Source of the DNA: Candidatus Magasanikbacteria bacterium RIFOXYC2_FULL_42_28
Lineage (GTDB): Bacteria; Patescibacteriota; Patescibacteriia; Magasanikbacterales; GWA2-37-8
Direction of reading: 5' to 3'
NCBI GenBank assembly: GCA_001784435.1
Contig: MFQZ01000001.1
Coordinates: forward strand, 156,205 to 220,204
DNA length: 64,000 nucleotides
Shown: in pieces, positions 1 through 64,000 of the stretch
Position numbering within the stretch: position 1 is the stretch's first letter
How the letters are laid out: each line of letters starts with the position of its first letter
Program-made: the position numbers and the translations under genes
Notes under the pieces: generated by a model
The model's input: the letters and a program-made list of their open reading frames with translations, nothing else
Told to the model about the DNA's origin: nothing
The model's database searches: none

Positions 1-1208
1 TGGCCGCCTCAATATTTTCTTGGATATCAAAACGATTCTCAAATCTTTTGTCATATTTTTTATTGACCTCGACAATCGCACTGGACATTAACTGAAATAT
101 TCCCTGTGCCCCACTAGCGGAGACGGCGTAAGGAAATAATCGCGACTCGCGCTCGGCTATGGCCAACATCAGACAGGTATCAGCATTTAACGCGACGGAC
201 CGGAGCTGTATTAAATCTTTAATTTCTATTTGGCTTTCGCCCTTGATTTCAACCGCTTCGCTATAAATATACCCAATTTTGTCGCCAAAACGCGCTTTGT
301 GCCATCGGTCGGAATTAAGCGGCACGCTAAAATTATTTTTCGGACGCGCGCCGGATACAGCTTTTGCAATAACATAAACAGTATCGCCTTCTTTGATATC
401 ATTAACTAATGCCAGTGAATTCTGATCAGGATCTTGCCTTAAAATTGTTGTAGACCACACAACTGTCGCCACCGTTCCCGAAGTATCAAACGGAAATGAA
501 AAAAATATTCCTTCAAGGCGCGGGCTGGCATCGGCGTATAGCGCTAAATAATGTTTTTCCGGAGAAACAAAGTTTAGCCGTCGAGTAAATTTTTTACTAC
601 TTCCTTTTAAAATTTTTCCACACCAAAACCAATCGCGATGAGATTTTTTTTCGTCATTTTTAATAATTTGCCCGTCAACCACCAACTTGATATCATCATC
701 TTCTCGGCTATTACCGTATTTTTTCGCCATTGCCACAATGGTAATTTCCGCTAAAGAAATGCCGGCAGAAACTACCGTGAGCCATTGCCGCCGATCACCG
801 ACAGTAGCCGGATTATCGATTAACGGTGTATAAACAAATTCCGATGACTTAATCTTAAAAATATTTATTTGCTCCAAACGGGGGTAACGACGAGTGGTAA
901 AATTGATTTTATGACTGCCACTTGATAAATTTACCAAAATCGCCACGGTCTTCAAATGCCCTTTTAAATTATTGCCGTTCCAAGCTGCCGGAGCTAAAAA
1001 GATTTTACCATCAGCGCCAGGAAAATTTATTCCATCAACGGTTATAGCCAAATGGTCGGCGAATAAAAATGAACGTAAATTTTGCCAACGACTTTTGGCA
1101 GAAGCAATCACTTCAAGTAAATATAAACCATTTTCAAAAACCTCAAAATTATAGGTAAAACCATTTTTTAACGTTTGTTTAATTTCGTTCTTTTTTAATG
1201 CCTCCATA
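1..1208 (-). CDS. SLT (lytic transglycosylase) domain protein, 3' end of gene outside window
   Basis: Hand reverse-translation from ATG (plus 'cat' at about 1205-1207) shows an open frame running to position 1: MEALKKNEIKQTLKNGFTYNFEVFENGLYLL...; near coordinates 60-200 the frame reads ...AIAERESRLFPYAVSASGAQGIFQLMSSAIV, which matches the SLT 'ES' and 'S.AGA.GLMQ' motifs. Not in ORF track because it runs off the window edge. Confidence 0.5.
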
Positions 1209-1283
1209 CACCTGAAAACTTTGGCAATGCTATACAAAAAAATAGCATTTTAACAATGCTATTATACCATAAAATTTAAAATA

Positions 1284-1301
1284 TGGGCAGTACAGGACTT
1301 G
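1284..1301 (-). repeat. 18-nt direct repeat of the 3' end of tRNA-Val (tgggcagtacaggacttg); att-like
   Basis: The same 18 nt occur at 1419-1436, which is the 3' end of the tRNA-Val gene on the minus strand. Confidence 0.6.
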
Positions 1302-1418
1302 GTCGCGACTAATTCCGCGTGGCGGAATTGTCTGACCATCGCCTCGTGTCCGCGCGAGCGGACATACTCCGGCGTTCAAGTCCTTAGCCGTAACCCAAAC
1401 TATTGGGTTACTCGTTTG

Positions 1419-1491
1419 TGGGCAGTACAGGACTTGAACCTGTGACATTTGCGATGTAAACGCAACGCTCTACCAACTGAGCTAACTGCCC
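1419..1491 (-). tRNA. tRNA-Val (anticodon TAC)
   Basis: Reverse complement gggcagttagctcagttggtagagcgttgcgtttacatcgcaaatgtcacaggttcaagtcctgtactgccca folds as a cloverleaf; anticodon loop tttacat. Confidence 0.85.
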
Positions 1492-1527
1492 TTAACGCGC
1501 TAATTATATTATAAATTCCGGCAAAAG

Positions 1528-2517
1528 TCAATCAGCGGGCGTGTTCTTATCCAAATTTTTAATATAATCCGGTATGTCGTTATTCCCCTGCCCCGCGAGC
1601 CAAGTCCACCATTCCGCTCCCCACAAATACGCGCGACTGACGCCGATTGCGCTGGCGTAATCAATATTTTTTTGTAAGCGCTCTAAATTCATGGACTTAT
1701 TTTGTTCTTCCAAACCAACGCTCGTAAAATTACCGGTCGGTATCCAGGGCTCGGCTTGTAATTCTGACACCATAAATTTATCCGCATTAACTCCGGTCAA
1801 AACCGTTTTCAAACGATAAAAACCGGCTGGCAACCAATCATAACTCCAATAGCCGGTTAGTTTGCTCCACACTACTCGATAAAGCGTGGTGCCAAACCAA
1901 TCCCCGGCTTTAGCGGTACGATGCCAGGTGGACAGTTCGCCGGAATCAGTTACTAACGTCGGCTTGCCGGTGGCGCGCGCCCGCTCAACTTCGTTGGCTA
2001 ATTGTTCGGCGGTCATTTTGCGACATTTTTCGCCAAAAGCCAAAAATGGCTCATTTTCTACTTGCCACATTTCTATGACCGAATTATTTTGATAACGTTC
2101 CAACACGATTTTAAGATAATTGTCCAGCGCCAAAGAATATTCCTGATCCGATAACCCGATCGCCCAGGCCGGCGCGTGACATTCGGGCCAACGTGGCGTT
2201 TTTTGCCCCATTGCCAAGATAACTTTCAAGTTATTTTTTTTTGCTTCATTTAAATAATAATCCAATTCCCCAAAATTATACTCATCCGAACTCGGCTCTA
2301 CCAAATCCCAATGCGCCGGCATTCGTAGATATTTGAAATTCCAATCTTTAATAATTTTATTAAAAACAATTTTATCGTCCAAACCCAAAAAACGCGCGTA
2401 AGTCGGGTCGAAAGAAACGCCAATGGTCATATTTTTGTTTGGTGTGATTGGCCAAAAAAATAAAACCAAATAAATTGCTAAAATTACGCCGAGGATAATA
2501 AATAATTTTTTGAGCAT
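1528..2517 (-). CDS. membrane-anchored glycoside hydrolase, clan GH-A (GH5/GH113-like TIM barrel)
   Basis: N-terminal TM helix, conserved QVENEP catalytic acid/base motif typical of clan GH-A, WPECHAPAW segment. Confidence 0.55.
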   Translation of the reverse strand: MLKKLFIILGVILAIYLVLFFWPITPNKNMTIGVSFDPTYARFLGLDDKIVFNKIIKDWNFKYLRMPAHWDLVEPSSDEYNFGELDYYLNEAKKNNLKVILAMGQKTPRWPECHAPAWAIGLSDQEYSLALDNYLKIVLERYQNNSVIEMWQVENEPFLAFGEKCRKMTAEQLANEVERARATGKPTLVTDSGELSTWHRTAKAGDWFGTTLYRVVWSKLTGYWSYDWLPAGFYRLKTVLTGVNADKFMVSELQAEPWIPTGNFTSVGLEEQNKSMNLERLQKNIDYASAIGVSRAYLWGAEWWTWLAGQGNNDIPDYIKNLDKNTPAD

Positions 2518-2531
2518 AGCAAGTAAATAAT

Positions 2532-2640
2532 TTCAAAATCCAAATTTCCAATTTCCAATCAAATCCAAAATCCCAATATCAAATTTGACATTTTGGCTTT
2601 GACATTGATTTGACATTGGATATTGGAAATTTGACATTTT
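2532..2640. repeat. family A palindromic intergenic element (TTGACAT / GGAAATTGGAAAT units)
   Basis: ccaaatttccaatttccaat...tttgacattggatattggaaatttgacat; inverted arms; four TTGACAT copies. Confidence 0.7.
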
Positions 2641-2644
2641 ACAT

Positions 2645-3550
2645 TCACACTATCATCGCTAACCCCAAACCAATCAACACAATCGCCCCCACCTCTTGGA
2701 TAATCTCAGATTTACTATATTCTTCTTTAAACAATTTCGGCCAAAAACGCGATAACAAAAATACCAAAATAATTAAGAGCGCGTATTGCACCCCGGCCAA
2801 AGCGTTGATAACAGTAACACTGCCCAGCGCGATGGCGTATTGGACCAACACCACGCCCACAATCGCCAAAATTTTATTAATGACAATAATTGGTAAACTA
2901 CGGGCGGGTATTTTTGTTTTCTTGGTTGGTGGCGTGCGTTTAAATAAATTTCGCCTTAAAACCGGCGACACCAAGAGCATCGCCCCAAATACCCCCATTA
3001 TCCCCCGCGTCCAAATAAAACCGGTCCAGAAATCATAACTGTTATACAAATACTTGGCTGACACGTGCGACACGGCAAACAGCGCGGCCGCGACTAGCCC
3101 CCAAAGCATCGCCGAGTTTAATTCGTAATGATTTTTTTTGTATTCAAACGCCACGGCCAAAGTCCCGACCGATAACAAAAACACACCAAAAAGTTGCGAG
3201 TTGGTTAAATATTCCGCCAAAAATAAAGAACTGAAAATTAAAACAAATAACGGAATTGATCCGCCCACCAGTGGCCCGATATGGCTCACTTCGCTTTTCA
3301 AAAACCCCCGATACATCGCCCATAAAGCCAAAGTAAATGAAACGCCGGAAACCGTGGCCACAAAAAAATCTTTGCCAAAATCAAACGGTTGGCCATAAAA
3401 CGGCAGTAAAAAAAATACGACCAAAACCGGAAAAGCGGAATAAAAAACAAAGGCAATCGGCCGAACTTTTTCCGATGTTAAAATATACTTATCGGAAATG
3501 GCGACAATGGCCAAGAAAAAATAACCGAGTAAGGCGATGGGGAGAAACAT
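2645..3550 (-). CDS. DMT-superfamily (EamA-like) permease
   Basis: 10-TM hydrophobic profile with two EamA-like halves; start moved to MFLPIALLGYFF because the upstream MTLEIGNLTFF in the track is a translation of the family A repeat. Confidence 0.6.
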   Translation of the reverse strand: MFLPIALLGYFFLAIVAISDKYILTSEKVRPIAFVFYSAFPVLVVFFLLPFYGQPFDFGKDFFVATVSGVSFTLALWAMYRGFLKSEVSHIGPLVGGSIPLFVLIFSSLFLAEYLTNSQLFGVFLLSVGTLAVAFEYKKNHYELNSAMLWGLVAAALFAVSHVSAKYLYNSYDFWTGFIWTRGIMGVFGAMLLVSPVLRRNLFKRTPPTKKTKIPARSLPIIVINKILAIVGVVLVQYAIALGSVTVINALAGVQYALLIILVFLLSRFWPKLFKEEYSKSEIIQEVGAIVLIGLGLAMIV

Positions 3551-3554
3551 AAAA

Positions 3555-3672
3555 AATGTCAAATTTCCAATTTCCAATGTCAAACAAAATCCAAAATCCC
3601 AATATCAAATTTGAAATTTTGGCTTTGACATTTGATATTGATTTGAAATTGGAAATTTTGATTTTGAAATTA
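3555..3672. repeat. family A palindromic element abutting start of DMT gene
   Basis: atgtcaaatttccaatttccaatgtcaaa...tttgaaattggaaattttgattttgaaatt. Confidence 0.7.
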
Positions 3673-3710
3673 CCACTATTATTTTACCATATTTTTGACT
3701 TTTAAACAAA

Positions 3711-3739
3711 AAACCATCCCGACTAAGTCGGGATGGTTT
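3711..3739 (-). terminator. intrinsic terminator hairpin aaaccatcccgactaagtcgggatggttt
   Basis: Perfect stem-loop followed by a T-run on the minus strand; the same hairpin type recurs at 6045-6077 and 52765-52798. Confidence 0.6.
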
Positions 3740-3878
3740 CAAATTACTCCTCGGCTCTCTAAAATATTCAACTAATTAAATATTTTAGAGATCGGAGCCG
3801 AGGAGGGAAAGTGTGGCGGCTCGACGATCTCGCGGAAGGGCGAGAGGTGGCCGCTGGGTGGGAGTGGGGAAAGGGGGT

Positions 3879-4262
3879 CTAGTCGTGGTGCCAGCCACCC
3901 TCCTGGAGGAGGGAGTGCCCGCCCTTGGGGACAAAGGTCGGGGCGGGCTCGCCGAGCGACACGCGGGTCGTGGTGAAGCAAGCGCGGTCGCCGTCCTTGA
4001 CCTCTTCCACGCGCAGAACGTCGCCATCGCGGAGACCGAGCGGGACGAACCCGACGACCCCGCGAACCTTCTCGCCGCGCATCATCAGGCGGTACTGACC
4101 GCCATCTTGGGTCAGACGAACAATCATGGGGTGAGTGAAGCGCACGCTGTCACGATCCTTCCGATCGCAGCTCGTGGACTTCTGGTAAACGCACCCGTCG
4201 CGAAAGACGAACGTCTGCCCGGCCAAAAGATTCATACACACTCCAGATACTTGTTTGTCCAC
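3879..4262 (-). CDS. hypothetical small protein encoded in GC-rich island 1
   Basis: Only long ORF in the island that is preceded by a TATAAT -10 (plus 4400-4405) and followed by two tandem hairpins (3748-3806 large inverted repeat, 3711-3739). Composition is strongly GC-rich compared with the flanks. Confidence 0.4.
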   Translation of the reverse strand: MDKQVSGVCMNLLAGQTFVFRDGCVYQKSTSCDRKDRDSVRFTHPMIVRLTQDGGQYRLMMRGEKVRGVVGFVPLGLRDGDVLRVEEVKDGDRACFTTTRVSLGEPAPTFVPKGGHSLLQEGGWHHD

Positions 4263-4804
4263 GCTCCCCGCGCGGACTTCTTGTCAAACCTGACTCACAC
4301 CGGACACACTCCGGTATGGTGAGTCATCCTGCACATCTACAACGCCCAAAGCACTGTTATGCTCTCGGCGTTGTAGACGCACACTTGTAAAGAACTATCA
4401 TTATACCCTGCACCAGTCCGCACCATAGGCGGACGATGCAGGGCTAAACAAAACACCCCGCAACATTCGTCGCGGGGTGTGTGTAATTTTTATTTAACTT
4501 TACTTTGTAAAATTATTACACATTACCCCACGTCCAAACGGCAATACCAAAAAGGACAAGACCTTGATGGCCCAGCGTACGCGATTAATAATGTGTAAAT
4601 TATTTTTCATATATATTATATACTCTCATATCTGGAAAATATGTCAATAAAGTTATCCACAGGGCTTCGCCTTCGGCTACGCCCTGTAAACTTGGTTTAC
4701 CCGGCGTAGCGTAGCAAAGCCGGGCCATGTAAACTGGTGATAATATCTTTAAAATCAACTTCTTTGTCTAAATTATTTTGGCTAATTTTAGCCACTTTTA
4801 CCCC

Positions 4805-4833
4805 TTGACAAACTAACCAAAATGTGATACAAT
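4805..4833 (+). promoter_or_regulatory. sigma70-like promoter TTGACA-17-TACAAT upstream of glycosyltransferase
   Basis: ttgacaaactaaccaaaatgtgatacaat. Confidence 0.55.
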
Positions 4834-4882
4834 AACCTGTTTTGATAAATACCCAAGTCGTGGGTAAAAAAGGTCAAAATTT

Positions 4883-6046
4883 ATGAAAATCTTAATGATT
4901 GGACAAAAAGGCATACCAGCTCGCTACGGGGGCGTTGAACGCCACGTGGAAGAGTTGTCTTATGAATTGGCCAAACTCGGTCATGAAATTTTTGTATACG
5001 CGCGTTCTTGGTATACTCCCAAAAATATTAAAAATTATCGCGGTATCAATATTATCCATACCCCTTCTATCCACACCAAACATTTGGACGCGATTACTCA
5101 CACTTTAACTTCAACTCTTCACGCTTTGTTTCAAAAACCGGACGTGATTCATTATCATGGCGTGGGTCCGGCGTTATTGTCGTGGATCCCACGCTTGTTT
5201 TTGCCAAACACAAAAGTGGTGGCCACCTTTCATTGTATTGATCGTTACCACCAAAAGTGGAATTTCTTGGCGCGGTTTGCTTTGCGCGTGGGCGAATGGT
5301 TTACTTGCCATATTCCGCACGCGACTATTGCCGTGTCCGAGTCCTTGCGCAATTATTGTCTAAATGAACATCTTTGCCACACCCGTTATATCCCGAACGG
5401 CGCGCGCCCAATCGTGGACAAATCCAGTGAACTTTTAAATCAATTTGGTTTAAAACCGGAAAAATATCTTTTGATGGTGGCGCGTCTTGTCCGTCATAAA
5501 GGAGCGCAGTATTTAATTTCCGCTTGGAAAAATGCCCGCGCGTTAGAGTCAGAACTTTTGGCTGATTACAAATTGGCCATTGTCGGCGACAGTGTCTTCA
5601 CTGATGATTATGTCAAAGAATTACATACGCTGGCCAATAATTATAAAAGCATCATATTCGCCGGTTGGGTGGATGGAAAAAATTTAGAAGCGCTCTTCGC
5701 TAATACCGCTTTACTCGTGCACCCTTCGGAAAACGAAGGCTTGCCTCTCACCGTGCTGTCCGCGATGGCTGCCGGCCGACCGGTGTTGGTCTCGGATATT
5801 GCCGAACATCTGGAATTAATTAAAGATAAAAATTTCTTGTTCGCCAATACCAATATTGATGAATTAACCGAAAGAATAATCGCGCTCATCAAAGCGCCGG
5901 AGCTTCGACGCGAACAGGGCGCCAAAAATGCCGAACGCGCCCAAGCACATTACGACTGGGCCAAAATCGCCCGCCAAACGGAAAATATTTATTTGGCAAA
6001 AAGTCATGCCCTTGCACCCGCAAGAATCTCCACGGCAAGCAAATAA
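4883..6046 (+). CDS. glycosyltransferase family 4 (GT-B fold)
   Basis: C-terminal EX7E-type motif HPSENEGLPLTVLSAMAAGRPVLVSD; N-terminal GT4 core. Confidence 0.8.
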   Translation: MKILMIGQKGIPARYGGVERHVEELSYELAKLGHEIFVYARSWYTPKNIKNYRGINIIHTPSIHTKHLDAITHTLTSTLHALFQKPDVIHYHGVGPALLSWIPRLFLPNTKVVATFHCIDRYHQKWNFLARFALRVGEWFTCHIPHATIAVSESLRNYCLNEHLCHTRYIPNGARPIVDKSSELLNQFGLKPEKYLLMVARLVRHKGAQYLISAWKNARALESELLADYKLAIVGDSVFTDDYVKELHTLANNYKSIIFAGWVDGKNLEALFANTALLVHPSENEGLPLTVLSAMAAGRPVLVSDIAEHLELIKDKNFLFANTNIDELTERIIALIKAPELRREQGAKNAERAQAHYDWAKIARQTENIYLAKSHALAPARISTASK

Positions 6047-6077
6047 AAACCATCCCGACTTAGTCGGGATGGTTTTT
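6045..6077. terminator. bidirectional intrinsic terminator between convergent GT genes
   Basis: aaaaaccatcccgacttagtcgggatggttttt, with an A-run before and a T-run after. Confidence 0.7.
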
Positions 6078-7292
6078 GTTAATCACTTCCTGATAAATTT
6101 TCTCCAGCGACTCAAAATATTTTCCTGGGTCATGATTGGTTTTTACCAAATTTCTGGCGGTTTGAATAATTTTGTCAATCGTTGGCTCGTTAGTATTCAT
6201 TGCCGTTTTAATCGCGCGAGCGAGCGACTCCGAATCATCCGGCTTAGCCAAAAATCCGGTAACACCATCTTTAACCAATTCCGGATTGCCACCGCGATCA
6301 GTCGCGACTACGAGCCGACCATAACTCAATGCTTCTAAAATCGCCAGCGAGCAATTTTCATAAAACAACGACGGAATTACCACCACTTTGGCTTGACGCA
6401 TCAGTTCTTGCCACCGATCTTTTTCCACCCAGCCGATTTTTTTAACATTGGTTAAACTATATTGTTGAATAAAATTACTCACAAACGCGTCTTCCGGACC
6501 ACTGCCGGCGACAATCGCTTCATACTGACGCAACCACGGTAATGCTTGCATCCAAGTTTTAATCCCCTTTTCTGAATGATATCGACCGAGATAAACAATC
6601 TTATCGCCGAGAGGCGGATAATTTTCCGGCACGACAAACGGATTACGAACCAATGTTAATTTACTTTTGGGAAATCCCCAGGCCGCCAACTTGTCGAGCC
6701 AAAACTCGGATGGGCAAATAAAAGTATCAACCATTTTCCAAATACCGCGTAACCAATAATAATAGGCCTCTAAACTGCCGGCCACGCTTGGTAAAAAAGC
6801 GTTATTCACGCATTTGTGAAAAGCACAGTGATAATATTTATGCTTAAAACCACGTTCACAAATTTTTCCTTGGCACAAAAAATTATGATTTGGTGTTAAT
6901 GGAAAAAAATCATGGACAGTTAAAACCATCGGCACGCCCATTTTTTTCAAAGTGGTAAAAGTGCTGGCGGATAAATGATGATACACGCCGTGCAAATGCG
7001 CGACATCGGGTTCGGTAGCCAAAATTAAAGCGCGTAAATTTTTTTCAACTTCTTCGGAACGCAAAAATTTTTTAAATATTTTTACTCCTTGCCAAAAAGA
7101 AAACTGACCGGACAATTCGCCGGGGTTGGTTGTAAAAAATTCGGCATAATCCGACGGTTCATTGCGAGAATCGCGCGTCGAAAACTCCGCCACCTCGTGG
7201 CCACGCGCTTTTAAACCGGCAATGGTATCAAACAAAACCGTTTCCACCCCGCCCCGACGATAAAAAAATTTATTGATTTGGAGGATACGCAT
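6060..7292 (-). CDS. glycosyltransferase family 4
   Basis: MRILQINKFFYRRGGVE... N-terminal GT4 domain, C-terminal GT1 domain (VVIPSLFYENCSLAILEALSYGRLVVATDRGG). Confidence 0.8.
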   Translation of the reverse strand: MRILQINKFFYRRGGVETVLFDTIAGLKARGHEVAEFSTRDSRNEPSDYAEFFTTNPGELSGQFSFWQGVKIFKKFLRSEEVEKNLRALILATEPDVAHLHGVYHHLSASTFTTLKKMGVPMVLTVHDFFPLTPNHNFLCQGKICERGFKHKYYHCAFHKCVNNAFLPSVAGSLEAYYYWLRGIWKMVDTFICPSEFWLDKLAAWGFPKSKLTLVRNPFVVPENYPPLGDKIVYLGRYHSEKGIKTWMQALPWLRQYEAIVAGSGPEDAFVSNFIQQYSLTNVKKIGWVEKDRWQELMRQAKVVVIPSLFYENCSLAILEALSYGRLVVATDRGGNPELVKDGVTGFLAKPDDSESLARAIKTAMNTNEPTIDKIIQTARNLVKTNHDPGKYFESLEKIYQEVINKNHPD

Positions 7293-7378
7293 AACTGGTG
7301 ATAATTGAAGATTAAAGAATAAAAATTATGCGAACGGATACCCGTCGTAATCTTTAATCTTCAATCTTTAACAATCGT

Positions 7379-8095
7379 TCACTTCGCCCCAACCGCCACC
7401 ATATTCCGCCCGCCCTTATCATCGGTCCAAGTGCCATTATTCATAAATTTAATTTTAATTTTTTTAAAACCGGCGCGCTTCATTAGGCCAACCAATTCTT
7501 CTTCGGTAAAATGGTGATAACAACGATCAACAATCTTTTCGCCTTGGGGATTTTTCCACGGAATTAAAAAATCATTGGGGGCGATTTCTTGCCAATTTTT
7601 ACTTTTTACTTTGGCCCAATCACTGCCTAAATTCCAAACCATTACGATCACTTTCGCGCCTGGTTTCATTTCATTGTAAAATTCTTGTAATTGCGCCAAA
7701 CGCGTTGCCTCGTCCGGTAAATGAAATAAAACCGCGATACAATAGACAATGTCAAAATAATCTTTAGGGAATTTTTTCGGCCGAGAGGCATTACTGAAAA
7801 ATTTTACTTTTTTTGTTTTAATTTCCGGCGCGAATCTTTGGCGCGCCAGTTTTAATAATTCCACGCTTTGATCTACCCCAAAATATTCAATCTTAAAATT
7901 TTTTAACATTGATAACAGCCGTCCATTGCCACAACCCCAATCCAAAACCTTATCGCCCACCTTCACATATTTTTTAAACCCCAAAAGTTCCGGCCAAAGC
8001 TCTTGACGCGTCGCCGAAAAATGTTTGGCAATGCGGTTGTAATCTTCCCGAGTTTTCGCTATAATATCCACAGTAGAATTTAGTTTAGTTGTCAT
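7379..8095 (-). CDS. class I SAM-dependent methyltransferase
   Basis: Motif I VLDWGCGNGR. Confidence 0.75.
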   Translation of the reverse strand: MTTKLNSTVDIIAKTREDYNRIAKHFSATRQELWPELLGFKKYVKVGDKVLDWGCGNGRLLSMLKNFKIEYFGVDQSVELLKLARQRFAPEIKTKKVKFFSNASRPKKFPKDYFDIVYCIAVLFHLPDEATRLAQLQEFYNEMKPGAKVIVMVWNLGSDWAKVKSKNWQEIAPNDFLIPWKNPQGEKIVDRCYHHFTEEELVGLMKRAGFKKIKIKFMNNGTWTDDKGGRNMVAVGAK

Positions 8096-8165
8096 TCCGA
8101 CGAAAGTCGGAATCTCTGTCGGTTGGTCAGTGGGCCAGAGATCCCGATTTTCATCGGGATGACAG
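8090..8165. repeat. family B structured element (tgtcattccgacGAAAgtcggaat...gatcccgattttcatcgggatgaca)
   Basis: Terminal inverted repeat TGTCATyCCGA / TCGGGATGACA with an internal GNRA hairpin; sits directly 5' of the Elp3 start. Confidence 0.6.
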
Positions 8166-8176
8166 TAAAAATTTGT

Positions 8177-9853
8177 ATGGCTAAAATTGAAGCGGAGATT
8201 ATCAAACAGGCAATTCTTTTGCCTAATCTAACTACCGACACGTTTTCTAACCTGAAACGTGATATTTTGCGTAAATTTAAAGCACCTACTAGCCCATCCA
8301 CAGCAGCGCTTCTGAAAGTTTACCACAAATTGACCCGTTTAGGCAAGATTAAGCGATCGGCAATTTTAGAAAAATTACTGGTGCGCCGAGGTGTGAGGAC
8401 TTTGTCGGGCGTGTCTATCGTCACTTCCCTCACTAAACCCTTCCCCTGCCCGGGCAAATGCACCTACTGCCCCAATGATGTCAAAATGCCCAAGAGTTAT
8501 ATTTCCGACGAACCGGCGGCCGCGCGCGCCTTAATGCTCCGCTTTGACCCGTATGACCAAATGGTGCGCCGATTGGAAGCCTTGGCCGATAATGGACACC
8601 CAACTGATAAAATTGAACTCATTATCAAAGGCGGAACTTGGAACTCATACCCGCTTGCTTATCAATATTGGTTTGTCGCCCGCAGTTTTGAAGGCGCCAA
8701 TGAATATTATAGTAAAAAATTAAAAAAGTTTAAAGTTCATAAAGCTGACAGTGAGAATGGTCTAACTGTAAAACAAATTTTAGACAAATTAGCCACTGCC
8801 CAAAAGAAAAATGAAAAAAGCCGTAATCGGATTATTGGCCTGACTTTGGAAACTAGGCCAGATCATGTTACCGAAGCGACAATAAATCAGATGCGTTTGC
8901 AAGGTGCGACGCGCATTGAGCTCGGCGTGCAAACCACCGATGATAAAATTCAAGAACGAACTAAACGCGGGCATAATGCCGAGCAGGCCAAAAACGCGAC
9001 TAAATTACTGCGCCACTATGGTTTTAAAGTGGATTTCCATTTGATGCCCCAACTGCCAGGCTCGACGCCAACGGGTGATTTAAAAATGTTAAAAGAAATT
9101 TTTGCTGACCCGGCATATCGCCCCGATATGGTTAAAATTTATCCCTGCACAGTCGTGGATAACACAGAATTATACGAAGAGGTAAAACGCGGGGAATTTA
9201 AACCCTACTCTGATAAAAAATTAATTGAAATTTTAAAAATTTTTAAAAGCGAAGTTGTCCCATACTATTGCCGGATCTCGCGCCTAATTCGCGATATCCC
9301 CTCTCAACACATTAAAGCCGGCAACACGATGACCAATTTGCGCCAAGTACTTCAAGCCGAATTAAAAGCCGAAGGCAAAAAATGTAAATGCCTACGCTGT
9401 CGCGAAATCGGCCACTCAACAAGTGGCGTGGCTGGTGTTTCCCCCCTCCTGCCCGAGGAGGGGGCGAGGGGGCGGTGGGAGCCAAAATTATTTATAGATA
9501 AATACGCGGCGAGTGGCGGACACGAATATTTTTTAAGTTGGGAAGATAAAAAACGCGAAGTCGTCTATGGCTTCTGTCGCTTACGTGTGGACAAAAACGG
9601 CATCTATCCTGCCTTTATTCGCGAATTGCATGTGTACGGCCAAATGGTAGAAGTAGGTGGACATGAAAAAAGCGCCAGCCAACATTTTGGCTTAGGAAAA
9701 AAATTAATGATTGCTGCGGAAAAAATCGCCAAAAAAGATAAGGCCGGCAAAATTGCGGTTATTGCCGGAATTGGTGTTCGGGAGTATTATAGGAAGACAG
9801 GATATGGGTTGGAGAGTACTTATATGGTTAAAACTCTAAATACTAAGTCCTAA
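8177..9853 (+). CDS. elp3: Elp3-type tRNA modification enzyme (radical SAM + GNAT acetyltransferase)
   Basis: Radical-SAM Cys cluster CPGKCTYCP; C-terminal GNAT Q/R-x-x-G-x-G/A-like segment HFGLGKKLMIAAEKIA. Start moved to MAKIEAEII; the upstream track residues are the family B repeat. Confidence 0.8.
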   Translation: MAKIEAEIIKQAILLPNLTTDTFSNLKRDILRKFKAPTSPSTAALLKVYHKLTRLGKIKRSAILEKLLVRRGVRTLSGVSIVTSLTKPFPCPGKCTYCPNDVKMPKSYISDEPAAARALMLRFDPYDQMVRRLEALADNGHPTDKIELIIKGGTWNSYPLAYQYWFVARSFEGANEYYSKKLKKFKVHKADSENGLTVKQILDKLATAQKKNEKSRNRIIGLTLETRPDHVTEATINQMRLQGATRIELGVQTTDDKIQERTKRGHNAEQAKNATKLLRHYGFKVDFHLMPQLPGSTPTGDLKMLKEIFADPAYRPDMVKIYPCTVVDNTELYEEVKRGEFKPYSDKKLIEILKIFKSEVVPYYCRISRLIRDIPSQHIKAGNTMTNLRQVLQAELKAEGKKCKCLRCREIGHSTSGVAGVSPLLPEEGARGRWEPKLFIDKYAASGGHEYFLSWEDKKREVVYGFCRLRVDKNGIYPAFIRELHVYGQMVEVGGHEKSASQHFGLGKKLMIAAEKIAKKDKAGKIAVIAGIGVREYYRKTGYGLESTYMVKTLNTKS

Positions 9854-9957
9854 ACCCTAAACAAATCCTAATGTTCAAAATCTAAACTATCAATTTTGAA
9901 CATTTGAATTTGAAATTTTGAACTTGTTTAGAATTTAGGGTTTAGTATTTAGAATTT
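9846..9957. repeat. family C palindromic element (arms tctaaa(c/t)tctaaa... / tagaatttagggtttagtatttagaat)
   Basis: cctaaaccctaaacaaatcctaatgttcaaaatctaaac...ttgtttagaatttagggtttagtatttagaattt. Confidence 0.6.
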
Positions 9958-9967
9958 AAATAAAAAT

Positions 9968-10363
9968 ATGTATCTGCCTCCCAATTCCATCATCGCCTCC
10001 GGACCGGTTATAATTGAAAACGGAAAAGTTTTATTAGACCGCGAAAACAAAAACGGAAAAATTACCGACTGGTTTTTCCCGGGTGGCGGAGTTGAGGATT
10101 TTGATATTTCTTTAGAAGAAACTTGCCGACGCGAAGTAAGAGAAGAAATGGGAATTGAAATTGAGATAATTAGACCGCTTGACACTTTATTAACAAAAGA
10201 AGACGGGCACACTGCTATTTTAGTCCATTATTTAGCCAAGCGAATTGGTGAGATAAAACCCGGGGCTGACATCGCCGACTGGGCTTGGCATGATATAAAA
10301 AATTTACCAGATAATTGCGCACCTAATGTATATGAAATAGTAAATAAAATAATCAATATCTAA
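9968..10363 (+). CDS. NUDIX hydrolase
   Basis: Nudix box GGGVEDFDISLEETCRREVREEMGIE. Confidence 0.8.
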   Translation: MYLPPNSIIASGPVIIENGKVLLDRENKNGKITDWFFPGGGVEDFDISLEETCRREVREEMGIEIEIIRPLDTLLTKEDGHTAILVHYLAKRIGEIKPGADIADWAWHDIKNLPDNCAPNVYEIVNKIINI

Positions 10364-10364
10364 T

Positions 10365-10949
10365 ATGCCTGGTGAAAAAAGACCAACCCCTAACCCCCCA
10401 GAAGCAAAATATTTAATCAGAAACCTGGAAAGAAGGCGGAGACTTCTCGCGCGTTTCTCCGAAAAAAAGAGTGGGGAAATTCCGGAATTGGTAATAAAGG
10501 ACACGTTATTAAAATTTTTGGATAAGAGTTACAACGGCAAAACTAGCGAAGAAATTGTCGACTTTAACAAAAGGATATACATGCTTTTAAATCGCTCCGC
10601 CTCATTACCGGTCAGAAAACAAGACACGGCGCCAGTAACCAGTATGTATGCTTACCAACAAAAAGGTGCGCGACGAATAAACGAACAAACATACAAAAAA
10701 TTTTTGAGTGAAGTTAAAAAAATAATAGAACTTTGCCAAGAACATGGTATTTCTTTAAAATCAATTACTGGTATGCAAAATGGACTTGGAGTGCCGGATA
10801 CTGGTGTTCTAGATAAACTGCTACAATGGTGCGCAGATAAGAAGGTTGATCTTAAATCAATTACGGGTATGCAAATGGGAATACCAACTGTTGAGGTACT
10901 AAGCGCATTGTTGGGCGAAGGAAAATTAGAAACAATCCAAAAAATATAA
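10365..10949 (+). CDS. hypothetical protein with internal KSITGMQ duplication
   Basis: ORF follows the NUDIX stop directly; two copies of LKSITGMQxG. Confidence 0.45.
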   Translation: MPGEKRPTPNPPEAKYLIRNLERRRRLLARFSEKKSGEIPELVIKDTLLKFLDKSYNGKTSEEIVDFNKRIYMLLNRSASLPVRKQDTAPVTSMYAYQQKGARRINEQTYKKFLSEVKKIIELCQEHGISLKSITGMQNGLGVPDTGVLDKLLQWCADKKVDLKSITGMQMGIPTVEVLSALLGEGKLETIQKI

Positions 10950-10997
10950 TCACTCATCCAAATACCAAATGTTTATGAAATAATAAAAACCCTTTAA

Positions 10998-11066
10998 TTG
11001 TCATCCTGAACTTGTTTCAGGATCTCATCGCATAACACGGGATGCTGAAACAAGTTCAGCATGACA
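10998..11066. repeat. family B element upstream of glyA
   Basis: tgtcatcctgaacttgtttcaggatctcatcgcataacacgggatgctgaaacaagttcagcatgaca. Confidence 0.55.
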
Positions 11067-11131
11067 AAAAATTTTGATTTTTTCACCCTACGGGTGACCA
11101 CCCGAAGGGTGGAAATTTTAAATTTACTATT

Positions 11132-12379
11132 ATGAACCACCAAAAACTCGCCCAATTCGACCCCATAGTCGCCGCTTCCATTAAACACGAACTTAACCGC
11201 CAAGAAACCGGACTGGAAATGATCCCTTCGGAAAATTTTGTTTCCGTTGCGGTATTGGAAGCGCTCGGCTCGGTTTTAACCAATAAATATTCGGAAGGGT
11301 ACCCGGGCAAACGCTATTACGGCGGTTGTGAATTTATTGATGAGGTAGAACAATTGGCCATTGATCGCGCCAAGCAACTTTTTGGCGCCGAGCATGTTAA
11401 CGTTCAACCATTATCCGGCGCGCCCGCCAATATCGCTGTGTATTTCGCGCTTTTAAAACCCGGCGATACAATTTTGGGGATGGATTTGTCGCACGGTGGG
11501 CATTTGACGCACGGGCATCCGGTTACCCACATGGCGAAAATTTTTAATTTTATTCGTTATAAAACCAATGCCGAAGGTAAAATTGATTTGGATAATTTAC
11601 GCGCGATGGCGTTAGAGCACAAACCCAAAATGATTTTGGTGGGCTACTCGGCGTATTCGCGCGAAATTGAATATGAAAAAATTAAAGCAATCGCGGACGA
11701 AGTAGGCGCGCTCACCATGGCGGATATAGCGCACATTGCCGGACTGATTGCCGGTGGACAAATGAATAATCCCGTGCCAATTTTTGATGTGGTAACTACT
11801 ACCACGCACAAAACTTTACGCGGTCCGCGCGGAGCGATAATTATGTGCAAAGAAAAAATCGCTAAAGAAATTGACAAATCTGTTTTCCCCGGCTTTCAAG
11901 GTGGCCCACACGAAAATAATATTGCCGCCAAAGCGATTGCGTTTAAGGAGGCCTTGGAACCGGCCTACAAAGAATACGCCCGCCAAATTAAAGTCAACGC
12001 CAAAGTGTTAGAAAAGAAATTTAACGATTTTGGTTACAAATTAATGTTTGGTGGCACGGATAATCATTTATTGTTAATTGATGTTACGCCGAAAGGATTG
12101 TCAGGCAAAGAAGCACAGATCGCGTTAGACAAAGCCGGAATTACGGTAAATAAAAATATGATTCCGGATGATCCACGCTCGCCAATGGATCCGTCCGGAA
12201 TTCGGCTCGGCACGCCAGCGTTAACCACTCGCGGATTTAAAGAAGCGGAAATGGAATTGGTAGGAAATTGGATTAATGAAGCGATTGAAAATTGGAAGGA
12301 TGACGGTAAACTAGCTGAAATTAAAAACAAGGTGTTAGAATTAACTAAAAAATTCCCGCTTTATCCGGAGCTACAGTAA
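11132..12379 (+). CDS. glyA: serine hydroxymethyltransferase
   Basis: SHMT signature HLTHGHPV and PLP-lysine region [14 protein letters not shown]. Confidence 0.95.
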
Positions 12380-12387
12380 ATTACCAT

Positions 12388-12530
12388 TGTCATTCCGACG
12401 ACGAAGGAGGAATCTCTATCCCGTTGGCCATTGTAGACCGAATGGAGATCCCTCGTCGGATGCGAATCCTCGCTCGGGATGACAAAGAGGCAACGACGGA
12501 CAGAGATCCCGACTTTCGTCGGGATGACAA
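12388..12530. repeat. two tandem family B elements in the helicase 5' UTR
   Basis: tgtcattccgacgacgaaggaggaatctc...cgctcgggatgaca, then cagagatcccgactttcgtcgggatgaca. Confidence 0.55.
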
Positions 12531-12540
12531 TAAAAAAATC

Positions 12541-13980
12541 ATGTTACAAATACAAGCGCTTGAAATATTAAAAACCGGCGCCAATGTTTTTTTAACCGGC
12601 GAACCGGGTGCAGGTAAAACGCATACCATCAACGAGTATGCGCAGTATTTGCGCGCGCATGAAATTGAACCGGCGATTACCGCGGCAACTGGAATTGCGG
12701 CCACGCATTTGGGCGGAGTTACTATTCATTCGTGGAGTGGGATTGGCATTAAATCCGAATTAACCAAATTGGATTTGAACTATATCAACTCCAATAAATA
12801 TGTGACCAAACGAATTAAGCCGGCGAAAGTTTTGGTTATTGACGAAGTGTCAATGCTTTCGCCCAGCACTTTGGCGATGGTGGACGCGGTCTGTCGGCGC
12901 GTAAAACAAAACATTGCGCCGTTTGGTGGAATGCAAATAATTTTGGTAGGTGATTTTTTTCAGCTACCACCAATTGTAAAAAATAATTACGACAAAACAC
13001 CCACACTGCTGAACGAAACTGTACCTCGCTTCGCCTACGACTCCCCCGCTTGGGAGCGCGCGAATTTTATCACCTGTTATTTAACCGAACAATATCGCCA
13101 AGATGATGCCAACTTTTTGGATATTTTGACAGCGATTAGACGCAACAATTTTACCAATGATCATTTGGGCTGTATCAAAACCCGCAAAATTGAACTGCGC
13201 CAAATACCGGAAGACATTACTAAACTTTACACGCACAATGTTGACGTGGACACGGTAAATTCAAAAAAATTAGCCCTACTGCCAAACGAACCGTGCGAAT
13301 ATTTGATGAACGAACACGGTCATAGTTTTTTGACAGCCACCTTAAAAAAGGGCTGTCTGTCGCCCGAAGTGCTCCATCTAAAAATCGGCGCATCCGTAAT
13401 GTTTACCAAAAATAATTCGCGCGAAGGTTATGTGAATGGTACGCTCGGAACCGTCATCGGCTTTGAACCAGCGACCAGCTGGCCGGTAGTCAAAACCAAA
13501 AACGGCCAAAGAATTGAGGTAACGCCGGTGGATTGGACCATTGAAGAAGATGGCAAAGTCCGCGCCAAAATCACCCAGTTGCCCCTACGTTTGGCCTGGG
13601 CGATTACCGTGCACAAAAGCCAAGGGATGAGCTTGGACGAGGCCACGATGGATTTATCGCAGGTGTTTGAATATGGCCAAGGGTATGTGGCGCTCTCGCG
13701 CGTACGGCGCTTGTCGGGCTTACATCTGTTGGGTTGGAATGAACGCTCATTTCAAGTGCACCCGGAAGTTTTAGCCAAAGATGAATCATTTCGGACAGCG
13801 TCAAAAACAGCCGAAAAGGAATTTATAAAATTCACTCCCAAAGATTTAAAACAACAACACTTAAATTTTGTGGCCAGATGCGCCGGCCGGTTTATCGTGC
13901 CCGGTTCGGAAAAAAAGATTCTGGTCGCAAGCAAAGTATTTAAAAAGAAGAAAAAGAAGAAAACAATTGGTAAATTTTGA
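12541..13980 (+). CDS. RecD/Pif1-family ATP-dependent DNA helicase
   Basis: Walker A GEPGAGKTHT, VLVIDEVSML, QLPPI, ITVHKSQGMSLD; poly-Lys C-terminal tail. Start moved to MLQIQALEIL; the upstream track residues translate the B repeats. Confidence 0.8.
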   Translation: MLQIQALEILKTGANVFLTGEPGAGKTHTINEYAQYLRAHEIEPAITAATGIAATHLGGVTIHSWSGIGIKSELTKLDLNYINSNKYVTKRIKPAKVLVIDEVSMLSPSTLAMVDAVCRRVKQNIAPFGGMQIILVGDFFQLPPIVKNNYDKTPTLLNETVPRFAYDSPAWERANFITCYLTEQYRQDDANFLDILTAIRRNNFTNDHLGCIKTRKIELRQIPEDITKLYTHNVDVDTVNSKKLALLPNEPCEYLMNEHGHSFLTATLKKGCLSPEVLHLKIGASVMFTKNNSREGYVNGTLGTVIGFEPATSWPVVKTKNGQRIEVTPVDWTIEEDGKVRAKITQLPLRLAWAITVHKSQGMSLDEATMDLSQVFEYGQGYVALSRVRRLSGLHLLGWNERSFQVHPEVLAKDESFRTASKTAEKEFIKFTPKDLKQQHLNFVARCAGRFIVPGSEKKILVASKVFKKKKKKKTIGKF

Positions 13981-14026
13981 ATTTTACATTGTCACTTTCC
14001 CGCCATAGGCGGGTCCGCCTATGGCG

Positions 14027-14080
14027 GAAATATTGGACATTTTTTTGGAAATTGGAAATTGGAAATTTGACATTATCAAA
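14027..14080. repeat. partial family A element between convergent helicase and pyk
   Basis: ggacatttttttggaaattggaaattggaaatttgacatt. Confidence 0.5.
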
Positions 14081-15509
14081 TCACTTCCCGCACCTCCACC
14101 AAATTCACATGCCCGGCTTCCCCTACCGGCTCACCGGCCACAACAATCATCTTGTCCCCTTTATTAGCAAACTTTTCTTTTTTAATGTAAACCATTGATT
14201 TTTTTATCAACTCTTCAATCGTTTTGCAGACCGGCAAAATAAACGGCTTAACGCCCCATGATAAATTTAATTGTCGCTGGACGCGCGCGTCATGCGTGGC
14301 CACGAGCACCGGAATTTCACTACGAAGGTGGCTAATCATCCGGCCAGTCTCGCCGGTTAAAGACGCGGCTAAAATTAATTTAGCGCCCACATTCTCTGCT
14401 AATAACCGCGACAATTGCACAATTGATTCGTCTACTTGCGAACCTTTTTTGCGTATCACCGCCCCGGGCAAGTCATCATAAGTGGACGCCTCCGTAACCA
14501 TCACGATTTCGGCCATAGTCCGCACGGACAGCGCCGGAAATTTGCCAACCGCGGTTTCATTAGATAACATCACCGCATCGGTGTGATCAATAACGGCATT
14601 AGCGATATCGGACACTTCAGCACGCGTCGGACGGATATGCTCTTGCATGGAATCTAACATTTGCGTCGCCACAATTACGGGCTTCGCGGCCGCGTTGCAT
14701 AAATCAATTAAACGTTTTTGCACCAAAGGCACTTGCGCGGCCGGCAATTCTACCCCCATATCGCCACGCGCCACCATAATACCATCAGCGACCGCGATAA
14801 TTTTTTCCATATTGGCCACGGCCGATTGATTTTCAATTTTAGCAATAATTTTTGTCGGACTACCCGAATTTATTTTATGAGTTTTTTCAATTTTGGTAAT
14901 TAAAGCGCGCGCCTGTTTAATATCGTCAGCCGAATGCACAAACGACAGCGCGACCGCGTCGACGCCCAATTTAATACAAAATTCCAAATCCGCTTTATCT
15001 TTGTCTGTTAAAGACAGCATATCCAATTTGCTATCCGGCAAATTAACGCCTTTGCGCGCGCTGACGAGTCCACCTTCGGCTACCGTCGCGAAAATCTTAT
15101 CTTTGGAAACGCGGGTGATTTTTAAAGCGATTTTACCATCATCAATTAATACCCGCTCTCCCGCGCGCAAACATTTTTGCAGACCAAAAAAATCTACCGG
15201 TATTACTCCGGCTTCATTGGTTTTGCTTTCCGGCGCTAAAACCACTTTTTGATTAATTTTTAAAACGACCGGGACGCGTAAATTTCCCAAACGAAATTTG
15301 GGGCCACGCATATCGGCCATTATCAAAACCGGCTCGTGATATTTTTTCCCGGCAACGCGAATGGCGCGATACAACCGGCGATGTTCATTATGCGAACCGT
15401 GCGAAAAATTAAGCCGAGCGCAATTTAAGCCGGCGCGAACCATTTGAGAAATAATTTTGCCACTGGCCGAGGCCGGGCCGATGGTGGCGACAATTTTAGT
15501 GCGTTTCAT
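14076..15509 (-). CDS. pyk: pyruvate kinase
   Basis: MKRTKIVATIGPAS..., MVARGDMGVE motif. Confidence 0.9.
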   Translation of the reverse strand: MKRTKIVATIGPASASGKIISQMVRAGLNCARLNFSHGSHNEHRRLYRAIRVAGKKYHEPVLIMADMRGPKFRLGNLRVPVVLKINQKVVLAPESKTNEAGVIPVDFFGLQKCLRAGERVLIDDGKIALKITRVSKDKIFATVAEGGLVSARKGVNLPDSKLDMLSLTDKDKADLEFCIKLGVDAVALSFVHSADDIKQARALITKIEKTHKINSGSPTKIIAKIENQSAVANMEKIIAVADGIMVARGDMGVELPAAQVPLVQKRLIDLCNAAAKPVIVATQMLDSMQEHIRPTRAEVSDIANAVIDHTDAVMLSNETAVGKFPALSVRTMAEIVMVTEASTYDDLPGAVIRKKGSQVDESIVQLSRLLAENVGAKLILAASLTGETGRMISHLRSEIPVLVATHDARVQRQLNLSWGVKPFILPVCKTIEELIKKSMVYIKKEKFANKGDKMIVVAGEPVGEAGHVNLVEVREVI

Positions 15510-15967
15510 TTTAGCAATGTTTTTAGTTGCTCTTTTTCCGCTTCGCCAATCGGCAATAACTGCATCAATTGTTCCAAAGAGTAGTTAGGCTTATCACCGC
15601 TCACATTGGCACCGGTGATATTTTCAAACACCTCTTTAAACTGACCAAGATACGGCGGTAAAAACCACAGCGCCAAAATAATCGGAACAACAATGAGCGC
15701 GAGCCGCAACCACCCGGCCACGGCCGACCAGCGCAATTTACGATTAATTTTACGATTCTGCTCGTAAATAATTTGCGACCATTTTAAATTTTTCTCTATC
15801 AACTCGCGCAAGTCCGCTTCGGAAGCGGGTGGTTTTTTGTCATTCTGAGGAAGCGTAGCGACCGAAGAATCCCTTACAGTTTGCGTTAAGGGATCCTTCG
15901 TTTCACTCAGGATGACAGGTGCGGATGTTGCCACCGTTTTTTCAACAGTATTTTTATGTTTAAACAT
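15506..15967 (-). CDS. hypothetical membrane protein; 5' part overlaps a family B element
   Basis: A C-terminal TM helix; residues VILSETKDPLTQTVRDSSVATLPQNDKKP are the in-frame translation of the B element at 15836-15917, so the true start is uncertain. Confidence 0.35.
   Translation of the reverse strand: MFKHKNTVEKTVATSAPVILSETKDPLTQTVRDSSVATLPQNDKKPPASEADLRELIEKNLKWSQIIYEQNRKINRKLRWSAVAGWLRLALIVVPIILALWFLPPYLGQFKEVFENITGANVSGDKPNYSLEQLMQLLPIGEAEKEQLKTLLK
15836..15917. repeat. family B element (close relative of copy at 61728-61800)
   Basis: tgtcattctgaggaagcgtagcgaccgaagaatcccttacagtttgcgttaagggatccttcgtttcactcaggatgaca. Confidence 0.55.
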
Positions 15968-15971
15968 ACAA

Positions 15972-16430
15972 TCATGATTTATTTGGTTTCAGTTTTTTCA
16001 ATTCTTTTTCAAAAGCCGACGCGTCTTTAAAATCACGATACACGCTCGCGAAACGGATATAGGCCACCTTATCAAAAGTGCGCAAATGTTTCATCACTAA
16101 TTCGCCAATTTCTTTACCGGAAATTTCCCGTTTCTTTTTCTTTTGAATATCACGCTCAACGGCGTGGATTAAACGATGAAATTTTTCGTGCGTATAGGGA
16201 CGTTTAGTTAAAGACCGACGGATACCATTTTCCACTTTTTCCCGAATATATCCTTCGCGGTTGCCGTCGCCTTTAATTACCACAATATCCAATAACTCTA
16301 TTTCTTCAATAGTTGAAAATCGATAACGGCATTTTTCACACTCACGCCGACGACGCACCGCCAAATCATTAACGGTCGCGCGCGTATCCACCACGCTCGT
16401 GTCGGCAAAATTACAGACGGGACAACGCAT
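15972..16430 (-). CDS. nrdR: transcriptional repressor NrdR
   Basis: N-terminal zinc ribbon CPVC...CEKC plus ATP-cone. Confidence 0.9.
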   Translation of the reverse strand: MRCPVCNFADTSVVDTRATVNDLAVRRRRECEKCRYRFSTIEEIELLDIVVIKGDGNREGYIREKVENGIRRSLTKRPYTHEKFHRLIHAVERDIQKKKKREISGKEIGELVMKHLRTFDKVAYIRFASVYRDFKDASAFEKELKKLKPNKS

Positions 16431-16439
16431 ATTAAATTA

Positions 16440-16476
16440 AAAAAACATACCTACATTATACCACAATATTTGAAAT
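16440..16476 (-). promoter_or_regulatory. promoter with extended -10 (ttgtggtataat) for nrdR
   Basis: Minus strand: atattgtggtataatgtagg, followed about 25 nt later by the ATG. Confidence 0.5.
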
Positions 16477-16504
16477 ATAAAAAATTATGCGCAACTTCGG
16501 CATT

Positions 16505-16612
16505 TTAATGTCAAATTTCCAATGTCAAATGTCAAATCAAATCCAAAACCAAAATATCAAATAACGATTGTGGTGAATTGGAAATTGGAAATTTGGATTT
16601 TGACATTATCAC
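16505..16612. repeat. family A palindromic element immediately after ftsZ stop
   Basis: atgtcaaatttccaatgtcaaatgtcaaatcaaatccaaaacc...ggaaattggaaatttggattttgacatt. Confidence 0.7.
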
Positions 16613-16613
16613 T

Positions 16614-17834
16614 CTATATTCCCATTTTCTTCCGAATAAACGCCGGGATTTCCAAATCATCATCGGCCTTAGAGGCGGCCGTAACCACATCGTGGCGCTT
16701 GGCCAAATCGTGCGCCGGCGTATCCGTGTCAGTGATATTTTTTTGAGTGAACTGTTTGAATTTTTTTTCTTCTTCGGCCTCTTCTTTTTGAGTGCGACGC
16801 AAGAAATTGCTGGGCGCGTATTTAGCCGCGGAAAAAAACGAGGTCGCATTTTCTTCGGCTGTCAAAACCGGTGTTGGACGATGGCTATCAAAACCGGTGG
16901 CGATTACGTTAATGCGTAAATTATCTTCCATACTTTCGTCTACTGCCATACCCCAGATAACCTTGGCATCATCGGCCGCGCTACTCGTAATAATTTTGGC
17001 CGCCTCATCCACTTCGCTCATAGTAATACCGGAGCTACCGGTAATAGTGAATAAAATACCATGCGCGCCGTCAATGGACAATTCCAAAAGCGGACTGGAG
17101 ATCGCCGCTTGGGCCGCGGTTACGGCGCGATTTTCGCCTTTACCCATACCAATACCCATTAAAGCCGAACCGGTATTGCGCATAATCGTGCGCACGTCCG
17201 CGAAATCAACATTGACCATGCCTGGGACGGTAATTAATTCGGAAATACCTTGAACGCCCTGGCGCAAAATATCATCAATAGTTTGAAAGGCCGTCAGCAA
17301 AGAGGTTTTTTTGTCAATCACCTGCAAGACGCGATCGTTCGGGATGGTAATAATGGTATCCACATTGCGCGCCAATTCTTCCCAAGCATTTTCGGCAATA
17401 TCACGTCGTTGCGGACCTTCAAATGAAAACGGTTTGGTGACAACCGCGACCGTGAGCGCCCCCAAATCGCGCGCCACTTCCGCCACGACCGGAGACGCGC
17501 CTGAACCGGTGCCACCACCCAAACCACAAGTAATAAAAACCATGTCAGTATCTTTTAACAAATCGCGAATTTCATTTTGTGATTCTTCGGCCGCCTTACG
17601 CCCCACTTCCGGATCCATCCCCGCGCCGAGCCCGCGCGTAATCCCTTTGCCAATATGTAATTTATTGGGCGCGCTACTATGATGTAAGGCCTGAACATCG
17701 GTATTCATCACCACAAACTCCACGCCCCGAATTTTAGCGGAAAGCATGCGATTGACAGCCGCGCCACCCGAACCGCCGATACCAACTACTTTAATTTTGG
17801 CAAATGTTTCCATTTCCGGTTTTACTTGAGGCAT
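16614..17834 (-). CDS. ftsZ: cell division GTPase FtsZ
   Basis: Tubulin signature GGGTGSGASPVVA. Confidence 0.95.
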   Translation of the reverse strand: MPQVKPEMETFAKIKVVGIGGSGGAAVNRMLSAKIRGVEFVVMNTDVQALHHSSAPNKLHIGKGITRGLGAGMDPEVGRKAAEESQNEIRDLLKDTDMVFITCGLGGGTGSGASPVVAEVARDLGALTVAVVTKPFSFEGPQRRDIAENAWEELARNVDTIITIPNDRVLQVIDKKTSLLTAFQTIDDILRQGVQGISELITVPGMVNVDFADVRTIMRNTGSALMGIGMGKGENRAVTAAQAAISSPLLELSIDGAHGILFTITGSSGITMSEVDEAAKIITSSAADDAKVIWGMAVDESMEDNLRINVIATGFDSHRPTPVLTAEENATSFFSAAKYAPSNFLRRTQKEEAEEEKKFKQFTQKNITDTDTPAHDLAKRHDVVTAASKADDDLEIPAFIRKKMGI

Positions 17835-17945
17835 ACAATTGATTGTTAAAAATTTTTGCTTGAATACAAATTGTATTCAAGCCCTTAAATAAAAATAGCG
17901 AAGGAGTGCCTTCGCTATATAGTGTATAATTTTAACAAAGTTATG

Positions 17946-19196
17946 TCAAGGTAGCAAATTCTTAATCCACCCTTTTATTGAATTTAACCCCGAAAAATGA
18001 TCCTTAATAACTGTCGTCCGCCCGCCCATCATCGTGCCCCATTTAACCAATCCTACCGCCGTCACAAAACCTAAATCATTAACTTTGTCGGTAACGCTCG
18101 CGATATCAGACGAAAAACCCAAAGTGGCCGGTAAGCGTAAATTTTTCTTAGCGCATTCGATTAGCCCGGGCAATTTAGCGCCCCCGCCGGCAAACACAGC
18201 TCCGGCCGGCAATAAACCGGAACGCTGAACTTTGCGCAACTCTTCGCCGATTTTAAACATTATCTCTTCGGCCCGCGCTTCAATAATTTCACTCACGTAT
18301 TTTTTCTTCACCATTTCGTGGTCAGACGCGCCCACTTCAAATAAATCTATTTCATCGCGTTTGGATACCGGCTCGGAAAAACAATCACCATATTTTGTCT
18401 TTACCCGCCCCGCAATATCCACACTCGTCCGCAAACCAATCGCCAAATCATTGGTAATATGTTCCGAACCAACCGGCAACACCGCGCTGTGAATCATATC
18501 CCCTTCTTCAAATACGGCCAAATTAGTGGTGGAACCGCCCAGATCGATCATCACCACTCCTAACTCTTTTTGGCGTTCGGTCAAAGCCGCTTCCGAGGTG
18601 GCTAAAATTGATAAAATTAAATCATTAATTTCCAAACCGGAACGGTAAACCGCTTTAGTCAAATTTTTAATTTGCGCGGACGCTCCCAAAATTATTTGCG
18701 CGTCCACTTCCAGGCGCATGCCGGTCATGCCCACCGGATCGCGAATGCCAGTTTGGCCATCCACTCCAAAACTCTTTGGTAAAACATGCAGGACTTCATA
18801 ATTTAAAGGCGTCGAAATCGCCCGAGCGGACTCTAACACCCGCGTAACGTCTTCCTCGCCCACCTCGCTGTTGGCTTTAGAAACCGCCACCACGCCCTTG
18901 CTGGCTTGCGCTAAAATATGCATGCCGGAAACACCAAGCCAAACGCTTCCGACTGGAATACCGACAATGCGTTCGGTTTTTTCCAGACAAGCGGAAATAG
19001 AAGATACCACATCTTCAATGCTCGAAATAACGCCTTTATTCATGCCGGCCGAAAATACTTCGGACGCGCCCAAAATTTGCAGTTCATTTTGACCGTTTTC
19101 TTCATCGCGCACGGCCAATTGTCCGACCGCCAAACGAACAGCGGTACTGCCAATATCCAGACCGGCAATTAATTTTCTTTGATTTGATTTAGACAT
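17946..19196 (-). CDS. ftsA: cell division protein FtsA
   Basis: Actin-like ATPase; LIAGLDIGSTAVRLAVG N-terminus. Confidence 0.9.
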   Translation of the reverse strand: MSKSNQRKLIAGLDIGSTAVRLAVGQLAVRDEENGQNELQILGASEVFSAGMNKGVISSIEDVVSSISACLEKTERIVGIPVGSVWLGVSGMHILAQASKGVVAVSKANSEVGEEDVTRVLESARAISTPLNYEVLHVLPKSFGVDGQTGIRDPVGMTGMRLEVDAQIILGASAQIKNLTKAVYRSGLEINDLILSILATSEAALTERQKELGVVMIDLGGSTTNLAVFEEGDMIHSAVLPVGSEHITNDLAIGLRTSVDIAGRVKTKYGDCFSEPVSKRDEIDLFEVGASDHEMVKKKYVSEIIEARAEEIMFKIGEELRKVQRSGLLPAGAVFAGGGAKLPGLIECAKKNLRLPATLGFSSDIASVTDKVNDLGFVTAVGLVKWGTMMGGRTTVIKDHFSGLNSIKGWIKNLLP

Positions 19197-19200
19197 ACCC

Positions 19201-19557
19201 CTATTTTATCAGATACGGTAAAAATATCAACAGGCCGATAACCACGGCCCCCACGGATGCCACGAGCACCCCGCCGGCCATAATATCTTTAACCGCTTCA
19301 ACATAATGGTGTAAACGCGGTTTTAATAAATCAGTAAAATATTCAAAAACGGTATTCACAATTTCCGCGAGCAATACCAAAATTACCATTAAAATCACTA
19401 AAATCAATTCCCAAATTTTAAGCGGTAAATAAAGCGCCAGTGCTAACGCCACCACGCCCGCCAACACCTGAAAACGAAAATTACGCTCGGACCTAAAAAC
19501 CGATTGCAAACCACGGCAAGCGTGATAAAAACTTTCAGTTATTTTTTTGGTTGACAT
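19201..19557 (-). CDS. dgkA: diacylglycerol/undecaprenol kinase family (DgkA)
   Basis: Three TM helices, EIVNTVFEYFTD motif. Confidence 0.7.
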   Translation of the reverse strand: MSTKKITESFYHACRGLQSVFRSERNFRFQVLAGVVALALALYLPLKIWELILVILMVILVLLAEIVNTVFEYFTDLLKPRLHHYVEAVKDIMAGGVLVASVGAVVIGLLIFLPYLIK

Positions 19558-19973
19558 ACTGCTAAAATTTTTTCCTGTAGACCAAACATCTTTTTGGCCT
19601 CGGCCGGACGACCGTGATCATGACCGACCAAATGCAACAAACCGTGAATCAACATTCGCGCCATTTCTTCTTTTTCAGGGACAACAAATTCCTTGGCTTG
19701 ACGTTTAACGCGAGCGTAACACAAATATATTTCACCTAACATTGACGAATTGACAATTTTATCATCTTGCCACGGAAAAGACAAAACATCGGTATCGCTA
19801 TTTTTACCGCGATAAACACGATTCAATTTTTTCATGGCCACGCTACCGATAATATTTATTTCTACCACTCCTTTCACTCGACTTTCATAGCGCGCCGTCG
19901 CCCTACTGATATTGACAAAAAAACTTTGGCTGTAAGGCGCGACTACAGCGTTGTTCAATACTACCTTAATCAT
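19539..19973 (-). CDS. ybeY: rRNA maturation endoribonuclease YbeY
   Basis: HGLLHLVGHDH zinc-binding motif. Confidence 0.85.
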   Translation of the reverse strand: MIKVVLNNAVVAPYSQSFFVNISRATARYESRVKGVVEINIIGSVAMKKLNRVYRGKNSDTDVLSFPWQDDKIVNSSMLGEIYLCYARVKRQAKEFVVPEKEEMARMLIHGLLHLVGHDHGRPAEAKKMFGLQEKILAVCQPKK

Positions 19974-21175
19974 AAACTGGATTCTTCGGGCGGCAATACT
20001 TCATCACTGCCCAGTGGCGCCGGCGCTACTGACGGCTCGGTCAAACCGGCGGTTACTTCGTCTTCCACCGGCAAAGTCATCAAAACATCCTCTTTGACAG
20101 TGCCCAATTGAAAACTGCGCGCCATCATTTTGGCCACGATGCGATAATTAACCGTATTGGAATCGGTGGTATGATAAACTAAAACATACAACCGCGGTCC
20201 ATCGGCAAAATAATAAACCAAGTAATCGCTCCGTTGTTTGCCATTTAATTTAAAAGCGGTGGTAAAATCAGTTAAATTATCTAAACGTTCACTCGGCGCG
20301 TTGACCGCCATCCAATCAGACAGAGTCTGGCCACTTGCCAAATCAAACACTCGCACTTCAATATTTTCGCCGGTTAAAGTGCTAAATAAGACATCGCGAT
20401 GATTGCTATCAATACTGGCCACAGCCCAATTTTTGGGGTAATACAATTTATAACCAAATACCGGGTTAGCGTATTCGGTTACGAGACCGGAGTCAATTAT
20501 CCGCACCGGCGCTTTGCCGGACGGATTATATAAATGATAGATTTCATGACCATCGGGGTACTTATCATTGTCTGAATCCGATACACCCACGTCAGTTAAA
20601 AACAGCTCTTCGGCCGCGTCCGTGATATCATCATTATCATAATCCGCGCTGTCCGCTAATAACACCGACGGAAATTCCATGGCCACCTCGGTTAATACCG
20701 GGGCCGGTTCCGGTTCGGGCATCGGCGCCACCACTACCGGTAGGGGTTCAACCACTACCGGTAGTGGTTCAGGCGCGGTAACGACTGGCGCCGGCACGAC
20801 CGCGACTACCGGTGGTTTACTAAAATAAGGTATCAAATAATAAGCAGACGCGCCCGCGGCAAATACCACCAATAACACTCCGAGGCCGACAAAAATAAAT
20901 TTGCGACTGGTTAACAAATTTGCCAAATGACGTTTACCCCCCGCTCCCACCGTAGTAGTCGCGTCTAAAGCGCGTTTTTCCGGCACGCTCAAAACAGGCG
21001 CCACCGCTCTTTCTACTGTCTTCGGCACATCTTTGTATTGCACCACCGGATTAGCGCCACCCAAAAATTCCAAGGGGATTGTTTCCACGGGCACATTTAT
21101 TTCCGGTTCGGTAATTTTATTTTTTTTACCAAAAAACAACATAATGATATTATTTGGCGGTGGTAGTAGGCACAT
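19970..21175 (-). CDS. membrane-anchored Pro-rich protein with acidic D-x-D repeats and C-terminal beta-rich domain
   Basis: TM helix, PVVAVVPAPVVTAPEPLPVVVEPLPVVVAPMPEPEP, DYDNDDITD and SDSDNDKYPDGHE. Confidence 0.45.
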   Translation of the reverse strand: MCLLPPPNNIIMLFFGKKNKITEPEINVPVETIPLEFLGGANPVVQYKDVPKTVERAVAPVLSVPEKRALDATTTVGAGGKRHLANLLTSRKFIFVGLGVLLVVFAAGASAYYLIPYFSKPPVVAVVPAPVVTAPEPLPVVVEPLPVVVAPMPEPEPAPVLTEVAMEFPSVLLADSADYDNDDITDAAEELFLTDVGVSDSDNDKYPDGHEIYHLYNPSGKAPVRIIDSGLVTEYANPVFGYKLYYPKNWAVASIDSNHRDVLFSTLTGENIEVRVFDLASGQTLSDWMAVNAPSERLDNLTDFTTAFKLNGKQRSDYLVYYFADGPRLYVLVYHTTDSNTVNYRIVAKMMARSFQLGTVKEDVLMTLPVEDEVTAGLTEPSVAPAPLGSDEVLPPEESSL

Positions 21176-21902
21176 TAAACAATTTTCCCGGGCCTAACGG
21201 GTTATAGCCATTTTTGACTTCCTGGCCATCAGAAAAAGTATCACCGTCCGTATCTTTTTTAAGCGGATCGGTTTTCCAAATTATCACTTCGTCGCCGTCG
21301 CTTAACTCATCGCTGTCGCTGTCAGTTTGAGTGGGGTTAGTGCCAATTTCGGCCTCACGCACATCATCCAAACCATCTTTGTCGCTATCCACGCCTTGGC
21401 CAAATAAAATTTCATCGCTGGCCATATTTACTCCGGCTTGGGCGGTAGTAGTAGGGAGTGGCTCGGGCGCGACCACCGGCGCAACTGGTTCCGGTGCCAC
21501 CGGTTCAATTATCGGTGGCGCGATCGGACCCTCTTCTACCGCAGGAGTGGGCAAGGGTGAGGTGGGAGTAGCTGAAAAAAATCCGCTCGCATACAAACGA
21601 TAACCAAAATATCCGGCGCCACCCAATACCGCGAGCAAAACTAAAAGCAAAATTACTTTACCAACTATCGGCTCTTTAACCGCATACATTGTTGGCATCG
21701 CCTCAATTGAACCGGTGCTATTGGTTGGCGTCGGCATCACCGCGTCGTTATTTTTTGGTTTTAACACTCCCGCTTGGATAGCATTCGGCGCGGACGGGGC
21801 CACTGGCCCGGCCGGCATTTTGTCTACAGTGGCAAACATATCATCGGCTTCGGTTGGTAAATTCGCCGGTGGGGTAGAACTAATTGGTTGGTCGTCAAAC
21901 AT
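21150..21902 (-). CDS. thrombospondin type-3-like Ca-binding repeat protein, TM-anchored
   Basis: DSDKDGLDD..., TDSDSDELSDGDE..., KDTDGDTFSDGQEVKNGYNPLG. Confidence 0.55.
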   Translation of the reverse strand: MFDDQPISSTPPANLPTEADDMFATVDKMPAGPVAPSAPNAIQAGVLKPKNNDAVMPTPTNSTGSIEAMPTMYAVKEPIVGKVILLLVLLAVLGGAGYFGYRLYASGFFSATPTSPLPTPAVEEGPIAPPIIEPVAPEPVAPVVAPEPLPTTTAQAGVNMASDEILFGQGVDSDKDGLDDVREAEIGTNPTQTDSDSDELSDGDEVIIWKTDPLKKDTDGDTFSDGQEVKNGYNPLGPGKLFNVPTTTAK

Positions 21903-21920
21903 AAAATTTTATATTATTGG

Positions 21921-22376
21921 TTAATTTCCTTTTTTTAGAGGATTGTAATTGCGCTTAACTTCATACCCGTCTTTATAACCATCGCCATCAGTATCGGCAT
22001 TAAGCGGATCGGTTTTCCATACTTCTATTTCAGTTTTGTCCAAAATGCCATCGCCATCAGTATCGGATTTTTTCGGGTCAGTGCCAGATTGTTTTTCTTG
22101 ATCAGCCGTAAGACCGTCTAAATCTTCGTCCGTAATACGAATGTTATCTAATGCTTTATTCAACGCTACCAACTCTTCTTTTCTTTTTTGTTCCGAAGCG
22201 GTTTGACTTAAAGCGCCACCGGTTAATTTTTTACGCAGTGCCAATACTCCAAACACTAATCCGACCACCAACAACAAAACCACAATAACCGCGATAATTA
22301 TATTTAAAATTTTACCAAAAGAACGCGGTGGCGTATTATTGGTTGATGGTATTAAAGTGTCATTCATATACTTCAA
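21921..22376 (-). CDS. thrombospondin type-3-like repeat protein, TM-anchored
   Basis: DTDGDGILDKTEIEVWKTDPLNADTDGDGYKDGYEVKRNYNPL. Confidence 0.55.
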   Translation of the reverse strand: MKYMNDTLIPSTNNTPPRSFGKILNIIIAVIVVLLLVVGLVFGVLALRKKLTGGALSQTASEQKRKEELVALNKALDNIRITDEDLDGLTADQEKQSGTDPKKSDTDGDGILDKTEIEVWKTDPLNADTDGDGYKDGYEVKRNYNPLKKGN

Positions 22377-25300
22377 TAACTAAATCGTAAATAATTGCGC
22401 GAGCTACGAATATAATTAAGATTTTCTTCTAAACTTACCTCGGCTGAAGCTACCGGGTTAGGATACAAACTCTTAATATTAAACACATGCCAAGCACTGG
22501 CGTTAGGATTATCGTCAATGGCCGGATCATAATCTAAATCAAGAGCGGACAATTGGCGCGCGTCTTTTAACTCAAAAGTCCTGACCGGGAAAGAAAATCT
22601 GGAATCGGACGCATAGTCAATATTGGTGTCAAAATCCGGTTCATATACTTCCACTTTAACACCACCGTTATTGCGATAATAATTAATGGCCGAATCGTCG
22701 TCAGTGCGGACATAGAAAATAAAGGGATTCGCGCCCATAGCGTTCGTGTTGATTGTAAAGGACTCCATATTCAAACCGGATGCGGTGGTAGTGATGCCGT
22801 GGTACCAGATGCCCTGCTTCAAAAAGTTACTACCTGTCTCAGTAAAATAGCTCCTGCCAATAGCTGAGTTAAAATCTGTCCCCTCTTTGGCAACTACTGT
22901 ATTACCACCATTAATCGCCGTCACAAACCCGGCTGATAACTGCTTTGACGCATCGCCAACCCAACTCAAAACTACACGGATATGCCCTTTCTGTTGGGTA
23001 GAAGAAGCATTGATTCGGGGCGACAACAGTAAATCAAAATCAGCGGGTGTAGAATCGGCGCGAACCGGGAAAAATTTACGGCGAATAGGGGCGTTCGGGG
23101 TGTTAGTCACGAACGCGCGATAACCATTGACAGTTAAATAATAGGCGGCTAAATTATCATCTTTAATCGAACATCTGAGGTCAGAATTTACCTTAACCGA
23201 GCCAATACCATTGCCACCTTCTCTAAGCGCGTAACTGCTGGCGGTGGGCGAATCAATGCCAACCCGCAACATCTGCGCTAGGGAAATCGTTGATGACTGG
23301 GAATAATTTACTGTTGGTTTAGAATAAAATAATTCTAAAAGACCAGAGTGACTCGTGCCGGCATATAAATAATCATAAATTGGGTCAATGGAACTGGGCT
23401 CGATAACATTAATAATATTGCCACTAACCGCAACACCGTTGGTGTTGTCTTTGCCACAGGCCACGCAATTATCTTGGATCTCCGAGCAACTGCTGTTACA
23501 TTTTCTATCGCCTATTTGGCGAGGGGTATATTGTTCTAAATTAGTTTGGTATATCAAATTAGCCCAGTATGAAGTGCTGACATTAAGTGGTGCCACCAAT
23601 TGATCGCAACGGTAGACGTGATAACCGTTTACATCGTCAGTGATAGTACCGTAAATATTAGTGCCGGTTACAGAAGAATAAGTATTAATTCCGACATTTT
23701 CACATCGTTCCGGACTACTAGTATTTATCACGCCATCCCCGCACCAGCCGCTCGCCTCTTTACGAATCACATTGCGACAATCGGCCGAACAATAGGTGCA
23801 AGGGCGGTTATAGCCAGGCCTACAGGTTTGGCCGTTATTATTATAAATCAAGGCGCCGGTAACCGCGTTTACTTGGCTGTTGTCGCAGGCCTCGGTTTCC
23901 GATTCAACATGGCCGTTGCCACAGCCGGTGGGGGCAACCGGACCGCTATTGGGAGTGGTGCTGGCCGTGCACATCCAACCGCCCAAATCACGATAACTGT
24001 CAAACAAATCTTTTACTTCGGGCGTTGATAAAGCGCGATCAAAATATTTTAATTCGTCCATTTTGCCATAGTAAAAATACCAATCCTGTTTGGGTATCAT
24101 CCAATCTCCCTCAATTGCGCCGGAAGAGGTAAGACAACCGCTACCACTAGCGGTGGAACCGGAATAGGGATGGGTATGATCGCTATGTGTATAACCTCCG
24201 ACAATATTTACATAATTAATCGCGCTACCATACCAATTATCAGCGCCAAAACTGTAATTGCCACAATCTGTTAAATTGTTTAAAGGTTTTGAAGTGGTAA
24301 TTTTTAATACACCATTAACATAAACACGAGCGGAAGCGGAATTATTTACTACAACCAAATGCGTCCAAGTGTTAGGTGGCGCCGCTCCACTAATAGTGAG
24401 CGGATCAGGACTACCCGCAAATCTCGCACCGCCACCCGGTTGTCTTTCGTAATTATCTGCAACGCTACAACGAGCTGAATAGGTGGATGATATCGCCCCC
24501 ATGGCGTAAAATAATAGATCATTATTGCTAATATCGCGACGCAAAGTAAAACCACAATTATTGGTATCCATCCCGCCTTTTTCAATAATAGTATTAAATC
24601 GATGCACATTAACGGAATCCCATGGATGATCGTCCGGATTTATCCATAAAGAAATTGAGCTGGTGCCGGTAATTTCAAATCCGGAATAATTTGGCAAGGT
24701 TGAACTGGTGTATAAAAACAATCTTTTATTATAAGAGTTTTTGAATGCCCCACCAATTTTACCATCGCTTACCACCTGGGGGTATTGCGGAAAATCACCG
24801 GTCGCTGTTGAAGAAACGTTGATAACTGAAAATATTTTGTGTAAATTAAATTTATCACCACTGAAAGGATAAACATATCTTATGGCGCCACCCGAAGCCG
24901 GACGAGATCCTGGCGACAAACCCGCCAAATTATCCATCCCCCATTCGGCCAAAGCGCTAACTTTACGACAGCTCAAACAATTTCTCACGCCACTACTCCC
25001 ACCCACACTGCAAACCGGCTCGCCATCGCACTCTTCTCCTTGGCTGGCATCAATAACACCATCACCACAATACGAACCGAAACCGGAACAATCAGATTTA
25101 CAAGAATAACTATTGCTCATGGCATAAACCGAACAGGCGTATGGACTAGGGGTAGAGACACCCGCACCAGTGGCATAAGCGCATTTGCTAGAAACGGTAT
25201 CACAAAACTCATACGGTTCGTCCAGCGCGCCATTGCCACAGTACAGAGTGCTCGTGGCCTCACAAGTGTTGTTACATTTACCGTATCGTCCGTTTAGCAC

Positions 25301-28300
25301 GCCATCATCGCAACTTTCACCCAAATCCAATTTACCATTACCGCATTTTGTTCTGTCCAAACAATCAACTCCACCTTCGGTTTCTTCCCATTTACAATTA
25401 GCCGAACAAGTTTTTAGTGTTCGTGTGCCACCGGTACAAACATTACCATATTCCAACGCCTGTGGCGGGTCGCAATCCTCGCCTAAATTCAAATTTAATT
25501 TCCCGTCTCCGCAAAATCCGGACTGCATGGTGGAAATTTCTTCAGACGCCAGACAAATTCCGGTCGGATCAGATACAAAACGCGAGGTGGTAACAATGAA
25601 TTTAGGAATAAGTGCGTTAAAAGCATAAGACAAACTGTATTCTTTTGGCTCCAACAAATACCTTACCATATAATTGGGCGAGCTGGTAGACACAATATAC
25701 CGGTAAGCCAATGAAGTCGGATCGCAAGCAAAACTAAACCGACGGTCAGCAGTAGAGGTGCCGGTGGTCAGCCAATTGGTGGTGGCATCGTGCAGCAGAC
25801 ATTTGTTGTCGGTAATAGTTGAGTCGCAATCAGTATCAACATGGCAAAATTTGGCGATATTATCGGCCGTATAAGCGCAACTGCCGGCCGGGGCCAAACG
25901 ATTAATCGGGTCGGTCGGCAAACTGCGTCCGGTGGCAGTTCCTAAAACACTCCACGACGGCCAGGTGCTCACAGTTTGGCCGGATAAATATGTGCCTTGG
26001 GGCAATGGCGGATATTTACCGGCATTGGCATCAGCGTAATTGGCCAATGATTTTTCAATCGCGCCCAAACCGCGCAAACGATTATAATTGCGTTTTAGTT
26101 TATCAATTTGGTTGGCGCATTTTTGTTCCGAATGACCGGCGGACGCGCAATCTATATCGGTTCGGCAGGGCACGGAGTCGGGCGATAATACCGGTGGGTC
26201 AACCTCTAAACTATCAACACAATAATTAGTATTGGTTAAGTTGGTATTGAGCGTCAAATTATTCATAAACTGCTCAAACACGTTTTTCATGGTCGCGCCG
26301 GAATTTTTGTTTAAACTGAATAAATAGATATTTGATTTAAGATTCGCGCTTCCGCCCGCAGAATAATTCAGCGCTTCCACATAAACATTGTTGCCATCAG
26401 ACACGGCGTCATAACCGCCAACTTTTAGATCGCGGAAATTATTGACGTTAAAATCCTTACCGCCGCTTTGTTTGTTACCGGCGAGCCAGTCGCGCGGGCT
26501 TAAGAAATATTGATTGGAGAATACCGAAATACCAACGGCGTCTGATACACCGCGAGAGTTGGTGTCGGTAAAAATAAAGCGTTTGAGAAGTTGGGGTTGA
26601 GCGATACAGACTGGATCTTCAAAATTTAACGATGGGTAAATTAAATTGGAACATATCGTACTATCGTAATCACTCGGGATTGTATCCTTCCAAACTTTAA
26701 AACCGTCGTCGTCATCACAACTATCCTGATTGGTGCACGATAAAGGAGAATTATTTTTATCTAAATAATATAAGGCGGCAGAATCATACGCCGGCGCTTT
26801 GGCAACCCGACATATTTTAGTGGAATATTTTGAGTAGAAAACACTGCGAGTGGTAGTAACAGTAAATTTAGCGTTACACTGCTCATCTGCCGCTACACCC
26901 AAATCACATTCCTCGCCCGTAAAACTACACGCCCCTTTTGCCACTTCCAACTGCGCCGTGCTCGTCTGCACTGCCGCGCGCAAATACGGCAAATCATCAC
27001 CTCTGCCGGAGACACCGGAATCAGCGCAATAGTAAGTGCGGAAATTATAATAACCGCTGGTGTTAGTTTCTTCTACAGTCGACGGGTCAATAGACGAACC
27101 ATCAAACGCGTCGGTCGCCAAATTAAAGCCATCGTCATTATTTAATTTATCTTCATACGGGAAAATCCGCGCGCCATTTGAAGGCAAATCTTTGGGTGGC
27201 CAAGGATTTTCGCACAAAAATACAATCGCGTGCGCTTGGCCGGTCGCCACCGGACCCCTGCGGGCGGTATATTGATTAGCAACGACATTGGCCGTGGCAT
27301 AAACATCAATTTCGCCATTTTTATTCAAGGCCTTTAAAATATTGTCGCCGTTAGCAACAGACGCCGAAGTGGTTGCCGGGGCAAACTCAACAAACGGATT
27401 GGACACGCTCGGAGCCGGCCCCCAGATATAATCCCAAGCGTAAAAATTAGCAATGGGCGCAATAATTTGATTGCCGCGCGAAGCGTCGGTGCGAGCGGTA
27501 ACGTGCATCGTGGTAGTGGCGTTGGCGCGCGCAAAATACACTTCCGTGGGTGACAAAGAGATGTTTTCCACCTCACATATTTCATTTCCGGTTTCAAAAC
27601 TCCACCTGATAACCGCGCCAATACTGACTCCACGCGTGTCTTTAAGGCCATTTTTTAAAATTATGGTATAATCGGCGTCAGCGGAAAGAGGCCGATTTAA
27701 ATTCACTTTCAAAGTAGAAGTGGAAAATAGTTTGGTGTCAGGATCAAATTCATTATTTACTTCAACCGCGCCGGTATCACCACCCACGCACCAAACATCA
27801 GCCGAAGCGGTTTGACGACCAAACAAATTATTGAACCAAGCCAAAGCGCGTTTTAATAATCGTTTGGGCCAAGATAGTTGTTGATTTTCAAACGCTACCA
27901 CTAGTTCGGTTACATCTTCACCGCCGGTGTAACAGGTGCTGGTAGCCAAAAGTTGACGCGCGATTAAGAAATTACCGGTAATGCTATTTTTGTCAATTGG
28001 GTGGTCAAAGCTGGCGGAAATGGAAGTGTTTAAACAGACATCGTCGGCATCATCAAGCGGATAGTTAGCGGTTTTTTGTGGTCGGGCGTAGCAACAAGAA
28101 TTATTGCCCACGCCATAAGTGTTATCATTCGGCAAACCAGCGACACTCACGCACTCATCATCATTTTGATAACCGCATTTGATTTCAAATCTACCACTAT
28201 CGGTTTTGGCTGTGCCACTGCCACCAGCGGTATTTTGGTTAGTAGTAGCGCTAATAAGAGCCACTTGCGCCACGCCAGCACCCACCGCGTTAGTGCCGGT

Positions 28301-31300
28301 CGCGCCCATACCCACGCCTTTGGCTAAAACCCACGGATCAAAACGATATAAACCGGTGGTAGTAGCCGCGCGACTGTATTTTATAAAATCAGTACTGGTG
28401 GTACTTTCACAATAATCCACTTCGCCCGTGCCGGTTATACCGTCGCCACACACTGATGGATTGGAATATGACAAAGACGAGCCCAAAGGACGGTAATCGC
28501 TGATATTACAACCTTCTTCCCCGAAAACACACGCGCCTGCATATAATGGTTTAGTAGCAAAATCCCAGCCATCGGTAGAATAAAGCGAAACTTTGTAATC
28601 TACCATTTGACAATATTTATTACACGGCTTGGGATAAACATCTTCATCAAGAAAAGACGCCTCGCACTCCGGATCTTCATCCGCGCTCGTCACCCCATCG
28701 CCACATTGGCTATAAGACACATTTTTATAAAAATCATAAGTGGTGGTGGCGAATCCGGCCGGACGCTCGTTGCCCGGTTGTTGGAACCAGTAATTGGTCA
28801 TGCGCGTACCGGTGTGGAGACATTGAGCCGAGCAGTTGCGACTACTTGTGGTCATCAAAATATCATCAGGTGGTATCGCTACATCGCACTCCTCGCCCAC
28901 CGTCACTTTACGGTCTCCACAAACCGACGCGTTAACATTGTTGGCTTTGGGCTCGGCCGTGGAACCGGTCCACAAACAGTTGAACGCGTTACAATTTACT
29001 CTTTTGGTAATATCAGCACTCCCCGGGTCGCATTCTTCGCCTTTGGTTGATGAAACAAAACTATCACCACACAAACCAATATCAACAGTGCTGGTTGTAT
29101 TCGTGGTATTAGTATTCCCACTATACAAACAAGTCAAAGTACACCCGCCCGTCGCGCTCGGTAGATCGCAATCTTCACCCGCTTCTACTGTGCCATTACC
29201 ACAAGCAATAAACCGGTCTACCGCCCCACTTGTTGTCGTGGCAAACGGCACATCACTTCCCTTGCGCACACAGCGATCGGTACAATTTTTGTTTTGGCCC
29301 AAAGTGCGAAATGGCGTAACTGTCGCCACATCAGTATCCGATGATTGCCAATTCCAACCGACATCATAGGCGTTCAAACGCTGGCCTTGGGCGCTACAAG
29401 CGTCCGGCGCTGAATAGGGCGTGGCAAAATAAAACGATTTGTCGGTTATGCGGCGCGTGCTAAATACTTCAGGCGCGACATCTACCCGATCAATTAAACA
29501 GGCCTGGTCTTTGGTGCGGAATTTCCAAGTTAAATTTTTGTTAAACGGTTTGCTGTAAGAGCTCGGACTAAAAATATTACCCAGCGACCATAAAACATCC
29601 GGCGCTGTGGCAGGAGAAGATAATTCACCCGGGTATTCATTGGAAATGGAAACGACATAATACTTGGACTGTTCTAAATCTGTTTCCGGCGTTAAAATTA
29701 TCAATGACTTATCCGGCTGATTTTTAACATCCGCCAATGTTACCGGTTCGGTAGTAAAACAATTAACATCATTGCATTTATCCAAACGCACCGCCCCGTT
29801 CTCCTTATCCAAATTGGCCGTGCTCATACTGATATTAAATTTCACGCCAATTTCCGCGCTCGGACAGGCCTCAAAACACTGCGGCCAATAATCAACCACT
29901 TTCGGATCGGATAGATCAATCGTGAGTGTGCTCGTGCCGGTTTTGGTTTTGGTAACACTGGCGGTATTAGTGGTAGCATCGGCAAAAATATTCACGGCAT
30001 TAAGCGGGTTGGTCAAATTCACGCCCACGGTATTTTGCAAAGCGGACACTTGTGCCTTATCCATCGTGGTCGTACCGACGATATTGGAATACGCGATATT
30101 ACCTGACCGCCAATTCCAGCCGTAGCCGGAAACATCCATCATAATACAACGGTCTGTGCTCAAACCATTACCGCGATAAAATAAATCGTATTCACGACCA
30201 GAAGCTGTGCGGCCGATTAACAATTCTTCCAAATGGTTGGTCCAATATTCGTACGGCGTTACGATCACTTTTTCTAATTCGCACTGTCTACCGGTTGGGT
30301 CAGTGTGGAACGCAAAACAATAAGCCGTGCCGTCGCCACAAGGTCGGTCGGCAATTATTGGAGTGGAACTTGCCCCCGTGCCATTGGCGCGAATATTGTT
30401 ATATAATTTTACTTGATACCAGGTATTAGGTATCCAATGGCCGGTGTTGTGGTTGTAGGTACTTGTTGGTCTTAAAGATAGGTAGGCGTGCTGGGAATTA
30501 GCACCACTCTGACTTGATACACCGGGCAAAAGCACGCCTCGGCTATCACCGGTATTAACAACCGATACCTTGGTCGGCGCCACTCCGGTTGTTAAACAAT
30601 TTTGTTGAACAGCATCAATACCGCCCGTACATTCCAAAACAACAAGCGCGTTCAGGTCGGTTCCGGGCACGTTAGTATTTATTAAATTAATATCAGCGCG
30701 CGAAAATTCAATGGAGATTAAAGCCCCACGACAAACATTTTCTTGCGGATCACCGCCACCTTGGCGCCATAGCAAACTGGGCGAGGGCGATGGCAATGCC
30801 AAACCGGCCATAACACTCGCGTCACACCGCTCCACTACGCGCAATGGCTCGGGAATACCGGCGGTGGAAAATCGCCACATATAACCGGTGGAAAGAGTGT
30901 CATTTTTGCATCGAAGATTGCCGGCAATACAAACCCCGGGCTGACCGGTATCGCGACCACAACATTGTTCGGTATCTTTATTACAAGCATTGGTATTTTC
31001 TAAACAATTTTGGACGGTAAAATCAACCTGATTACTTACTTTATTATCAGACGCGCGCCTCACTTCTATCGCCCCGGAAACAGTGCCTTCAACTGGCGAC
31101 ACCTTTATTTCATTATCGGTAATAGCTAATTTTTCCGCCACCTTGTTTCTGGAAAAAAATATTGTAGTTGAAATACCGACTGTGTCATCATCAGACAAAA
31201 AATGATCACCGAAAATTTTCAAACCGTCTTCGTCCGGATAAGGAATGGGACCGGAATAATTACTTAAAGCGCAAATACCGGGCGCCGGTTCACCGCCAAC

Positions 31301-34084
31301 AAATTCAAAATAATCATTATTTAAATCAATACTGGAAACATTACGGTTATTTGGTTTAACTTGCACGGAATATTTTTGATTGAGAGACAGACCGGAGGGA
31401 ATTTTTATCAATATTTTTTCATTAGTCCAAGTATCACCGCAATTATCACCAATATAAACCTGGCCATTTGCCACCACCGCGCCGTCGCCATCTTTTCTAA
31501 ACCAAACAACGCCCGGGCTTTCGCCAAAATTCCGACCGGTGATAAATACATATTCATTGGTAGCGCCTGCGCGCGGAGAAATGCCGGTAATTACCACATC
31601 GCTGTTTTCACTTTCTGGCACCTCGGAGCCGGATTTTACAGTGAAACGAATACTATTGCTCTCGGCATTGTCAAGATGGCGTTTTATTTTTACGCCAACC
31701 GCGCCACTGCCCAATTGTGGTACTACGGCCCATAAATTATCCGCAAACCAATTAGTGCCTGATTTCATCGCCGCCACTGTTTCGCCAAAATATATTTCAC
31801 CACCATTAACACCAAAATGATTACCCTCTAAATAAACATCACTTCCCGGAGTGGAACTGCTGGGAGCAATTCTACACAAACCCGGCCGTGAACTGGTATT
31901 AACAATAAAATCCAAATCCAATCCCCAATTGTCTTTAATTAAATCAAGATTATTATCGGTAATATCGGTTCTGCTACTACCGGCGCGACCGTCAACAGCC
32001 GCCTCTACTTTAATTGGGCCACTTTGCGCGTCTGTTGGGACTTGGGCAATGATTTGATTGTCCGTCCAAGTGCGTTTGGGATCGCAGGGTAATTGGGCTT
32101 CTTGCCAGACAATCGGTCCCCCACCAATTTTTTGCATGTTAAAATCATCCAAATAAACGGTGGCGGTGCGAACGGACGCGTATTGATCCAATCCCCACTT
32201 AAAATATAGTTTATTAGTATCATTTTGGCCATGATTTTTTAAAACGTATTCATACTTACGCCAACCACTACTCAAAGGAAAACCGAGCACGCAATCGCTG
32301 TTGCGACTGCCGACACATTCCCCAGTGTTCGCCACTCTTTGTTCGGTAAAATTATAAATTTTGCCACCGTCAAAAGAAATTGTTAAAAACAACTGTGCTC
32401 CAACCGTTGGACTGTACGCGTATACTGAACCAAGATAACTTTCACTTGATTTAATATTTTCAATTGGCGCGGACCACAAATACACCCAGCCATCTGAAAC
32501 GTTTTTATCAATTTTAATCATTTTTTCACCGGTATGAGCCAAGGACGAATTGAGATTTGTTCTGGTGGCTTTCCCAGCTGAAAAAGCTTGGCTGACTGAA
32601 AAACTATTATTTAAAGGACCATCCGCGTACAAACTGGGATTACCATTTATATTACTGACAAAATAAACCTTCCCCGGCTCGCTCCCAAAATATCGCCCAT
32701 TAATGGAAACATAATTCCCCGGCGCGCCGTTGTTAGGATCAAGTCCGCGAATTTCCAAACGTCTTTCGCACACACCGGAACCACTGACGGAAACAGCGCA
32801 AAAACCGGTACAGCAATCAGAATTTTTGGAACAACTATTGCCGGCGACGCACTGCGCTTCTTCCAAACGCAAATCTATCTGCCTACTCACTTCCGCGGTA
32901 AAAGCGGCCCAATCCGTGCCCAAAACACGCAAGTTATAATTGCCAACACGCCAGCCGGATGTCTTCCAAGTAAGGGTAAAAGAGTCCGTTTTTTTACACT
33001 CGGTAAAAGTTTCGTCGTCTTGCGAATACCGGCTATCGCCAACATATAACAACGCGTTTTGCAAACCAAAATCATCATTATAAGTTACGTTTACGGAAAC
33101 ATCCTCACCCCGAAACGCCGAATCCGGCGCGGATATGGTTATGGTTGGCGCTGTTCTATCCACACCCGAACCGGCGGTGAAATCCACCGGCCCACACCCC
33201 TCACCATCGCTACAACTTAAATTTTTGGCTTCATTTTGAGTCGGGTAACCGGCGCGCGTCTTGATACCGTCCGACCGACCACCCGGCAACATCAATTCAT
33301 ATTTACCACCGGCGTCAAAACAGTCGTCCGCCCCGGCATCGCCACAATCACCATTAGGCGTAAACTTAACGGCGGTATCGTTGGTGTCGGCAACATAACT
33401 CCAAACTCCCTCTACCTTTTCCGATGTTGAAACAACATATACAATCCTAAAGGAGCTATTATTTAAAGAATCCAAATTAGGCGGTTCGGAAAATACCACC
33501 ACCGGGTGATAGTTACGGATACAAACATCTCCATTTGGCGGTAATAGTTCAACTTGAAATTCCCGTTTAGGATCGCAACCGGCCGGATTGGGACAGCCAT
33601 TTGGGCCGTCTTCGCCACATTCGCCACCGCGGTCTACCGGACCTTCCCCTTCACGAAATTCACCCGATTCCGGTTCTCGCACGCCATTATAACAATGCGC
33701 TGGCAAAAATCCGGTCGCTCTTGCTAAACTTTTAATAACAAAACTGGTAATGGCAAAAGCGGACAAAATTATTACCAGACCAATTAAGGAATTTTTAATC
33801 AATGTTTTGGCTTCGGTAACTTTTTCTTCGTTCCCGCCGGCCGTCATCCAAATAAACCCGGCGTATAACATCAAACATAAAACTATTATCCCCAAAAACC
33901 CAAGCACGGCGCGAATAATTTTGGCAATCACCAATCGGATATCCGTGCTACCCAAACCAATGGTCTCCCCTATTTCGGCAATCCCCAAATCCTGCGCCCA
34001 CACAGTGGAAGCAAAAAATAAACCGCCAAACAAAAGCGTTAGGACAAATGATGCGATGAATAATTTTTTGGGATTCCTCGGCAT
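22373..34084 (-). CDS. giant (3903 aa) secreted/surface protein: VirB2/TrbC-pilin-like N-terminal module + Ig-like/LamG-like domains + many Cys-rich CGDG...EECD repeats
   Basis: Single uninterrupted ORF. N-terminus has a signal peptide and two hydrophobic helices joined by TAGGNEEKV. The CxxCGDGxxxxGEECD class (myxo-type disulfide repeat) occurs at least 10 times. A LamG/concanavalin-like segment lies near the middle. Confidence 0.85.
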   Translation of the reverse strand: MPRNPKKLFIASFVLTLLFGGLFFASTVWAQDLGIAEIGETIGLGSTDIRLVIAKIIRAVLGFLGIIVLCLMLYAGFIWMTAGGNEEKVTEAKTLIKNSLIGLVIILSAFAITSFVIKSLARATGFLPAHCYNGVREPESGEFREGEGPVDRGGECGEDGPNGCPNPAGCDPKREFQVELLPPNGDVCIRNYHPVVVFSEPPNLDSLNNSSFRIVYVVSTSEKVEGVWSYVADTNDTAVKFTPNGDCGDAGADDCFDAGGKYELMLPGGRSDGIKTRAGYPTQNEAKNLSCSDGEGCGPVDFTAGSGVDRTAPTITISAPDSAFRGEDVSVNVTYNDDFGLQNALLYVGDSRYSQDDETFTECKKTDSFTLTWKTSGWRVGNYNLRVLGTDWAAFTAEVSRQIDLRLEEAQCVAGNSCSKNSDCCTGFCAVSVSGSGVCERRLEIRGLDPNNGAPGNYVSINGRYFGSEPGKVYFVSNINGNPSLYADGPLNNSFSVSQAFSAGKATRTNLNSSLAHTGEKMIKIDKNVSDGWVYLWSAPIENIKSSESYLGSVYAYSPTVGAQLFLTISFDGGKIYNFTEQRVANTGECVGSRNSDCVLGFPLSSGWRKYEYVLKNHGQNDTNKLYFKWGLDQYASVRTATVYLDDFNMQKIGGGPIVWQEAQLPCDPKRTWTDNQIIAQVPTDAQSGPIKVEAAVDGRAGSSRTDITDNNLDLIKDNWGLDLDFIVNTSSRPGLCRIAPSSSTPGSDVYLEGNHFGVNGGEIYFGETVAAMKSGTNWFADNLWAVVPQLGSGAVGVKIKRHLDNAESNSIRFTVKSGSEVPESENSDVVITGISPRAGATNEYVFITGRNFGESPGVVWFRKDGDGAVVANGQVYIGDNCGDTWTNEKILIKIPSGLSLNQKYSVQVKPNNRNVSSIDLNNDYFEFVGGEPAPGICALSNYSGPIPYPDEDGLKIFGDHFLSDDDTVGISTTIFFSRNKVAEKLAITDNEIKVSPVEGTVSGAIEVRRASDNKVSNQVDFTVQNCLENTNACNKDTEQCCGRDTGQPGVCIAGNLRCKNDTLSTGYMWRFSTAGIPEPLRVVERCDASVMAGLALPSPSPSLLWRQGGGDPQENVCRGALISIEFSRADINLINTNVPGTDLNALVVLECTGGIDAVQQNCLTTGVAPTKVSVVNTGDSRGVLLPGVSSQSGANSQHAYLSLRPTSTYNHNTGHWIPNTWYQVKLYNNIRANGTGASSTPIIADRPCGDGTAYCFAFHTDPTGRQCELEKVIVTPYEYWTNHLEELLIGRTASGREYDLFYRGNGLSTDRCIMMDVSGYGWNWRSGNIAYSNIVGTTTMDKAQVSALQNTVGVNLTNPLNAVNIFADATTNTASVTKTKTGTSTLTIDLSDPKVVDYWPQCFEACPSAEIGVKFNISMSTANLDKENGAVRLDKCNDVNCFTTEPVTLADVKNQPDKSLIILTPETDLEQSKYYVVSISNEYPGELSSPATAPDVLWSLGNIFSPSSYSKPFNKNLTWKFRTKDQACLIDRVDVAPEVFSTRRITDKSFYFATPYSAPDACSAQGQRLNAYDVGWNWQSSDTDVATVTPFRTLGQNKNCTDRCVRKGSDVPFATTTSGAVDRFIACGNGTVEAGEDCDLPSATGGCTLTCLYSGNTNTTNTTSTVDIGLCGDSFVSSTKGEECDPGSADITKRVNCNAFNCLWTGSTAEPKANNVNASVCGDRKVTVGEECDVAIPPDDILMTTSSRNCSAQCLHTGTRMTNYWFQQPGNERPAGFATTTYDFYKNVSYSQCGDGVTSADEDPECEASFLDEDVYPKPCNKYCQMVDYKVSLYSTDGWDFATKPLYAGACVFGEEGCNISDYRPLGSSLSYSNPSVCGDGITGTGEVDYCESTTSTDFIKYSRAATTTGLYRFDPWVLAKGVGMGATGTNAVGAGVAQVALISATTNQNTAGGSGTAKTDSGRFEIKCGYQNDDECVSVAGLPNDNTYGVGNNSCCYARPQKTANYPLDDADDVCLNTSISASFDHPIDKNSITGNFLIARQLLATSTCYTGGEDVTELVVAFENQQLSWPKRLLKRALAWFNNLFGRQTASADVWCVGGDTGAVEVNNEFDPDTKLFSTSTLKVNLNRPLSADADYTIILKNGLKDTRGVSIGAVIRWSFETGNEICEVENISLSPTEVYFARANATTTMHVTARTDASRGNQIIAPIANFYAWDYIWGPAPSVSNPFVEFAPATTSASVANGDNILKALNKNGEIDVYATANVVANQYTARRGPVATGQAHAIVFLCENPWPPKDLPSNGARIFPYEDKLNNDDGFNLATDAFDGSSIDPSTVEETNTSGYYNFRTYYCADSGVSGRGDDLPYLRAAVQTSTAQLEVAKGACSFTGEECDLGVAADEQCNAKFTVTTTRSVFYSKYSTKICRVAKAPAYDSAALYYLDKNNSPLSCTNQDSCDDDDGFKVWKDTIPSDYDSTICSNLIYPSLNFEDPVCIAQPQLLKRFIFTDTNSRGVSDAVGISVFSNQYFLSPRDWLAGNKQSGGKDFNVNNFRDLKVGGYDAVSDGNNVYVEALNYSAGGSANLKSNIYLFSLNKNSGATMKNVFEQFMNNLTLNTNLTNTNYCVDSLEVDPPVLSPDSVPCRTDIDCASAGHSEQKCANQIDKLKRNYNRLRGLGAIEKSLANYADANAGKYPPLPQGTYLSGQTVSTWPSWSVLGTATGRSLPTDPINRLAPAGSCAYTADNIAKFCHVDTDCDSTITDNKCLLHDATTNWLTTGTSTADRRFSFACDPTSLAYRYIVSTSSPNYMVRYLLEPKEYSLSYAFNALIPKFIVTTSRFVSDPTGICLASEEISTMQSGFCGDGKLNLNLGEDCDPPQALEYGNVCTGGTRTLKTCSANCKWEETEGGVDCLDRTKCGNGKLDLGESCDDGVLNGRYGKCNNTCEATSTLYCGNGALDEPYEFCDTVSSKCAYATGAGVSTPSPYACSVYAMSNSYSCKSDCSGFGSYCGDGVIDASQGEECDGEPVCSVGGSSGVRNCLSCRKVSALAEWGMDNLAGLSPGSRPASGGAIRYVYPFSGDKFNLHKIFSVINVSSTATGDFPQYPQVVSDGKIGGAFKNSYNKRLFLYTSSTLPNYSGFEITGTSSISLWINPDDHPWDSVNVHRFNTIIEKGGMDTNNCGFTLRRDISNNDLLFYAMGAISSTYSARCSVADNYERQPGGGARFAGSPDPLTISGAAPPNTWTHLVVVNNSASARVYVNGVLKITTSKPLNNLTDCGNYSFGADNWYGSAINYVNIVGGYTHSDHTHPYSGSTASGSGCLTSSGAIEGDWMIPKQDWYFYYGKMDELKYFDRALSTPEVKDLFDSYRDLGGWMCTASTTPNSGPVAPTGCGNGHVESETEACDNSQVNAVTGALIYNNNGQTCRPGYNRPCTYCSADCRNVIRKEASGWCGDGVINTSSPERCENVGINTYSSVTGTNIYGTITDDVNGYHVYRCDQLVAPLNVSTSYWANLIYQTNLEQYTPRQIGDRKCNSSCSEIQDNCVACGKDNTNGVAVSGNIINVIEPSSIDPIYDYLYAGTSHSGLLELFYSKPTVNYSQSSTISLAQMLRVGIDSPTASSYALREGGNGIGSVKVNSDLRCSIKDDNLAAYYLTVNGYRAFVTNTPNAPIRRKFFPVRADSTPADFDLLLSPRINASSTQQKGHIRVVLSWVGDASKQLSAGFVTAINGGNTVVAKEGTDFNSAIGRSYFTETGSNFLKQGIWYHGITTTASGLNMESFTINTNAMGANPFIFYVRTDDDSAINYYRNNGGVKVEVYEPDFDTNIDYASDSRFSFPVRTFELKDARQLSALDLDYDPAIDDNPNASAWHVFNIKSLYPNPVASAEVSLEENLNYIRSSRNYLRFSY

Positions 34085-34106
34085 GTTAATAAAACTTTAT
34101 TATTTT

Positions 34107-36221
34107 TTACGGTTCGTTAATACAATTTTCAATACTGCTCCCGATGCTTGGTCGCGCTCCGCCTTTACAACAAAACGAATTGTTAATATTGTCAGTCACC
34201 GCGCAACAATTAGTGCTATTCCCGTCGCTATCCACCACACAGTCCGCTGAATCCAAATCACCACCGGCCGATTCGTTTGGACCCTTGCCCGGATAAAAAC
34301 AATTAAAATTCACATCTACTACAACTGAAGTTACCACCGGTAAATAATCCTGACGCAAACCATCCGATCGCAAGCCATCCAAAAATGGACCGTGTCGCAT
34401 ATTTACTGTGGTTTGACCGCCGGATGATGACGCGCGCGGAACTTTGGAAAGCCGAGGATATTGCGGTGGATTTTCTCTTATTTCAATATCATACAACGGA
34501 TCCATCCGCATTAATTTGCTAAATAACATTGTTAATGGCTCGCGCGGCGGCACATAACCGGCGTCTAAACCCGGGTGAACATTGATTAAATAGGGCGGCT
34601 CTAAATCCATTTCATCTTCTATCGTAAATTTCCACCAATCATTGTCCGGTTTTTCCCATTGGCTTTCCGCTCCGGCTGACAAAAATACCGCGCCGATATT
34701 AGGCGCCACATCTACCACTTCGTCCTTATTGCCATTCAAAGCGTTGCCCACCATATCCATCACACCGGAAAAAGGCAAAGCTTCAAAGGTGGACGAATTA
34801 ATTGTTTGGCCGGCTTTTAATAACAATTCATACCCATCAGGTGGCAAACAATAAATCGGCATACCACAAGTATTCACGCCACACTGCGTTGTGGGCGTAA
34901 ATTCTAAGGTGCGATAACCGTTGGTTAAAACAAAATTACCGGCCGGCCTAACGCCAGTATCGGTTTTTAAAAATATATTATCGCCAGCCAAAGCAAAATA
35001 TCCGCTCGTAGCGGTAAACTCGCCTTGCACGCCGGACGGATCAATGGCTTCATTAAAATCAATTTGAATAACGGAATTTTTGGGCGCGGAATCATTGTTG
35101 CGAGCCGGGTAAACCCGCTCTACTATCGGTGGAGTTAAATCCAATTCAGTATTAACGGTAAATTGCCATAAATAATAATTATCCCCGGCGCCGTACCTGA
35201 TATCGGCGGTAGACGCGGTAATGGCTCGCGGATTATCGTTAAGCGAATCATCTAAGCGAATATCTTTTCCCAAACGCACGCTATAGACGGTATCTTCCAA
35301 AGTATTGCCTAAATAACCGCCACCAGTAGCGCGATCTGCCAAATTGGTGATGGGTTTTAAAACTATTGTATACACGCCGCCGGGCAAACCCGCTGTTGAG
35401 GTAATATATGCTCCGGTAATTACCGCGTCGGCAATGGACTCGCCGGTGGCGATATTTTTGATATCAATTAAATTATCGCTTAACTTACCATCCATTTTTT
35501 TCAGTCGATCACAATGATCTAACCAATTAAATGACGAGGTAGTAATACAATTCCCTAAAATACCATCCCCCACACCAAGCACTCCGTCAACGGTGCGCCC
35601 AGTGTCAGTCCGTCCATCATCACTAACATCATCCACCAAATCCTCCAATCGAATCGGTTTTCTAAAAGTAATCGCGATTTTGGTATTGCGCGCGACATCA
35701 ATTTGATCACGCTCGGGGTAATGATCTTTAATTATTCTCCCCAAAGCACCCGAACCGACAAAATTAGTCGTGCCCGGCGGATTTAAACCACCACTACCAT
35801 CATTAAAACTAACACCCAGCATTTTCATAATAAACAACACAATGCTGTAAGAGGCCAAAATAATCGCGAGACCAATGGCCGCGTTTTTCAAAATCGCTTT
35901 GGCTTTACCAATCTGTTCGTCATTGCCACCGGCCGTCATGTACAAATAACCGCCGTAAATAATTAAGACCAACAAAATAATACCAATAAACCCGAGCACG
36001 GCGCGAATAATCCGCGCGATAATTACCCGAATATCCAAAGATGGCAAACCGGCCGCCTCGCCGGTAATTTGAGTGCTTTCGGTAATAATATCGGTTGGCG
36101 CCACTTGCGCGAAAACCGGAAAAGCCGGAGAAATCAATAACAAAACCGCCGCTAATAATACCCCCAAGAGCGCGGCGGTTTTGAAAAATTTAAAATAAGT
36201 TTTTCTAATCCATTGAAGCAT
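34107..36221 (-). CDS. 704-aa paralog sharing the pilin-like N-terminal module of the giant protein
   Basis: DIRVIIARIIRAVLGFIGIILLVLIIYGGYLYMTAGGNDEQIGKAKAILKNAAIGLAIILASYSIVLFIMK versus giant DIRLVIAKIIRAVLGFLGIIVLCLMLYAGFIWMTAGGNEEKVTEAKTLIKNSLIGLVIILSAFAITSFVIK. Start moved to MLQWIRKTYFKFF (signal peptide). Confidence 0.75.
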   Translation of the reverse strand: MLQWIRKTYFKFFKTAALLGVLLAAVLLLISPAFPVFAQVAPTDIITESTQITGEAAGLPSLDIRVIIARIIRAVLGFIGIILLVLIIYGGYLYMTAGGNDEQIGKAKAILKNAAIGLAIILASYSIVLFIMKMLGVSFNDGSGGLNPPGTTNFVGSGALGRIIKDHYPERDQIDVARNTKIAITFRKPIRLEDLVDDVSDDGRTDTGRTVDGVLGVGDGILGNCITTSSFNWLDHCDRLKKMDGKLSDNLIDIKNIATGESIADAVITGAYITSTAGLPGGVYTIVLKPITNLADRATGGGYLGNTLEDTVYSVRLGKDIRLDDSLNDNPRAITASTADIRYGAGDNYYLWQFTVNTELDLTPPIVERVYPARNNDSAPKNSVIQIDFNEAIDPSGVQGEFTATSGYFALAGDNIFLKTDTGVRPAGNFVLTNGYRTLEFTPTTQCGVNTCGMPIYCLPPDGYELLLKAGQTINSSTFEALPFSGVMDMVGNALNGNKDEVVDVAPNIGAVFLSAGAESQWEKPDNDWWKFTIEDEMDLEPPYLINVHPGLDAGYVPPREPLTMLFSKLMRMDPLYDIEIRENPPQYPRLSKVPRASSSGGQTTVNMRHGPFLDGLRSDGLRQDYLPVVTSVVVDVNFNCFYPGKGPNESAGGDLDSADCVVDSDGNSTNCCAVTDNINNSFCCKGGARPSIGSSIENCINEP

Positions 36222-36264
36222 GAGCAACGGATTAAATGAATATATTCCGACTGAAACGTCGGGA

Positions 36265-36501
36265 TTAGCGTCTACGAGTTTGTACTTCGGGCAAACGACC
36301 AATTTTTTTCAGATATTCCATTTTGGACGATACCGTTAAGCGATGAATAGCACTACGCTTGCGCGCGGTTTTGCTTTTATCGCGATCGTGGAATCTGATT
36401 TTTTTGGCCTGCAGGATTTTGCCTGACTGTTGCCAGCGCTTTTTTACGCGCCGCATATACGCCTCAAAGGACTCACTCCGCTTGCGTTTTATTTCTGACA
36501 C
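36265..36501 (-). CDS. rpsU: 30S ribosomal protein S21
   Basis: Basic 78-aa protein, ...YMRRVKKRWQQSGKILQAKKIRFHDRDKSKTARKRSA...; GTG start with upstream GGAGGTG RBS and a TTGACT-17-TATACT promoter. Confidence 0.75.
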   Translation of the reverse strand: MSEIKRKRSESFEAYMRRVKKRWQQSGKILQAKKIRFHDRDKSKTARKRSAIHRLTVSSKMEYLKKIGRLPEVQTRRR

Positions 36502-36614
36502 AAAATTTCACCTCCATTAAAAATAAATACTATTAACCTTCTATTAGTATAGACCAAAAACACCCAGAAGTCAAACTTAAGTTTTCCCCAACGCTCAGCG
36601 TTGGTTAAGGCGCG

Positions 36615-38006
36615 CTAAGCGCGCCCCAATTTACGTTTGACCAGCCCTTCTACCTTTTTCACATCCGCCACCTCTTGAATGCCTGATTCCATATCGCGGA
36701 TAATCACAGTTTTGTCCTGCACTTCTTTTTGACCGATAATTAAAACAAACTGTACTTTGGCGCTATCAGCTAACTCCATTTGCGCTTTCAGCGAACTTTT
36801 GGAAAAATTAAAACCAACTTTAATCCCGCTCGCGCGCAAATCATTTAACAACCGCAAACTTACCCGTCGCCCCTCTTCGCCCAGTTGCGCCAGATAAATA
36901 TCTAATTTCTCCCGAGGCACTTCGGAATTGGTCTTGGTTAAATTTTCGCGCCAAGCGCTGACGATTCGGTCTAACCCCAAAGAAAATCCGCAAGCCGGAG
37001 TTGGTTTACCGCCCAATTGTTCCGCCAATAAATCATAACGTCCGCCCCCGCCCAAAGCGCTTTGCGCGCCCCCCTCGATATCAGTAACATAAAATTCAAA
37101 AACCGTGTGCGTATAATAATCTAATCCGCGCACGAGGGCGTGGTCTAATTGATAAGGAATCTCCACGGCATCCAAATACTCCAATACCTTCATCAAATGA
37201 TTTTTGGATTCCGAACCAAGATAATCAATAATCTGGGGAGCGTTATCTTTGGTTTCACGACACTCTTCGGCCTTACAATCCAACAAACGTAGCGGGTTAC
37301 GATTCAAACGATTTTTACAATCACCACAAATATAACTGCGCTTGGAGCGGTAATAAGAAACCAATTCGTTGCGATAACGTTCGCGCTCCTCCGGTATGCC
37401 CAAACTATTTAAACGCACGGTAACCGACAATCCTAAATCCTTATACAAATCATACGCAATTAGTATGAGTTCCGCGTCGACGGACGGATCCGAGCTACCA
37501 AGCGATTCAAAACCGACCTGCCAAAATTGACGATAACGGCCGGCCTGGGGACGATCGTGGCGAAACATCGGCCCATAATACCATAATTTTACCGGCTGGG
37601 ATTGATTCCAAAGCCCATTGCCAATATAGGCGCGCACGACCGAGGCGGTATTTTCGGGACGCAAGCACACTTTGGTGCCGTCTTTATCTTCAAAAAGATA
37701 CATTTCTTTATCCACCACGTCTGTCCCTTTACCAACACTTCGGACAAATAAACTGGCTTCTTCTAAAAGCGGGGTCTCAATCCGGCCATATTGAAAATAT
37801 TGCCCCAAATCTTCGATGCTGTGATACAATTTTTTCCAATAACGTTCTTCTTTCGGCAAAATATCGCGCATCCCGCGCAAAACCGAATAGGTCTTGGCGA
37901 TTTTTTCGCCTTTGGATTTAACTGACTTGGACGCTGATTTTTTCCCGCCCGAAGCGGACCAGCCTTTGGCGGATTTTTCTTTAGATTTTTTTACAGACAT
38001 ACCCAT
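36615..38006 (-). CDS. hisS: histidine--tRNA ligase
   Basis: Class II motifs; RGMRD histidine-binding motif; Lys/Ser-rich N-terminal extension. Confidence 0.9.
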   Translation of the reverse strand: MGMSVKKSKEKSAKGWSASGGKKSASKSVKSKGEKIAKTYSVLRGMRDILPKEERYWKKLYHSIEDLGQYFQYGRIETPLLEEASLFVRSVGKGTDVVDKEMYLFEDKDGTKVCLRPENTASVVRAYIGNGLWNQSQPVKLWYYGPMFRHDRPQAGRYRQFWQVGFESLGSSDPSVDAELILIAYDLYKDLGLSVTVRLNSLGIPEERERYRNELVSYYRSKRSYICGDCKNRLNRNPLRLLDCKAEECRETKDNAPQIIDYLGSESKNHLMKVLEYLDAVEIPYQLDHALVRGLDYYTHTVFEFYVTDIEGGAQSALGGGGRYDLLAEQLGGKPTPACGFSLGLDRIVSAWRENLTKTNSEVPREKLDIYLAQLGEEGRRVSLRLLNDLRASGIKVGFNFSKSSLKAQMELADSAKVQFVLIIGQKEVQDKTVIIRDMESGIQEVADVKKVEGLVKRKLGRA

Positions 38007-38015
38007 AAATATTTT

Positions 38016-38612
38016 TTATAAATCAAATTCCGGTGTTTTAAAAATTTGTACGCGCGAAAACGGCCAACCGCGAAACCAAGCGCGCCCGACAATTAAATTT
38101 CGATCTACCGGTCCAAACCGACGCGAATCATAACTGTTGGCGCGATTATCACCCAAGACAAAAAACTGATCCGGCCCCAAAGTAACCAACCGCTCGCCAT
38201 CAGTGAGAAGATTGACTGGCAAATAATCTTCTTTGACCATTGCCCCCTCGGGATGTTCTTGATTATAAACCAACACTTGGCCACCGGTAACTTTTACCCG
38301 TTCGCCCGGCAATCCGATAATTCTTTTTAAAAAATATTCTTTCGGGTTATCAGGGTATTTAAAAACAATAACATCGCCCCGTTTAGGTTCATTAAGGCGG
38401 TAAGTAATTTCGTCGATTATCAAATATTCGTGATCATAAAAAGTCGGCTCCATCGAAGCGCCTTTGACATAAAACGGCTTAAACAAATAATAGCGCACGA
38501 GGGCGATAGTGAGGCCGGCCAAAATGGCGATTTTTAAAAATTCCAAAATAAACAAACCGGCGCCGGCCAGATATTTTTTCGCGCCTTGTCCCAGGGATTG
38601 TTCGTCAGTCAT
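38016..38612 (-). CDS. lepB: signal peptidase I
   Basis: GASMEPTF (box B), LKRIIGLPGERV, GDNRANSYDSR (box E). Confidence 0.9.
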   Translation of the reverse strand: MTDEQSLGQGAKKYLAGAGLFILEFLKIAILAGLTIALVRYYLFKPFYVKGASMEPTFYDHEYLIIDEITYRLNEPKRGDVIVFKYPDNPKEYFLKRIIGLPGERVKVTGGQVLVYNQEHPEGAMVKEDYLPVNLLTDGERLVTLGPDQFFVLGDNRANSYDSRRFGPVDRNLIVGRAWFRGWPFSRVQIFKTPEFDL

Positions 38613-38672
38613 AGTGGAGATATAGTAGCAGAAAAAAACAAAAAAAGCAAGTTTGCTTTTTTAATTAATTAG

Positions 38673-38746
38673 TGGGCAATTCAGGAATCGAACCTGAGAC
38701 CTCGTCATTATCAGTGACGCGCTCTAACCATCTGAGCTAATTGCCC
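38673..38746 (-). tRNA. tRNA-Ile (anticodon GAT)
   Basis: Reverse complement gggcaattagctcagatggttagagcgcgtcactgataatgacgaggtctcaggttcgattcctgaattgccca. Confidence 0.85.
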
Positions 38747-38762
38747 GTTTTAAATACCTTGG

Positions 38763-38836
38763 TGGGCGACACAGGAGTTGAACCTGTGACCTTTACAATG
38801 TCAATGTAACGCTCTAACCAACTGAGCTAGTCGCCC
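38763..38836 (-). tRNA. tRNA-Val (anticodon GAC)
   Basis: Reverse complement gggcgactagctcagttggttagagcgttacattgacattgtaaaggtcacaggttcaactcctgtgtcgccca; anticodon loop ttgacat. Confidence 0.8.
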
Positions 38837-39057
38837 ATAATTTACAAACACTATACCAAATTAAAAGAAAAAAATCAAGCCCCCCTAAACCAGATGCTTC
38901 GCATCGGTTCAGGGCTACGCCATAAAAACAAAAACACCCCCGATAACGAGGGTGCTTAACAACACAAACGTGACAAAAACCCTCGTCTATAACTCCTCCC
39001 CCGACTGAGTCGGGGTTCGACTGGATACCGTTCGGCTTTCGCCAAACGAGTTCTCCG

Positions 39058-40657
<1,600 letters not shown>

Positions 40658-41164
40658 AAAAAAAGTTCAATTAAGAACTATCAGAGAAGAGTGAAAAAAA
40701 TTCACTCTGCTAGATTTGAATCTCTTTTGACTGCTAAAGCCAAAAAGAGTTCTGGATTTATTCTGTATGTACGTCTTTCATTGTTTGTACTCAACAAACA
40801 ACTAAGACAATGTTTAGAGAAATAGATTTTGTGATTTTTGTCACGATTTGTATTGTCAACGAACACTGCTTCGCTACGCTACGCAGTGCAAGCATCTACT
40901 TGGACACGTTGCGCAGTGTAAACTTTCTTTCTTTTTACAGAAAGAAAAAAGAGGAACCAAAAATTTCAGTTACTCTTTTTTCTTTCCAGTATCCTATCTA
41001 CCTAACATTCCAAACAACAGCTTTTGGACTTAGAAGAAATCAATTGTTATAAAGTACTTGGTTGCCTTGATTTGTATTAAGCAAACGCAGTTTAACATAT
41101 TGTCAGAAACCTGTCAAGGGGTGGTTTGGGGTAAGGTGGGGATAAAAAAACCTTGATGTGTAGA

Positions 41165-41194
41165 TTGACACCTTATCATAATTTACTGTAATAT
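41165..41194 (+). promoter_or_regulatory. sigma70-like promoter TTGACA-18-TAATAT for the island 2 ORF
   Basis: ttgacaccttatcataatttactgtaatat, then RBS ggagagaaaaATG. Confidence 0.5.
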
Positions 41195-41234
41195 TATAAG
41201 TAACAGGTGGCAAAAAGTCGCCGAGGAGAGAAAA

Positions 41235-41528
41235 ATGGTCGCAGTCAGTATTACGATCATTGTCAACGACAAATGGAAATGGGAAGTTCGCAAACTGTTT
41301 GCGAAGAAAGGCGCAAACGGAGCAGGTGGGCACACGAGTGTCACCCGCAACGACAAACGAGAATTTGAAGTTCGTGTCGTAGGGGCGTACGATCAATCGC
41401 TGGGCACTTGCCCGGTGACCGAAACAACGGCCCCAACCCTCGCTCTGGCCCTGCGCCAGGTTCCACCTGATTTCCGGCGGGAAATAAAATCCCATCTGGC
41501 GCGCGTTCGTTGCGCCATGAAGAAGTGA
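41235..41528 (+). CDS. hypothetical 97-aa protein in GC-rich island 2
   Basis: ATG with a good RBS, own promoter, terminator hairpin at 41641-41672; the 3' two-thirds of the ORF and the downstream 100 bp are strongly GC-rich. Confidence 0.4.
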   Translation: MVAVSITIIVNDKWKWEVRKLFAKKGANGAGGHTSVTRNDKREFEVRVVGAYDQSLGTCPVTETTAPTLALALRQVPPDFRREIKSHLARVRCAMKK

Positions 41529-41640
41529 CCACCCGTCCCGCCCCCACCGCCCTCGAGCAACCCGCCCACCTCCGCCCCGGGTCTGCTCACAATGTTCAGA
41601 AATATTTTTGTGAATATTGTGAGACCCAGGTGCGAGTATT

Positions 41641-41672
41641 ACTAAAAAAGTTCTCTATCCAGAGAACTTTTT
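41641..41672. terminator. bidirectional terminator aaaaaagttctctatccagagaacttttttg
   Basis: Perfect hairpin flanked by an A-run and a T-run. Confidence 0.65.
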
Positions 41673-41677
41673 TGATT

Positions 41678-42373
41678 TCATTTTTTTCGCCACTCCGCTA
41701 TTTTTTTATGGTCGCCAGACAGCAGCACTTTTGGTACTTTTAATCCTAAAAAATTATCCGGGCGAGTATAAAGAATTTCAGATTTTTGAAATTTTGATTT
41801 TGGATTTGATTTGACATTGGAAATTGGAAATTTGTCATTAAACGTCTCATTACTTAACGACTCCTGATTCCCCAACACCCCCGGTATTAATCGGGAAGTC
41901 GCCTCCACCACTGCCAACGCTGGCAATTCCCCACCTGATAAAACATAATCCCCGACTGAAACTTTTTCATCTACAAATTTATACACACGCTCGTCAAATC
42001 CTTGGTAGCGCCCGGAAATTAAAATTAGACGGTCTAGTTTAGAAAATTTCTTGGCCATGGTTTGGTCGAATTTTTTTCCTGCAGGATCTAGTGCGATAAT
42101 TTTCAATTTACAATTTTCAATTTTCAATTTCTTGCCACCACGCGCTAACCCCAAACTCTCCAAACAATAATAAATTGGATCCACTTTCAAAACCATTCCT
42201 GCTCCCCCGCCATATTGCGTGTCATCCACCGGCTGGTGTTTTCCAACCGCAAACTCGCGCCAATTATGAGCGATGATTTTTATTAAATTTTTCTTTTGGG
42301 CGATGCCTAAGATACTATCATTGGAGTAGTGATAGATTAGGTCGGGGAAAATTGTAAGGATATCAAATTGCAT
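41678..42373 (-). CDS. trmD: tRNA (guanine37-N1)-methyltransferase
   Basis: ...LISGRYQGFDERV..., SVGDYVLSGGELPALAVVEA. Start moved to MQFDILTIFP; MEIGYLDFEI in the track is repeat A. Confidence 0.9.
   Translation of the reverse strand: MQFDILTIFPDLIYHYSNDSILGIAQKKNLIKIIAHNWREFAVGKHQPVDDTQYGGGAGMVLKVDPIYYCLESLGLARGGKKLKIENCKLKIIALDPAGKKFDQTMAKKFSKLDRLILISGRYQGFDERVYKFVDEKVSVGDYVLSGGELPALAVVEATSRLIPGVLGNQESLSNETFNDKFPISNVKSNPKSKFQKSEILYTRPDNFLGLKVPKVLLSGDHKKIAEWRKK
41778..41840. repeat. family A element (partial) downstream of trmD
   Basis: tttgaaattttgattttggatttgatttgacattggaaattggaaatttgtcatt. Confidence 0.55.
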
Positions 42374-42394
42374 AATCGCACGAACAAAATTTTT

Positions 42395-42512
42395 AATTTC
42401 AAAATCCAAATATCCAATTTCCAATCAAATCCAAATTTCAGATGTTAAATGTCAAATTTGATATTTTTATTTTGACATTGATTTGACATTGGAAATTGGA
42501 AATTTGACATTA
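42395..42512. repeat. family A element abutting trmD start
   Basis: aatccaaatatccaatttccaatcaaatccaaatttcag...ttttgacattgatttgacattggaaattggaaatttgacatt. Confidence 0.7.
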
Positions 42513-42588
42513 CCAAATATTAATACAAAACCACTCCGCAATAATATATCACGGAGTGGTTTAAATGTCTAATCAGAATATCTGATTA

Positions 42589-42936
42589 CTAGATGCCTAA
42601 ATCGTCAATCGCACTGGTGTCAACCGGCGCGGAGACGACAACTGGCGTGGCTTGCGCCATACCCATGCCACCCATACGCGGACCGCGGCCACCTTCCGGC
42701 TCATTGATTTTCAAGTTGACGCGAGCATTATTTTTCGCGCCGACAATCTTCAATAAAGTGCGGATGGAACGAGCGGTTTGACCAGAACGGCCGATAACAT
42801 AACCCATGTCGGACGGATCAACGTCCAAGGAAATCAAGACACCACGTTCATCGATGATCCGAGAGGTCTTAACTTTGTCCGGGTTGTTAACGATCGCTTT
42901 GACGAGCATCTCAACAAACAGTTGGTCAGCTTCCAT
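42589..42936 (-). CDS. KH-domain RNA-binding protein (YlqC-like) of the rpsP-trmD operon
   Basis: GYVIGRSGQTARSIRTLLK KH motif; conserved operon position. Confidence 0.75.
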   Translation of the reverse strand: MEADQLFVEMLVKAIVNNPDKVKTSRIIDERGVLISLDVDPSDMGYVIGRSGQTARSIRTLLKIVGAKNNARVNLKINEPEGGRGPRMGGMGMAQATPVVVSAPVDTSAIDDLGI

Positions 42937-43016
42937 AGTTCAATCATTAAAAAATCTTTTTCAATTGCAGTTCTGTCGACAGTGTGGAGTTTGTCCACCA
43001 GTTCTGCGTGTATACA

Positions 43017-43544
43017 TTATACCGTTTCGGTCGGGGCGGTGTCAACAGCCGGAGTTTCGGTTTTCACTTCTTCTGCCTTCACTTCCTCAGCTGGCTTTTC
43101 AGCCGCGGCTTTTTCTTCCGCCGCTTTTGCCTCTGCTTCCGCTTTGGCCGCTTCTTTCGCCGCCGCCTTGGCTTCTGCTTCCGCTACTACTTTTGCTTCG
43201 GCGTCAGCTTTCGCTTTTGCGTCGGCTTCTTGCTTGGCCTTATCTTTCGCGCCTAATTTTACTTTTCTTTCTTTGGATAAAAATACCACTTTCTTTTTCG
43301 CGCCACTGACCAAACCGGTTTTCACAAATAAATTGTGGAGTGTGGCCGAGGCCTGCGCGCCTTTGCCTAACCAATATTTCACCCGTTCCGCGTCAACAAG
43401 CAAGCCATTTTCTTTAGCGTGCGGATTGAATGTGCCTAATTTTTCCAAATAAGTACCTTTGGTGTCGCGCGCTTTTTCGGAAATAATCACGCGGTAAGTC
43501 GGCGCTTTGGTTTTGCCGACGCGTTGTAAACGAATCATTAACAT
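43017..43544 (-). CDS. rpsP: 30S ribosomal protein S16 with long Lys/Ala/Glu-rich C-terminal extension
   Basis: MLMIRLQRVGKTKAPTYRVII...; the C-terminal 80 aa are low-complexity KAEA repeats. Confidence 0.9.
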   Translation of the reverse strand: MLMIRLQRVGKTKAPTYRVIISEKARDTKGTYLEKLGTFNPHAKENGLLVDAERVKYWLGKGAQASATLHNLFVKTGLVSGAKKKVVFLSKERKVKLGAKDKAKQEADAKAKADAEAKVVAEAEAKAAAKEAAKAEAEAKAAEEKAAAEKPAEEVKAEEVKTETPAVDTAPTETV

Positions 43545-43628
43545 AACAAAAATTCAAATATATAAAATGACGATTTTGAGAGCGCGGTTATTATAAACAA
43601 AAACTGTGGATTTGTCAAGGGTTAAAGT

Positions 43629-43660
43629 CTTGACAGCCTGCGCAAACGCTGTATAATTAA
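43629..43660 (+). promoter_or_regulatory. consensus sigma70 promoter TTGACA-16/17-TATAAT driving the leader and tRNA-Arg
   Basis: cttgacagcctgcgcaaacgctgtataatt. Confidence 0.6.
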
Positions 43661-43767
43661 ATCGAATTAATTTTGTATGAAACGGCTTTAGGGCAACTGA
43701 CTGTAAAAAGTCAGTCGGTAGAAAGTATTTCTACTCGTTTCATCGAATTTGTTCGGTGTTTGGTTTC

Positions 43768-43846
43768 GCGCCTATAGCTCAATTGGATAGAGCGCCGGCC
43801 TACGGAGTCGGTGACGATAAGGGTTCGAATCCCCTTAGGCGCGCCA
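43768..43846 (+). tRNA. tRNA-Arg (anticodon ACG), CCA encoded
   Basis: gcgcctatagctcaattggatagagcgccggcctacggagtcggtgacgataagggttcgaatccccttaggcgcgcca; anticodon loop ctacgga. Confidence 0.8.
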
Positions 43847-43906
43847 GCACGAAAAAGCTCGACGGTCATCACGACGTCGAGCTTCTTCATTTTTATATAG
43901 TTTTTT

Positions 43907-44047
43907 TGTCATTCCCTACTAGATCCCGGCTTTCGCTGGGACGAATCCAGTCGCAATTTGTCATTTTGATTTTGAAATTTGAATTTGATTTGAAATTGGA
44001 AATTTGACATTCGTAAAGGGATTCCTCCACTGCGGTCGGAATGACAA
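43907..44047. repeat. family B element carrying a nested family A element (43958-44015)
   Basis: tttgtcattccctactagatcccggctttcgctgggacgaatccagtcgcaa[tttgtcattttgattttgaaatttgaatttgatttgaaattggaaatttgacatt]cgtaaagggattcctccactgcggtcggaatgacaaa. Confidence 0.6.
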
Positions 44048-44051
44048 AAAC

Positions 44052-47000
44052 TTAGGCCGGCACCCTCACATCCTCCAACTTCACACTCAACAACTTTGAC
44101 ACACCTTCGCCACCCATAGTAACACCGTACAAAACATCCGCGCCGTGCATCGTAACACGATTATGCGTAATCACGATAAATTGTGATTGGCGCGAAAGTT
44201 CGCTCATGATATTGGCAAAGCGCAAAGTGTTGGCTTCGTCTAACGCGGCTTCTACTTCGTCCATTACAACGAACGGCGCTGGGTTGCAGGACAAAATCGC
44301 ACAGACGAGCGCGATCGATGTAAGTGTGCGTTCACCGCCGGATAACGCGCTTAGATTTTTTATTTTTTTACCGGGTGGGCAGGCGGTAATATCAATCCCA
44401 GTTAACGTAGTAATTTTTTTACGTTTAGATTCGTCAGCCAAACCGTCCGCTCCCACCCCCTCTGCTTCTCCCCCTCGGGCAGGGGGAGACATGCCAATGC
44501 CCGCCACCGCACCCTCCAACTCTGCGTCCTCATCAAGCACCTCACCATAAATTTCTTCCAAAGCCGCGCTCCCACCATTAAATAAAATTTTGAAATAACG
44601 ATCAAATTCTTTGCGAATTTTTTTGAAAGATGCTTCGCGTTTCTTCTTCATTACTTCAGTTAATTCTTCAATCATTTTTTCTAAATCTGCTGTTGCTTTA
44701 TCTAAATCTGATAATTGCGCGGACAAGAAATCAAATTTTTCTTTGGTCGTAGCGTGTTCTTCAACCACACCTTCTTCAATACCACCAATTAAACTTAATT
44801 GATATTTTAATTTCTGAATTTCATCGGCGGTCACGGCCAACCCAGCACTATCCAACGCCTCAACAATCCGCTCCGACAAAGTCGCAGGTGAAGCGGAAAT
44901 TTCATTGCCCGCCTCGGCCATTAAGTCCTCGCGCTTGGTTTCTAATTTCGCCAATTGAATTTTCAAATCATTGCGCGAATTGATAATTGTGTTCACCGCT
45001 ACCTGCGCTTTCTGCATTTCATCTTGCAGATGAAACACGCGTTGTTTTTTCTCTTCTTCTTTATTATTAAAATCTTGAATTTCGCGGGAGGCACTCACAA
45101 CTAATTTTTCCGCGTCCGCAATATTTTTTTCAATCAAACTTTTTTCTTTACCCAAACCACCCAAATATTTACTATGCTCTTCCGGACTCATCTGGATAAA
45201 ATTTCTTTCTTTTTCCAAATCTGTTAATTCCAATAATTTCTGACGCACTTGCGTGCCCACAACCGCACTTTCAGCTTTGTATTTTTCCATTTCCGCGCGG
45301 CTAAACAAAATTTCACCGCGTTTTTCTTCTAACCGTTTTTCCACAATTCGCAAATCTTCGCGTAATCTTTCAACAACTTTTTGCGGATCATCACCACCCG
45401 CTTCCGGCGCTAACCATTTACCCGAAAATCCCGGGCCCCGACGATTACCTTTGCGATAACCACCACGCATCACGCCTTTACGCTCAATCACATCGCCGTC
45501 CAAAGTAACCATCCGAAATCGCCCAATTCCAATTCTCTGCGCTGTTTCCAAATTTTCTACCAACAAATTATCTCCCAAAACAAAGGAAAAAATTTCACGA
45601 AAACGATTATCGAATTTAATTAAATCAATTGCCCAACCGATTACACCCGCCTGCCCCAAAACATCATCTGTTTCTTGCCCCAACTCGCGCCCGCGGATTT
45701 TATTCATTGGCAAAAATGTCGCCACACCCATTCGCTCAGCGCGCAAAAATTGAATTGCGTTTTTTGCAGTCTCATCATCGCCTACAACAAGCGAAGACAA
45801 ATGTGAACCAGCTGCGACTTCCAAAGCCAAACGATATTCTTCATTCACCTCGCCCAATTCCGACAACATTCCATATACCTTGCCCAATCGCGAGCGATTA
45901 TCCAACACTGCCTTCACCGCCGACAACCCGCTCATTTCAAAATATTGACGTTCGGATTGCGCTTGATAGGTTTGGTGTTCAGCTTGTGATAATTTGACCG
46001 TTAATTCCGTGCGTTCAATTGATAAATTCTCTACTTCCCGATCTTTTTCCGCGATTATTCCATTCAATCGCGTCAACGCTAAATCCGCTTGCGCCTGACC
46101 AGTCTCCAAAACCGAACTTTCATTTTTTAAATCTAAAATCTTTTTTTCCAACCAGCCCAAATTTTGTTTACCGGCATCTGAATACGCGGTCTGTAATTTC
46201 CCAGACAAAATCGCCAACGATCTTTCAAAATCATTTTTTACTGCCATCGCTTGCTGATGTTTTTGTTGTAATTCCGCAAACACTTCCGCGCGCGTTGCCA
46301 ATTGCGCTATCTGCGATAACTCATTTTGAATATTCGTTAAATTTTCAAACGCGGTGCGATATTCTTTTTCAATTTTATTTAATTGCGTGTCCAATAAATC
46401 TGTTTCTTTTTTATTGATCAAATACAACGATCCATAATATTTTTCTTGACACTCACGCAAAGCCAATTCCACTTCCTGACGTTTTTCTAATTTTTTAACT
46501 TGACGCGATAATAATTTTAAACGCGGTTCAATTTCGGCGAGTAGTCGTGTCGCCTGTTCAGAATTTTCACGCGTGCGCGCCAATTTCAAAGACGCTTGGT
46601 GTTCTTTAATTTGAAATTCTTTAATTCCCGATGCTTCGTCTAAAAAATCTTTACGTTCGGATGGTGTCACCACCAAAAGCCGATCAATCGTGCCCTGCGA
46701 AATAATACTATATGAATGTTGCCCAAATTGGGCGCGCGCCAAAAGCAAATGAATGTCAAGCAAACGCACCGGACTATTATTTATCAAATATTCACCTTCG
46801 CCCGAGCGATACAACCGACGCGTGATAACAATCTCCGGATAATCAATGCCAAACCCACTGCCGGTATTATCCAAAACCATCGTCACCGAACATGCCGACA
46901 ACGCCCCTTTGTCAACCGAGCCATTAAAAATTACATCTTCACTTTTTTTCCCGCGCAATTGTTTCAGCGAGGTCTCACCCATCACCCACCGAATCGCGTC

Positions 47001-47141
47001 CACAACATTGGACTTGCCCGAACCATTCGGCCCCACGACCGCGGTAATACTAAAACGACCGTCCTTGGGCGGTATAAATTCCAAAATGGTCTGACGGGCA
47101 AATGATTTAAAGCCGTCAATTTCTAAGCGTTTGAGATACAT
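44052..47141 (-). CDS. smc: chromosome segregation protein SMC
   Basis: Walker A GPNGSGKSN, long coiled coils, hinge, C-terminal LSGGE signature and Walker B VMDEVEAALD. Contains a GC-rich in-frame insertion at about 44447-44530. Confidence 0.9.
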   Translation of the reverse strand: MYLKRLEIDGFKSFARQTILEFIPPKDGRFSITAVVGPNGSGKSNVVDAIRWVMGETSLKQLRGKKSEDVIFNGSVDKGALSACSVTMVLDNTGSGFGIDYPEIVITRRLYRSGEGEYLINNSPVRLLDIHLLLARAQFGQHSYSIISQGTIDRLLVVTPSERKDFLDEASGIKEFQIKEHQASLKLARTRENSEQATRLLAEIEPRLKLLSRQVKKLEKRQEVELALRECQEKYYGSLYLINKKETDLLDTQLNKIEKEYRTAFENLTNIQNELSQIAQLATRAEVFAELQQKHQQAMAVKNDFERSLAILSGKLQTAYSDAGKQNLGWLEKKILDLKNESSVLETGQAQADLALTRLNGIIAEKDREVENLSIERTELTVKLSQAEHQTYQAQSERQYFEMSGLSAVKAVLDNRSRLGKVYGMLSELGEVNEEYRLALEVAAGSHLSSLVVGDDETAKNAIQFLRAERMGVATFLPMNKIRGRELGQETDDVLGQAGVIGWAIDLIKFDNRFREIFSFVLGDNLLVENLETAQRIGIGRFRMVTLDGDVIERKGVMRGGYRKGNRRGPGFSGKWLAPEAGGDDPQKVVERLREDLRIVEKRLEEKRGEILFSRAEMEKYKAESAVVGTQVRQKLLELTDLEKERNFIQMSPEEHSKYLGGLGKEKSLIEKNIADAEKLVVSASREIQDFNNKEEEKKQRVFHLQDEMQKAQVAVNTIINSRNDLKIQLAKLETKREDLMAEAGNEISASPATLSERIVEALDSAGLAVTADEIQKLKYQLSLIGGIEEGVVEEHATTKEKFDFLSAQLSDLDKATADLEKMIEELTEVMKKKREASFKKIRKEFDRYFKILFNGGSAALEEIYGEVLDEDAELEGAVAGIGMSPPARGGEAEGVGADGLADESKRKKITTLTGIDITACPPGKKIKNLSALSGGERTLTSIALVCAILSCNPAPFVVMDEVEAALDEANTLRFANIMSELSRQSQFIVITHNRVTMHGADVLYGVTMGGEGVSKLLSVKLEDVRVPA

Positions 47142-47215
47142 ATGTCATTGCGAGCGAAGCGAAGCAATCTCTACGTCAATAATTATATCACAATTTAAAA
47201 ACTCAATCAAATAAA
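47141..47215 (-). promoter_or_regulatory. SMC promoter (TTGATT-17-TATAAT with ttgtg extended -10) plus family B leader abutting the ATG
   Basis: Minus strand: ttgattgagtttttaaattgtgatataattattgacgtagagattgcttcgcttcgctcgcaatgacatATG. Confidence 0.5.
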
Positions 47216-47278
47216 AACACCTCGCGCAATAAAAAACGATACTGTTAATAAGTTTATTGACAAAAATCAATCAAATCT

Positions 47279-47340
47279 GCTATAATAATTTTGTAGCGTA
47301 AGCTATCCTGCCCGCGGATGCGGGTCCGAGATCTAAATCT
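47279..47340 (+). ncRNA. candidate small RNA (about 60-75 nt) with own promoter and intrinsic terminator
   Basis: TTGACA-18-TATAAT at 47250-47278 (ttgacaaaaatcaatcaaatctgctataat), then gtagcgtaagctatcctgcccgcggatgcgggtccgagatctaaatctcgccttcacaggcgaggttttattttttt; no ORF. Confidence 0.35.
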
Positions 47341-47345
47341 CGCCT

Positions 47346-47990
47346 TCACAGGCGAGGTTTTATTTTTTTGAAAGTTATCTGCTTTTTGATGGCTTGGCCG
47401 TTAATATTCAAATCAACTTTATCTTTTAACCAATACGAGACATAACCGGAACTAAATAAAATTACTTTTTTATTTTTCGCCCTTTTTAGATAATCGGTCA
47501 ATGAAGCGAAATCAGAGTCACTGGAAAATAAACAAAAAGTATCATAATTATCCGCCAACCGAATAGCGTCCACGCACATTTCCACGTCAAAATTACACTT
47601 CGGTAAATAAATATATTGGCCACGCGCGTCGCTGTTTCTTTCCCAACCAACTTTCACGTTTTCTCCGTCGGACAGATAGTGTTTTATTTTCTGAATCGGT
47701 TTAGTAACTGTCTTACTAAAAAATTTTCTCGCTTTAGCAATAATAGCGATTGATTTATTCTGCTTGGGGTCAAGTCCAAAATAAAAACGTGAGTGGACGG
47801 AAAATGTCTTAACATAAGTGGCCAACTGCTCTATGCCGATAACCAATTTTTCCCCCTTAAACAATTCCCGACCATTGCCGTCACGTTCGTCACGTTCATA
47901 CCAATAATTAACATTGCCAAAATCAATAAAAGTAAAAATTCGGCCATACTGCAACCAATCGCCAGGCAAATTTGATTTTGTGTTATCCAT
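47346..47990 (-). CDS. NYN/LabA-like (PIN-fold) nuclease domain protein
   Basis: IDFGNVNYW..., FDVEMCVDAIRLADNYDTFCLFSSDSDFASL..., KKVILFSSGYVS. Confidence 0.6.
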   Translation of the reverse strand: MDNTKSNLPGDWLQYGRIFTFIDFGNVNYWYERDERDGNGRELFKGEKLVIGIEQLATYVKTFSVHSRFYFGLDPKQNKSIAIIAKARKFFSKTVTKPIQKIKHYLSDGENVKVGWERNSDARGQYIYLPKCNFDVEMCVDAIRLADNYDTFCLFSSDSDFASLTDYLKRAKNKKVILFSSGYVSYWLKDKVDLNINGQAIKKQITFKKIKPRL

Positions 47991-48606
47991 TTTAATAAAT
48001 CGTTTGACTGGTGAATATTTAAAACTGTCGTATTATACCACAATCTAAAAATACTGGCAAAAATTCGCTTGAAGGACATTTTTCACATATCAACGAAATT
48101 ATTGCTGTGCATAGAGGACTATCTCGCCCTCAAAAACAAAAAGTTCTAAATACAATTTTCCTAGCGTCATCGATCGCCCCAACCAAAGGCAAACTTAGGC
48201 ATATTCTGTGAAATTAGGTACCCGTTTATGTACCTTATGCCGAAATATGCGTTGCGTCTTCCAGAACACCACCCGTTGAATACTCTTCGGGTTGAATAGA
48301 ATTTGAAGAAGTTATCTCCCTAACACCACGCACCGAGTATCTTCATTTTTAGTCACTTTATTTTTACTCTGCGACAAGCAGTAGCCGGTCACACTTTGAA
48401 AAATAAAATGGCGAGATTTTACACGCCCAAACCTTGGCCGGAGCGTTTTGGTAAAATCTAAATTTAGTATACCAAAATATTTATTAAAACAGAAGACCCC
48501 CGCTCGGACATCCACCTATTTAAGGGTGAACGCCGAGCGAGGGTCACGAGGGACCAAGTAGCCGAGCACTTGCCAAAAGAGCCAAGTGCCCGAGCGTCCA
48601 AGCCCC

Positions 48607-49191
48607 TTACTCGCGACAGGCGAACCGAGCGCCGCCGCGCCAGTCGCAGCCGAGCCAGCTGAAACGGAGCACCCAGCGGTCGCCGTGCCAGCGGAGGCAG
48701 GCCACGCGCCGGAGGCCGTCGGAATCGCACAGAACCGTGCCAGCGAGGGGGATGTAGAATCCCCGGAACTCGGCCGACAACTTGTCCTGCTCGGCCAGGA
48801 TCCGCTGGCCGTCGGCGAGGCCGAGATTGGCCCCCATGCTCACCGCGCGGCGACGCATCTCGTCGCCGGCGATGCCCGACTCCCCAGCCTTGAGGAAGGC
48901 GCGGGGACGGAGCGACGCCACGTCGAACTGCGACGCGACGACGTCCTCCACCACCGTCCAGTCGGTGGGGACGAGGCCGGTGGCGAGGGCCGGAGACTTC
49001 ACGCCGACGACCAGCGTCTTGACGCCGGCCCAGAACTCCTTGGAAGTAAGGACGTTCTGCACGTCCTCAATGTTGAACTCGAGCGACTTGAACAAGCCGC
49101 CCATCAACTTCGCAAATTCGCGAAGCTGGCCAGACGTGAACCGTTTCGCGGCCATCGTCTTGCTCCTTGCCATGCAGTTTGCCTTTGCCAA
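48607..49191 (-). CDS. hypothetical protein in GC-rich island 3 (Cys/Trp-rich C-terminus)
   Basis: Own promoter on the minus strand, TTGACA-18-TTATAT (plus about 49230-49259). Strongly GC-rich; the plus-strand ORF 48586..49251 is the alternative frame. Confidence 0.4.
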   Translation of the reverse strand: MAKANCMARSKTMAAKRFTSGQLREFAKLMGGLFKSLEFNIEDVQNVLTSKEFWAGVKTLVVGVKSPALATGLVPTDWTVVEDVVASQFDVASLRPRAFLKAGESGIAGDEMRRRAVSMGANLGLADGQRILAEQDKLSAEFRGFYIPLAGTVLCDSDGLRRVACLRWHGDRWVLRFSWLGCDWRGGARFACRE

Positions 49192-49314
49192 GCGATATGC
49201 TCGGTTGGGGTTTACCGCGAACTATGTGTATATAAGCATAAATTTAGGTAAATGTCAATATTAAAAAATAAAAACACCGCGCGAATATGGCGAAGCGTTT
49301 AAAAATGATTACCC

Positions 49315-50139
49315 TTAATTTTTAATTTTCAAAAAATTCTTGCCCGACACAATCGGCCGGCCAATCTTTCTTTCAATTTGTTTTCTGGTCGTCCCCGCGA
49401 TTTGCCCGCCCACCCGCGCGTCATCTTTTAATCTTGGCACACCCTTCGTATCTTTGGTGCGATGAATTTCGGTCGTGGTCCTTTCTCCCAACATCGTCAA
49501 AATCAATTCAAAATCATCCATGTGATCGCGCAAATTGTGTTTTTTTAACCCTTTTAATTTTTTATATTCCGCCGGCGTTACGCCAAAAGTCGCCTTAGAA
49601 ATTTCCGCTGTTAAAATTTCATAATCTTTTTCTTCTTGCGCCCCGCGCTTTTGCCATTCGTCGGTTAATTCTTCGCGCACGGCAATCCCACGCATCCTTT
49701 TTTCTATCCAATCTTCCGGATAGCCCTTTAATTTGTACAATAATTTTGTGCGCTTAGTCGCCAACTCCGGATTTTCAATTTCTTGGACGCGTTCGTAACC
49801 AACTTTGGCGAGCCAACGCTTAAACGGTTCGGCTTTGGGCGAGGGAATGGATTGGATAATACGAAAAATTCCTTCAGTATCAGCGCAGTCGGTTTCGTAC
49901 TTTTTACCATCACTGGCCTCTAATTTCAGTTGTAGACAAATTGTCGACAACTCAACTTTTTCCTCATCTTTAAGACGAATTTTCATTTTATACCAATAAT
50001 CGCGAGGATTAACACTGTCCGTTAATGCCTCAACAACATCAATAACCGAAAACCACCATTCTTTATTAAACAATGTTCTCCGTATCATTTTGCCCTTAAA
50101 CAAAGCAATACCATTATTTTGGCTTGAAATATCCCCCAT
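49315..50139 (-). CDS. BRO-N domain protein (DinD / phage antirepressor-like)
   Basis: N-terminal IALFKGKMIRRTLFNKEWWFSVIDVVEALT matches the BRO-N pattern; 274 aa; promoter ttgattgagtttttagattgtggtataat upstream. Confidence 0.5.
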   Translation of the reverse strand: MGDISSQNNGIALFKGKMIRRTLFNKEWWFSVIDVVEALTDSVNPRDYWYKMKIRLKDEEKVELSTICLQLKLEASDGKKYETDCADTEGIFRIIQSIPSPKAEPFKRWLAKVGYERVQEIENPELATKRTKLLYKLKGYPEDWIEKRMRGIAVREELTDEWQKRGAQEEKDYEILTAEISKATFGVTPAEYKKLKGLKKHNLRDHMDDFELILTMLGERTTTEIHRTKDTKGVPRLKDDARVGGQIAGTTRKQIERKIGRPIVSGKNFLKIKN

Positions 50140-50267
50140 ATTTCTATAATTAAAAATAAAGTGCTATAATTATACCACAATCTAAAAACTCAATCAAATA
50201 AAAACGCCTCGCAAATGGCGCGAAGCGTTGATTGTGACGCGGACAATCCACTGCTATGCGATGTAAT

Positions 50268-50564
50268 TCATTTAGTTTTTTTGAAGAATCTAAACTCCGG
50301 CAATTCTACGGGCTCTTCTCCCAATTCTTTTTTTCCACCCAGCTCTCGTCGGAGTGCGAAAATTATAGATGCTTTAATTCCTTCGGTAACTTTTACGTTT
50401 GCTCCAGTTTCTGCGTCCACGCACTCTGTGATTTCATCGACCTCTATGTCGTGGGTTGGCCCCGATGCCTCAGGATCTCTATTTAATTGATCTTCGGAGT
50501 AGTCCCAATCTACATACGCAGTTAGCTCCCGCCCGTCATGCTCGAAGTTTATTTTGTGGCTCAT
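50268..50564 (-). CDS. hypothetical acidic 98-aa protein
   Basis: ORF with an extended -10 promoter (tggtataat) upstream and a hairpin terminator downstream. Confidence 0.4.
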   Translation of the reverse strand: MSHKINFEHDGRELTAYVDWDYSEDQLNRDPEASGPTHDIEVDEITECVDAETGANVKVTEGIKASIIFALRRELGGKKELGEEPVELPEFRFFKKTK

Positions 50565-50682
50565 AAATTTTACGTTAAAAAAAATAAATGAATTATATTT
50601 TTTACCCTGATATTATACCACCAAATATCTACCAAGGGAATAGCCGATTATAAAGTAAACCTGCGATAATGTCAAGATGCTT

Positions 50683-50711
50683 GACAACCGCCGACAATAG
50701 GTATATAATCA
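50683..50711 (+). promoter_or_regulatory. sigma70 promoter TTGACA-17-TATAAT for nrnA-like gene (about 130-nt AT-rich leader)
   Basis: cttgacaaccgccgacaataggtatataat. Confidence 0.55.
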
Positions 50712-50842
50712 CCTGTTATATAAATATCAAAATGAAAATATCAAAAATCAAAATTTTAGTGTCGCTTCGCGACCGATTACACTAATTTTACATTTTACAC
50801 TGTCATTTTCCATTTTGATTTTTACATTTTAAATTCACTACC

Positions 50843-51799
50843 GTGCAAACAATCGCCAAACAAATATACAGCCGGCTCCTGTCGGCCAATAAAATCCTCA
50901 TCGTCTCGCACCAAAATCCGGACGGCGATACTTTGGGCGCGGGCACCGGACTTTTGGAAACTTTAAAAAACGCGGGCAAATCGGCGCGCCTTTTTTGCGC
51001 CACGCCCGCGCCGGCCAAATTTAATTATCTTCCCCATCACGACACTATCACTTCCGACCCGAGTGTATTTACCGACACAGACGTGGATACGGTCGTTGTG
51101 CTGGACTCCGGCGACTTGCGCTATGCCGGCGTGCATCATCATTTATATAACCACCGCGCTGAAATTATCAATATTGACCACCACCCGACCAACGAAAACT
51201 ACGGCGCGTATAATTTAGTGCGCACGGACTATTCATCCACTTCGGAAATTATTTTCCATTTTTTGCGTTTCAATGGCGCGCGCTTAAATCATTTATCCGC
51301 CACCGCCCTACTCACTGGCATTATCACCGACACCGATAATTTCACCAACGCCGCAACCAGTGCCCGCGCTATGGCCGTTGCTTCGGAATTAATCGCCACC
51401 GGCGCCAATTTAAATTTAATTAACGCCCGCACAGTCCAAAACAAAACCGTCGGCAGTTTGCGTTTGTGGGGATTGGTGTTGTCACGCTTGGTCAAACACT
51501 CCGATGACCTGGCCTCTACTTATGTCAAGAATGAAGATTGGAAAAATCACGATGTGCCCGAAAGTGAAGCCGAAGGCATTGCGAATTTTTTAAATAATTT
51601 AGACAGCGCCAAGGCCGCCTTAATTTTAAAAGAAACCCCCGACGGCAAAATCAAAGGCAGTTTTCGCACCACCCGCGATGATACCGATGTGGCGGCGATG
51701 GCCAAACGTTTGGGTGGTGGTGGGCATAAAAAAGCGGCGGGGTTTACAGTAGAGGGGACGGTTGAGAGTGTGTTAGCGCGAATTTTGACAAATACATAA
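50843..51799 (+). CDS. nrnA: DHH/DHHA1 phosphoesterase (NrnA-like oligoribonuclease / pAp phosphatase)
   Basis: HQNPDGDTLGAG, DHH at INIDHHPTN, GGGHKKAAGF; GTG start. Confidence 0.8.
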   Translation: MQTIAKQIYSRLLSANKILIVSHQNPDGDTLGAGTGLLETLKNAGKSARLFCATPAPAKFNYLPHHDTITSDPSVFTDTDVDTVVVLDSGDLRYAGVHHHLYNHRAEIINIDHHPTNENYGAYNLVRTDYSSTSEIIFHFLRFNGARLNHLSATALLTGIITDTDNFTNAATSARAMAVASELIATGANLNLINARTVQNKTVGSLRLWGLVLSRLVKHSDDLASTYVKNEDWKNHDVPESEAEGIANFLNNLDSAKAALILKETPDGKIKGSFRTTRDDTDVAAMAKRLGGGGHKKAAGFTVEGTVESVLARILTNT

Positions 51800-51823
51800 A
51801 TAGTTGATAAAATATACTTAATA

Positions 51824-51935
51824 AATGTCAAAATCCAAATTTCCAATTTCCAATCAAATCCTAATATCAAATGTCAAAATTTGAACTTTGGACTTTGAAA
51901 TTGATTTGACATTGGAAATTTGACATTTGAAATTA
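51824..51935. repeat. family A element abutting clpP start
   Basis: atgtcaaaatccaaatttccaatttccaatcaaatcc...ttgatttgacattggaaatttgacatttgaaatt. Confidence 0.7.
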
Positions 51936-51940
51936 ACATT

Positions 51941-52525
51941 ATGAACTCCCAAATCCTCATCCCCACCGTCATCGAAAAATCCTCTATGGGCGAACGCGCC
52001 TATGACATTTATTCGCGTCTACTTTTGGATCGCATAATTTTCTTAGGCCAAGCCATTGACGACCATGTCGCCAACATCGTCATCGCCCAACTATTATTTT
52101 TAGAAAACCAATCGCCGGAAAAAGATATTAAATTATATATCAATTCCCCGGGCGGATCCGTTACGGCCGGCCTCGCGATTTACGACACCATGCAATATAT
52201 CAAACCAGATGTGTCTACCATTTGCGTGGGTATGGCGGCGTCAATGGGCGCGGTCTTACTTGCCGCCGGCGCCAAAGGCAAACGATTGGCTCTCCCCAAT
52301 TCCGAAATTATGATTCACCAAGTAATGGGCGGAATGGAAGGCCAGGCCTCGGACATCAAAATCCACGCCGAAAGAATTTTAAAAACCAAAGACAGTTTAA
52401 ATAAAATTTTAGTCAAACACACGGGCAAAGACTTGGCGACAGTGGAAAATGACACCGACCGTGATCACTTTTTGAGCGCTTTGGAAGCAAAAAATTACGG
52501 TTTAATTGATAAGGTGATTGAATAA
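51941..52525 (+). CDS. clpP: ATP-dependent Clp protease proteolytic subunit
   Basis: [11 protein letters not shown] active-site Ser, MIHQ His. Start moved to [12 protein letters not shown]; the upstream track residues translate repeat A. Confidence 0.9.
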
Positions 52526-52531
52526 AATTAT

Positions 52532-52756
52532 ATGTCCGGAAAAAATAACCTTGGACGTCTATCTGAATTGGCTGAAGAATTAAGGCGACCACCCAGCGAG
52601 CAAGCCGGTGACACTTGGGAGGACGGCACAAACATAGATTGGGGTGAATTAACAGCTGAAAACGACAAGTTAATGGCAAGTTTAAGAAAACGAGCGGAAA
52701 ATGGCGACGAAGAAGCACGGCAGACATTGGAAGATTTTTATAAGAACCTACCATAA
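52532..52756 (+). CDS. hypothetical small acidic protein
   Basis: 74-aa ORF directly after clpP; hairpin terminator at 52765-52798. Confidence 0.35.
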   Translation: MSGKNNLGRLSELAEELRRPPSEQAGDTWEDGTNIDWGELTAENDKLMASLRKRAENGDEEARQTLEDFYKNLP

Positions 52757-52880
52757 GCATAGCAATCATTCCGACTAAGTTGGGATGATTTTTATTTTCG
52801 CTTATTTTAGCCAAAAAAAGGCAATTATCCACCTTGTCAAGGGTGCAGGTCTTGACAAAACCTTAAAAATGTGCTATACT

Positions 52881-53180
52881 ATGTAGTTGCTGATAACAGT
52901 GCCGTATTTGAATAAACGGAAGAACTGATAGCAAGAAGTATCCCATTAAATAACATTAACGGCAAGAACTGGATATAGGCGTTTATTCTTTTGAAAAAGA
53001 GCTTAAACGCCCGTATCCACGACAAGCATGGGGATGTGTTGGCGGATAGTACAGGCGCAAGCTCGTCTTCTCCATTAACACATCTTCTTGGATGCGGACT
53101 ATTCCCACTGACTTTGTCGGCGGGAGCAAAAAAAACACCACGAACCCAATCAGGTTCGTGGTTTTATATTATTTTTTTAA
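52881..53180 (+). ncRNA. candidate about 300-nt structured non-coding RNA of unknown class
   Basis: TTGACA-17-TATACT promoter at 52847-52875; intrinsic terminator ccacgaacccaatcaggttcgtgg plus a T-run at about 53140-53180; extensive internal complementarity; no credible ORF. Confidence 0.4.
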
Positions 53181-53300
53181 ACACTAAATACTAAACCCTA
53201 AATTCTAAACAAATTCAAAATCCAAATGTCCAAAAGTAATTGATTTGAATTTTTAAAATTTGAATTTGTTTAGAATTTAGTATTTAGAGTTTAGAATTTT
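53181..53300. repeat. family C palindromic element
   Basis: aaacactaaatactaaaccctaaattctaaac...gtttagaatttagtatttagagtttagaatttt. Confidence 0.6.
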
Positions 53301-55258
53301 TACTCTACGGCCGGCTCCGTGCTCAAAACAGTAGCCGGCGAACTACCACCACTAACTCCAATTGTTGTGCTACTTGTCGCCCCCACCAAACATATCTGAG
53401 GTAAAGCTCGATAAAAACTTTCAAACACGCGATCAATTTTTTCGCCTGCCGGGGTAATGCGACTATATTCAAAACTCGCGACCGCGCCTTTATACGCGCC
53501 TTGGCAGGTCTCCACGCCCGGTTTTAAATTTTCCGTATAAGTGATTTGTTTTGCTCCCGGCGAAATCCATTTGCTTACGATTGGATGCGTGTACCAACCT
53601 TTGCGTCCGTCTAATTTTCCCCATAACGTAAAAACCAATTCCATTTTTTTATAATCCGCTTCCGCTTGTAAAAGCAAATATCCACCCGTATCATTTAAAA
53701 ATTTCAAATCCAAAGACGGCTCATACAAAGTGGCGTCTGTTCCCGGATTGCCATTGACCGGATCGGCGTAATAACTGACGACCAAAGAATGATTGCGCCG
53801 TTGGGTGATATCCATTCCCGAATTCATCGCCATCCGAAACATCGTCGTGCCGATTTGACACATCCCCCCACCCACCTCCGCTTTTATTTCATTGCCTTTG
53901 ATAACCAATTCCGGCAGGTAGCCATTTTCTTCAGTATAAGGACTGGAATATTTATTGGTAGAAAAATCTTCACCCGGTTTTATCAAAATCCCATTTAATA
54001 ATTTGACGGCATTGGCAATATTTTTAATCCGATTGGTATGACTGCCGACAAACGATGACACGCCCACGCCAATCACCCCTTCAATTCCCAAATCATTTAA
54101 GCTGGCCATCTGCACTTTTGGTTCCGCCACGGCAACGGTTAGGCCCACGGTTTTACTCAAACTGGCCGGATGATAATTACGCTCCTCAAACGCCTTGGCC
54201 AAATCCGTATAAGTTTTTTCTAAATCAATTCGCAATCCGACCGCGCTGGCCTGGAATTCTTTTACTTTATCATTTTCCATCACAAACTTGGCATCACGCG
54301 CCGGCACGTCCACGTCTTGGCGCTGTTGTTCCAAATATTCACCCATTTTTCCGCTATCCAAAGAAAAAATAATCACACCACTCGCGTCTTTTTTCAAGCG
54401 CAACCATTCCCCCATTTGCGTGGCAGTAATTACCCACTCTCGGCGCGCTTTGGTCTGCGGGGCAATATAATTTAACGATAGATTACCGTAATTCAAAATT
54501 TCCGAAACGCGGGGCGCGACCGCTTGCGCGTCTTTTAAAGTAATTGCCGGGTCAAAATATTTCGCTTCCAATTTAATCGTGTTAAAACGCAATTGTCCTA
54601 AATCAGTTTTTATTTGGTTGATTATCACCGGAATATCAAAATTTTGTCCGGCCATTTCCGGAATTATTTCCATCTGTCCCGTCGGCCAATCGTGAAACAC
54701 CACACCGGCATCGCGCGGATCATCGGATAATTTTTTTAAATTGTCGCGCAAAATTTCCGTAGCGGACAAATCATTGATAACCACGGGCGCGACCAATACC
54801 ACTTTTTTAAAACGTAAAAATAACGGGTAAAATAATTTTTCATACCACGCCCCGGCGCGACCGACACCCAAAGATAAATCAACCAAACTGTCGCCGTCAA
54901 ACGCCAATATTTCCGCGACCGTATCGCTGTCTGAAACCGTGTTGATTTTAAAAGACATATCGGCGCGCGCGGTGTGAGCGTCAAACGCCACCCCCTCTTT
55001 GGCCAAGCGATCATTCAAATCTTCAATAAATTTTTTAACTTCCGCACCGGTGCTTCCACCCAAATGGTACGATCCGACCGAAACCCCCGGATAAACTTCG
55101 TCTTGATAAATTGAGACATACGCGGCGCTCGCGCCAAACACAACAGCAATAAACACCGCGACAATTAACAAAAAAACACCGGCGAATTTAAAAATTCTCC
55201 GACCACGCGTGGGTGGTGTTGATAACAAAGGAGTTAAATTTTCTAGAATATCTGACAT
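53300..55258 (-). CDS. VanW-family protein with N-terminal TM anchor
   Basis: C-terminal VanW core GGGMCQIGTTMFRMAMNSGMDITQRRNHS. Confidence 0.7.
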   Translation of the reverse strand: MSDILENLTPLLSTPPTRGRRIFKFAGVFLLIVAVFIAVVFGASAAYVSIYQDEVYPGVSVGSYHLGGSTGAEVKKFIEDLNDRLAKEGVAFDAHTARADMSFKINTVSDSDTVAEILAFDGDSLVDLSLGVGRAGAWYEKLFYPLFLRFKKVVLVAPVVINDLSATEILRDNLKKLSDDPRDAGVVFHDWPTGQMEIIPEMAGQNFDIPVIINQIKTDLGQLRFNTIKLEAKYFDPAITLKDAQAVAPRVSEILNYGNLSLNYIAPQTKARREWVITATQMGEWLRLKKDASGVIIFSLDSGKMGEYLEQQRQDVDVPARDAKFVMENDKVKEFQASAVGLRIDLEKTYTDLAKAFEERNYHPASLSKTVGLTVAVAEPKVQMASLNDLGIEGVIGVGVSSFVGSHTNRIKNIANAVKLLNGILIKPGEDFSTNKYSSPYTEENGYLPELVIKGNEIKAEVGGGMCQIGTTMFRMAMNSGMDITQRRNHSLVVSYYADPVNGNPGTDATLYEPSLDLKFLNDTGGYLLLQAEADYKKMELVFTLWGKLDGRKGWYTHPIVSKWISPGAKQITYTENLKPGVETCQGAYKGAVASFEYSRITPAGEKIDRVFESFYRALPQICLVGATSSTTIGVSGGSSPATVLSTEPAVE

Positions 55259-55263
55259 AAAAA

Positions 55264-55695
55264 TTATTCTTCCACCACAAAAATTGGTATCTTATTATCC
55301 GCTTGTTTTTTTGGTAAACGCACTGTTAATACACCGTTACGATATTCGGCTTTGGCAAATTCCGGCGCGACATCGGTCGGCAACACAATCGTGCGAGAAA
55401 ATTTTCCCCAATAACATTCTTCATAAAAATGTTCCGCGCCATTTGGAATTGGCGTGGCACGTTCACCTCGAATTGTTAAAACATCGTTATGTAAATGCAA
55501 TTCTACTTTATCGGGAGTGGCACCCGCCATCGTAGCAACAATGATTAACTCTTCGGCGGTTTGCGCCACATCAATTGATAATTGCCCTTCAGATTCATGG
55601 CGTGCGCCCGACGGCGCGAGTTGCGCTGCTAATTCAATCCCCTCCTCCATTGGCACATTATCTGATAAAAATACCGATTGATTGTTAGTGAACAT
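55264..55695 (-). CDS. Hsp20/alpha-crystallin small heat-shock protein
   Basis: Alpha-crystallin domain ending GVLTVRLPKK. Confidence 0.85.
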   Translation of the reverse strand: MFTNNQSVFLSDNVPMEEGIELAAQLAPSGARHESEGQLSIDVAQTAEELIIVATMAGATPDKVELHLHNDVLTIRGERATPIPNGAEHFYEECYWGKFSRTIVLPTDVAPEFAKAEYRNGVLTVRLPKKQADNKIPIFVVEE

Positions 55696-55703
55696 ATAAT
55701 TAA

Positions 55704-56393
55704 TTATTCTACGATTGTCCCTTTAAATTTTTCATTTTTAATCGCTTGGCGCGCGCTGGCTAAATCCGTGCCTTTGACAAATTTCAAAGTAATCCCTAAA
55801 CGTGTTCCTAATTTGGTCGCGATCGGATCAAACGGCACGTGCGCGCCCGGCGACCAGGTGGTGCCGACAATTTTTTGCAAATCTTTCCAATTCATTGTTT
55901 CAATTTTTTTTGCGCCCGGCAATTCTGGGTCGCGATCATAAACATAATCAACATTGGATAAATTAATTACTGTGTCCGCGCCAAAATTTTCGGCCAAGCG
56001 GACCGCGTCATCATCGGTTGATCGCCCCGGCTTCCAACCACCGGCCATTAAAATCGGTTTGTTCCATTTTATTTTTTTAGTGGGATCAACAATGATTTCC
56101 GGATAGGCCAAACTGCCAAAAATCACTTTCATAAAATTAGCATTGAGCCAGGTGGCATAAATTCCAACCCAATCCATTGCCGTACCCGATAATCCGACCG
56201 CTCTCTGCCCCGCGTTTTGATACGCGCGCGCGGTTGTGCCCCCACCGCAAACAATAATAAACCGATAGCCATTTTTAATTAATTTAAAAATCATGCCCAG
56301 AAATTTTTTAATAAAAATAGCATCCACTCCGCCGGCTGGCGCGATTAAAGATCCGCCCAATGATAAAACAACTATCTCACTTTTGCTTGCCAT
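55704..56393 (-). CDS. pyrH: amino-acid-kinase-family protein, archaeal-type UMP kinase-like
   Basis: VVLSLGGSL N-terminus, IIVCGGGTTAR; 229 aa. Confidence 0.55.
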   Translation of the reverse strand: MASKSEIVVLSLGGSLIAPAGGVDAIFIKKFLGMIFKLIKNGYRFIIVCGGGTTARAYQNAGQRAVGLSGTAMDWVGIYATWLNANFMKVIFGSLAYPEIIVDPTKKIKWNKPILMAGGWKPGRSTDDDAVRLAENFGADTVINLSNVDYVYDRDPELPGAKKIETMNWKDLQKIVGTTWSPGAHVPFDPIATKLGTRLGITLKFVKGTDLASARQAIKNEKFKGTIVE

Positions 56394-56533
56394 ATTTTAA
56401 ACTATTTTCAAAATTTATATTTTGTTTAACCGGCTTTTCAAACGGGCGCAACGCCAGACGTCGACTCGGAGTGCGATAAGCGGTCTTGCCTTTTTGCGCG
56501 CGATTGGATGAATAATTTTTCACACTGGTTAAA

Positions 56534-56875
56534 TTAATCTTTTTTTAACAACTCACCAACCAACCAACTTACCACTACCATAATCAAAGCTCCCCAAAAC
56601 GCCGGTCCAAATCCAGCCACTTCAAAACCTTTTACAATCGAAGACGCCAACCAAAACATCAGGGCGTTGATTACCAAAGTAAATAATCCTAATGTCAAAA
56701 TATTTATCGGCAACGTCAGCACCACTAAAATCGGACGAATAAGCGCATTAACCAATCCTAACACCAGCGCGGCGATAAGCGCGGAATAAAAACCAGACAC
56801 GGCTATACCCGGTAAATAATACGCGATTGCCATGAGCGCGCCGGCATTGATTAACCAACGTAAAATAAGTCTCAT
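56534..56875 (-). CDS. 4-TM membrane protein (DUF360 / phage-holin-4_2-like)
   Basis: Four hydrophobic helices, 113 aa. Confidence 0.45.
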   Translation of the reverse strand: MRLILRWLINAGALMAIAYYLPGIAVSGFYSALIAALVLGLVNALIRPILVVLTLPINILTLGLFTLVINALMFWLASSIVKGFEVAGFGPAFWGALIMVVVSWLVGELLKKD

Positions 56876-56883
56876 AGAAAAAT

Positions 56884-57486
56884 TTAATTTAACAATAAAT
56901 TAAATAACCAATTAATAATCGGGGAAATTAAATTAGATAAGAAAAAAATAAAAACCATCAACAGCATGAATCCATAGCGATCCAAAAATATTTTTATATG
57001 CTGCATTGAATCAGGTAAAATTGCGTATAAAATTTTGGAACCATCCAGTGGCGGGATCGGGACTAAATTAAATACCATCAAAACTAAATTGGCCTGAACA
57101 ACGACCGCGAGTAATTGTGAGAAATTCGTTACCGGTAAAACGCGAATTAGCAACGCAAATACTAACGCTAACATAAAATTGGCCAATGGCCCCGCTATTC
57201 CAACCATGGCCGGTCCCCACTTATGATAACGCAAATTATACGGATTAAACGGCACCGGTTTGGCATAAGCAAACAAAAACCGGCCACCAGACAATAGTCC
57301 CAGCACGAGTGGCATCGCAATCGTGCCAATCGGATCAATATGCACCCGCGGGTCAATGGTTAAACGCCCGGCCAAACGCGCCGTTGGATCACCCAAACGA
57401 TCGGCCATCCAACCATGGGCATATTCGTGAATAATAGCGGAGGGAATGATGACTAAAAAGTAAAAAACCAAAGAAATGATACCCAT
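56884..57486 (-). CDS. site-2 protease family (peptidase M50) membrane metalloprotease
   Basis: HEYAH zinc motif inside a TM helix, multi-pass. Confidence 0.7.
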   Translation of the reverse strand: MGIISLVFYFLVIIPSAIIHEYAHGWMADRLGDPTARLAGRLTIDPRVHIDPIGTIAMPLVLGLLSGGRFLFAYAKPVPFNPYNLRYHKWGPAMVGIAGPLANFMLALVFALLIRVLPVTNFSQLLAVVVQANLVLMVFNLVPIPPLDGSKILYAILPDSMQHIKIFLDRYGFMLLMVFIFFLSNLISPIINWLFNLLLN

Positions 57487-57561
57487 ATTGACAAAAACGA
57501 TTAAATCCTATATACTTACCCACATATTATACCTTTAAAAATATAAATAAGCAACAATTAT

Positions 57562-57738
57562 ATGAGTAGATCCTGTGACTTGTGCGGCAAAAAATCTGTC
57601 CGCGCCAATTCAGTTAGTCATTCCAAACGCAAAGTGCCTCGTCGCCAGCACCCTAATTTACAGGCATTGACCATAAATGGAGTTACCAGCAAAGCGTGCT
57701 CCACTTGCCGTCGAACTTCGGCCAAAGGAAAAAAATAA
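57562..57738 (+). CDS. rpmB: 50S ribosomal protein L28
   Basis: MSRSCDLCGKKSVRANSVSHSKRKVPRRQHPNLQ...; missed by the track because it is under 60 aa. Promoter TTGACA-17-TATACT at 57488-57516; terminator at 57751-57784. Confidence 0.75.
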   Translation: MSRSCDLCGKKSVRANSVSHSKRKVPRRQHPNLQALTINGVTSKACSTCRRTSAKGKK

Positions 57739-57829
57739 CTATATATTAAAAATCCGTCCCGACTTAACCGGGACGGATTTTTGTTTCATCATTTTTGCCT
57801 TGTCCTGCGTAGCCAAAGGCGAAGCGGGA

Positions 57830-58402
57830 TTAGTTGCGTTCGTAAGGGAAAATCACTTGGCGATCTCCAAACCAATGTTTAATTTCATGCTCGGCTTCAG
57901 CGGCGGTTTCCGAAGCGTGCACCAAATTCATTACCGCGCGATGTTCGGCGTTAGCCACAGCCGGAGAATCAACCGAATAATCACCACGAATCGTTCCCAT
58001 GTCAGCCATGTTTGGCAAAGTCGCACCGGCAATTTTTCGCACCATATCCACTGCGTGGACACCTTCCACCACCATCCGCACCAAAGGCGCGGAGATCATA
58101 TAGCCAACAAGCCAACTACGAACCATTTTGCCAATTTCCAAATCATTGTCTGTGCCTAAATCTTTAATCGGATCAATGCCGTATTTGGCATAAGTACCTA
58201 AAGATTTCTGACCCAAACGAGCGATCCAGGTTTCGTCTTTCGGATAATGATTATCAATTTGCTCTTCGGTCGGTTGAAACATTTCCAAAGCCACCACTTT
58301 CAAATCGCGTTGCTCAAATCGGCGAATAATTTCGCCAATTAAGCCCTTTTTCACGCCATCCGGTTTAATCATCACATAAGTGCGTTCGGTCTTAAAATTC
58401 AT
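57830..58402 (-). CDS. ndk: nucleoside diphosphate kinase
   Basis: ERTYVMIKPDGV, GTIRGD, NLVHASE. Start moved to MNFKTERTY. Confidence 0.85.
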   Translation of the reverse strand: MNFKTERTYVMIKPDGVKKGLIGEIIRRFEQRDLKVVALEMFQPTEEQIDNHYPKDETWIARLGQKSLGTYAKYGIDPIKDLGTDNDLEIGKMVRSWLVGYMISAPLVRMVVEGVHAVDMVRKIAGATLPNMADMGTIRGDYSVDSPAVANAEHRAVMNLVHASETAAEAEHEIKHWFGDRQVIFPYERN

Positions 58403-58457
58403 ATTGATTTTATTAATAATTAATTTGGTTAAATTATATCCGCTTTTCACAAAAAAG

Positions 58458-58814
58458 TCAACCCTTGGGCACTAAACGCAATTTGGCCGTGCCTTTTGAC
58501 TTATCCACCGCGATAATTAACGCTGCTAATATTATTCCACCAACAACTCCATGCTTCCAGCAATACCGCCCAACAGTCTTTTCTAGCCGTCGCCATTTTT
58601 CACGTGTTATCGCCAAATCATTCGCCATCTCGCCGACTCGACGCGTCTTAACTTCTACAAAATAAAAATCATCGCCAAATTTAGCGATGATGTCAATTTC
58701 TCCAACGGTGGTATAAAAATTCCGCTCAATAATTTTAAAACCTTTTCGTTCCAACCATACGCACGCCAAATCTTCACCCCACTGCCCCATTTTTTTCTTT
58801 CCCCCCTTTGGCAT
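58458..58814 (-). CDS. yraN: YraN-family (UPF0102) endonuclease
   Basis: GEIDIIA...VEVKTR motif. Confidence 0.7.
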   Translation of the reverse strand: MPKGGKKKMGQWGEDLACVWLERKGFKIIERNFYTTVGEIDIIAKFGDDFYFVEVKTRRVGEMANDLAITREKWRRLEKTVGRYCWKHGVVGGIILAALIIAVDKSKGTAKLRLVPKG

Positions 58815-58817
58815 ATC

Positions 58818-59213
58818 TTATGGCAAATATTTTCCCTGCGCCACACGGTTTTGACTTTCAGTTTTAATTTTTGGAACGCGCACAATCGCATACCAAATAA
58901 TTTTATAACCCCAAAAAATAACACCAATAATCCAAAATAACAACCAAAAACGCCACGACAAAAATGTCACTCGTTCTTGACGAAAGAAAAACCAGATCAA
59001 ACCAAGCACGCCCATCGTCAATCCAAAATTCCCAATTCTACGCAAAATTTCATTCAGCCATTTTTCACTTTTATAAGCGCGCCCAATTTTGGCAGACAAT
59101 CCTAACAAAACAAAAAATAAAAATAATACTACTAAAACCGTAAATGCTACACCGCGTGCGGTAAACGGCTGGGTAAACCAATATGACCAAGTTAAAAGAT
59201 TTGTGAATGACAT
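58818..59213 (-). CDS. hypothetical membrane protein
   Basis: Three predicted TM helices. Confidence 0.4.
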   Translation of the reverse strand: MSFTNLLTWSYWFTQPFTARGVAFTVLVVLFLFFVLLGLSAKIGRAYKSEKWLNEILRRIGNFGLTMGVLGLIWFFFRQERVTFLSWRFWLLFWIIGVIFWGYKIIWYAIVRVPKIKTESQNRVAQGKYLP

Positions 59214-59216
59214 AAA

Positions 59217-59774
59217 TTATAATTTCTTAAACACGACGCAGTAATGATAACTGCCCGCGGCAAAATTGTCAACTGCGGTAAAACCCGCCCCCAACGCTAA
59301 ATCCAAAGCGCTGTCAAAAGATACCAATCCGCCTTTTTCCGGCCCAAGCGCACCCAAATTGCGCGTCCAATCAACTATAACGAGCCGTCCGCCACTTTTA
59401 AGCAAGCGCGCGGCTTCGCGCAAAGCGCCATTTTTATTTTTTAACATATAAAGAACATTGACCAAAAAACAAACATCCAAACTTTCGGCCGGAATTGGTG
59501 TTTTGCCCGGAACCTCAATGTCCGACCAAACCAACTGGATATTATCATAACCACCCGAACGCACTCGGCTACGCACATTATCTAAAACTTCTTTCAAAAT
59601 ATCTACCGCGTAAACCAACCCAACATCTTCCACCATTTTCGCCGCCGGAAAAATAAAATGACCGGTGCGACCGCAACCAAAATCAACCAACCGCATTCCG
59701 CGCGCCAGTCCTACACGCTGTAAAATTTTGCGCGAATCAATCAAGGCCTTACCGGCCGATTGGGCTTCGGTCAT
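59217..59774 (-). CDS. class I SAM-dependent methyltransferase
   Basis: Motif I LVDFGCGRTGH. Confidence 0.7.
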   Translation of the reverse strand: MTEAQSAGKALIDSRKILQRVGLARGMRLVDFGCGRTGHFIFPAAKMVEDVGLVYAVDILKEVLDNVRSRVRSGGYDNIQLVWSDIEVPGKTPIPAESLDVCFLVNVLYMLKNKNGALREAARLLKSGGRLVIVDWTRNLGALGPEKGGLVSFDSALDLALGAGFTAVDNFAAGSYHYCVVFKKL

Positions 59775-59775
59775 A

Positions 59776-60021
59776 TTAACGCACTAACCACGAACCAACT
59801 GTGGCATTTAAAAATTGGGTGTGCAAATTGGTAATCGCTAAAAATCCGATAAAAATTCCGGCCAACCCCAAAAATTTTACCATAAGACGCGTGCCACCGC
59901 TCGTGCCCAGTTTGGCTTCGGCCCAAGCATTCGTCCCAAAATTTTCCACCACCCATTCGGTTTTAATGATTAAGCCGGAACTGATGGCAACGATTAGAAG
60001 ACCGATTAAAATGCGAGACAT
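59776..60021 (-). CDS. small 2-TM membrane protein
   Basis: 81-aa hydrophobic ORF. Confidence 0.35.
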   Translation of the reverse strand: MSRILIGLLIVAISSGLIIKTEWVVENFGTNAWAEAKLGTSGGTRLMVKFLGLAGIFIGFLAITNLHTQFLNATVGSWLVR

Positions 60022-60035
60022 AAATTTGATAATAA

Positions 60036-60773
60036 TTATTGTAATTTTTTCTTACCATCGCCGCGTACTAATTTAGCAAGCGCGCCGACCGCGTCGCCTT
60101 CCGAATCCAGATCTAACAATCTCTTGGCGGCAAATTCCATGACCTTTGCCCATTTGACTCGACCGGACCCGTGAAAACGATCAACTAATTTATCATGATG
60201 CTTAGAACGCGCGCGCATTATTTCTTCAGAAGAAAAACACTCGGCTTTAATCCCCTTGCTTTTAAATATCCTATCGGCACGCGACAAATGAAACCCAACG
60301 GTTAGCAAAGCAACATTATCTAATCCGTGACTTTGTAGTAAAGACGACACCCCCTCAGCATTAGCAAAAGTATCAATTGATTCTGATTCTATCTCAATCG
60401 CACCCTCCGGTATTTCCGGAAATTTCTTTTTTAAATAATCACGCATCGCTTCGGCTTCAGACGCCCTATCGCCCCCGGCCGTGCGACCACCGGTAAAAAT
60501 TAATCTTGTTGTTTTGCCGTCACGATACATTTGACCGGCCGCGAGCGCTGACATCTCGGATTCAATGCTCAAACGCGGTTTCCAATCCGGGGTAGCATCT
60601 TTAGGCGGACGTTCACGCCAATTTTTACCTAAAACAATCACCGCTTGAAAATTTTGCGGACGAGCTTCGGGATTAGCCGACTGTTCTAATCTTGGCGACA
60701 TTTCATCTCCAATTTCAGATTGAAACCGAAAATTTGGAGCTCCCGGCGGGACATTACCATTTTCTACTCCCAT
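60036..60773 (-). CDS. DUF218 (YdcF/ElyC/SanA-like) protein
   Basis: LIFTGGRTAGGDRASEAEAMRDYL...ESESIDTFANA. Confidence 0.6.
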   Translation of the reverse strand: MGVENGNVPPGAPNFRFQSEIGDEMSPRLEQSANPEARPQNFQAVIVLGKNWRERPPKDATPDWKPRLSIESEMSALAAGQMYRDGKTTRLIFTGGRTAGGDRASEAEAMRDYLKKKFPEIPEGAIEIESESIDTFANAEGVSSLLQSHGLDNVALLTVGFHLSRADRIFKSKGIKAECFSSEEIMRARSKHHDKLVDRFHGSGRVKWAKVMEFAAKRLLDLDSEGDAVGALAKLVRGDGKKKLQ

Positions 60774-60813
60774 ATATTTATTGCTTATGCGTTCTTAAAC
60801 TATTGAGTCGTCG

Positions 60814-60897
60814 TGCGCGGGAGAGGACTCGAACCTCCATGCCCTTGCGAGCGTTACCACCTCAAGGTAGTGCGTCTACCAGTTTCGCCACCCGCGC
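60814..60897 (-). tRNA. tRNA-Leu (anticodon GAG), long variable arm
   Basis: Reverse complement gcgcgggtggcgaaactggtagacgcactaccttgaggtggtaacgctcgcaagggcatggaggttcgagtcctctcccgcgca; 7-bp acceptor stem, 3-bp D stem. Confidence 0.8.
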
Positions 60898-60925
60898 TTC
60901 TTGCCATGAACATTTAGGTTTATGG

Positions 60926-61699
60926 CTAAAACTTTCGATCCCTCCCTACCACCATGTCAATTTTGCCATGCGCTAATTTTATTTTTACTTTTATTTCTTT
61001 GGACGTTTTACCATCGGCTTCCACGGCAAAAGCGCTATCGCCCACAATTTCCATTTCTTCAAACGGAAACACGCTCGGACTCTCATAGTTATAGCCCCAG
61101 AAGCGCTTCTTTGTCAAGGGGCGAATAAACGCTTCTAATTTGCCGTCCTGGGGGTGGACTTCCTGTTGATTAGAATCTTTCTTGGTGCTTTTGTAATAAA
61201 ATGGCTGTAAATTACAAACCACCACTTCCATTAAATCATTGGCCGACACGGTAAATTTACCATCATAAATAACTTTCACTTTTGCCGGCGGAACTTGCAG
61301 GCGCGACACAAAATACCGATTATTCATCCAACCAATATCTAATTTTTCCCGACGACGTTTGGCCAAAGTATCACACGCGCCCACTCCGACCGGAATTCCC
61401 AAGACCTTGGCAATGGTATTATCCGGTCCAATCGGCAAAAAACCAAAAACGCACTCACAGGTAGCGGCGCGCGATAAGACATGTCCAAAAGTATGATCGT
61501 TTCCAACTATTACCACCGTCTTCGCGCCTCGCTTAATTTCATCGTCAATAATCTGTTTCGCGTCAATGTAATTAGTTAAGCGCAAAATTTTTCCGGCAAT
61601 ACCATAATCGGTAAGACGCACCTCCATTGCTCTAATTTCCGAATCATACTTTTTCTGGCGTAAAAAATTGTCGTAAAGATAAATATACATAGTCACCAA
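60926..61699 (-). CDS. DAGK_cat-family lipid kinase (YegS/BmrU-like)
   Basis: VVIVGNDHTFGHV, FLPIGPDNTIAKVLG. Confidence 0.7.
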   Translation of the reverse strand: MVTMYIYLYDNFLRQKKYDSEIRAMEVRLTDYGIAGKILRLTNYIDAKQIIDDEIKRGAKTVVIVGNDHTFGHVLSRAATCECVFGFLPIGPDNTIAKVLGIPVGVGACDTLAKRRREKLDIGWMNNRYFVSRLQVPPAKVKVIYDGKFTVSANDLMEVVVCNLQPFYYKSTKKDSNQQEVHPQDGKLEAFIRPLTKKRFWGYNYESPSVFPFEEMEIVGDSAFAVEADGKTSKEIKVKIKLAHGKIDMVVGRDRKF

Positions 61700-61727
61700 T
61701 CAAACCAGACAACGCCATTTGTCATCC

Positions 61728-61800
61728 TGAGAGAGCAACGCGACCGAAGGATCCCTTGGAGATTGTGTTAAGGGATTCTTCGTCTTACTCAGAATGACAA
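61728..61800. repeat. family B element
   Basis: tgtcatcctgagagagcaacgcgaccgaaggatcccttggagattgtgttaagggattcttcgtcttactcagaatgaca. Confidence 0.55.
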
Positions 61801-61809
61801 CCGCAAACA

Positions 61810-62295
61810 TCATCCTTCTAAATCCAAAATCTGGGCTTCGGCTCTTTTTCCGCCCACCCGGCCACGCGCGGCGCTTCTATTTTCAGAGACCGTCTGCTGT
61901 AAACCCGGCATCGAAACTTTGCCAAACAAAAGCGCGCCGGAATCAATTTTCAACACGGCCGCTTCAATATCGCCCACTACTTTAGCGGTGGACGCTAATT
62001 CTAAAGTATCTTTGACTTTAATATTTCCCCGCACATCACCGGCAATCGCCGCGCTTCCCGCTCGCACATTGGCCATAATTTTTGCGCCCGGTTCAACTGA
62101 TAGATGACGGCTGGTGTGAACCGAACCGGCGACAGAACCTTTGACAATAATATTTCCTTCGGATGCAAAATCACCCTCAACATTCACCGATGGACCAACG
62201 ACAGTTTCAATATCATCCGATGGGGGCGCGTAAACCGACGAATCGGACGGTTCATTTTCTAAAGCAACATTGGCTGAAGGTTTGGAAAAAAGCAT
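61810..62295 (-). CDS. bactofilin
   Basis: Beta-helical repeats (G)xVxGxV..., SVAGSVHTSRHLSVEPGAKIMANVRAGSAAIAGDVRGNIKV. Confidence 0.8.
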   Translation of the reverse strand: MLFSKPSANVALENEPSDSSVYAPPSDDIETVVGPSVNVEGDFASEGNIIVKGSVAGSVHTSRHLSVEPGAKIMANVRAGSAAIAGDVRGNIKVKDTLELASTAKVVGDIEAAVLKIDSGALLFGKVSMPGLQQTVSENRSAARGRVGGKRAEAQILDLEG

Positions 62296-62358
62296 ATTTA
62301 ATAAATAATTATGATAACAATAGTATTATACACTATTTTTTAAAAACCGAAAAGTGGA

Positions 62359-63756
62359 CTACTTTTGTTTGGTCGGAATCCAAAACCCAAACTCACTCCC
62401 CTGGCCAATACCGGCTGATTTGGCCCATACTTCGCCTTTGTGCTCTTCGATAAAGTGGCGGCAAACAAACAAGCCAATACCGGTACCAGTAACATTAACT
62501 CCTTTGACATTGTCGCCACGAAAAAATTTCTGGAAAAAACGCGACTGGTCAACTTTTTCAAAACCCAAACCCTCGTCGGTAACGCGCACCTCCCATTTTT
62601 TATCATCTTTTTCCAAAGTTACTGTTATCAGTCCTTTTTCACTGTATTTAATGGCATTGTCCACAAAGTTAAATACCACGTGACGAATTTTATCTTTATC
62701 CACACTAACAAGTGCTTTCAATTTCTTAACCGGATTCCAAACTAAATTTAAACCTTTGTCTAACGCGCGCGGCTTTAATTCGTCAATCACGCTCGTGATA
62801 ATTTCCACTAAATTTTCCGGTTTGAAATCAAATTTCGTGCGCCCCTGTTCAATGCGCGTAATATTCAAAAAACTATCTACCATGTCAATTAATCTCTGGT
62901 TGGCCATATCCATATTGGCAAAAATTGGAAGCATCTCCGGGTCGGGCTTGCCATAACCGCCATCTTCTAATAACTCCAAGTAGCCCTTGGAAATTGACAA
63001 TGGGGTACGCAACTGATGGGTGGCAATTGATAAAAAGTCGGTTTTCTGTTCGTCTAGTTCTTTCAAACGAGCGTTAGCTTGTTTTAGTTTGGCATAAGCC
63101 GCGGTTTTATCAATGGCCACTGCCACCACATTAACCGCGCTCCCAATACTTTCACGCTCAAAAACACTTAATTTCGACGGGGCACGATTAAGCCCAATAA
63201 TAAGCAACCCCATCGGACCGCGCTCAGTGGAAAGTGGATAAATAAATGTGCCAACTACGCCGATTTCTTGTAAATATTTTTTACGATTCTGCCTGGGGAA
63301 AAATGCGCCGGTAATGGATCCTGTCGGCACCACCACTAACGGCTCGCTATTACGCAACGCCTTAAACCCGGGGTAATTTTCATCGGTAACGCGAACACCG
63401 CGCGCGAACGATACTGAACCAGCTTGCTTTTCGGCATAACCAACCAAAGATAAACTCTTTTCGGTGATTTTATTTTTTATTTCCACTTCATCATAAAAAA
63501 CAATCGCGATGTAGGCCGCTTCAAAAGTACCAACAATCTCCCGCGCCAATTGTTGCGCGGTTTTCTCCACCTCGTCACCATGAGTGGCAATAGTGTAAAG
63601 CCGATCAAGCAATGACAAAGTTTTATTGCGCGCCGCAAGTTCCGCTCCTTGCTTATAAAGCGCCTCATTGGCATGCTTTAATTGTTCAGAATCCAAAAGC
63701 ACCCCGTTAACCGGGGCACTTTGGGTTTTGGTATTTTTAAAAAATCCTTCGAACAT
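62359..63756 (-). CDS. sensor histidine kinase with GAF-like N-terminal domain
   Basis: H-box ATHQLRTPLSISKGY, N box, G2 box GTGIGLFVCRHFIEEHKG. Confidence 0.85.
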   Translation of the reverse strand: MFEGFFKNTKTQSAPVNGVLLDSEQLKHANEALYKQGAELAARNKTLSLLDRLYTIATHGDEVEKTAQQLAREIVGTFEAAYIAIVFYDEVEIKNKITEKSLSLVGYAEKQAGSVSFARGVRVTDENYPGFKALRNSEPLVVVPTGSITGAFFPRQNRKKYLQEIGVVGTFIYPLSTERGPMGLLIIGLNRAPSKLSVFERESIGSAVNVVAVAIDKTAAYAKLKQANARLKELDEQKTDFLSIATHQLRTPLSISKGYLELLEDGGYGKPDPEMLPIFANMDMANQRLIDMVDSFLNITRIEQGRTKFDFKPENLVEIITSVIDELKPRALDKGLNLVWNPVKKLKALVSVDKDKIRHVVFNFVDNAIKYSEKGLITVTLEKDDKKWEVRVTDEGLGFEKVDQSRFFQKFFRGDNVKGVNVTGTGIGLFVCRHFIEEHKGEVWAKSAGIGQGSEFGFWIPTKQK

Positions 63757-63777
63757 ACACTAATATGTATGACAAAA

Positions 63778-64000
63778 TTATTTCAGAGAGTCGGGGGTCT
63801 CACCGGTTTTGAGCGATGGCAGGAACGACGCGGCGGCGTCTTTGCACACCTGCACTGATGCTTGGCCGAAAAGACGTTCGTAGCGCGCGACCAGTTGATC
63901 GATAGCCGCTTTTTTATTATCGCCAGTCATAAGCACGGTCCCATTGTCGCGAACAACAATATTACTAACCCGGGCCGCTTCTTCACGCGCCAAAGGGCCG
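63778..64000 (-). CDS. hypothetical protein, possibly continuing beyond window end
   Basis: The frame stays open upstream of the TTG/M at 63993, to the window edge. Confidence 0.35.
   Translation of the reverse strand, partial: GPLAREEAARVSNIVVRDNGTVLMTGDNKKAAIDQLVARYERLFGQASVQVCKDAAASFLPSLKTGETPDSLK

Follow-up and report, generated by a model that had tools for sequence, protein, structure and literature searches.

Immediately downstream of the intact tRNA-Val(UAC) gene of Candidatus Magasanikbacteria bacterium RIFOXYC2_FULL_42_28 lies a 135-bp block that consists of a 117-nt spacer and a second copy of the last 18 nt of the tRNA gene. We tentatively interpret this block (probability about 0.42) as a non-coding scar in the DNA, left when the T-loop of the tRNA gene underwent an insertion or a repair event. 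We read it as an ORF-less version of a type of small insertion that is recurrent around CPR tRNA genes, a recurrence seen as architecture only, and today it is most likely immobile. All positions refer to the window, that is the whole stretch of 64,000 nucleotides that was analysed, and the elements of the locus are as follows.

1241–1263, minus strand: AT-rich hairpin of 9 bp, 2 of them G-C, with a U run behind it, predicted terminator
1261–1269, minus strand: extended -10 element TGgTATAAT of the SLT-domain gene, from reading the sequence
1284–1301, minus strand: distal 18-mer, displaced fragment of the tRNA 3′ end, from an exact repeat search
1302–1418, minus strand: non-coding spacer of 117 nt, 56% GC, folding z = -6.6 and -6.1, no Rfam match, no homologue found
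1302–1309, no strand: 8-nt palindrome GTCGCGAC, abutting the distal 18-mer on its 5′ side (tRNA sense), from reading the sequence
1311–1329, no strand: perfect hairpin 3, 8 bp with the 3-nt loop GTG, from a hairpin scan
1348–1363, no strand: perfect hairpin 2, 6 bp with the loop GCGA on the plus strand and UCGC on the tRNA strand, from sequence and folding
1372–1384, plus strand: inverted partial copy of the tRNA T-arm and 3′ end, 11 nt exact at 1374–1384 (GTTCAAGTCCT) and degenerate to about 1389
1390–1411, no strand: perfect hairpin 1, 9 bp with a 4-nt loop, 8 nt past the tRNA end, from a hairpin scan
1419–1436, minus strand: proximal 18-mer, comprising T-loop nucleotides 3–7, the 3′ strands of T-stem and acceptor stem, and the discriminator
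1419–1491, minus strand: intact tRNA-Val(UAC), anticodon TAC in DNA, no encoded CCA (Rfam RF00005, 74.5 bits; ARAGORN 1418–1491)
1503–1531, minus strand: putative promoter of the tRNA-Val transcript, TTGACT, 17-nt spacer and TATAAT, 11/12 consensus matches

The repeated segment reaches from the T-loop to the discriminator

The 18-nt duplication of the tRNA-Val 3′ end reported in the earlier note withstood a recount: TGGGCAGTACAGGACTTG forms an exact direct repeat, with copies at 1284–1301 and 1419–1436 separated by 117 nt and no further occurrence in the 64-kb window. An 18-nt match within ±600 nt of the tRNA has a chance expectation of about 1e-6. Both copies lie on the minus strand, and the distal one is a terminal 3′ fragment downstream of the gene. 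The proximal copy corresponds to tRNA-Val positions 56–73 (numbering counted by hand on the Rfam alignment) and runs from inside the T-loop (TT|CAAGT) to exactly the discriminator A, which places the junction at T-loop nucleotide 55/56; beyond the 18 nt the copies diverge at both ends. This register, together with the direct orientation and the downstream position, supports an insertion scar. The 135-bp block is present in all contigs of the same organism examined and is identical in three independent assemblies (ENA, JGI and Logan), which argues against an assembly artefact.

On the basis of these observations, we infer the following order of events. The inserted DNA would begin with its own copy of tRNA positions 56–73, so that the tRNA gene stays intact, and the original tRNA 3′ end would have been displaced 135 bp downstream. 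A locus without the block would thus be expected to read ACAGGTTCAAGTCCTGTACTGCCCATATTTTAAATTT. The initiating lesion may have been a break in the T-loop that was repaired by copying or recombination, and the agent is suggested by analogy with the endonuclease SegB of phages T4 and T6.

A GC-rich, hairpin-dense spacer

The spacer contains neither an ORF nor other coding potential. Its GC content of 56% compared with about 30% in the flanks makes it a GC-rich island in AT-rich intergenic DNA, and this foreign composition supports an insertion. Two of its hairpins have stems of at least 8 bp within 117 nt, whereas the window as a whole has such a hairpin about every 1.8 kb. All three perfect hairpins previously described are confirmed, the one at 1390–1411 with a preferred reading of 9 bp and a loop of 4 nt. 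The GNRA loop assigned to the hairpin at 1348–1363 exists on the plus strand (GCGA), antisense to the tRNA, but on the tRNA strand the loop is UCGC. Hairpin 1 resembles a terminator on the plus strand, where TCGTTTG follows, and lacks a U tail on the tRNA strand.

The block is predicted to fold at -63.1 kcal/mol (z = -6.6) into a three-way junction plus a hairpin. Folding is equally strong on both strands and uses Watson–Crick pairs only, with no G-U pairs, as expected of palindromes at the DNA level. Taken alone, the 73-nt tRNA-Val adopts the cloverleaf as its minimum free energy (MFE) structure (-28.0 kcal/mol), whereas the MFE structure of the whole 208 nt pairs the 5′ half of the tRNA with the distal copy and lies 4.8 kcal/mol below cloverleaf plus trailer. 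A search with the Rfam 15 covariance models at E up to 10 returned nothing in 1284–1418, the tRNA being the sole match.

The inverted 11-nt T-arm copy in the spacer does not appear in the earlier note. Its chance expectation is about 0.002 matches. Read on the tRNA strand, it could form 8 bp with the distal 18-mer or 11 bp with the T-arm of the tRNA itself.

Transcription of the block and the downstream gene

The putative tRNA promoter is found likewise in the nearest relative, locus L001, where it follows the stop of the glycoside hydrolase (GH) gene. Probably, the block is transcribed from this promoter as a 3′ trailer, cut off at 3′ maturation and terminated at 1241–1263; removal of the trailer in 3′ maturation is proposed for a gene that encodes no CCA. 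The hairpin and U run at 1241–1263 likely end read-through from the tRNA promoter. This hairpin is absent from the terminator consensus scan because the scan needs at least 3 G-C pairs. It overlaps the -10 element of the SLT-domain gene, which starts at 1208 and encodes 657 aa (PF01464, E = 5e-17). As previously proposed, the distal repeat overlaps the -35 region of this gene (TGCCCA at 1284–1289, 17-nt spacer, 3/6 matches); the -10 element, however, is located at 1261–1269 and not at 1262–1270.

The post-tRNA interval is hypervariable in relatives

In the search for an empty site, identical neighbouring proteins led only to identical contigs, and the nearest relatives beyond these, at 65% amino-acid identity in the adjacent GH gene, are too distant to show one. 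Among relatives, the order EamA, GH, tRNA-Val(UAC) and permease is conserved, and the interval after the tRNA is hypervariable (the L170 contig stops before the tRNA). No homologue of the 657-aa SLT gene was found in 54 related loci. A joint arrival of the SLT gene and the block was considered and rejected: the few homologues elsewhere (at most 45% identity) are accompanied by neither a tRNA nor similar upstream sequence.

A common theme emerges from related Magasanikbacteria and other CPR, in which terminal tRNA fragments and perfect GC hairpins occur 40–200 nt from an intact tRNA gene. In L001, a 20-nt copy of the tRNA 5′ end and a hairpin block of 61 nt are located 191 nt upstream of the intact tRNA gene, after which comes a plain terminator. 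L024 has a 17-nt fragment that starts at T-loop nucleotide 58, with a spacer of 95 nt. In L131, a locus that itself looks CPR-like, fragments of 41 and 18 nt start in the anticodon loop and the T-loop, with spacers of 74 and 43 nt, and a GC hairpin lies immediately 5′ of the T-loop fragment. The 61-nt hairpin block is common to L001 and L179, which differ in genome and tRNA, and shows compensatory changes in its stem. The hypervariable interval and the recurrence of this theme support an insertion scar.

Several of these CPR loci carry genes for GIY-YIG endonucleases of about 85 aa. GIY-YIG ORFs are present in L003 and L019, where they accompany arrays of terminal tRNA fragments, and in L179–L186; in L180 a 23S_rRNA_IVP gene adjoins the GIY-YIG/tRNA-Thr locus. 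All of the GIY-YIG homologues fetched independently lie within partial tRNA copies, of tRNA-Thr or of tRNA-Gln. Where the tRNA is tRNA-Thr, the anticodon-stem 3′ strand (AAGGAGG) precedes the endonuclease ATG by 2–8 nt. The proteins measure 79–98 aa and comprise the catalytic domain only, and cleavage of tRNA genes by them is putative. Short partial tRNA copies with GC hairpins, often GIY-YIG-linked in the relatives, suggest an agent other than an integrase. The position of the homologues within partial tRNA copies and the SegB precedent support an agent of the GIY-YIG type.

Short-range fragments were detected at 4 of 23 tRNAs in related loci, and the 246 tRNAs of unrelated metagenome loci supplied a single comparable case (L131) plus five unexamined tRNA-Asp copies; these frequencies are rough, because the search used exact matches of at least 13 nt and the loci were picked via one gene. 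The architecture of the relatives' units is heterogeneous, and no common fold was found among them. The spacer shares no sequence with the relatives' hairpin blocks, so that the link is one of architecture, not homology. A motif scan detected no GIY-YIG gene in the block or in the 64-kb window; this result, the missing homology between the spacer and the relatives, the heterogeneity of the units and the restriction of the CPR proteins to a catalytic domain count against the explanation as a scar.

Searches for further copies and for a parent element

Neither blastn-short nor nhmmer revealed further copies of the spacer in the 64-kb window and the fetched loci, and additional copies of a REP- or MITE-like repeat family were likewise not found there. 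A covariance model of the 135-nt unit yielded no accepted homologue in 63 sources, including the 54 related loci. Its sole match, L170 3179–3293 (17 bits), was rejected, as it lies inside a GC-rich ORF and has many broken pairs. Derivation of the spacer from a decayed tandem tRNA copy was also dismissed, as its alignment to the 5′ part of the tRNA scores below the shuffle mean; the hairpin-stripped unit and the tRNA are 26% identical (by hand).

Scans of IMG/VR recovered the 18-mer only in five unrelated att/tRNA contexts and gave no match to hairpin 3, and BLAST of 1270–1430 against phages and plasmids gave no match. These sources yielded no cognate autonomous element or attP that a CIME-like reading could draw on. 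Scanning metagenome contigs with the 28-mer of the tRNA 3′ end gave 111 loci, nearly all of them unrelated tRNA-Val genes and none from this organism; L131 was the one informative locus among them. At 47–50 kb the window encodes an NYN-domain protein and a Bro-N protein.

Alternative origins of the block

A tyrosine integrase might have produced the same geometry, although we regard this as rather unlikely. The block would then be a classical att remnant, with crossover in the T-loop and positions 56–73 supplied by attP, of which an internal deletion left 117 bp of ends, or else a miniature, cis-mobilisable derivative. The Islander geometry is indeed present: a terminal 3′ fragment lies downstream of the gene in direct orientation, and the sublocation is the T-loop. 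The locus also differs from one relative to another, and hairpin 1 looks like a plus-strand terminator, as though a gene once convergent on the tRNA had ended there. However, there is no integrase in the block, and a crude motif scan and a Pfam search of ten unannotated ORFs detected no tyrosine recombinase in the 64-kb window. No integrase was noticed among the ORFs listed for the related loci with fragments. Moreover, spacers are at most 200 nt in five independent lineages, lengths that random decay of kilobase-sized elements would not leave; GTCGCGAC, to the left of the identity block, does not mimic the 5′ strand of the T-stem as a core-type site should; and no IMG/VR contig holds the 18-mer in a matching context. 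To our knowledge, any known integrative element is far longer than 135 bp. An integrase or CIME origin would predict GCGAC-CAAGTCCTGTACTGCCCA-CAAACGAG (AGTCGCGACCAAGTCCTGTACTGCCCACAAACGAGTAACC) as the junction of the excised circle. The integrase-type insertion proposed in the earlier note is supported in its geometry (3′ fragment, T-loop start, discriminator end) and unsupported in its integrase part, given that these scans detected no recombinase in the window, that no attP-bearing virus was found and that the length is 135 bp. A local replication or repair error could dispense with a mobile element altogether: if synthesis switched template or folded back at the T-arm palindrome, the outcome would be a direct duplication of 18 nt together with an inverted copy of the T-arm and fresh perfect palindromes. 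The inverted partial copy of the same tRNA end in the spacer and the perfect hairpins with loops of 3–4 nt, as from snap-back synthesis, fit this origin. Yet most of the 117 nt have no nearby template, a random slip has no reason to stop at the exact tRNA 3′ end where the repeat terminates, and recurrence across lineages and tRNAs favours a directed process, and we judge such an error to be quite improbable.

Two further explanations place the meaning of the block at the RNA level. A functional or exapted structured RNA, either a 3′ trailer or an sRNA whose closing helix is formed with the tRNA-like 3′ strand, is improbable in our view; it could insulate or terminate the tRNA transcript before the SLT promoter, block 3′ exonucleases or compete for the T-arm. 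The very stable fold, the GC-rich island, the inverted 11-mer able to pair with either 18-mer copy, the use of the distal copy in the 208-nt MFE structure and the position of the block between a promoter and a terminator-like hairpin are in line with such a role. But the opposite strand is equally stable and no G-U pairs mark a strand, there is neither an Rfam match nor a homologue in the 63 sources, and the nearest relative manages with a plain terminator after its tRNA. As no spacer homologue was found, there is no covariation to draw on, and the small-structured-RNA alternative of the earlier note is neither supported nor excluded. A T-loop intervening sequence, in which the distal copy provides the functional 3′ end and 135 nt are excised or tolerated, is very improbable. 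It could appeal to the MFE structure of the full transcript, which uses the distal copy, and to CPR rRNA genes with many short (<200 bp) ORF-less insertions at stem-loop tips (PMC11270868); against it, a complete, high-scoring tRNA is encoded unspliced and transcribed first, no Rfam family, not even the group I introns, matched the region at E up to 10, and the 18-nt duplication is left without a reason.

Comparison with known systems

Recognised crossover sublocations in tDNA are the anticodon loop, the T-loop and the T/acceptor junction, and Islander filters elements for lengths of 2–200 kb (PMC4383910). tDNA islands and prophages (Islander; Williams 2002, Hudson et al. 2015) resemble the present locus in the intact tRNA with a displaced 3′ fragment, direct and downstream, in the identity block from the T-loop to the tRNA 3′ end, and in the variability of the locus. 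They differ in size (2–200 kb versus 135 bp), and the block has neither integrase nor cargo nor a cognate attP that could be found; the sequence to the left of its core also lacks dyad symmetry with the T-stem. Cis-mobilisable elements (CIMEs) and other ORF-less derivatives of integrative elements share with the block the attL- and attR-like repeats around DNA without recombination genes. Known CIMEs, such as those of Streptococcus thermophilus, are kilobases long and have att sites in common with an identifiable ICE, whereas for the block neither partner element nor integrase is known.

SegB is a free-standing GIY-YIG homing endonuclease of T4 and T6, encoded in the phage tRNA gene cluster (PMC2330249, PMC13096335). 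It cleaves tRNA genes, recognising them by the T-psi-C motif (PMC2330249), and it drives recombination-dependent segmental amplification of tRNA segments (PMC13096335). Its T-psi-C stem-loop target corresponds to the T-loop junction of the block, which has 18-nt direct and 11-nt inverted tRNA copies, and CPR relatives bear GIY-YIG genes inside arrays of partial tRNAs. In contrast, no GIY-YIG gene is near the block, SegB amplicons are tandem copies of existing sequence and not new hairpin-rich DNA, and the CPR proteins consist of the catalytic domain only. SegB is longer than these proteins and has a DNA-binding part.

Insertions of <200 bp in CPR rRNA genes provide a parallel from the same bacterial group. 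These are ORF-less, are not introns and sit at the tips or bases of stem-loops, and some CPR rRNA-gene insertions carry GIY-YIG and 23S_rRNA_IVP genes (PMC11270868). Like the block, they are short, ORF-less and associated with a structural RNA gene, but they interrupt the mature RNA, whereas here a complete tRNA is regenerated by the 18-nt duplication.

Implications for CPR tRNA genes

A wider interpretation, which we hold to be doubtful though possible, assigns the block to an undescribed class of small elements in and around CPR/Patescibacteria tRNA genes, namely hairpin-substituted pseudo-tRNA modules, of which it would be a non-autonomous or fossil member. In such modules the native arms would be replaced by perfect GC hairpins and the terminal segment would be identical to the adjacent intact tRNA, and autonomous forms would carry a gene for the minimal GIY-YIG endonuclease of ~85 aa. 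For tRNA-Thr, the hairpin substitution would free AAGGAGG, which could act as the Shine–Dalgarno sequence of the endonuclease.

By itself, the block is a small scar without obvious effect, since the tRNA is intact and the SLT gene has its own promoter. For annotation pipelines it calls for caution, in that a tDNA fragment at a distance of just about 100 bp from its gene does not amount to an island. Its value is that of a pointer: very short hairpin-rich insertions, some with minimal GIY-YIG nucleases, seem to have colonised the tRNA genes of the ultra-small CPR bacteria as well as their rRNA genes. If this is true, cellular genomes would join the T-even phages (SegB) in showing homing targeted to tRNA genes, some of the unusual structure between CPR genes would have an explanation, and biochemical tests could turn to a compact family of nucleases specific for tRNA genes.

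Duplication of the tRNA-Val 3′ end

The 18-mer TGGGCAGTACAGGACTTG is present in two exact copies in the window, at 1284-1301 and 1419-1436, which lie in direct orientation and 117 nt apart. The copy at 1419-1436 is the 3′ end of the minus-strand gene for tRNA-Val(TAC) (1418-1491 by ARAGORN; 1419-1491 by Rfam, 74.5 bits), which lacks an encoded CCA. Rfam alignment assigns the 18-mer to tRNA positions 56-73, comprising the final 5 nt of the T-loop, the 3′ strands of the T-stem and acceptor stem, and the discriminator A; the repeat identity is bounded precisely by the discriminator at one end and breaks off within the T-loop at the other. An exact 18-mer match within 600 nt of this tRNA has a chance expectation of about 1e-6. 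The block, consisting of the spacer 1302-1418 and the distal 18-mer (135 nt), is identical in three independent assemblies (ENA, L055; JGI, L056; Logan, L187) and is thus real. With minor corrections, the duplication described in an earlier note is confirmed.

Structure and predicted transcription of the block

The spacer has a GC content of 56%, compared with about 24-31% in the flanking intergenic DNA, and contains two hairpins with stems of at least 8 bp within 117 nt, as opposed to roughly one per 1.8 kb window-wide. All three perfect hairpins reported previously are present, but the GNRA loop assigned to one of them is confined to the antisense (plus) orientation and does not exist on the tRNA strand. 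The inverted T-arm copy and the palindrome among the following features had been overlooked.

1311-1329: perfect hairpin, 8 bp
1348-1363: perfect hairpin, 6 bp
1390-1411: perfect hairpin, 9 bp
1374-1384, plus strand: inverted exact 11-nt copy of the T-arm, GTTCAAGTCCT
Adjoining the distal 18-mer: palindrome GTCGCGAC
1531-1503: putative near-consensus promoter, TTGACT-17-TATAAT, just 5′ of tRNA-Val
1263-1241: AT-rich 9-bp hairpin and U run, the first terminator-like structure after the tRNA

The inverted copy continues in degenerate form across the acceptor strand. In the predicted fold of the 135-nt unit on the tRNA strand, a hairpin plus a three-way junction (-63.1 kcal/mol, z = -6.6), it pairs with the distal 18-mer to form the closing helix. 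As every stem is Watson-Crick, folding of the opposite strand is equally favourable (-62.8 kcal/mol, z = -6.1). When the whole 208 nt are folded, the tRNA 5′ half pairs with the distal copy (-95.9 kcal/mol, versus -91.1 kcal/mol for the alternative of cloverleaf and trailer).

The same promoter follows the glycoside hydrolase (GH) gene in L001, a locus from a related genome. As no U-tailed terminator was found 3′ of the tRNA on its strand, and the first terminator-like hairpin is located at 1263-1241, the tRNA transcript probably carries the block as its 3′ trailer. This hairpin overlaps the extended -10 element TGgTATAAT (1269-1261) of the downstream SLT-domain gene (PF01464, E = 5e-17); the element had been recognized before, but its position is 1261-1269, one base from that reported. 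The SLT leader (1220-1263) can form either of two AT-rich hairpins, 1241-1263 or 1226-1249, that use the same arm, AATGCTAT, and are followed by a U run. It is predicted that read-through from the tRNA promoter could terminate in these hairpins, and that the -10-overlapping hairpin 1241-1263 could not arise in transcripts started at the SLT promoter.

Searches with the spacer by blastn-short and nhmmer against the window and all loci collected by then returned self matches only, and BLAST of the region against phage and plasmid collections gave no match. Pattern scans of IMG/VR located the 18-mer in five tRNA or att contexts, all unrelated, and hairpin 3 (1311-1329) nowhere. A search of 63 sources, 54 of them related loci, with a covariance model of the unit yielded a single match of 17 bits, which was rejected as it lies within a GC-rich ORF. 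Aligned with the tRNA, the spacer did not prove to be a degenerate version of its 5′ part.

Variability of the locus in related genomes

The window belongs to a Candidatus Magasanikbacteria organism from Rifle groundwater, whose nearest other genomes (L001 and L170) share 65% amino-acid identity in the adjacent GH. Magasanikbacteria conserve the order EamA, GH, tRNA-Val(UAC) and Trp/Tyr-type permease, and the interval 3′ of tRNA-Val is hypervariable. The permease directly follows tRNA-Val in L002, L004, L005, L019 and L024, is separated from it by other genes in L016 and L017, and is absent within about 3.6 kb downstream in L001, L003, L007, L010 and L014. In the window, the stretch from the distal 18-mer to the permease contains a 657-aa SLT gene; none of the 54 related loci has a homologue, and the few relatives of this gene (at most 45% identity) occur in unrelated contexts adjoining GIY-YIG, ORF6N or HEPN/NTP-transferase genes.

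Short-range partial tRNA copies are frequent in related genomes, both at tRNA-Val and at other tRNA genes. Behind the shared promoter, L001 carries the first 20 nt of tRNA-Val with a 61-nt perfect-hairpin block in the D-loop, then a few further tRNA nucleotides, AT-rich DNA and the intact gene; it mirrors the window, but here the insertion measures 191 nt and the flanking repeat is 20 nt of the tRNA 5′ end. In L024, a 95-nt spacer precedes a 17-nt fragment beginning at T-loop nucleotide 58, and L004 has a diverged 3′ pseudo-copy about 80 nt downstream. At the tRNA-Ile of L131, 74 nt are followed by a 41-nt fragment spanning the anticodon loop to the 3′ end and, 43 nt beyond, by one of 18 nt that begins in the T-loop and likewise reaches the 3′ end; a GC hairpin immediately precedes this second fragment, as in the window. 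The original tRNA-Val of L003 is split by an interval in which hairpins occur together with a new tRNA-Val that is intact and with tandemly repeated units, each a tRNA 3′ part plus a GIY-YIG ORF. L019 (tRNA-Thr) has the order pseudo-5′ copy, GIY-YIG ORF, intact gene and a tandem pair of pseudo-tRNA units with CCCCGC-N4-GCGGGG hairpins in place of arms. When exact matches of at least 13 nt within 600 nt of a tRNA are counted, such fragments accompany 4/23 tRNAs in related loci, a small, non-independent sample biased to exact matches. Among 246 tRNAs of unrelated metagenome loci there was one comparable case, the CPR-like L131, as well as five long candidate copies of tRNA-Asp.

The 61-nt block of L001 (5052-5111), CCCGATTTCRACTTCGGTYGAAATCGAGGATCCTCGATTTTG..CAAAATCGGGA with three perfect hairpins, recurs in L179 (1367-1426), a different organism. 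It is inserted in the D-loop of a pseudo tRNA-Val in L001 and after position 8 of a pseudo tRNA-Thr in L179, and its stems show compensatory changes (CGAC/GTCG versus CAAC/GTTG; TGC..GCA versus TGT..ACA). Such a block could represent a structured module that is small and mobile. Runs of N interrupt the partial-tRNA arrays of L001 (30 at 5125-5154) and L003 (100 at 5347-5446); with the same sequence flanking both sides of each run, they look like assembly gaps due to tandem repeats, and the true number of copies there may differ from that assembled.

GIY-YIG genes in partial-tRNA arrays

The ORFs of L003 and L019 encode GIY-YIG catalytic domains (PF01541, E = 7.5e-16 and 5.3e-20). Independently collected homologues of the L019 protein all have the same partial-tRNA setting. 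Together with those of L003 and L019, these small GIY-YIG genes (79-98 aa) lie inside arrays of partial copies beside intact tRNA-Thr(GGT), tRNA-Gln(CTG) or tRNA-Val(TAC).

Upstream of tRNA-Thr(GGT): GIY-YIG ORF in L179, L180/L181 and L182
Upstream of tRNA-Gln(CTG): GIY-YIG ORF in L183-L186
GIY-YIG/partial-tRNA arrays: L019 100-780; L179 1340-1830; L180 540-1060; L182 1380-1931; L183 1380-1840; L003 5000-5890

The 5′ module of the tRNA-Thr-linked ORFs consists of tRNA positions 1-21, a CCCCGC-N4-GCGGGG hairpin, and the anticodon loop with the anticodon-stem 3′ strand (CATGGTAAGGAGG), the ATG following 2-8 nt further on. The freed AAGGAGG of the anticodon stem looks like a Shine-Dalgarno sequence and is the putative ribosome-binding site of the ORF. 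In L019, L179 and L182 the stop codon overlaps the 5′ end of the intact tRNA.

Other features of the window

The EamA and GT4 genes flank an island of about 550 bp (3772-4322) in which GC rises to 68-71%, against 44% for the genome; it matches no Rfam family. The 127-aa product of its minus-strand ORF 3879-4262 matches no Pfam family but shares 31% identity (pairwise E = 2e-6) with that of a 95-aa, GC-rich ORF in the syntenic position of L170. Hairpins of the type (A)TCCCGAC-loop-GTCGGGA(T) recur at 3711-3739, 6045-6077, 8141-8160, 12506-12525 and 57748-57782, and also at 8094-8113; several have A and T runs alongside, like bidirectional terminators, and the stem motif is also found in hairpins inserted into pseudo-tRNAs of L001 and L003. 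An 85-nt class II tRNA at 60813-60897 (ARAGORN 'tRNA-???' with a 2-base anticodon; Rfam tRNA, 47 bits) reads in another register as a candidate tRNA-Leu(GAG) with a 4-bp anticodon stem plus C-A mismatch and the loop UUGAGGU. In the region 38672-40663, the genes for tRNA-Val(GAC) and tRNA-Ile(GAT), and then protein genes, come after the minus-strand 16S rRNA gene (39059-40663); as the whole window lacks a 23S rRNA gene, the rRNA genes of this genome appear unlinked. A mobile-element-like cluster (47346-50139) comprises an NYN-domain protein (47346-47990), an unannotated 188-aa ORF and a Bro-N domain protein (49315-50139).

Origin of the block

Integration into tRNA genes leaves regenerated tDNA and, oriented alike, a displaced piece of its terminus, the crossover having taken place in the T-loop, the anticodon loop or the T/acceptor junction; the Islander filters require an integrase inside an element of 2-200 kb (PMC4383910). 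The T-loop-to-discriminator register, direct orientation and downstream position support the core idea of the earlier note, an insertion into the tRNA gene, and such a register is hard to explain without a DNA-inserting process that must preserve that gene. In contrast to a classical island, however, the block lacks two defining features, recombinase and size: it is too small, and neither a tyrosine-recombinase motif scan of the window nor a Pfam scan of ten unannotated ORFs revealed an integrase. The earlier interpretation is thus partly supported. As an integrase remnant or miniature element is moreover at a loss to explain spacers of at most 200 nt in five lineages and perfect hairpins adjoining the fragments, we regard it as unlikely. 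A functional or exapted structured RNA seems improbable; the unit folds stably, but no folding feature marks either strand as functional RNA, and an Rfam search of the region with E up to 10 matched the tRNA only. We give similarly little weight to template switching, by which the duplication would have arisen without any element, and hardly any to an intervening sequence of the T-loop.

A homing or repair-type origin of the block is the better guess, held tentatively at a probability of about 0.42, because of the pattern in relatives and the SegB precedent for T-loop cleavage and duplication. T4 SegB is a GIY-YIG homing endonuclease encoded in the phage tRNA cluster, and its recognition site includes the conserved T-psi-C stem-loop motif (PMC2330249). 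T6 SegB cuts within tRNA genes, causing tRNA segments to be amplified in a recombination-dependent way, and there is an enrichment of segB genes beside tRNAs (PMC13096335). Furthermore, CPR rRNA genes harbour many ORF-less, non-intron insertions of less than 200 bp at stem-loop tips, and some insertions carry GIY-YIG genes (PMC11270868). The block would accordingly represent an ORF-less relic of a homing or repair event that today may be merely a transcribed trailer. A motif scan detected no GIY-YIG gene in the window, and the proposed tie to GIY-YIG elements, whose nuclease activity is predicted, is one of common architecture without sequence homology.

A full-text literature search retrieved no papers linking GIY-YIG genes with tRNA genes in CPR bacteria, and no description of the GIY-YIG/hairpin-substituted partial-tRNA arrangement was found in the literature searched. 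The block itself is most likely a tDNA-fragment scar, and it points to a wider pattern in CPR genomes, that of small hairpin-substituted pseudo-tRNA modules with minimal GIY-YIG genes.

Follow-up and report, generated by a model that had tools for sequence, protein, structure and literature searches.

A palindromic repeat of heptanucleotide units, probably a selfish element, in gene spacers and in trmD of a Magasanikbacteria genome

The window analysed here, the whole 64-kb stretch of DNA, contains a family of imperfect palindromes (family A) that is probably a non-autonomous, RPE/MITE-like selfish interspersed repeat of Magasanikbacteria-like CPR/Patescibacteria. Its copies fill the spacers between genes and one of them sits in frame in the essential gene trmD; hence, the family behaves as selfish DNA and not as a promoter or terminator. 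An earlier note, made from the sequence alone, had described these sequences as dispersed palindromic mini-elements. This description was supported and could be extended: there is one family, of many copies, shared by many related genomes from metagenomes. Some of its copies are nested or halved, and a protein gene and the 16S rRNA contain insertions as well.

Copies in the window and their heptad architecture

The eight copies listed in the earlier note were all present. A search with nhmmer, for which the five full copies provided the profile, recovered 5 full and 3 half copies, with E-values of the full copies from 1e-16 to 1e-29 (best strand, 2e-29 to 4e-23).

2528..2645 (profile match 2528-2638): A1, full copy, E 2e-29, hairpin z -5.0/-4.7
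3555..3672 (profile match 3555-3673): A2, full copy, E 9e-28
14027..14080 (profile match 14039-14077): A3, half copy, one arm
16505..16612 (profile match 16506-16609): A4, full copy, E 4e-23
41778..41840 (profile match 41774-41840), minus strand: A5, half copy, in frame within the trmD coding sequence
42395..42512 (profile match 42394-42513): A6, full copy, E 5e-28
43958..44015 (profile match 43945-44013): A7, half copy, nested in a family B palindrome
51824..51935 (profile match 51823-51935): A8, full copy, E 4e-29

Two further family A copies were found directly beyond the window edges in the same genome. Allowing up to 3 mismatches, the 17-mer AATTTCCAATTTCCAAT occurred 34 times in the window against 1.0 expected from shuffles, and TTGACAT occurred 39 times against 8.9 expected, with 22 of these 39 occurrences located in elements.

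The whole spacer between the stop codon of a DMT/EamA gene (2645-2647) and the ATG of a glycosyl-hydrolase-like gene at 2517 was occupied by A1, and the end of A2 was 4 nt from the start codon of the DMT/EamA gene (3550-3552, minus strand). A3 was located between the convergent genes for PIF1 helicase and pyruvate kinase and overlapped the stop codon of the latter, while A4 came immediately past the ftsZ stop (16614), upstream of the promoter and start (16430) of nrdR. A6 lay between the ATG of trmD (42373) and the hairpin that terminates a KH-domain gene, and the spacer of A8 extended from the stop of a DHH gene (51799) to the clpP ATG (51941). The nesting of A7 in family B, already pointed out in the earlier note, was seen at the centre of a GC-rich palindrome (43908-44045, GTCATTCC...GGAATGAC) located between tRNA-Arg and the SMC stop.

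The full copies were imperfect palindromes, each ~110 bp long and composed of the 7-nt units AATTTCC, AATGTCA and AAATCCA, a small unit alphabet with the pattern AAT..C., together with a conserved non-periodic core (CAATCAAATCC / TTGATTTGACATTGG). Self-similarity at lag 7 outranked that at all other lags, and heptad positions 1-3 and 6 were invariant in 35 copies from many contigs. The earlier note had proposed inverted arms common to all copies; the exact 17-mer was found on only one arm of each full copy. Three to five TTGACAT boxes per copy had also been proposed, and the counts were 3-4 in the full copies and one in the half copies; the orientation of the boxes was always outward from the centre. 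Palindromes of 16-21 nt were nested inside family A copies, and the variation between copies consisted mainly of swaps of unit type and not of compensatory point changes. The absence of stop codons in all six frames was considered as a family trait and rejected, being true of the AATTTCC unit only. The full copies had a mean of 0.23 open frames of the six because TGACAT contributes TGA; stops were nonetheless depleted (13 vs 20 in shuffles).

Long hairpins were predicted on both strands for four of the five full copies (z from -3 to -6 with respect to shuffles), and 80% of the arm positions were paired within a copy. The folding of the copy at 16505-16612 was indistinguishable from that of shuffles (z -1.5 and +0.2). 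Since the transcribed strand gave the more stable fold in only two of the five full copies, there was no strand bias. When the arms were swapped among copies by permutation, compensatory covariation was absent, as 500 of 500 shuffles reached or exceeded the observed pairing and covariation, and the complementarity of the arms within a copy was below the shuffled expectation. Additionally, RNAalifold gave no consensus structure across family A copies, and the Rfam scan gave no match at the gathering score, only hairpin look-alikes far below threshold.

Gene context, insertions within genes and turnover

The location of the copy A5 had been missed in the earlier note. This copy is not intergenic but part of the coding sequence of trmD (41678-42373, minus strand), with the reading frame kept. 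The peptide that it contributes, ...FPISNVKSNPKSKFQKSE..., belongs to the interdomain linker of TrmD and comes a few residues past the position to which the catalytic residue of the solved TrmD enzymes aligns. The same gene contains one more stretch of heptamers:

42098..42128, minus strand: heptamers AATTTTC/AATTTAC in a short run within trmD, translated as KLKIENCKLKI

The latter segment falls in a region that is absent from the solved TrmD of S. aureus. The TrmD proteins of relatives had lengths of 213 to 277 aa, and their linker site was empty, occupied by a full in-frame family A palindrome or occupied by a different palindrome. Two of these proteins (P0003 and P0010) were ~95% identical outside indels and yet had different linker elements, family A in one and a GTCATCC...GAATGAC element in the other. 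The presence of different palindromes at one site in near-identical TrmD genes indicated turnover.

Furthermore, a family C with the same architecture but other arms, including one copy in the 16S rRNA gene, had been claimed and was indeed found, in addition to another heptamer palindrome:

9828..9960: family C palindrome (CTAAACC/CTAAATA units) between radical-SAM and NUDIX genes, found by inverted-repeat detection
53179..53299: family C palindrome adjoining the stop (53300) of a VanW-domain gene, found by inverted-repeat detection
39424..39514, minus strand: family C-type palindrome inside the 16S rRNA gene
50722..50835: palindrome of other heptamers (units ATTTTAC/ATTTTCC), flanked by a perfect promoter-like site (50681-50709) and the GTG (50843) of the DHH gene

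In the 16S rRNA, the palindrome, from a sister family of family A, was contained in a 116-nt insertion present in place of the 4-nt apical loop of helix 40, which is thereby extended. A strain-level rearrangement breakpoint was located at 50783, inside the element at 50722-50835, where the right arm has its outer end. Family A, its CTAAT variant, family C and this last element were unrelated in sequence and had a common architecture. Plain (AATTTCC)n arrays occurred in other CPR genomes as well, and such runs lay inside long open frames at 65 of 118 genome loci, many of them from several CPR lineages.

The distribution of family A was analyzed in a metagenome survey, in which 115 contigs were retrieved with an 18-mer and then checked for true copies. 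These were present in 94 contigs, near full length in 72, with a total of 127 copies over the 94 loci. All but one of the 63 evaluable full copies (62/63) were intergenic-like; gene starts (60 flanking sides) and gene stops (61) were faced equally often, in many cases at a distance of a few nt. The copies were located in AT-rich spacers, often spanning the distance from stop codon to start codon. According to the earlier note several copies end exactly at a start codon. This was the case for DMT, with the exact junction ...ttgacattttttATG, but neither trmD nor clpP had this junction; the gap between element and ATG was ~22 nt in trmD, 5 nt in clpP and 10 nt for the ATG at 2517. The artefactual N-terminal peptides that had been noticed were present in the public gene calls of DMT (312 aa) and TrmD (248 aa). 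A Shine-Dalgarno motif was found in only 2 of 39 genes. A role as translation enhancer through pairing with 16S rRNA was rejected, since no complement of any heptamer was found in this rRNA.

In the spacer upstream of trmD, A6 was present in the window, a variant element in one relative (L120) and none in two others (L121 and L122). Family A occupied the clpP spacer of two genomes, that of the window and L120, and the element found there in a third (L144) was of family B. A full family A copy was located 10 nt from the pyruvate kinase stop in L160, and another copy 86 nt past ftsZ in L204. The relatives with copies in the clpP, ftsZ, pyruvate kinase and trmD spacers had protein identities of 50-85% and a 16S identity of 89%; across that distance the copies were ~80% alike, with heptad positions strictly conserved. 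Alternatively, this repeated occupancy of spacers and the likeness of the copies may reflect purifying selection acting on a function. When copies from equivalent positions of different genomes were compared, they were 82% alike, compared with 76-86% among paralogues, and being no closer than paralogues they carried no orthology signal. No gain or loss of elements was seen among four strain-level assemblies; these were 99.94-100% identical, so the strain comparison was uninformative and mobility was inferred only from more distant comparisons. Hence, the polymorphism between close relatives that the earlier note proposed as a check was observed at the level of ~95% identical TrmD genes and not among near-identical strains.

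The Pfam lists, which covered the window plus about 30 kb of flanking DNA, included neither a transposase nor any other candidate mobilising gene. Target-site duplications were not detected either in 45 full copies, in which flank-to-flank direct repeats of 1, 2 and 3 nt were observed 12, 7 and 1 times, at the permutation expectation of 10.6, 6.8 and 1.5. Spread by phages was discarded, with only two chance matches of the 18-mer among 2.9 million viral contigs. A composite transposon around DMT, flanked by A1 and A2, was also rejected because the gene order GH-DMT is kept without elements in L159.

Alternative readings and the proposed model

The TTGACAT boxes had been read as -35 hexamers, in which case family A would act on the abutting genes as an array of promoters or as a mobile promoter that faces outward. 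This reading draws on the identity of TTGACA with the sigma-70 -35 consensus, on the outward direction of the boxes on both arms and on the position of several copies just 5' of start codons. Nevertheless, none of the boxes within elements had a -10-like partner at 16-18 nt, promoter-like sites in the elements were not above shuffles in the three regions scanned, the terminal box was 4-22 nt from the ATG, too near for a -35, and half of the flanking sides were gene ends. Good promoters were found instead outside the elements, and promoter-like sites were enriched upstream of the start-adjacent copies:

3706-3678: promoter-like site just outside the far end of A2
51785..51813, plus strand: sigma-70-type promoter-like site (TTGACA-17-TAAAAT with TG, 11/12) just outside the far end of A8

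A promoter role is therefore extremely unlikely. The site at 51785..51813 would make A8 the 5'UTR of clpP. Bidirectional intrinsic terminators or dedicated RNA-processing sites, the other function that had been suggested, are very improbable too. Long hairpins can form on both strands and some copies lie right after stops or between convergent genes (ftsZ; PIF1/pyruvate kinase), but the stems are AU-rich, imperfect and without a terminator pattern. Only one weak terminator-like call was obtained in any element of the three scanned regions (3622-3591 inside A2, 12 pairs, 3 of them G-C), and the terminator-like counts around it were not clearly above shuffles. Canonical terminators with a GC stem and a T run exist separately, for example at 3709-3739 and 6045-6075; the clear terminator-like site (3740-3710) and the repeat family to which it belongs (D7) are outside elements. 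Moreover, termination would be harmful in the copies placed between promoter and start codon and in the one inside a coding sequence. That family A consists of mere low-complexity AT-rich spacers, or of chance similarity, has a practically negligible probability: the sequence is AT-rich and made from simple 7-nt units, but profile E-values went down to 1e-29, motif counts were 4 to 30 times the shuffle expectation, and the 110-bp architecture with its non-periodic core was present in 94 independent metagenome contigs.

Functional cis-acting sites, either periodic AAT..C. heptad arrays bound by a DNA- or RNA-binding protein or 5'UTR/intercistronic hairpins tuning mRNA stability, RNase III processing or translation, are unlikely, although a number of observations point to them. 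Four heptad positions (1-3 and 6) are invariant in the 35 copies, distant relatives again have copies at these spacers (that of clpP in L120, of ftsZ in L204 and of pyruvate kinase in L160), the copies keep ~80% likeness at 89% 16S identity, and the placement of promoters makes the element the entire 5'UTR. The different palindrome in the clpP spacer of the third relative is also compatible with this, if any hairpin could be selected there. The invariant positions, however, are also explained by the swapping of a few unit types. The in-frame copies within a coding sequence, the sister family present in 16S rRNA, the persistence of half and nested copies, stops and starts being equally favoured, and unrelated elements at one site in closely related TrmD genes all argue against it, as do the absence of compensatory covariation, the within-copy pairing below shuffled expectation and the lack of strand bias in fold stability (2/5). 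An array for binding a transcription factor, in particular, fits poorly with copies in coding sequence, half copies and unrelated palindromes at the same sites.

A broader and quite doubtful possibility is that the heptad plan is the footprint of a dedicated CPR-wide process, an enzyme or repair/template-switch, that writes or copies heptamer arrays and inverted duplicates into spacers, loops of essential proteins and rRNA. Such a process would be compatible with multiple families of the same plan but unrelated sequence, the (AATTTCC)n runs within long open frames, the lack of target-site duplication and transposase, the swapping of units and the breakpoints at heptamer arrays. If true, it would be a major source of protein and rRNA insertions in CPR and of hotspots for gene-cassette exchange.

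Under the preferred reading as a selfish repeat, the permissive sites besides spacers would be the TrmD interdomain linker, where the insertion is in frame, and, for the sister family, the apex of helix 40 in the 16S rRNA. Elements placed immediately before a start codon would destroy nothing and would be tolerated there because the organism does not make use of Shine-Dalgarno sequences. Many copies are located between cistrons, or in the interval from a promoter to a start codon, and hence probably enter the transcripts as long AU-rich hairpins, in the form of 5'UTR or intercistronic RNA. These hairpins may incidentally affect mRNA stability or translation, the elements presumably not being built as promoters or terminators. 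The turnover at one site would be fast relative to protein divergence, and the elements appear to act as breakpoints for gene-cassette rearrangements. Candidate routes for the spread are the mobilisation in trans by an enzyme and template-switch/gene-conversion copying between heptamer arrays.

Elements of this kind would have several consequences. They cause systematic annotation errors in CPR genomes, as in the public DMT and TrmD calls that begin inside an element, and they account in part for the variable lengths of CPR proteins and 16S rRNA and for the unusual low-complexity insertions that these contain. Supposedly streamlined genomes of ~1 Mb would carry roughly one element per 8 kb, even in an essential tRNA methyltransferase. 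They also represent a natural experiment that reveals insertion-tolerant sites and the way in which a bacterium lacking Shine-Dalgarno sites deals with a 110-nt hairpin right before a start codon. Finally, the family profiles could be used as lineage markers and as candidate breakpoints in studies of CPR genome plasticity.

Comparison with known repeat families

In the literature searched, which concerned MITEs, RPEs and heptanucleotide repeats in CPR and the sequences themselves, no description of family A was found. REP and REPIN sequences are stem-loops of 20-40 bp, GC-rich, that carry a GTAG/CGTC tag and are accompanied by a cognate RAYT gene (PMC3116915; PMC3733652). Family A resembles them as dispersed, extragenic, non-autonomous palindromes able to form hairpins, but it is ~110 bp long, AT-rich and heptad-periodic. 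No GTAG/CGTC tag was found in family A, and no RAYT was seen in the available DNA (window and flanks).

The Correia elements of Neisseria (CREE/NEMIS) and bacterial MITEs are similar in their size of ~100-150 bp, their inverted ends and their many gene-proximal copies, and also in having a hairpin RNA that is co-transcribed with neighbour genes and able to influence expression. The terminal repeats of Correia elements are 26 bp long; these elements duplicate a TA target, contain an IHF site and have outward promoters that are functional. In contrast, no duplication was found for family A, and its outward TTGACA boxes lack -10 partners. MITEs are multi-copy elements of less than about 300 bp with terminal inverted repeats, a target-site duplication and an autonomous parent element that has identical ends and encodes a transposase. 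With ~110 bp, eight copies in 64 kb and the whole element forming an inverted repeat, family A agrees with them in size and copy number, but the 45 full copies displayed no target-site duplication.

The STRR heptanucleotide repeats, reportedly described in heterocystous cyanobacteria in 1990 and said to occur also inside the RNase P RNA gene, as noted in 1997, have in common with family A the 7-nt unit and the dispersed intergenic arrays. Their helix extension in a structural RNA gene is comparable to the 16S helix 40 insertion found here. Nevertheless, STRR repeat one unit directly in tandem, and their units, for instance CCCCAGT, are richer in GC, whereas family A consists of inverted mixed-unit arrays with a non-periodic core and defined ends, of ~110 bp.

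A close parallel may be drawn with the Rickettsia palindromic elements (RPE), reportedly described in 2000. The host lineage is unrelated (CPR), and the likeness would be functional and not one of membership. Family A is strictly made of 7-nt units and is overwhelmingly intergenic (62/63), and different element families replace each other here at one protein site. The points in common are palindromic repeats of ~100-150 bp in a small reduced genome, without their own transposase or a clear target-site duplication, at positions often common to related species. As in RPE, the sites of insertion comprise spacers, RNA genes and also genes of essential proteins, where the frame is kept and the surface position is tolerated, as observed here with the spacer copies, the insertions in the TrmD linker and the sister family in 16S helix 40.

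Sequence, fold and distribution of family A

All eight copies of the palindromic repeat family A listed in the earlier note were real. The arm 17-mer occurred 34 times in the window with up to three mismatches (1.0 expected) and TTGACAT 39 times (8.9 expected), 22 of these 39 boxes being within family A elements. A nhmmer profile made from the five full copies recovered the full copies with E-values of 2e-29 to 4e-23 and the three half copies with 3e-11 to 2e-5. Two more full copies were found in the same genome within 10 kb beyond the window; hence, the density of family A was about one per 7-8 kb.

The element was built of 7-nt units, with a lag-7 self-identity of at least 60% in 456 windows, compared with 86 or fewer for any other lag. 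The alignment of 35 full copies gave the heptad form AAT..C., variable at positions 4, 5 and 7, and a conserved non-periodic core (left, CAATCAAATCC; right, TTGATTTGACATTGG). The copies differed mostly in the type of unit filling each heptad slot. Imperfect hairpins of approximately 45-50 bp were predicted on both strands for four of the five full copies (z -3 to -6); the folding of the full copy at 16505-16612 was no different from that of shuffles, and the half copies in the window did not fold as hairpins. When the arms were set in mirror register, 80% of the cells paired. The observed pairing and covariation were equalled or exceeded in 500 of 500 column shuffles, Watson-Crick complementarity in an arm-swap permutation was 78.5% within a copy versus 82.2% between copies (z -3.9), and RNAalifold produced no consensus structure for family A. 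Therefore, the palindromy belongs to the family consensus and does not reflect compensatory evolution. The deficit of own-arm pairing would be expected if perfect long palindromes were unstable in DNA.

The exact right-arm 18-mer was used to scan metagenome contigs and was present in at least 115 loci. True family A copies were present in 94 of the 115 loci listed and numbered 127 in these loci, including 72 of nearly full length. A scan of 2.9 million viral contigs with this 18-mer yielded just two matches, both attributable to chance. Many CPR MAGs, spread over several lineages, had the simpler motif (AATTTCC)2AAT, as did some members of other phyla. Long stop-free frames enclosed the (AATTTCC)n runs, which encoded ISNFQFPIS or GNWKLEI, at 65 of 118 loci (genome contigs L002-L119), many of them belonging to CPR MAGs from several lineages; this suggests that heptamer insertions within coding genes are widespread in CPR. 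Examples were found in L031 and L113 (LeuRS), L090 (TrmD), L004 and L008, and two Saccharibacteria carried a run at one shared LeuRS position.

Gene spacers, gene starts and promoters

The window was matched by the ENA metagenome contig ERZ27254748 k141_320711 (207 kb), and the JGI and Logan contigs were identical. Its genes included a T4SS-pilin giant protein and compact small operons, and the closest named relatives of its TrmD were Candidatus Magasanikbacteria; the organism was therefore placed in CPR/Patescibacteria. A tRNA-like gene of 85 nt with no definite anticodon ('tg') was called by ARAGORN at 60813-60897 (Rfam tRNA, 47 bits) and could represent a tRNA whose anticodon loop is unusual or which contains an insertion.

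Full copies were intergenic-like in 62 of 63 evaluable cases, with 60 sides facing a gene start and 61 a gene stop. The distance to the copy was within 22 nt for about half of the starts, and for about 40% of the stops it was within 8 nt. Thus, family A tends to fill whole spacers with no preference for starts. The exact ttgacattttttATG junction with the start codon, previously proposed for three genes, held at the DMT/EamA gene (DMT), but the copy ended 5 nt from the ATG of clpP and about 22 nt from the start of trmD; at the gene starting at 2517 the distance was 10 nt. The artefactual N-termini attributed to the repeat were indeed found in public gene calls (DMT, 312 aa; TrmD, 248 aa).

A Shine-Dalgarno-like match, even of 4 nt, preceded only 2 of the 39 gene starts in the window, where upstream regions were plain A/T-rich; CCUCC was kept at the 16S 3' end despite this near-absence. 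A copy flush to a start codon has no Shine-Dalgarno site to destroy, which is probably why such copies are tolerated. At L159:8960-9010, the DMT orthologue had a different short-period repeat, (TAACTTTA)n, flush to its start codon. It contained, possibly by coincidence, the string TTAACTTTA, known as the phage T7 epsilon translational enhancer.

Some start-adjacent copies had a good promoter just beyond their far end. The elements preceding these copies and a heptamer palindrome were:

51785-51813: promoter-like TTGACA-17-TAAAAT (11/12), before the full copy A8
50681-50709: perfect sigma-70 promoter TTGACA-17-TATAAT, before the heptamer palindrome 50722-50835, followed by the DHH GTG start
L120 (relative): TATAAT box, before the family A copy upstream of clpP

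Such outside sites scoring at least 10/12 were present in 5 of 36 cases versus about 2% of shuffles. These copies would be transcribed as the whole 5'UTR; other copies were intercistronic.

Insertions within genes and turnover among relatives

One half copy, formerly regarded as intergenic, was located inside a gene:

41778-41840, minus strand: half copy A5, in frame in trmD (41678-42373), encoding FPISNVKSNPKSKFQKSE, with the conserved motifs ESL..ETF and YTRP on either side

The TrmD proteins of relatives measured 213-277 aa and differed in length at two sites, both of which were insertions relative to the solved S. aureus TrmD. By the same comparison, the second site was the interdomain linker, right after the ED/EE-S/T-F motif; this linker and the acidic residue have roles familiar from TrmD. 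The linker site was 'empty' in some relatives (...EETFEND-IVEYPQYTRP), held a complete in-frame family A palindrome in several (e.g., KFPISNIKSNPKSKGQKSKLEIGNLDFDIS), and contained different heptamer palindromes or GC-rich palindromes in others; in the window protein a single arm remains. A 21-nt GC palindrome was nested in the trmD-internal copies at L120:10573-10682 and L122:6363-6469. Perfect GC-rich palindromes of 16-21 nt (e.g., TCCGCCAGCCGGCGGA and CCTGCCCGTCCGGCAGGCGGG) were nested in family A in L159, L202, L126 and L214 as well as in these trmD copies, one being in frame in TrmD, where it encodes NLPVRQAG. These palindromes seem to form a family of their own, made up of very small inserted elements.

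In the 16S rRNA gene, a 116-nt insertion replaced the 4-nt apical loop of helix 40 (39400-39520, minus strand), most of it being a heptamer palindrome of the family C type. L120 had a LAGLIDADG gene near or in its rRNA region instead.

Apart from the two indel regions, the TrmD proteins P0003 and P0010 shared about 95% identity, and one linker held family A (L121), the other a GTCATCC...GAATGAC family B element (L245). Family B, GC-rich and palindromic (GTCATYCC...GGAATGAC), was present at 43908-44045 and 47142-47170, upstream of clpP in L144 and in the L245 linker. It occupied spacers, hosted a nested family A half copy, adjoined the SMC start codon and was in frame in the TrmD of one relative. 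The spacer upstream of trmD was filled in the window and empty in L121 and L122; in L120 it contained a variant made of CTAAT units, in which both arms had changed.

The 16S of L120 (GCA_030647465.1) was 89% identical to that of the window and its proteins 56-84%. Its DHH-clpP spacer carried a family A copy as in the window, the position being taken by a family B element in L144; other relatives had copies after ftsZ (L204) and at the pyruvate kinase stop (L160). The L120 clpP copy was 82% identical to A8, yet 80-84% to the paralogues A1, A2 and A6, which excludes simple neutral vertical inheritance. This lack of orthology signal agrees with concerted evolution, with selection toward the consensus or with conserved sources from which copies inserted repeatedly.

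The elements were not polymorphic among four strain-level assemblies (99.94-100% identical). In the strain contig L243 (L243:560-780) other genes lay upstream and homology to the window began at 50783, inside the heptamer palindrome 50722-50835, at the outer end of its right arm. L120 had an extra gene with a Heavy_Cys_CGP domain between the KH gene and trmD (L120:9090-9996), flanked on both sides by near-identical CTAAT-unit copies; the second ends ...TTTGTCATTTTTTATG at trmD, the junction of the DMT gene in the window. A composite transposon formed by A1 and A2 around DMT was rejected, the gene order with the glycosyl-hydrolase-like neighbor being kept without elements in L159.

Nature of the repeat and known systems

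The weight of evidence favors family A being a palindromic repeat family, selfish and non-autonomous, that behaves in the manner of the Rickettsia palindromic elements (RPEs). This view rests on its nested and half copies, its insertions in frame and in rRNA at sites that permit them, its replacement by unrelated palindromes at one site, its equal association with starts and stops and the absence of covariation. As to the agent of spread, no target-site duplication was detectable around the copies, no transposase was found in the window or about 30 kb of its flanks, and no viral carrier was found.

A function, as an array for a heptad-binding protein or as a selected UTR hairpin, would agree with the conserved heptad positions and the repeated occupation of the same spacers in relatives; given the missing covariation and the balance of starts and stops, we consider it unlikely. 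The earlier note had read TTGACAT as a -35 hexamer. No box within the elements had a -10 partner and promoter-like sites were not enriched, leaving a promoter array unsupported. The bidirectional terminator that it also proposed fared no better, as the genome has canonical terminators separate from family A.

No Rfam family matched family A. In the full-text literature, the coverage of which was incomplete, family A sequences were in no paper found, nor did any paper join CPR to MITEs, RPEs or heptanucleotide repeats, so an earlier description may exist. The nearest known systems were the RPEs, REP/REPINs, Correia elements and other MITEs, and the cyanobacterial STRR heptamers, for which the RNase P RNA gene is a further location. 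Family A has behavior in common with them, although the defining features of none are fully present.

Follow-up and report, generated by a model that had tools for sequence, protein, structure and literature searches.

The window analysed here is a stretch of 64,000 nucleotides from the genome of Candidatus Magasanikbacteria bacterium RIFOXYC2_FULL_42_28. A short GC-rich region of 0.7 kb, which we call island 1, is found between an EamA/DMT gene and a GT4 gene, and its wider neighbours code for a glycosyl hydrolase, EamA, GT4, a methyltransferase, SHMT, pyruvate kinase and FtsZ/FtsA. The features of this region are shown in Table 1.

Table 1. Features of island 1 and of the genes on either side of it (positions in the window).
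Feature	Positions	Strand	Description and basis
EamA/DMT gene	2645-3583	minus	flanks island 1
Intrinsic terminator	3700-3740	minus	14-bp stem, 3-nt loop, then TTTTTTGTTT; terminator scan (site 3740-3710)
59-nt hairpin	3747-3805	minus	inverted repeats I5 and I14, fold
3'UTR	3806-3878	minus	C-rich/G-poor (C 0.53, G 0.15), by composition; internal hairpin 3854-3816 by fold
Island 1 ORF	3879-4235	minus	118 codons and stop; ORF list
5' leader	4236-4393	minus	about 158 nt, three hairpins; RNA fold
Putative -10 hexamer	4400-4405	minus	TATAAT, perfect match; sequence
Hairpin CCCTGCA..CGTCCGC / GCGGAC..TGCAGGG	4406-4443	minus	sequence
Upstream terminator, putatively insulating	4453-4480	minus	12-bp GC-rich stem, 4-nt loop, then TTTGTTT; terminator scan, inverted repeat I15
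GT4 gene	4883-6046	plus	flanks island 1

The mean GC content of the window is 0.443, with a standard deviation of 0.047 (450-nt windows, 64 kb). Positions 3788-4237 reach 0.651 (z 4.4), which is rank 2 among the 450-nt stretches in the 64 kb, and in windows of this size island 1 outranks the 16S gene. The GC content is 0.607 for positions 3806-4452 and 0.644 for the ORF, while the flanks have 0.320 (3400-3746) and 0.353 (4481-4882). A previous sequence-only reading of this DNA had described an abrupt switch from AT-rich to GC-rich sequence between the two genes, and windowed GC confirms it (0.61-0.65 versus 0.32-0.35). Its estimate of roughly two-thirds G+C holds for the ORF and the 3'UTR, but not for the leader, which has a lower value, about 0.52.

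Such abrupt switches in a metagenome-assembled genome might indicate an assembly chimera or contamination, in which a piece from a high-GC organism has been mis-joined into a CPR contig. We consider this extremely unlikely. A 971-bp Logan contig from an independent assembly (SRR2090171) is 100% identical to positions 3711-4681 of the window. It runs through both junctions into the host sequence, which is AT-rich and carries host terminators on either side of the island, and it is reported from two samples. Nothing in these data pointed to a break at the junctions, which the sequence-only reading had named as the sign of a chimera. In addition, a variant of the island 1 protein, P0010, is found in a further read set (SRR3989339), and four further genomes, from other studies, have analogous islands in this slot. 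The compositional island that separates the EamA/DMT gene from the GT4 gene is genuine.

As previously claimed, minus-strand terminator-like sites are found at both ends of the island (4480-4453 and 3740-3710 in the terminator scan). The upstream one argues against transcription of island 1 being supplied by read-through. A 31-nt hairpin at 3709-3739 has an exact second copy at 6047-6077, after GT4 (blastn-short). The island had also been credited with its own promoter. The -10 hexamer at 4405-4400 is indeed perfect, but no acceptable -35 was found for it, the consensus promoter scan makes no call there, and TATAAT has a background frequency of 0.5 per kb per strand in the window. The expected position of the -35 box is occupied by the hairpin at 4406-4443, immediately upstream of TATAAT, and the minus strand folds with a z of -8.1 at 4396-4485.

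The 11-bp leader stem and the second hairpin described before are both present, together with a third one (4383-4330, 4326-4291 and 4277-4257). The leader stem tctacaacgcc/ggcgttgtaga, at 4383-4330, is longer than 11 bp and reaches 17+7 bp. The fold of the leader has -78.5 kcal/mol, versus -49.6 in shuffles (z -7.3), and leaves unpaired the Shine-Dalgarno GGAG at 4244-4241, 5 nt ahead of the ATG. Neither the leader nor the 3'UTR shows codon periodicity. The 3' region has a fold z-score of -9.7, and the composition of the 3'UTR is suggestive of a Rho-utilisation site. The inverted repeat with 25-bp arms is also there, but it is not perfect: the 59-nt hairpin has 11 GC-rich and 14 AT-rich base pairs, with a bulge in one arm. 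No T-run follows it, its ends are CTCCTCGG / CCGAGGAG, and it coincides with the 3' compositional boundary of the island.

The small minus-strand ORF of 117-127 amino acids proposed at 3879-4262 is present, with 127 amino acids from a GTG at 4262 or 118 from the ATG at 4235. The ATG appears the likelier start, and gene calling done independently on the Logan contig likewise yields 118 amino acids. The chi-square of base by codon position is 56.9 for this ORF, versus 6.0 in shuffles, and none of 2000 shuffles reaches 56.9 (p<0.0005). GC content by codon position is 0.68/0.43/0.78. Among third-position bases, GC3 is 0.81, A3 0.02 and C3 0.50, and T3 is depleted as well. This codon usage is that of a genome with roughly 65% GC. 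Periodicity, together with an unstructured ORF RNA between structured UTRs, shows that the ORF is coding.

Intergenic GC-rich islands in AT-rich genomes are often RNAs. Shuffled sequences are far less stable than the leader and the 3' region, and open frames are cheap in the island sequence: a 169-aa shadow ORF is found on the strand opposite the ORF. We have therefore considered whether the island could be a structured non-coding RNA gene, its ORF being incidental to the GC-rich sequence. This is very unlikely. The central 357 nt are not unusually structured (z -1.2, versus -7.3 in the leader, -9.7 in the 3' region and -8.1 at 4396-4485), yet they have a strong three-base periodicity, with the textbook pattern GC1>GC2<<GC3, and a Shine-Dalgarno and an ATG are in place. 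Rfam gives nothing at gathering score, and with E up to 5 only chance hairpins appear (Phe_leader, with 27 bits versus 55, and mir-3473).

From its sequence, the predicted product has 13.2 kDa, a pI of 8.6 and no transmembrane segment. An all-beta fold is predicted, residues 96-117 forming a disordered tail; the AF2 model is of low confidence (pLDDT 55.5). The variant P0010, a protein-level assembly with no DNA on record which may contain errors, has the same first 97 residues but for one change; its C-terminus differs, it reads through the 3'UTR in another frame. Three substitutions are visible in P0010, and on the coding strand each would be an A-to-C change. Given the different C-terminus, part of the ORF may be unconstrained.

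No relative of the island 1 protein is found in about 15 billion public proteins. A word-indexed search of 5.8 billion clusters gives no homolog of this protein or of the island 2 protein, and an exhaustive phmmer search of 1.84 billion representatives matches the island 1 protein only to itself. There are no matches in Pfam, PHROGs, PADLOC and NCBIfam with E up to 1, nor among PDB sequences. Homologs are also absent from IMG/VR and, by tblastn, from phage and plasmid collections and from 128 related loci. The patterns of the leader stem and the 3' hairpin are absent from viral contigs. These searches agree with the previous statement that the protein has no motif that can be named, and the product is an orphan with no detectable relative. 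The donor had been suggested to be a high-GC organism, possibly the host of an episymbiont. With homologs absent from 5.8 billion clusters, no donor can be named, and such a lack of homologs would be unexpected for a gene from an ordinary, sampled high-GC bacterium or host.

The interval between EamA and GT4 differs among related genomes, in which the presence or absence of the island had been proposed as informative: the slot holds folD, a short gap or unrelated GC-rich mini-genes. The synteny GH-EamA-gap-GT4-GT is retained in about 20 relatives. The slot is filled by folD in at least 11 loci (L008, L009, L011, L012, L013, L028, L059, L060, L064, L067 and L068), no trace of a folD remnant being found in the window, and the gap is short, 307-651 nt, in four others (L057, L058, L071 and L072). 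Other GC-rich mini-ORF cassettes are found in L006, L007 (three, in a row), L014 (two) and L058/L132, on the strand used by island 1, and every one has a terminator of its own. They share no DNA or protein similarity with the three islands of the window. An A3 of 0.02 is common to island 1, the 62-aa ORF of L058 and the 123-aa ORF of L007, all of them in this slot, while the mini-ORFs of L006 and L014, together with island 2, have an intermediate GC3 (0.57-0.68) and a weaker periodicity. Further genes in these genomes look clearly foreign by their high GC3, for example a pyrF-like gene in L007 (0.91) and genes for Cys-rich surface proteins (L027, L109 and L129). No orthologue of the island ORF with host-like GC, which had been named as evidence against the proposal, was found by tblastn in the 128 related loci. 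One locus, L134, is the same genome re-assembled (100% identity) and not an independent relative. A search of the genome and metagenome collections for closer relatives with an empty site gave, at best, a GT4 relative with 58-77% identity, too distant to fix the exact insertion boundaries of island 1. The variation of the slot between related genomes fits the gain of foreign or exchangeable genes, and the slot is best read as a gene-exchange hot spot. Horizontal transfer into Patescibacteria involves mostly genes without assigned function (PMC12455944).

The window contains two other islands, at 41.2 kb (island 2) and 48.6 kb (island 3). The three islands are mutually unrelated in DNA and protein sequence. 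They had been said to share the same layout. They are real islands, each with one small ORF, but the layout is only loosely alike: island 2 is far weaker (z 2.2), with a weak periodicity in its ORF (p 0.08), and its protein is an orphan too. Island 3 is a DGR variable-protein gene without a local template repeat (TR). The family has seven members, in CPR contigs with 0.39-0.50 GC, and every one is GC-rich throughout. In these seven contigs GC3 is 0.78-0.90 and A3 is 0.02-0.09, while the adjoining Avd, RT and HEPN genes are host-like (GC 0.32-0.44). A distant homolog of this DGR-target family, with host GC, is found directly upstream of GT4 in L055. The NCBI genome annotation calls islands 2 and 3, and omits the island 1 ORF. 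In these genomes, a gene family can thus have high GC as a lasting trait, and not as a mark of recent transfer. Since the island 3 family stays GC-rich beside host-like Avd and RT, composition alone is no proof of import. The idea of a repeated acquisition of small high-GC genes is partly supported, by the islands and the variable slot, but island 3 is not an anonymous import.

We have not detected terminal inverted repeats or a target duplication in island 1, nor further copies of it in the 64-kb window, and its end hairpins are unrelated to each other. No integrase, transposase, recombinase, RT or Avd was found among the window ORFs scanned with Pfam, which are 40 of the 72 ORFs with a length of 110 aa or more; the others comprise about 25 shadow ORFs opposite annotated genes, a 3903-aa ORF (22373-34084), trmD (41678-42424) and, on the minus strand between 59217 and 63756, five ORFs. 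The suggestion of selfish mini-elements thus finds no support in repeats, copies or mobility genes among the scanned ORFs. An IS200/IS605-type or MITE-like element has also been rejected: in the window there are no related end hairpins, target duplication or multiple copies.

Several known systems resemble island 1 in part. Phage morons were reportedly described by Hendrix, Juhala and colleagues in 2000. Like them, island 1 is one extra gene with promoter-like and terminator elements, it sits between genes which are adjacent or otherwise filled in relatives, and its base composition is unlike its surroundings (0.61-0.65 versus 0.32-0.35). Unlike them, it is found in a CPR chromosome among housekeeping genes, with no phage or prophage, and its promoter is putative. 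Chromosomal hot spots of horizontal transfer between core genes are said to have been described by Oliveira et al. in 2017. The interval between the conserved EamA and GT4 also differs by lineage and contains mostly genes of unknown function, but the cargo of island 1 is sub-kilobase, single-gene, markedly GC-rich and without a mobility gene; published Patescibacteria islands average about 10 kb (PMC12455944). The small ORF followed by an imperfect, bulged 59-nt hairpin, and the three mini-genes in series in L007, recall integron cassettes. An attC site consists of an inverse core, RYYYAAC, and a core, GTTRRRY. However, the ends of the 3747-3805 hairpin have no R''/R' core sites, no IntI was found among the Pfam-scanned window ORFs and no attI in the 64 kb, island 1 has its own leader and terminators, and the hairpins of different islands are unrelated. 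The DGR variable-protein genes of CPR bacteria, reportedly studied by Paul et al. in 2017, share with island 1 the GC3 and A3 seen in island 3 and a GC-rich tract with a hairpin after the ORF. Island 1 differs in that the window shows no VR/TR pair for it and no RT or Avd among the scanned ORFs, its protein has no family, and its low-confidence model is not C-type-lectin-like. Such genes of CPR bacteria are also covered by Roux et al. 2021 (PMC8144416).

Our best explanation, to which we give about an even chance, is that island 1 is a strain-specific accessory gene, a self-contained moron-like unit in a gene-exchange hot spot of the Candidatus Magasanikbacteria chromosome. The unit would have come in through horizontal transfer, or through exchange inside the CPR gene pool, and its entry point would have been a permissive interval between conserved genes. 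It would be transcribed on its own on the minus strand, from about 4393 to about 3705. The terminal hairpins may stabilise the mRNA, and the flanking terminators would insulate the unit from the neighbour genes. The product would be small, basic and soluble, rich in beta structure, and floppy in its C-terminal tail. As a mere guess, it might have a nucleic-acid- or protein-binding accessory function, for example in conflict or host interaction. Some observations count against this explanation: no donor or homolog was found, no end repeats or target duplication were seen, nor a recombinase among the scanned ORFs of the 64 kb, the promoter consists of a -10 hexamer only, a CPR-resident gene can be stably GC-rich, as in the island 3 family, and the C-terminus of P0010 differs.

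Other explanations account for part of these facts. Island 1 could itself be a DGR target whose template repeat is outside the window. Island 3, in the same window, is such a target without a local TR, and after the island 1 ORF there is a GC-rich tract and then a hairpin, which resembles an IMH-plus-hairpin arrangement. The Bordetella phage DGR has this arrangement. Nevertheless, we find this hardly credible and, on the available data, have rejected island 1 as a DGR target. It has no similarity to the VR of island 3, so it cannot share its TR; there is no direct repeat or A-tolerant copy within the window, no DGR-type repeat pair with any slot island in relatives, and no similarity to the DGR-target profile. 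The fold predicted in the low-confidence model is all-beta and not C-type-lectin-like, and DGR targets form families, while the island 1 protein is an orphan. An unlikely alternative is that island 1 is captured foreign DNA, decaying, which is no longer functional here or never was. By CPR DNA uptake, a small-gene fragment from a high-GC organism or its phage would have been fixed in a permissive intergenic slot. The orphan protein, the -10 box without partner, the omission of this ORF from an NCBI annotation that calls islands 2 and 3, and the changed C-terminus of P0010 agree with this, and the mini-ORFs of island 2, L006 and L014 look like a series of amelioration or decay. On the other hand, the ORF is intact, with GGAG and ATG well placed, there is just one gene in the island, complete and with its two UTRs, and no pieces of donor neighbours come with it, terminators are found on both sides, and residues 1-97 show a single change in a second sample.

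Island 1 could also belong to an endogenous class of GC-rich, fast-evolving CPR mini-genes whose composition is maintained in place, as in the island 3 DGR-target family, by a process such as RT-linked adenine loss or GC-biased conversion at recombination hot spots; we consider this quite unlikely. Its orphan status would then reflect rapid divergence and not a foreign origin. The third positions of the DGR-target family beside host-like Avd, RT and HEPN genes, the A3 shared by three ORFs of the slot, the distant host-GC homolog right upstream of GT4 in L055 and the A-to-C substitutions of P0010 point in this direction. But T3 is depleted too, which indicates general GC-richness and not adenine loss alone, and any donor with about 65% GC would give the same codon usage. 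The window has neither a template repeat nor an A-tolerant copy of the island 1 tail, RT and Avd are missing among the scanned ORFs, the DGR-target profile gives no similarity, and the P0010 substitutions come from a protein-level assembly with possible errors. In its strongest form, CPR genomes of the Magasanikbacteria type would keep a slot-specific class of small GC-rich genes free of third-position adenine, including the island 3 family, with an endogenously maintained and not imported composition, island 1 being a member made orphan by very fast turnover. This we regard as decidedly improbable; if true, GC-rich islets would point to places in episymbiont genomes where variation is programmed or accelerated.

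By itself, island 1 amounts to a strain-specific orphan gene, of a kind that bacterial genomes commonly contain, although its form is unusually tidy. Composition is an unreliable transfer clock in these genomes, where a CPR-restricted DGR target family keeps a GC3 of about 0.8-0.9. If this gene-wide GC-richness has a mechanistic cause, GC islets could be a cheap marker of hypervariable, probably host-interaction loci in uncultured episymbionts. At least five Magasanikbacteria lineages have refilled the EamA-GT4 slot with GC-rich single-gene cassettes that differ from one another, and this makes it a clean natural system for the gain of genes in ultra-small, streamlined CPR genomes.

The base composition of island 1 is clearly different from that of its surroundings. 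Mean GC in the window is 0.443 (sd 0.047, 450-nt windows), and the stretch 3788-4237 reaches 0.651 (z 4.4), a value exceeded only in island 3 (0.716, z 5.7); the 16S gene has a z of 2.6. The flanks are very AT-rich (GC 0.32 left, 0.35 right), so the GC-rich island is real. The sequence-only reading described it as two-thirds G+C, which suits this stretch and fails for the leader (about 0.52). All the structural elements it listed are there, none of them more than a few bases from the position it gave. The long 3' inverted repeat, taken as perfect, is actually bulged, and the supposed promoter has a -10 hexamer and nothing beyond it.

A 971-bp Logan contig (assembly of SRR2090171) is identical to window positions 3711-4681. 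It spans both compositional junctions and, on either side of the island, AT-rich sequence and terminators of host type, which makes a chimeric assembly of island 1 very unlikely. An assembly artefact is highly improbable as the source of the island. The evidence says that the ORF has been shaped by translation. Its base composition by codon position gives a chi-square of 56.9 against a shuffle mean of 6.0, a value reached by none of 2000 shuffles, and the same test finds no departure in the leader and 3'UTR. GC1, GC2 and GC3 are 0.68, 0.43 and 0.78 (GC3 0.81 counted from the ATG), with A3 0.02 and C3 0.50, a textbook signature of genes from genomes with about 65% GC. A GGAG, which the predicted fold leaves unpaired, lies 5 nt upstream of the ATG at 4235. 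That the island is captured DNA, now dead, is unlikely, though still to be reckoned with. It is the leader (z -7.3), the 3' region (-9.7) and the stretch upstream of the TATAAT (-8.1) that fold unusually strongly. Such a profile is that of an mRNA whose ends are protected by structure rather than of a large structured RNA; the latter is very improbable, as the coding part has no unusual folding (-1.2) and Rfam gives no family match for the island. A 169-aa ORF on the opposite strand was rejected as a gene: it has the mirror pattern of codon-position composition and is thus a shadow ORF. The 3'UTR is rich in C and poor in G (C 0.53, G 0.15; in island 2, 0.61 and 0.19), which may resemble Rho-utilisation sites.

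The product has 118 amino acids (13.2 kDa, pI 8.6), with no hydrophobic stretch of membrane-span length. It was said to lack any recognisable motif, and database searches agree. Only the protein itself was found in a search of 5.8 billion clusters and an exhaustive phmmer search of 1.84 billion representatives, and there is no match in Pfam, PHROGs, PADLOC, NCBIfam, PDB, phage/plasmid records or IMG/VR. A cluster mate from SRR3989339, P0010, which is known as a protein-level assembly entry only and may be an assembly artefact, corresponds to 3772-4235 (minus strand). Residues 1-97 are the same except for T42P, and its C-terminus is the +1-frame reading of the 3'UTR in the window. The gene thus appears to be present in a second population, with an unconserved tail. 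The three visible substitutions (T42P; S to R and H to P in the tail) would all be A-to-C on the coding strand. We commit ourselves only to a predicted small soluble beta-rich protein from a monocistronic, stabilised mRNA.

With GT4 as anchor, we have gathered related loci, 45 in species-representative genomes and 80 in metagenomes; about 20 of them keep the order glycosyl hydrolase, EamA, gap, GT4, GT4b. At least 11 loci have folD in the gap (L008, L009, L011, L012, L013, L028, L059, L060, L064, L067, L068); the gap is short (307-651 nt) in L057, L058, L071 and L072, and contains other GC-rich islets in L006, L007, L014 and L058/L132. The mini-ORFs of these islets lie on the strand of island 1 and have their own leaders and terminators; no sequence similarity is found among them or with island 1. 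There is no folD in the window and no folD remnant in its EamA-GT4 gap. With such different contents, this interval is a place of repeated gene turnover. Even the closest relatives available, with GT4 58-77% identical, are too far removed to supply an empty-site allele for fixing the insertion ends. Few ORFs match island 1 in GC3, with 12 hits (about 9 distinct genes) in 1.09 Mb of low-GC CPR sequence: DGR (diversity-generating retroelement) targets, surface lipoproteins, a pyrF-like gene and slot mini-genes. The pyrF-like gene and several Cys-rich repeat surface lipoproteins, in low-GC Magasanikbacteria-type contigs, have GC3 of 0.83-0.91.

Islands 2 and 3 were thought to share the layout of island 1; the likeness is only loose. 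The island 2 protein (exact match OGH88744) has no homolog, and its ORF has weak periodicity (p 0.08). The island 3 protein (exact match OGH88749; like OGH88744, on a 355-kb contig of the MAG Candidatus Magasanikbacteria bacterium RIFOXYC2_FULL_42) has six homologs, and its AF2 model is similar to C-type-lectin-like folds such as those of Mtd and TvpA. In L005, L051 and L052, a second copy of the last 125 nt or so of this type of gene follows 370-490 nt downstream, and at nearly all mismatches that copy has an adenine (14/15, 15/23 and 15/17). The gene adjoins bAvd and RVT_1 genes in L002 and L005. These adenine-specific mismatches between variable and template repeat (TR), with the adjacent bAvd and RVT_1 genes, are the signature by which island 3 is recognised as a DGR target gene. 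From 49274 down to 48239 the window and L051 run collinear (84% nt identity), and homology ends exactly at the L051 TR start. No template repeat is found anywhere in the 64-kb window; here the target is either orphaned or served from another part of the genome. Immediately upstream of smc, direct repeats bracket a 2,987-bp block, which has island 3 together with an NYN-domain gene and a Bro-N gene and looks like an insertion that duplicated a promoter. By hhalign (probability 79%, E 1.7e-5), the L055 ORF is distantly homologous to the island 3 family.

Features of the window and of related loci (L-numbers); coordinates without an L-number refer to the window
Feature	Location	Strand	Remarks
EamA/DMT transporter	2645-3583	minus	flanks island 1
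Island 1 ORF	3879-4235	minus	118 aa
Terminator hairpin, 31 nt	3709-3739; 6047-6077		3' of island 1; exact second copy after GT4
REP-like hairpin repeats, GC-rich	4655-4730		GTTTAC..GGGC..GCCC pairs, between island 1 and GT4
REP-like repeats, 82-nt family	15836-15917; 61718-61799		
GT4-type promoter cassette	4777-4834; L003 5651-5708; L004 2405-2462; L011; L012; L025; L028; L034		conserved; upstream of GT4: TTTGGCTAAnTTAGCC hairpin, TTGACA, TGTGATAyAAT
GGAAATTGGAAATTTGACATT repeats	2524-2656; 3550-3682; 14020-14091; 16507-16624; 41785-41856; 42390-42528; 43957-44012; 51819-51951		
Giant ORF	22373-34084	minus	3903 aa
16S rRNA gene	39059-40663	minus	1605 nt; model 1533 nt
AT-rich stretch in 16S	39433-39476		
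Island 2 ORF	41235-41528	plus	97 aa; promoter TTGACA-18-TAATAT (good, host-type), terminator
Island 3 ORF	48607-49155	minus	182 aa; DGR variable-protein gene
Island 3 family	L002 6001-6567; L003 6001-6573; L005 692-1249; L051 262-873; L052 139-705; L053 183-788; window 48607-49155		DGR targets
Direct repeat, 47 nt	47179-47225; 50166-50212		94% identical; minus-strand promoter TTGATT-17-TGTGATATAAT
tRNA-like gene	60813-60897	minus	85 nt
L055 ORF	L055 1798-2238	plus	146 aa, directly upstream of GT4, host-like GC
Slot islet	L006		109-aa ORF
Slot islets	L007		three cassettes; one with 123-aa ORF, GC3 0.90
Slot islets	L014		two
Slot islet	L058/L132		62-aa ORF, GC3 0.87
Strongly GC3-rich genes	L007 1-740; L027 3122-5767; L109/L116; L129		

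The genes around island 1 are ordinary for a CPR/Patescibacteria MAG of this kind: glycosyl hydrolase, EamA/DMT, two GT4 glycosyltransferases, methyltransferase, SHMT, Pif1-like helicase, pyruvate kinase, NrdR, FtsZ/FtsA, 16S rRNA, TrmD, S16, SMC and ClpP. Among the 40 ORFs scanned, none has a domain of reverse transcriptase, Avd, integrase or transposase. The giant ORF, beside TSP3-repeat genes and a T4SS-pilin/Big_5 protein, probably codes for a surface protein. The second terminator copy doubles as coding sequence for the C-terminus of the convergent GT4b gene, and the Logan contig ends at 4681, within REP-like repeats. The GGAAATTGGAAATTTGACATT family (with its complement) is AT-rich, palindromic, intergenic and about 130 nt long; copies adjoin islands 1 and 2, overlap mis-called TTG starts of EamA and TrmD, and are also found in L011, L012, L019 and L031. 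The AT-rich stretch in the 16S gene resembles an intergenic repeat family, and an insertion is possible. In L003 and L004 the GT4-type promoter cassette precedes the DGR target gene. ARAGORN calls the tRNA-like gene tRNA-??? with a two-base anticodon (Rfam tRNA, 47 bits).

The origin of island 1 has to be considered together with the DGR-target family. All seven members are GC-rich (0.59-0.66, GC3 0.78-0.91, A3 0.00-0.09) in contigs of 0.39-0.50 GC, all in CPR-like contexts, and the N-terminal two-thirds are as GC-rich as the variable repeat. The adjoining Avd, RT and HEPN genes have host-like GC (0.32-0.44). Recent import from a high-GC donor does not account for a trait that persists among members only 45-67% identical; avoidance of adenine in the template covers the last 125 nt only. 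In the DGR survey PMC8144416 we have found no description of GC-richness along the whole gene. High GC is thus an unsafe indicator of recent foreign origin in these genomes. This weakens the central proposal of the sequence-only reading, repeated acquisition of small high-GC genes; the codon usage typical of about 65% GC and the variable slot agree with an acquired or exchanged gene. Island 1 might instead belong to an endogenous class of GC-rich, fast-evolving genes, which is rather improbable, or be a DGR target with a distant template, for which the chances are slimmer than for a structured RNA.

The best-supported reading, with about an even chance of being right, takes island 1 for an accessory gene that reached a hot spot by horizontal acquisition or exchange. 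Such a gene would enter the EamA-GT4 interval with its own start signals; its mRNA would be protected by hairpins, transcription would end at its own terminator, and a second terminator would insulate it from the upstream region. In this organisation it would be like a phage moron. Strain-specific orphan genes are nothing new in variable intervals. That a tidy cassette of less than a kilobase recurs at one slot across several CPR lineages, and that its composition parallels that of the DGR target family, is unsurprising in itself but worth recording.
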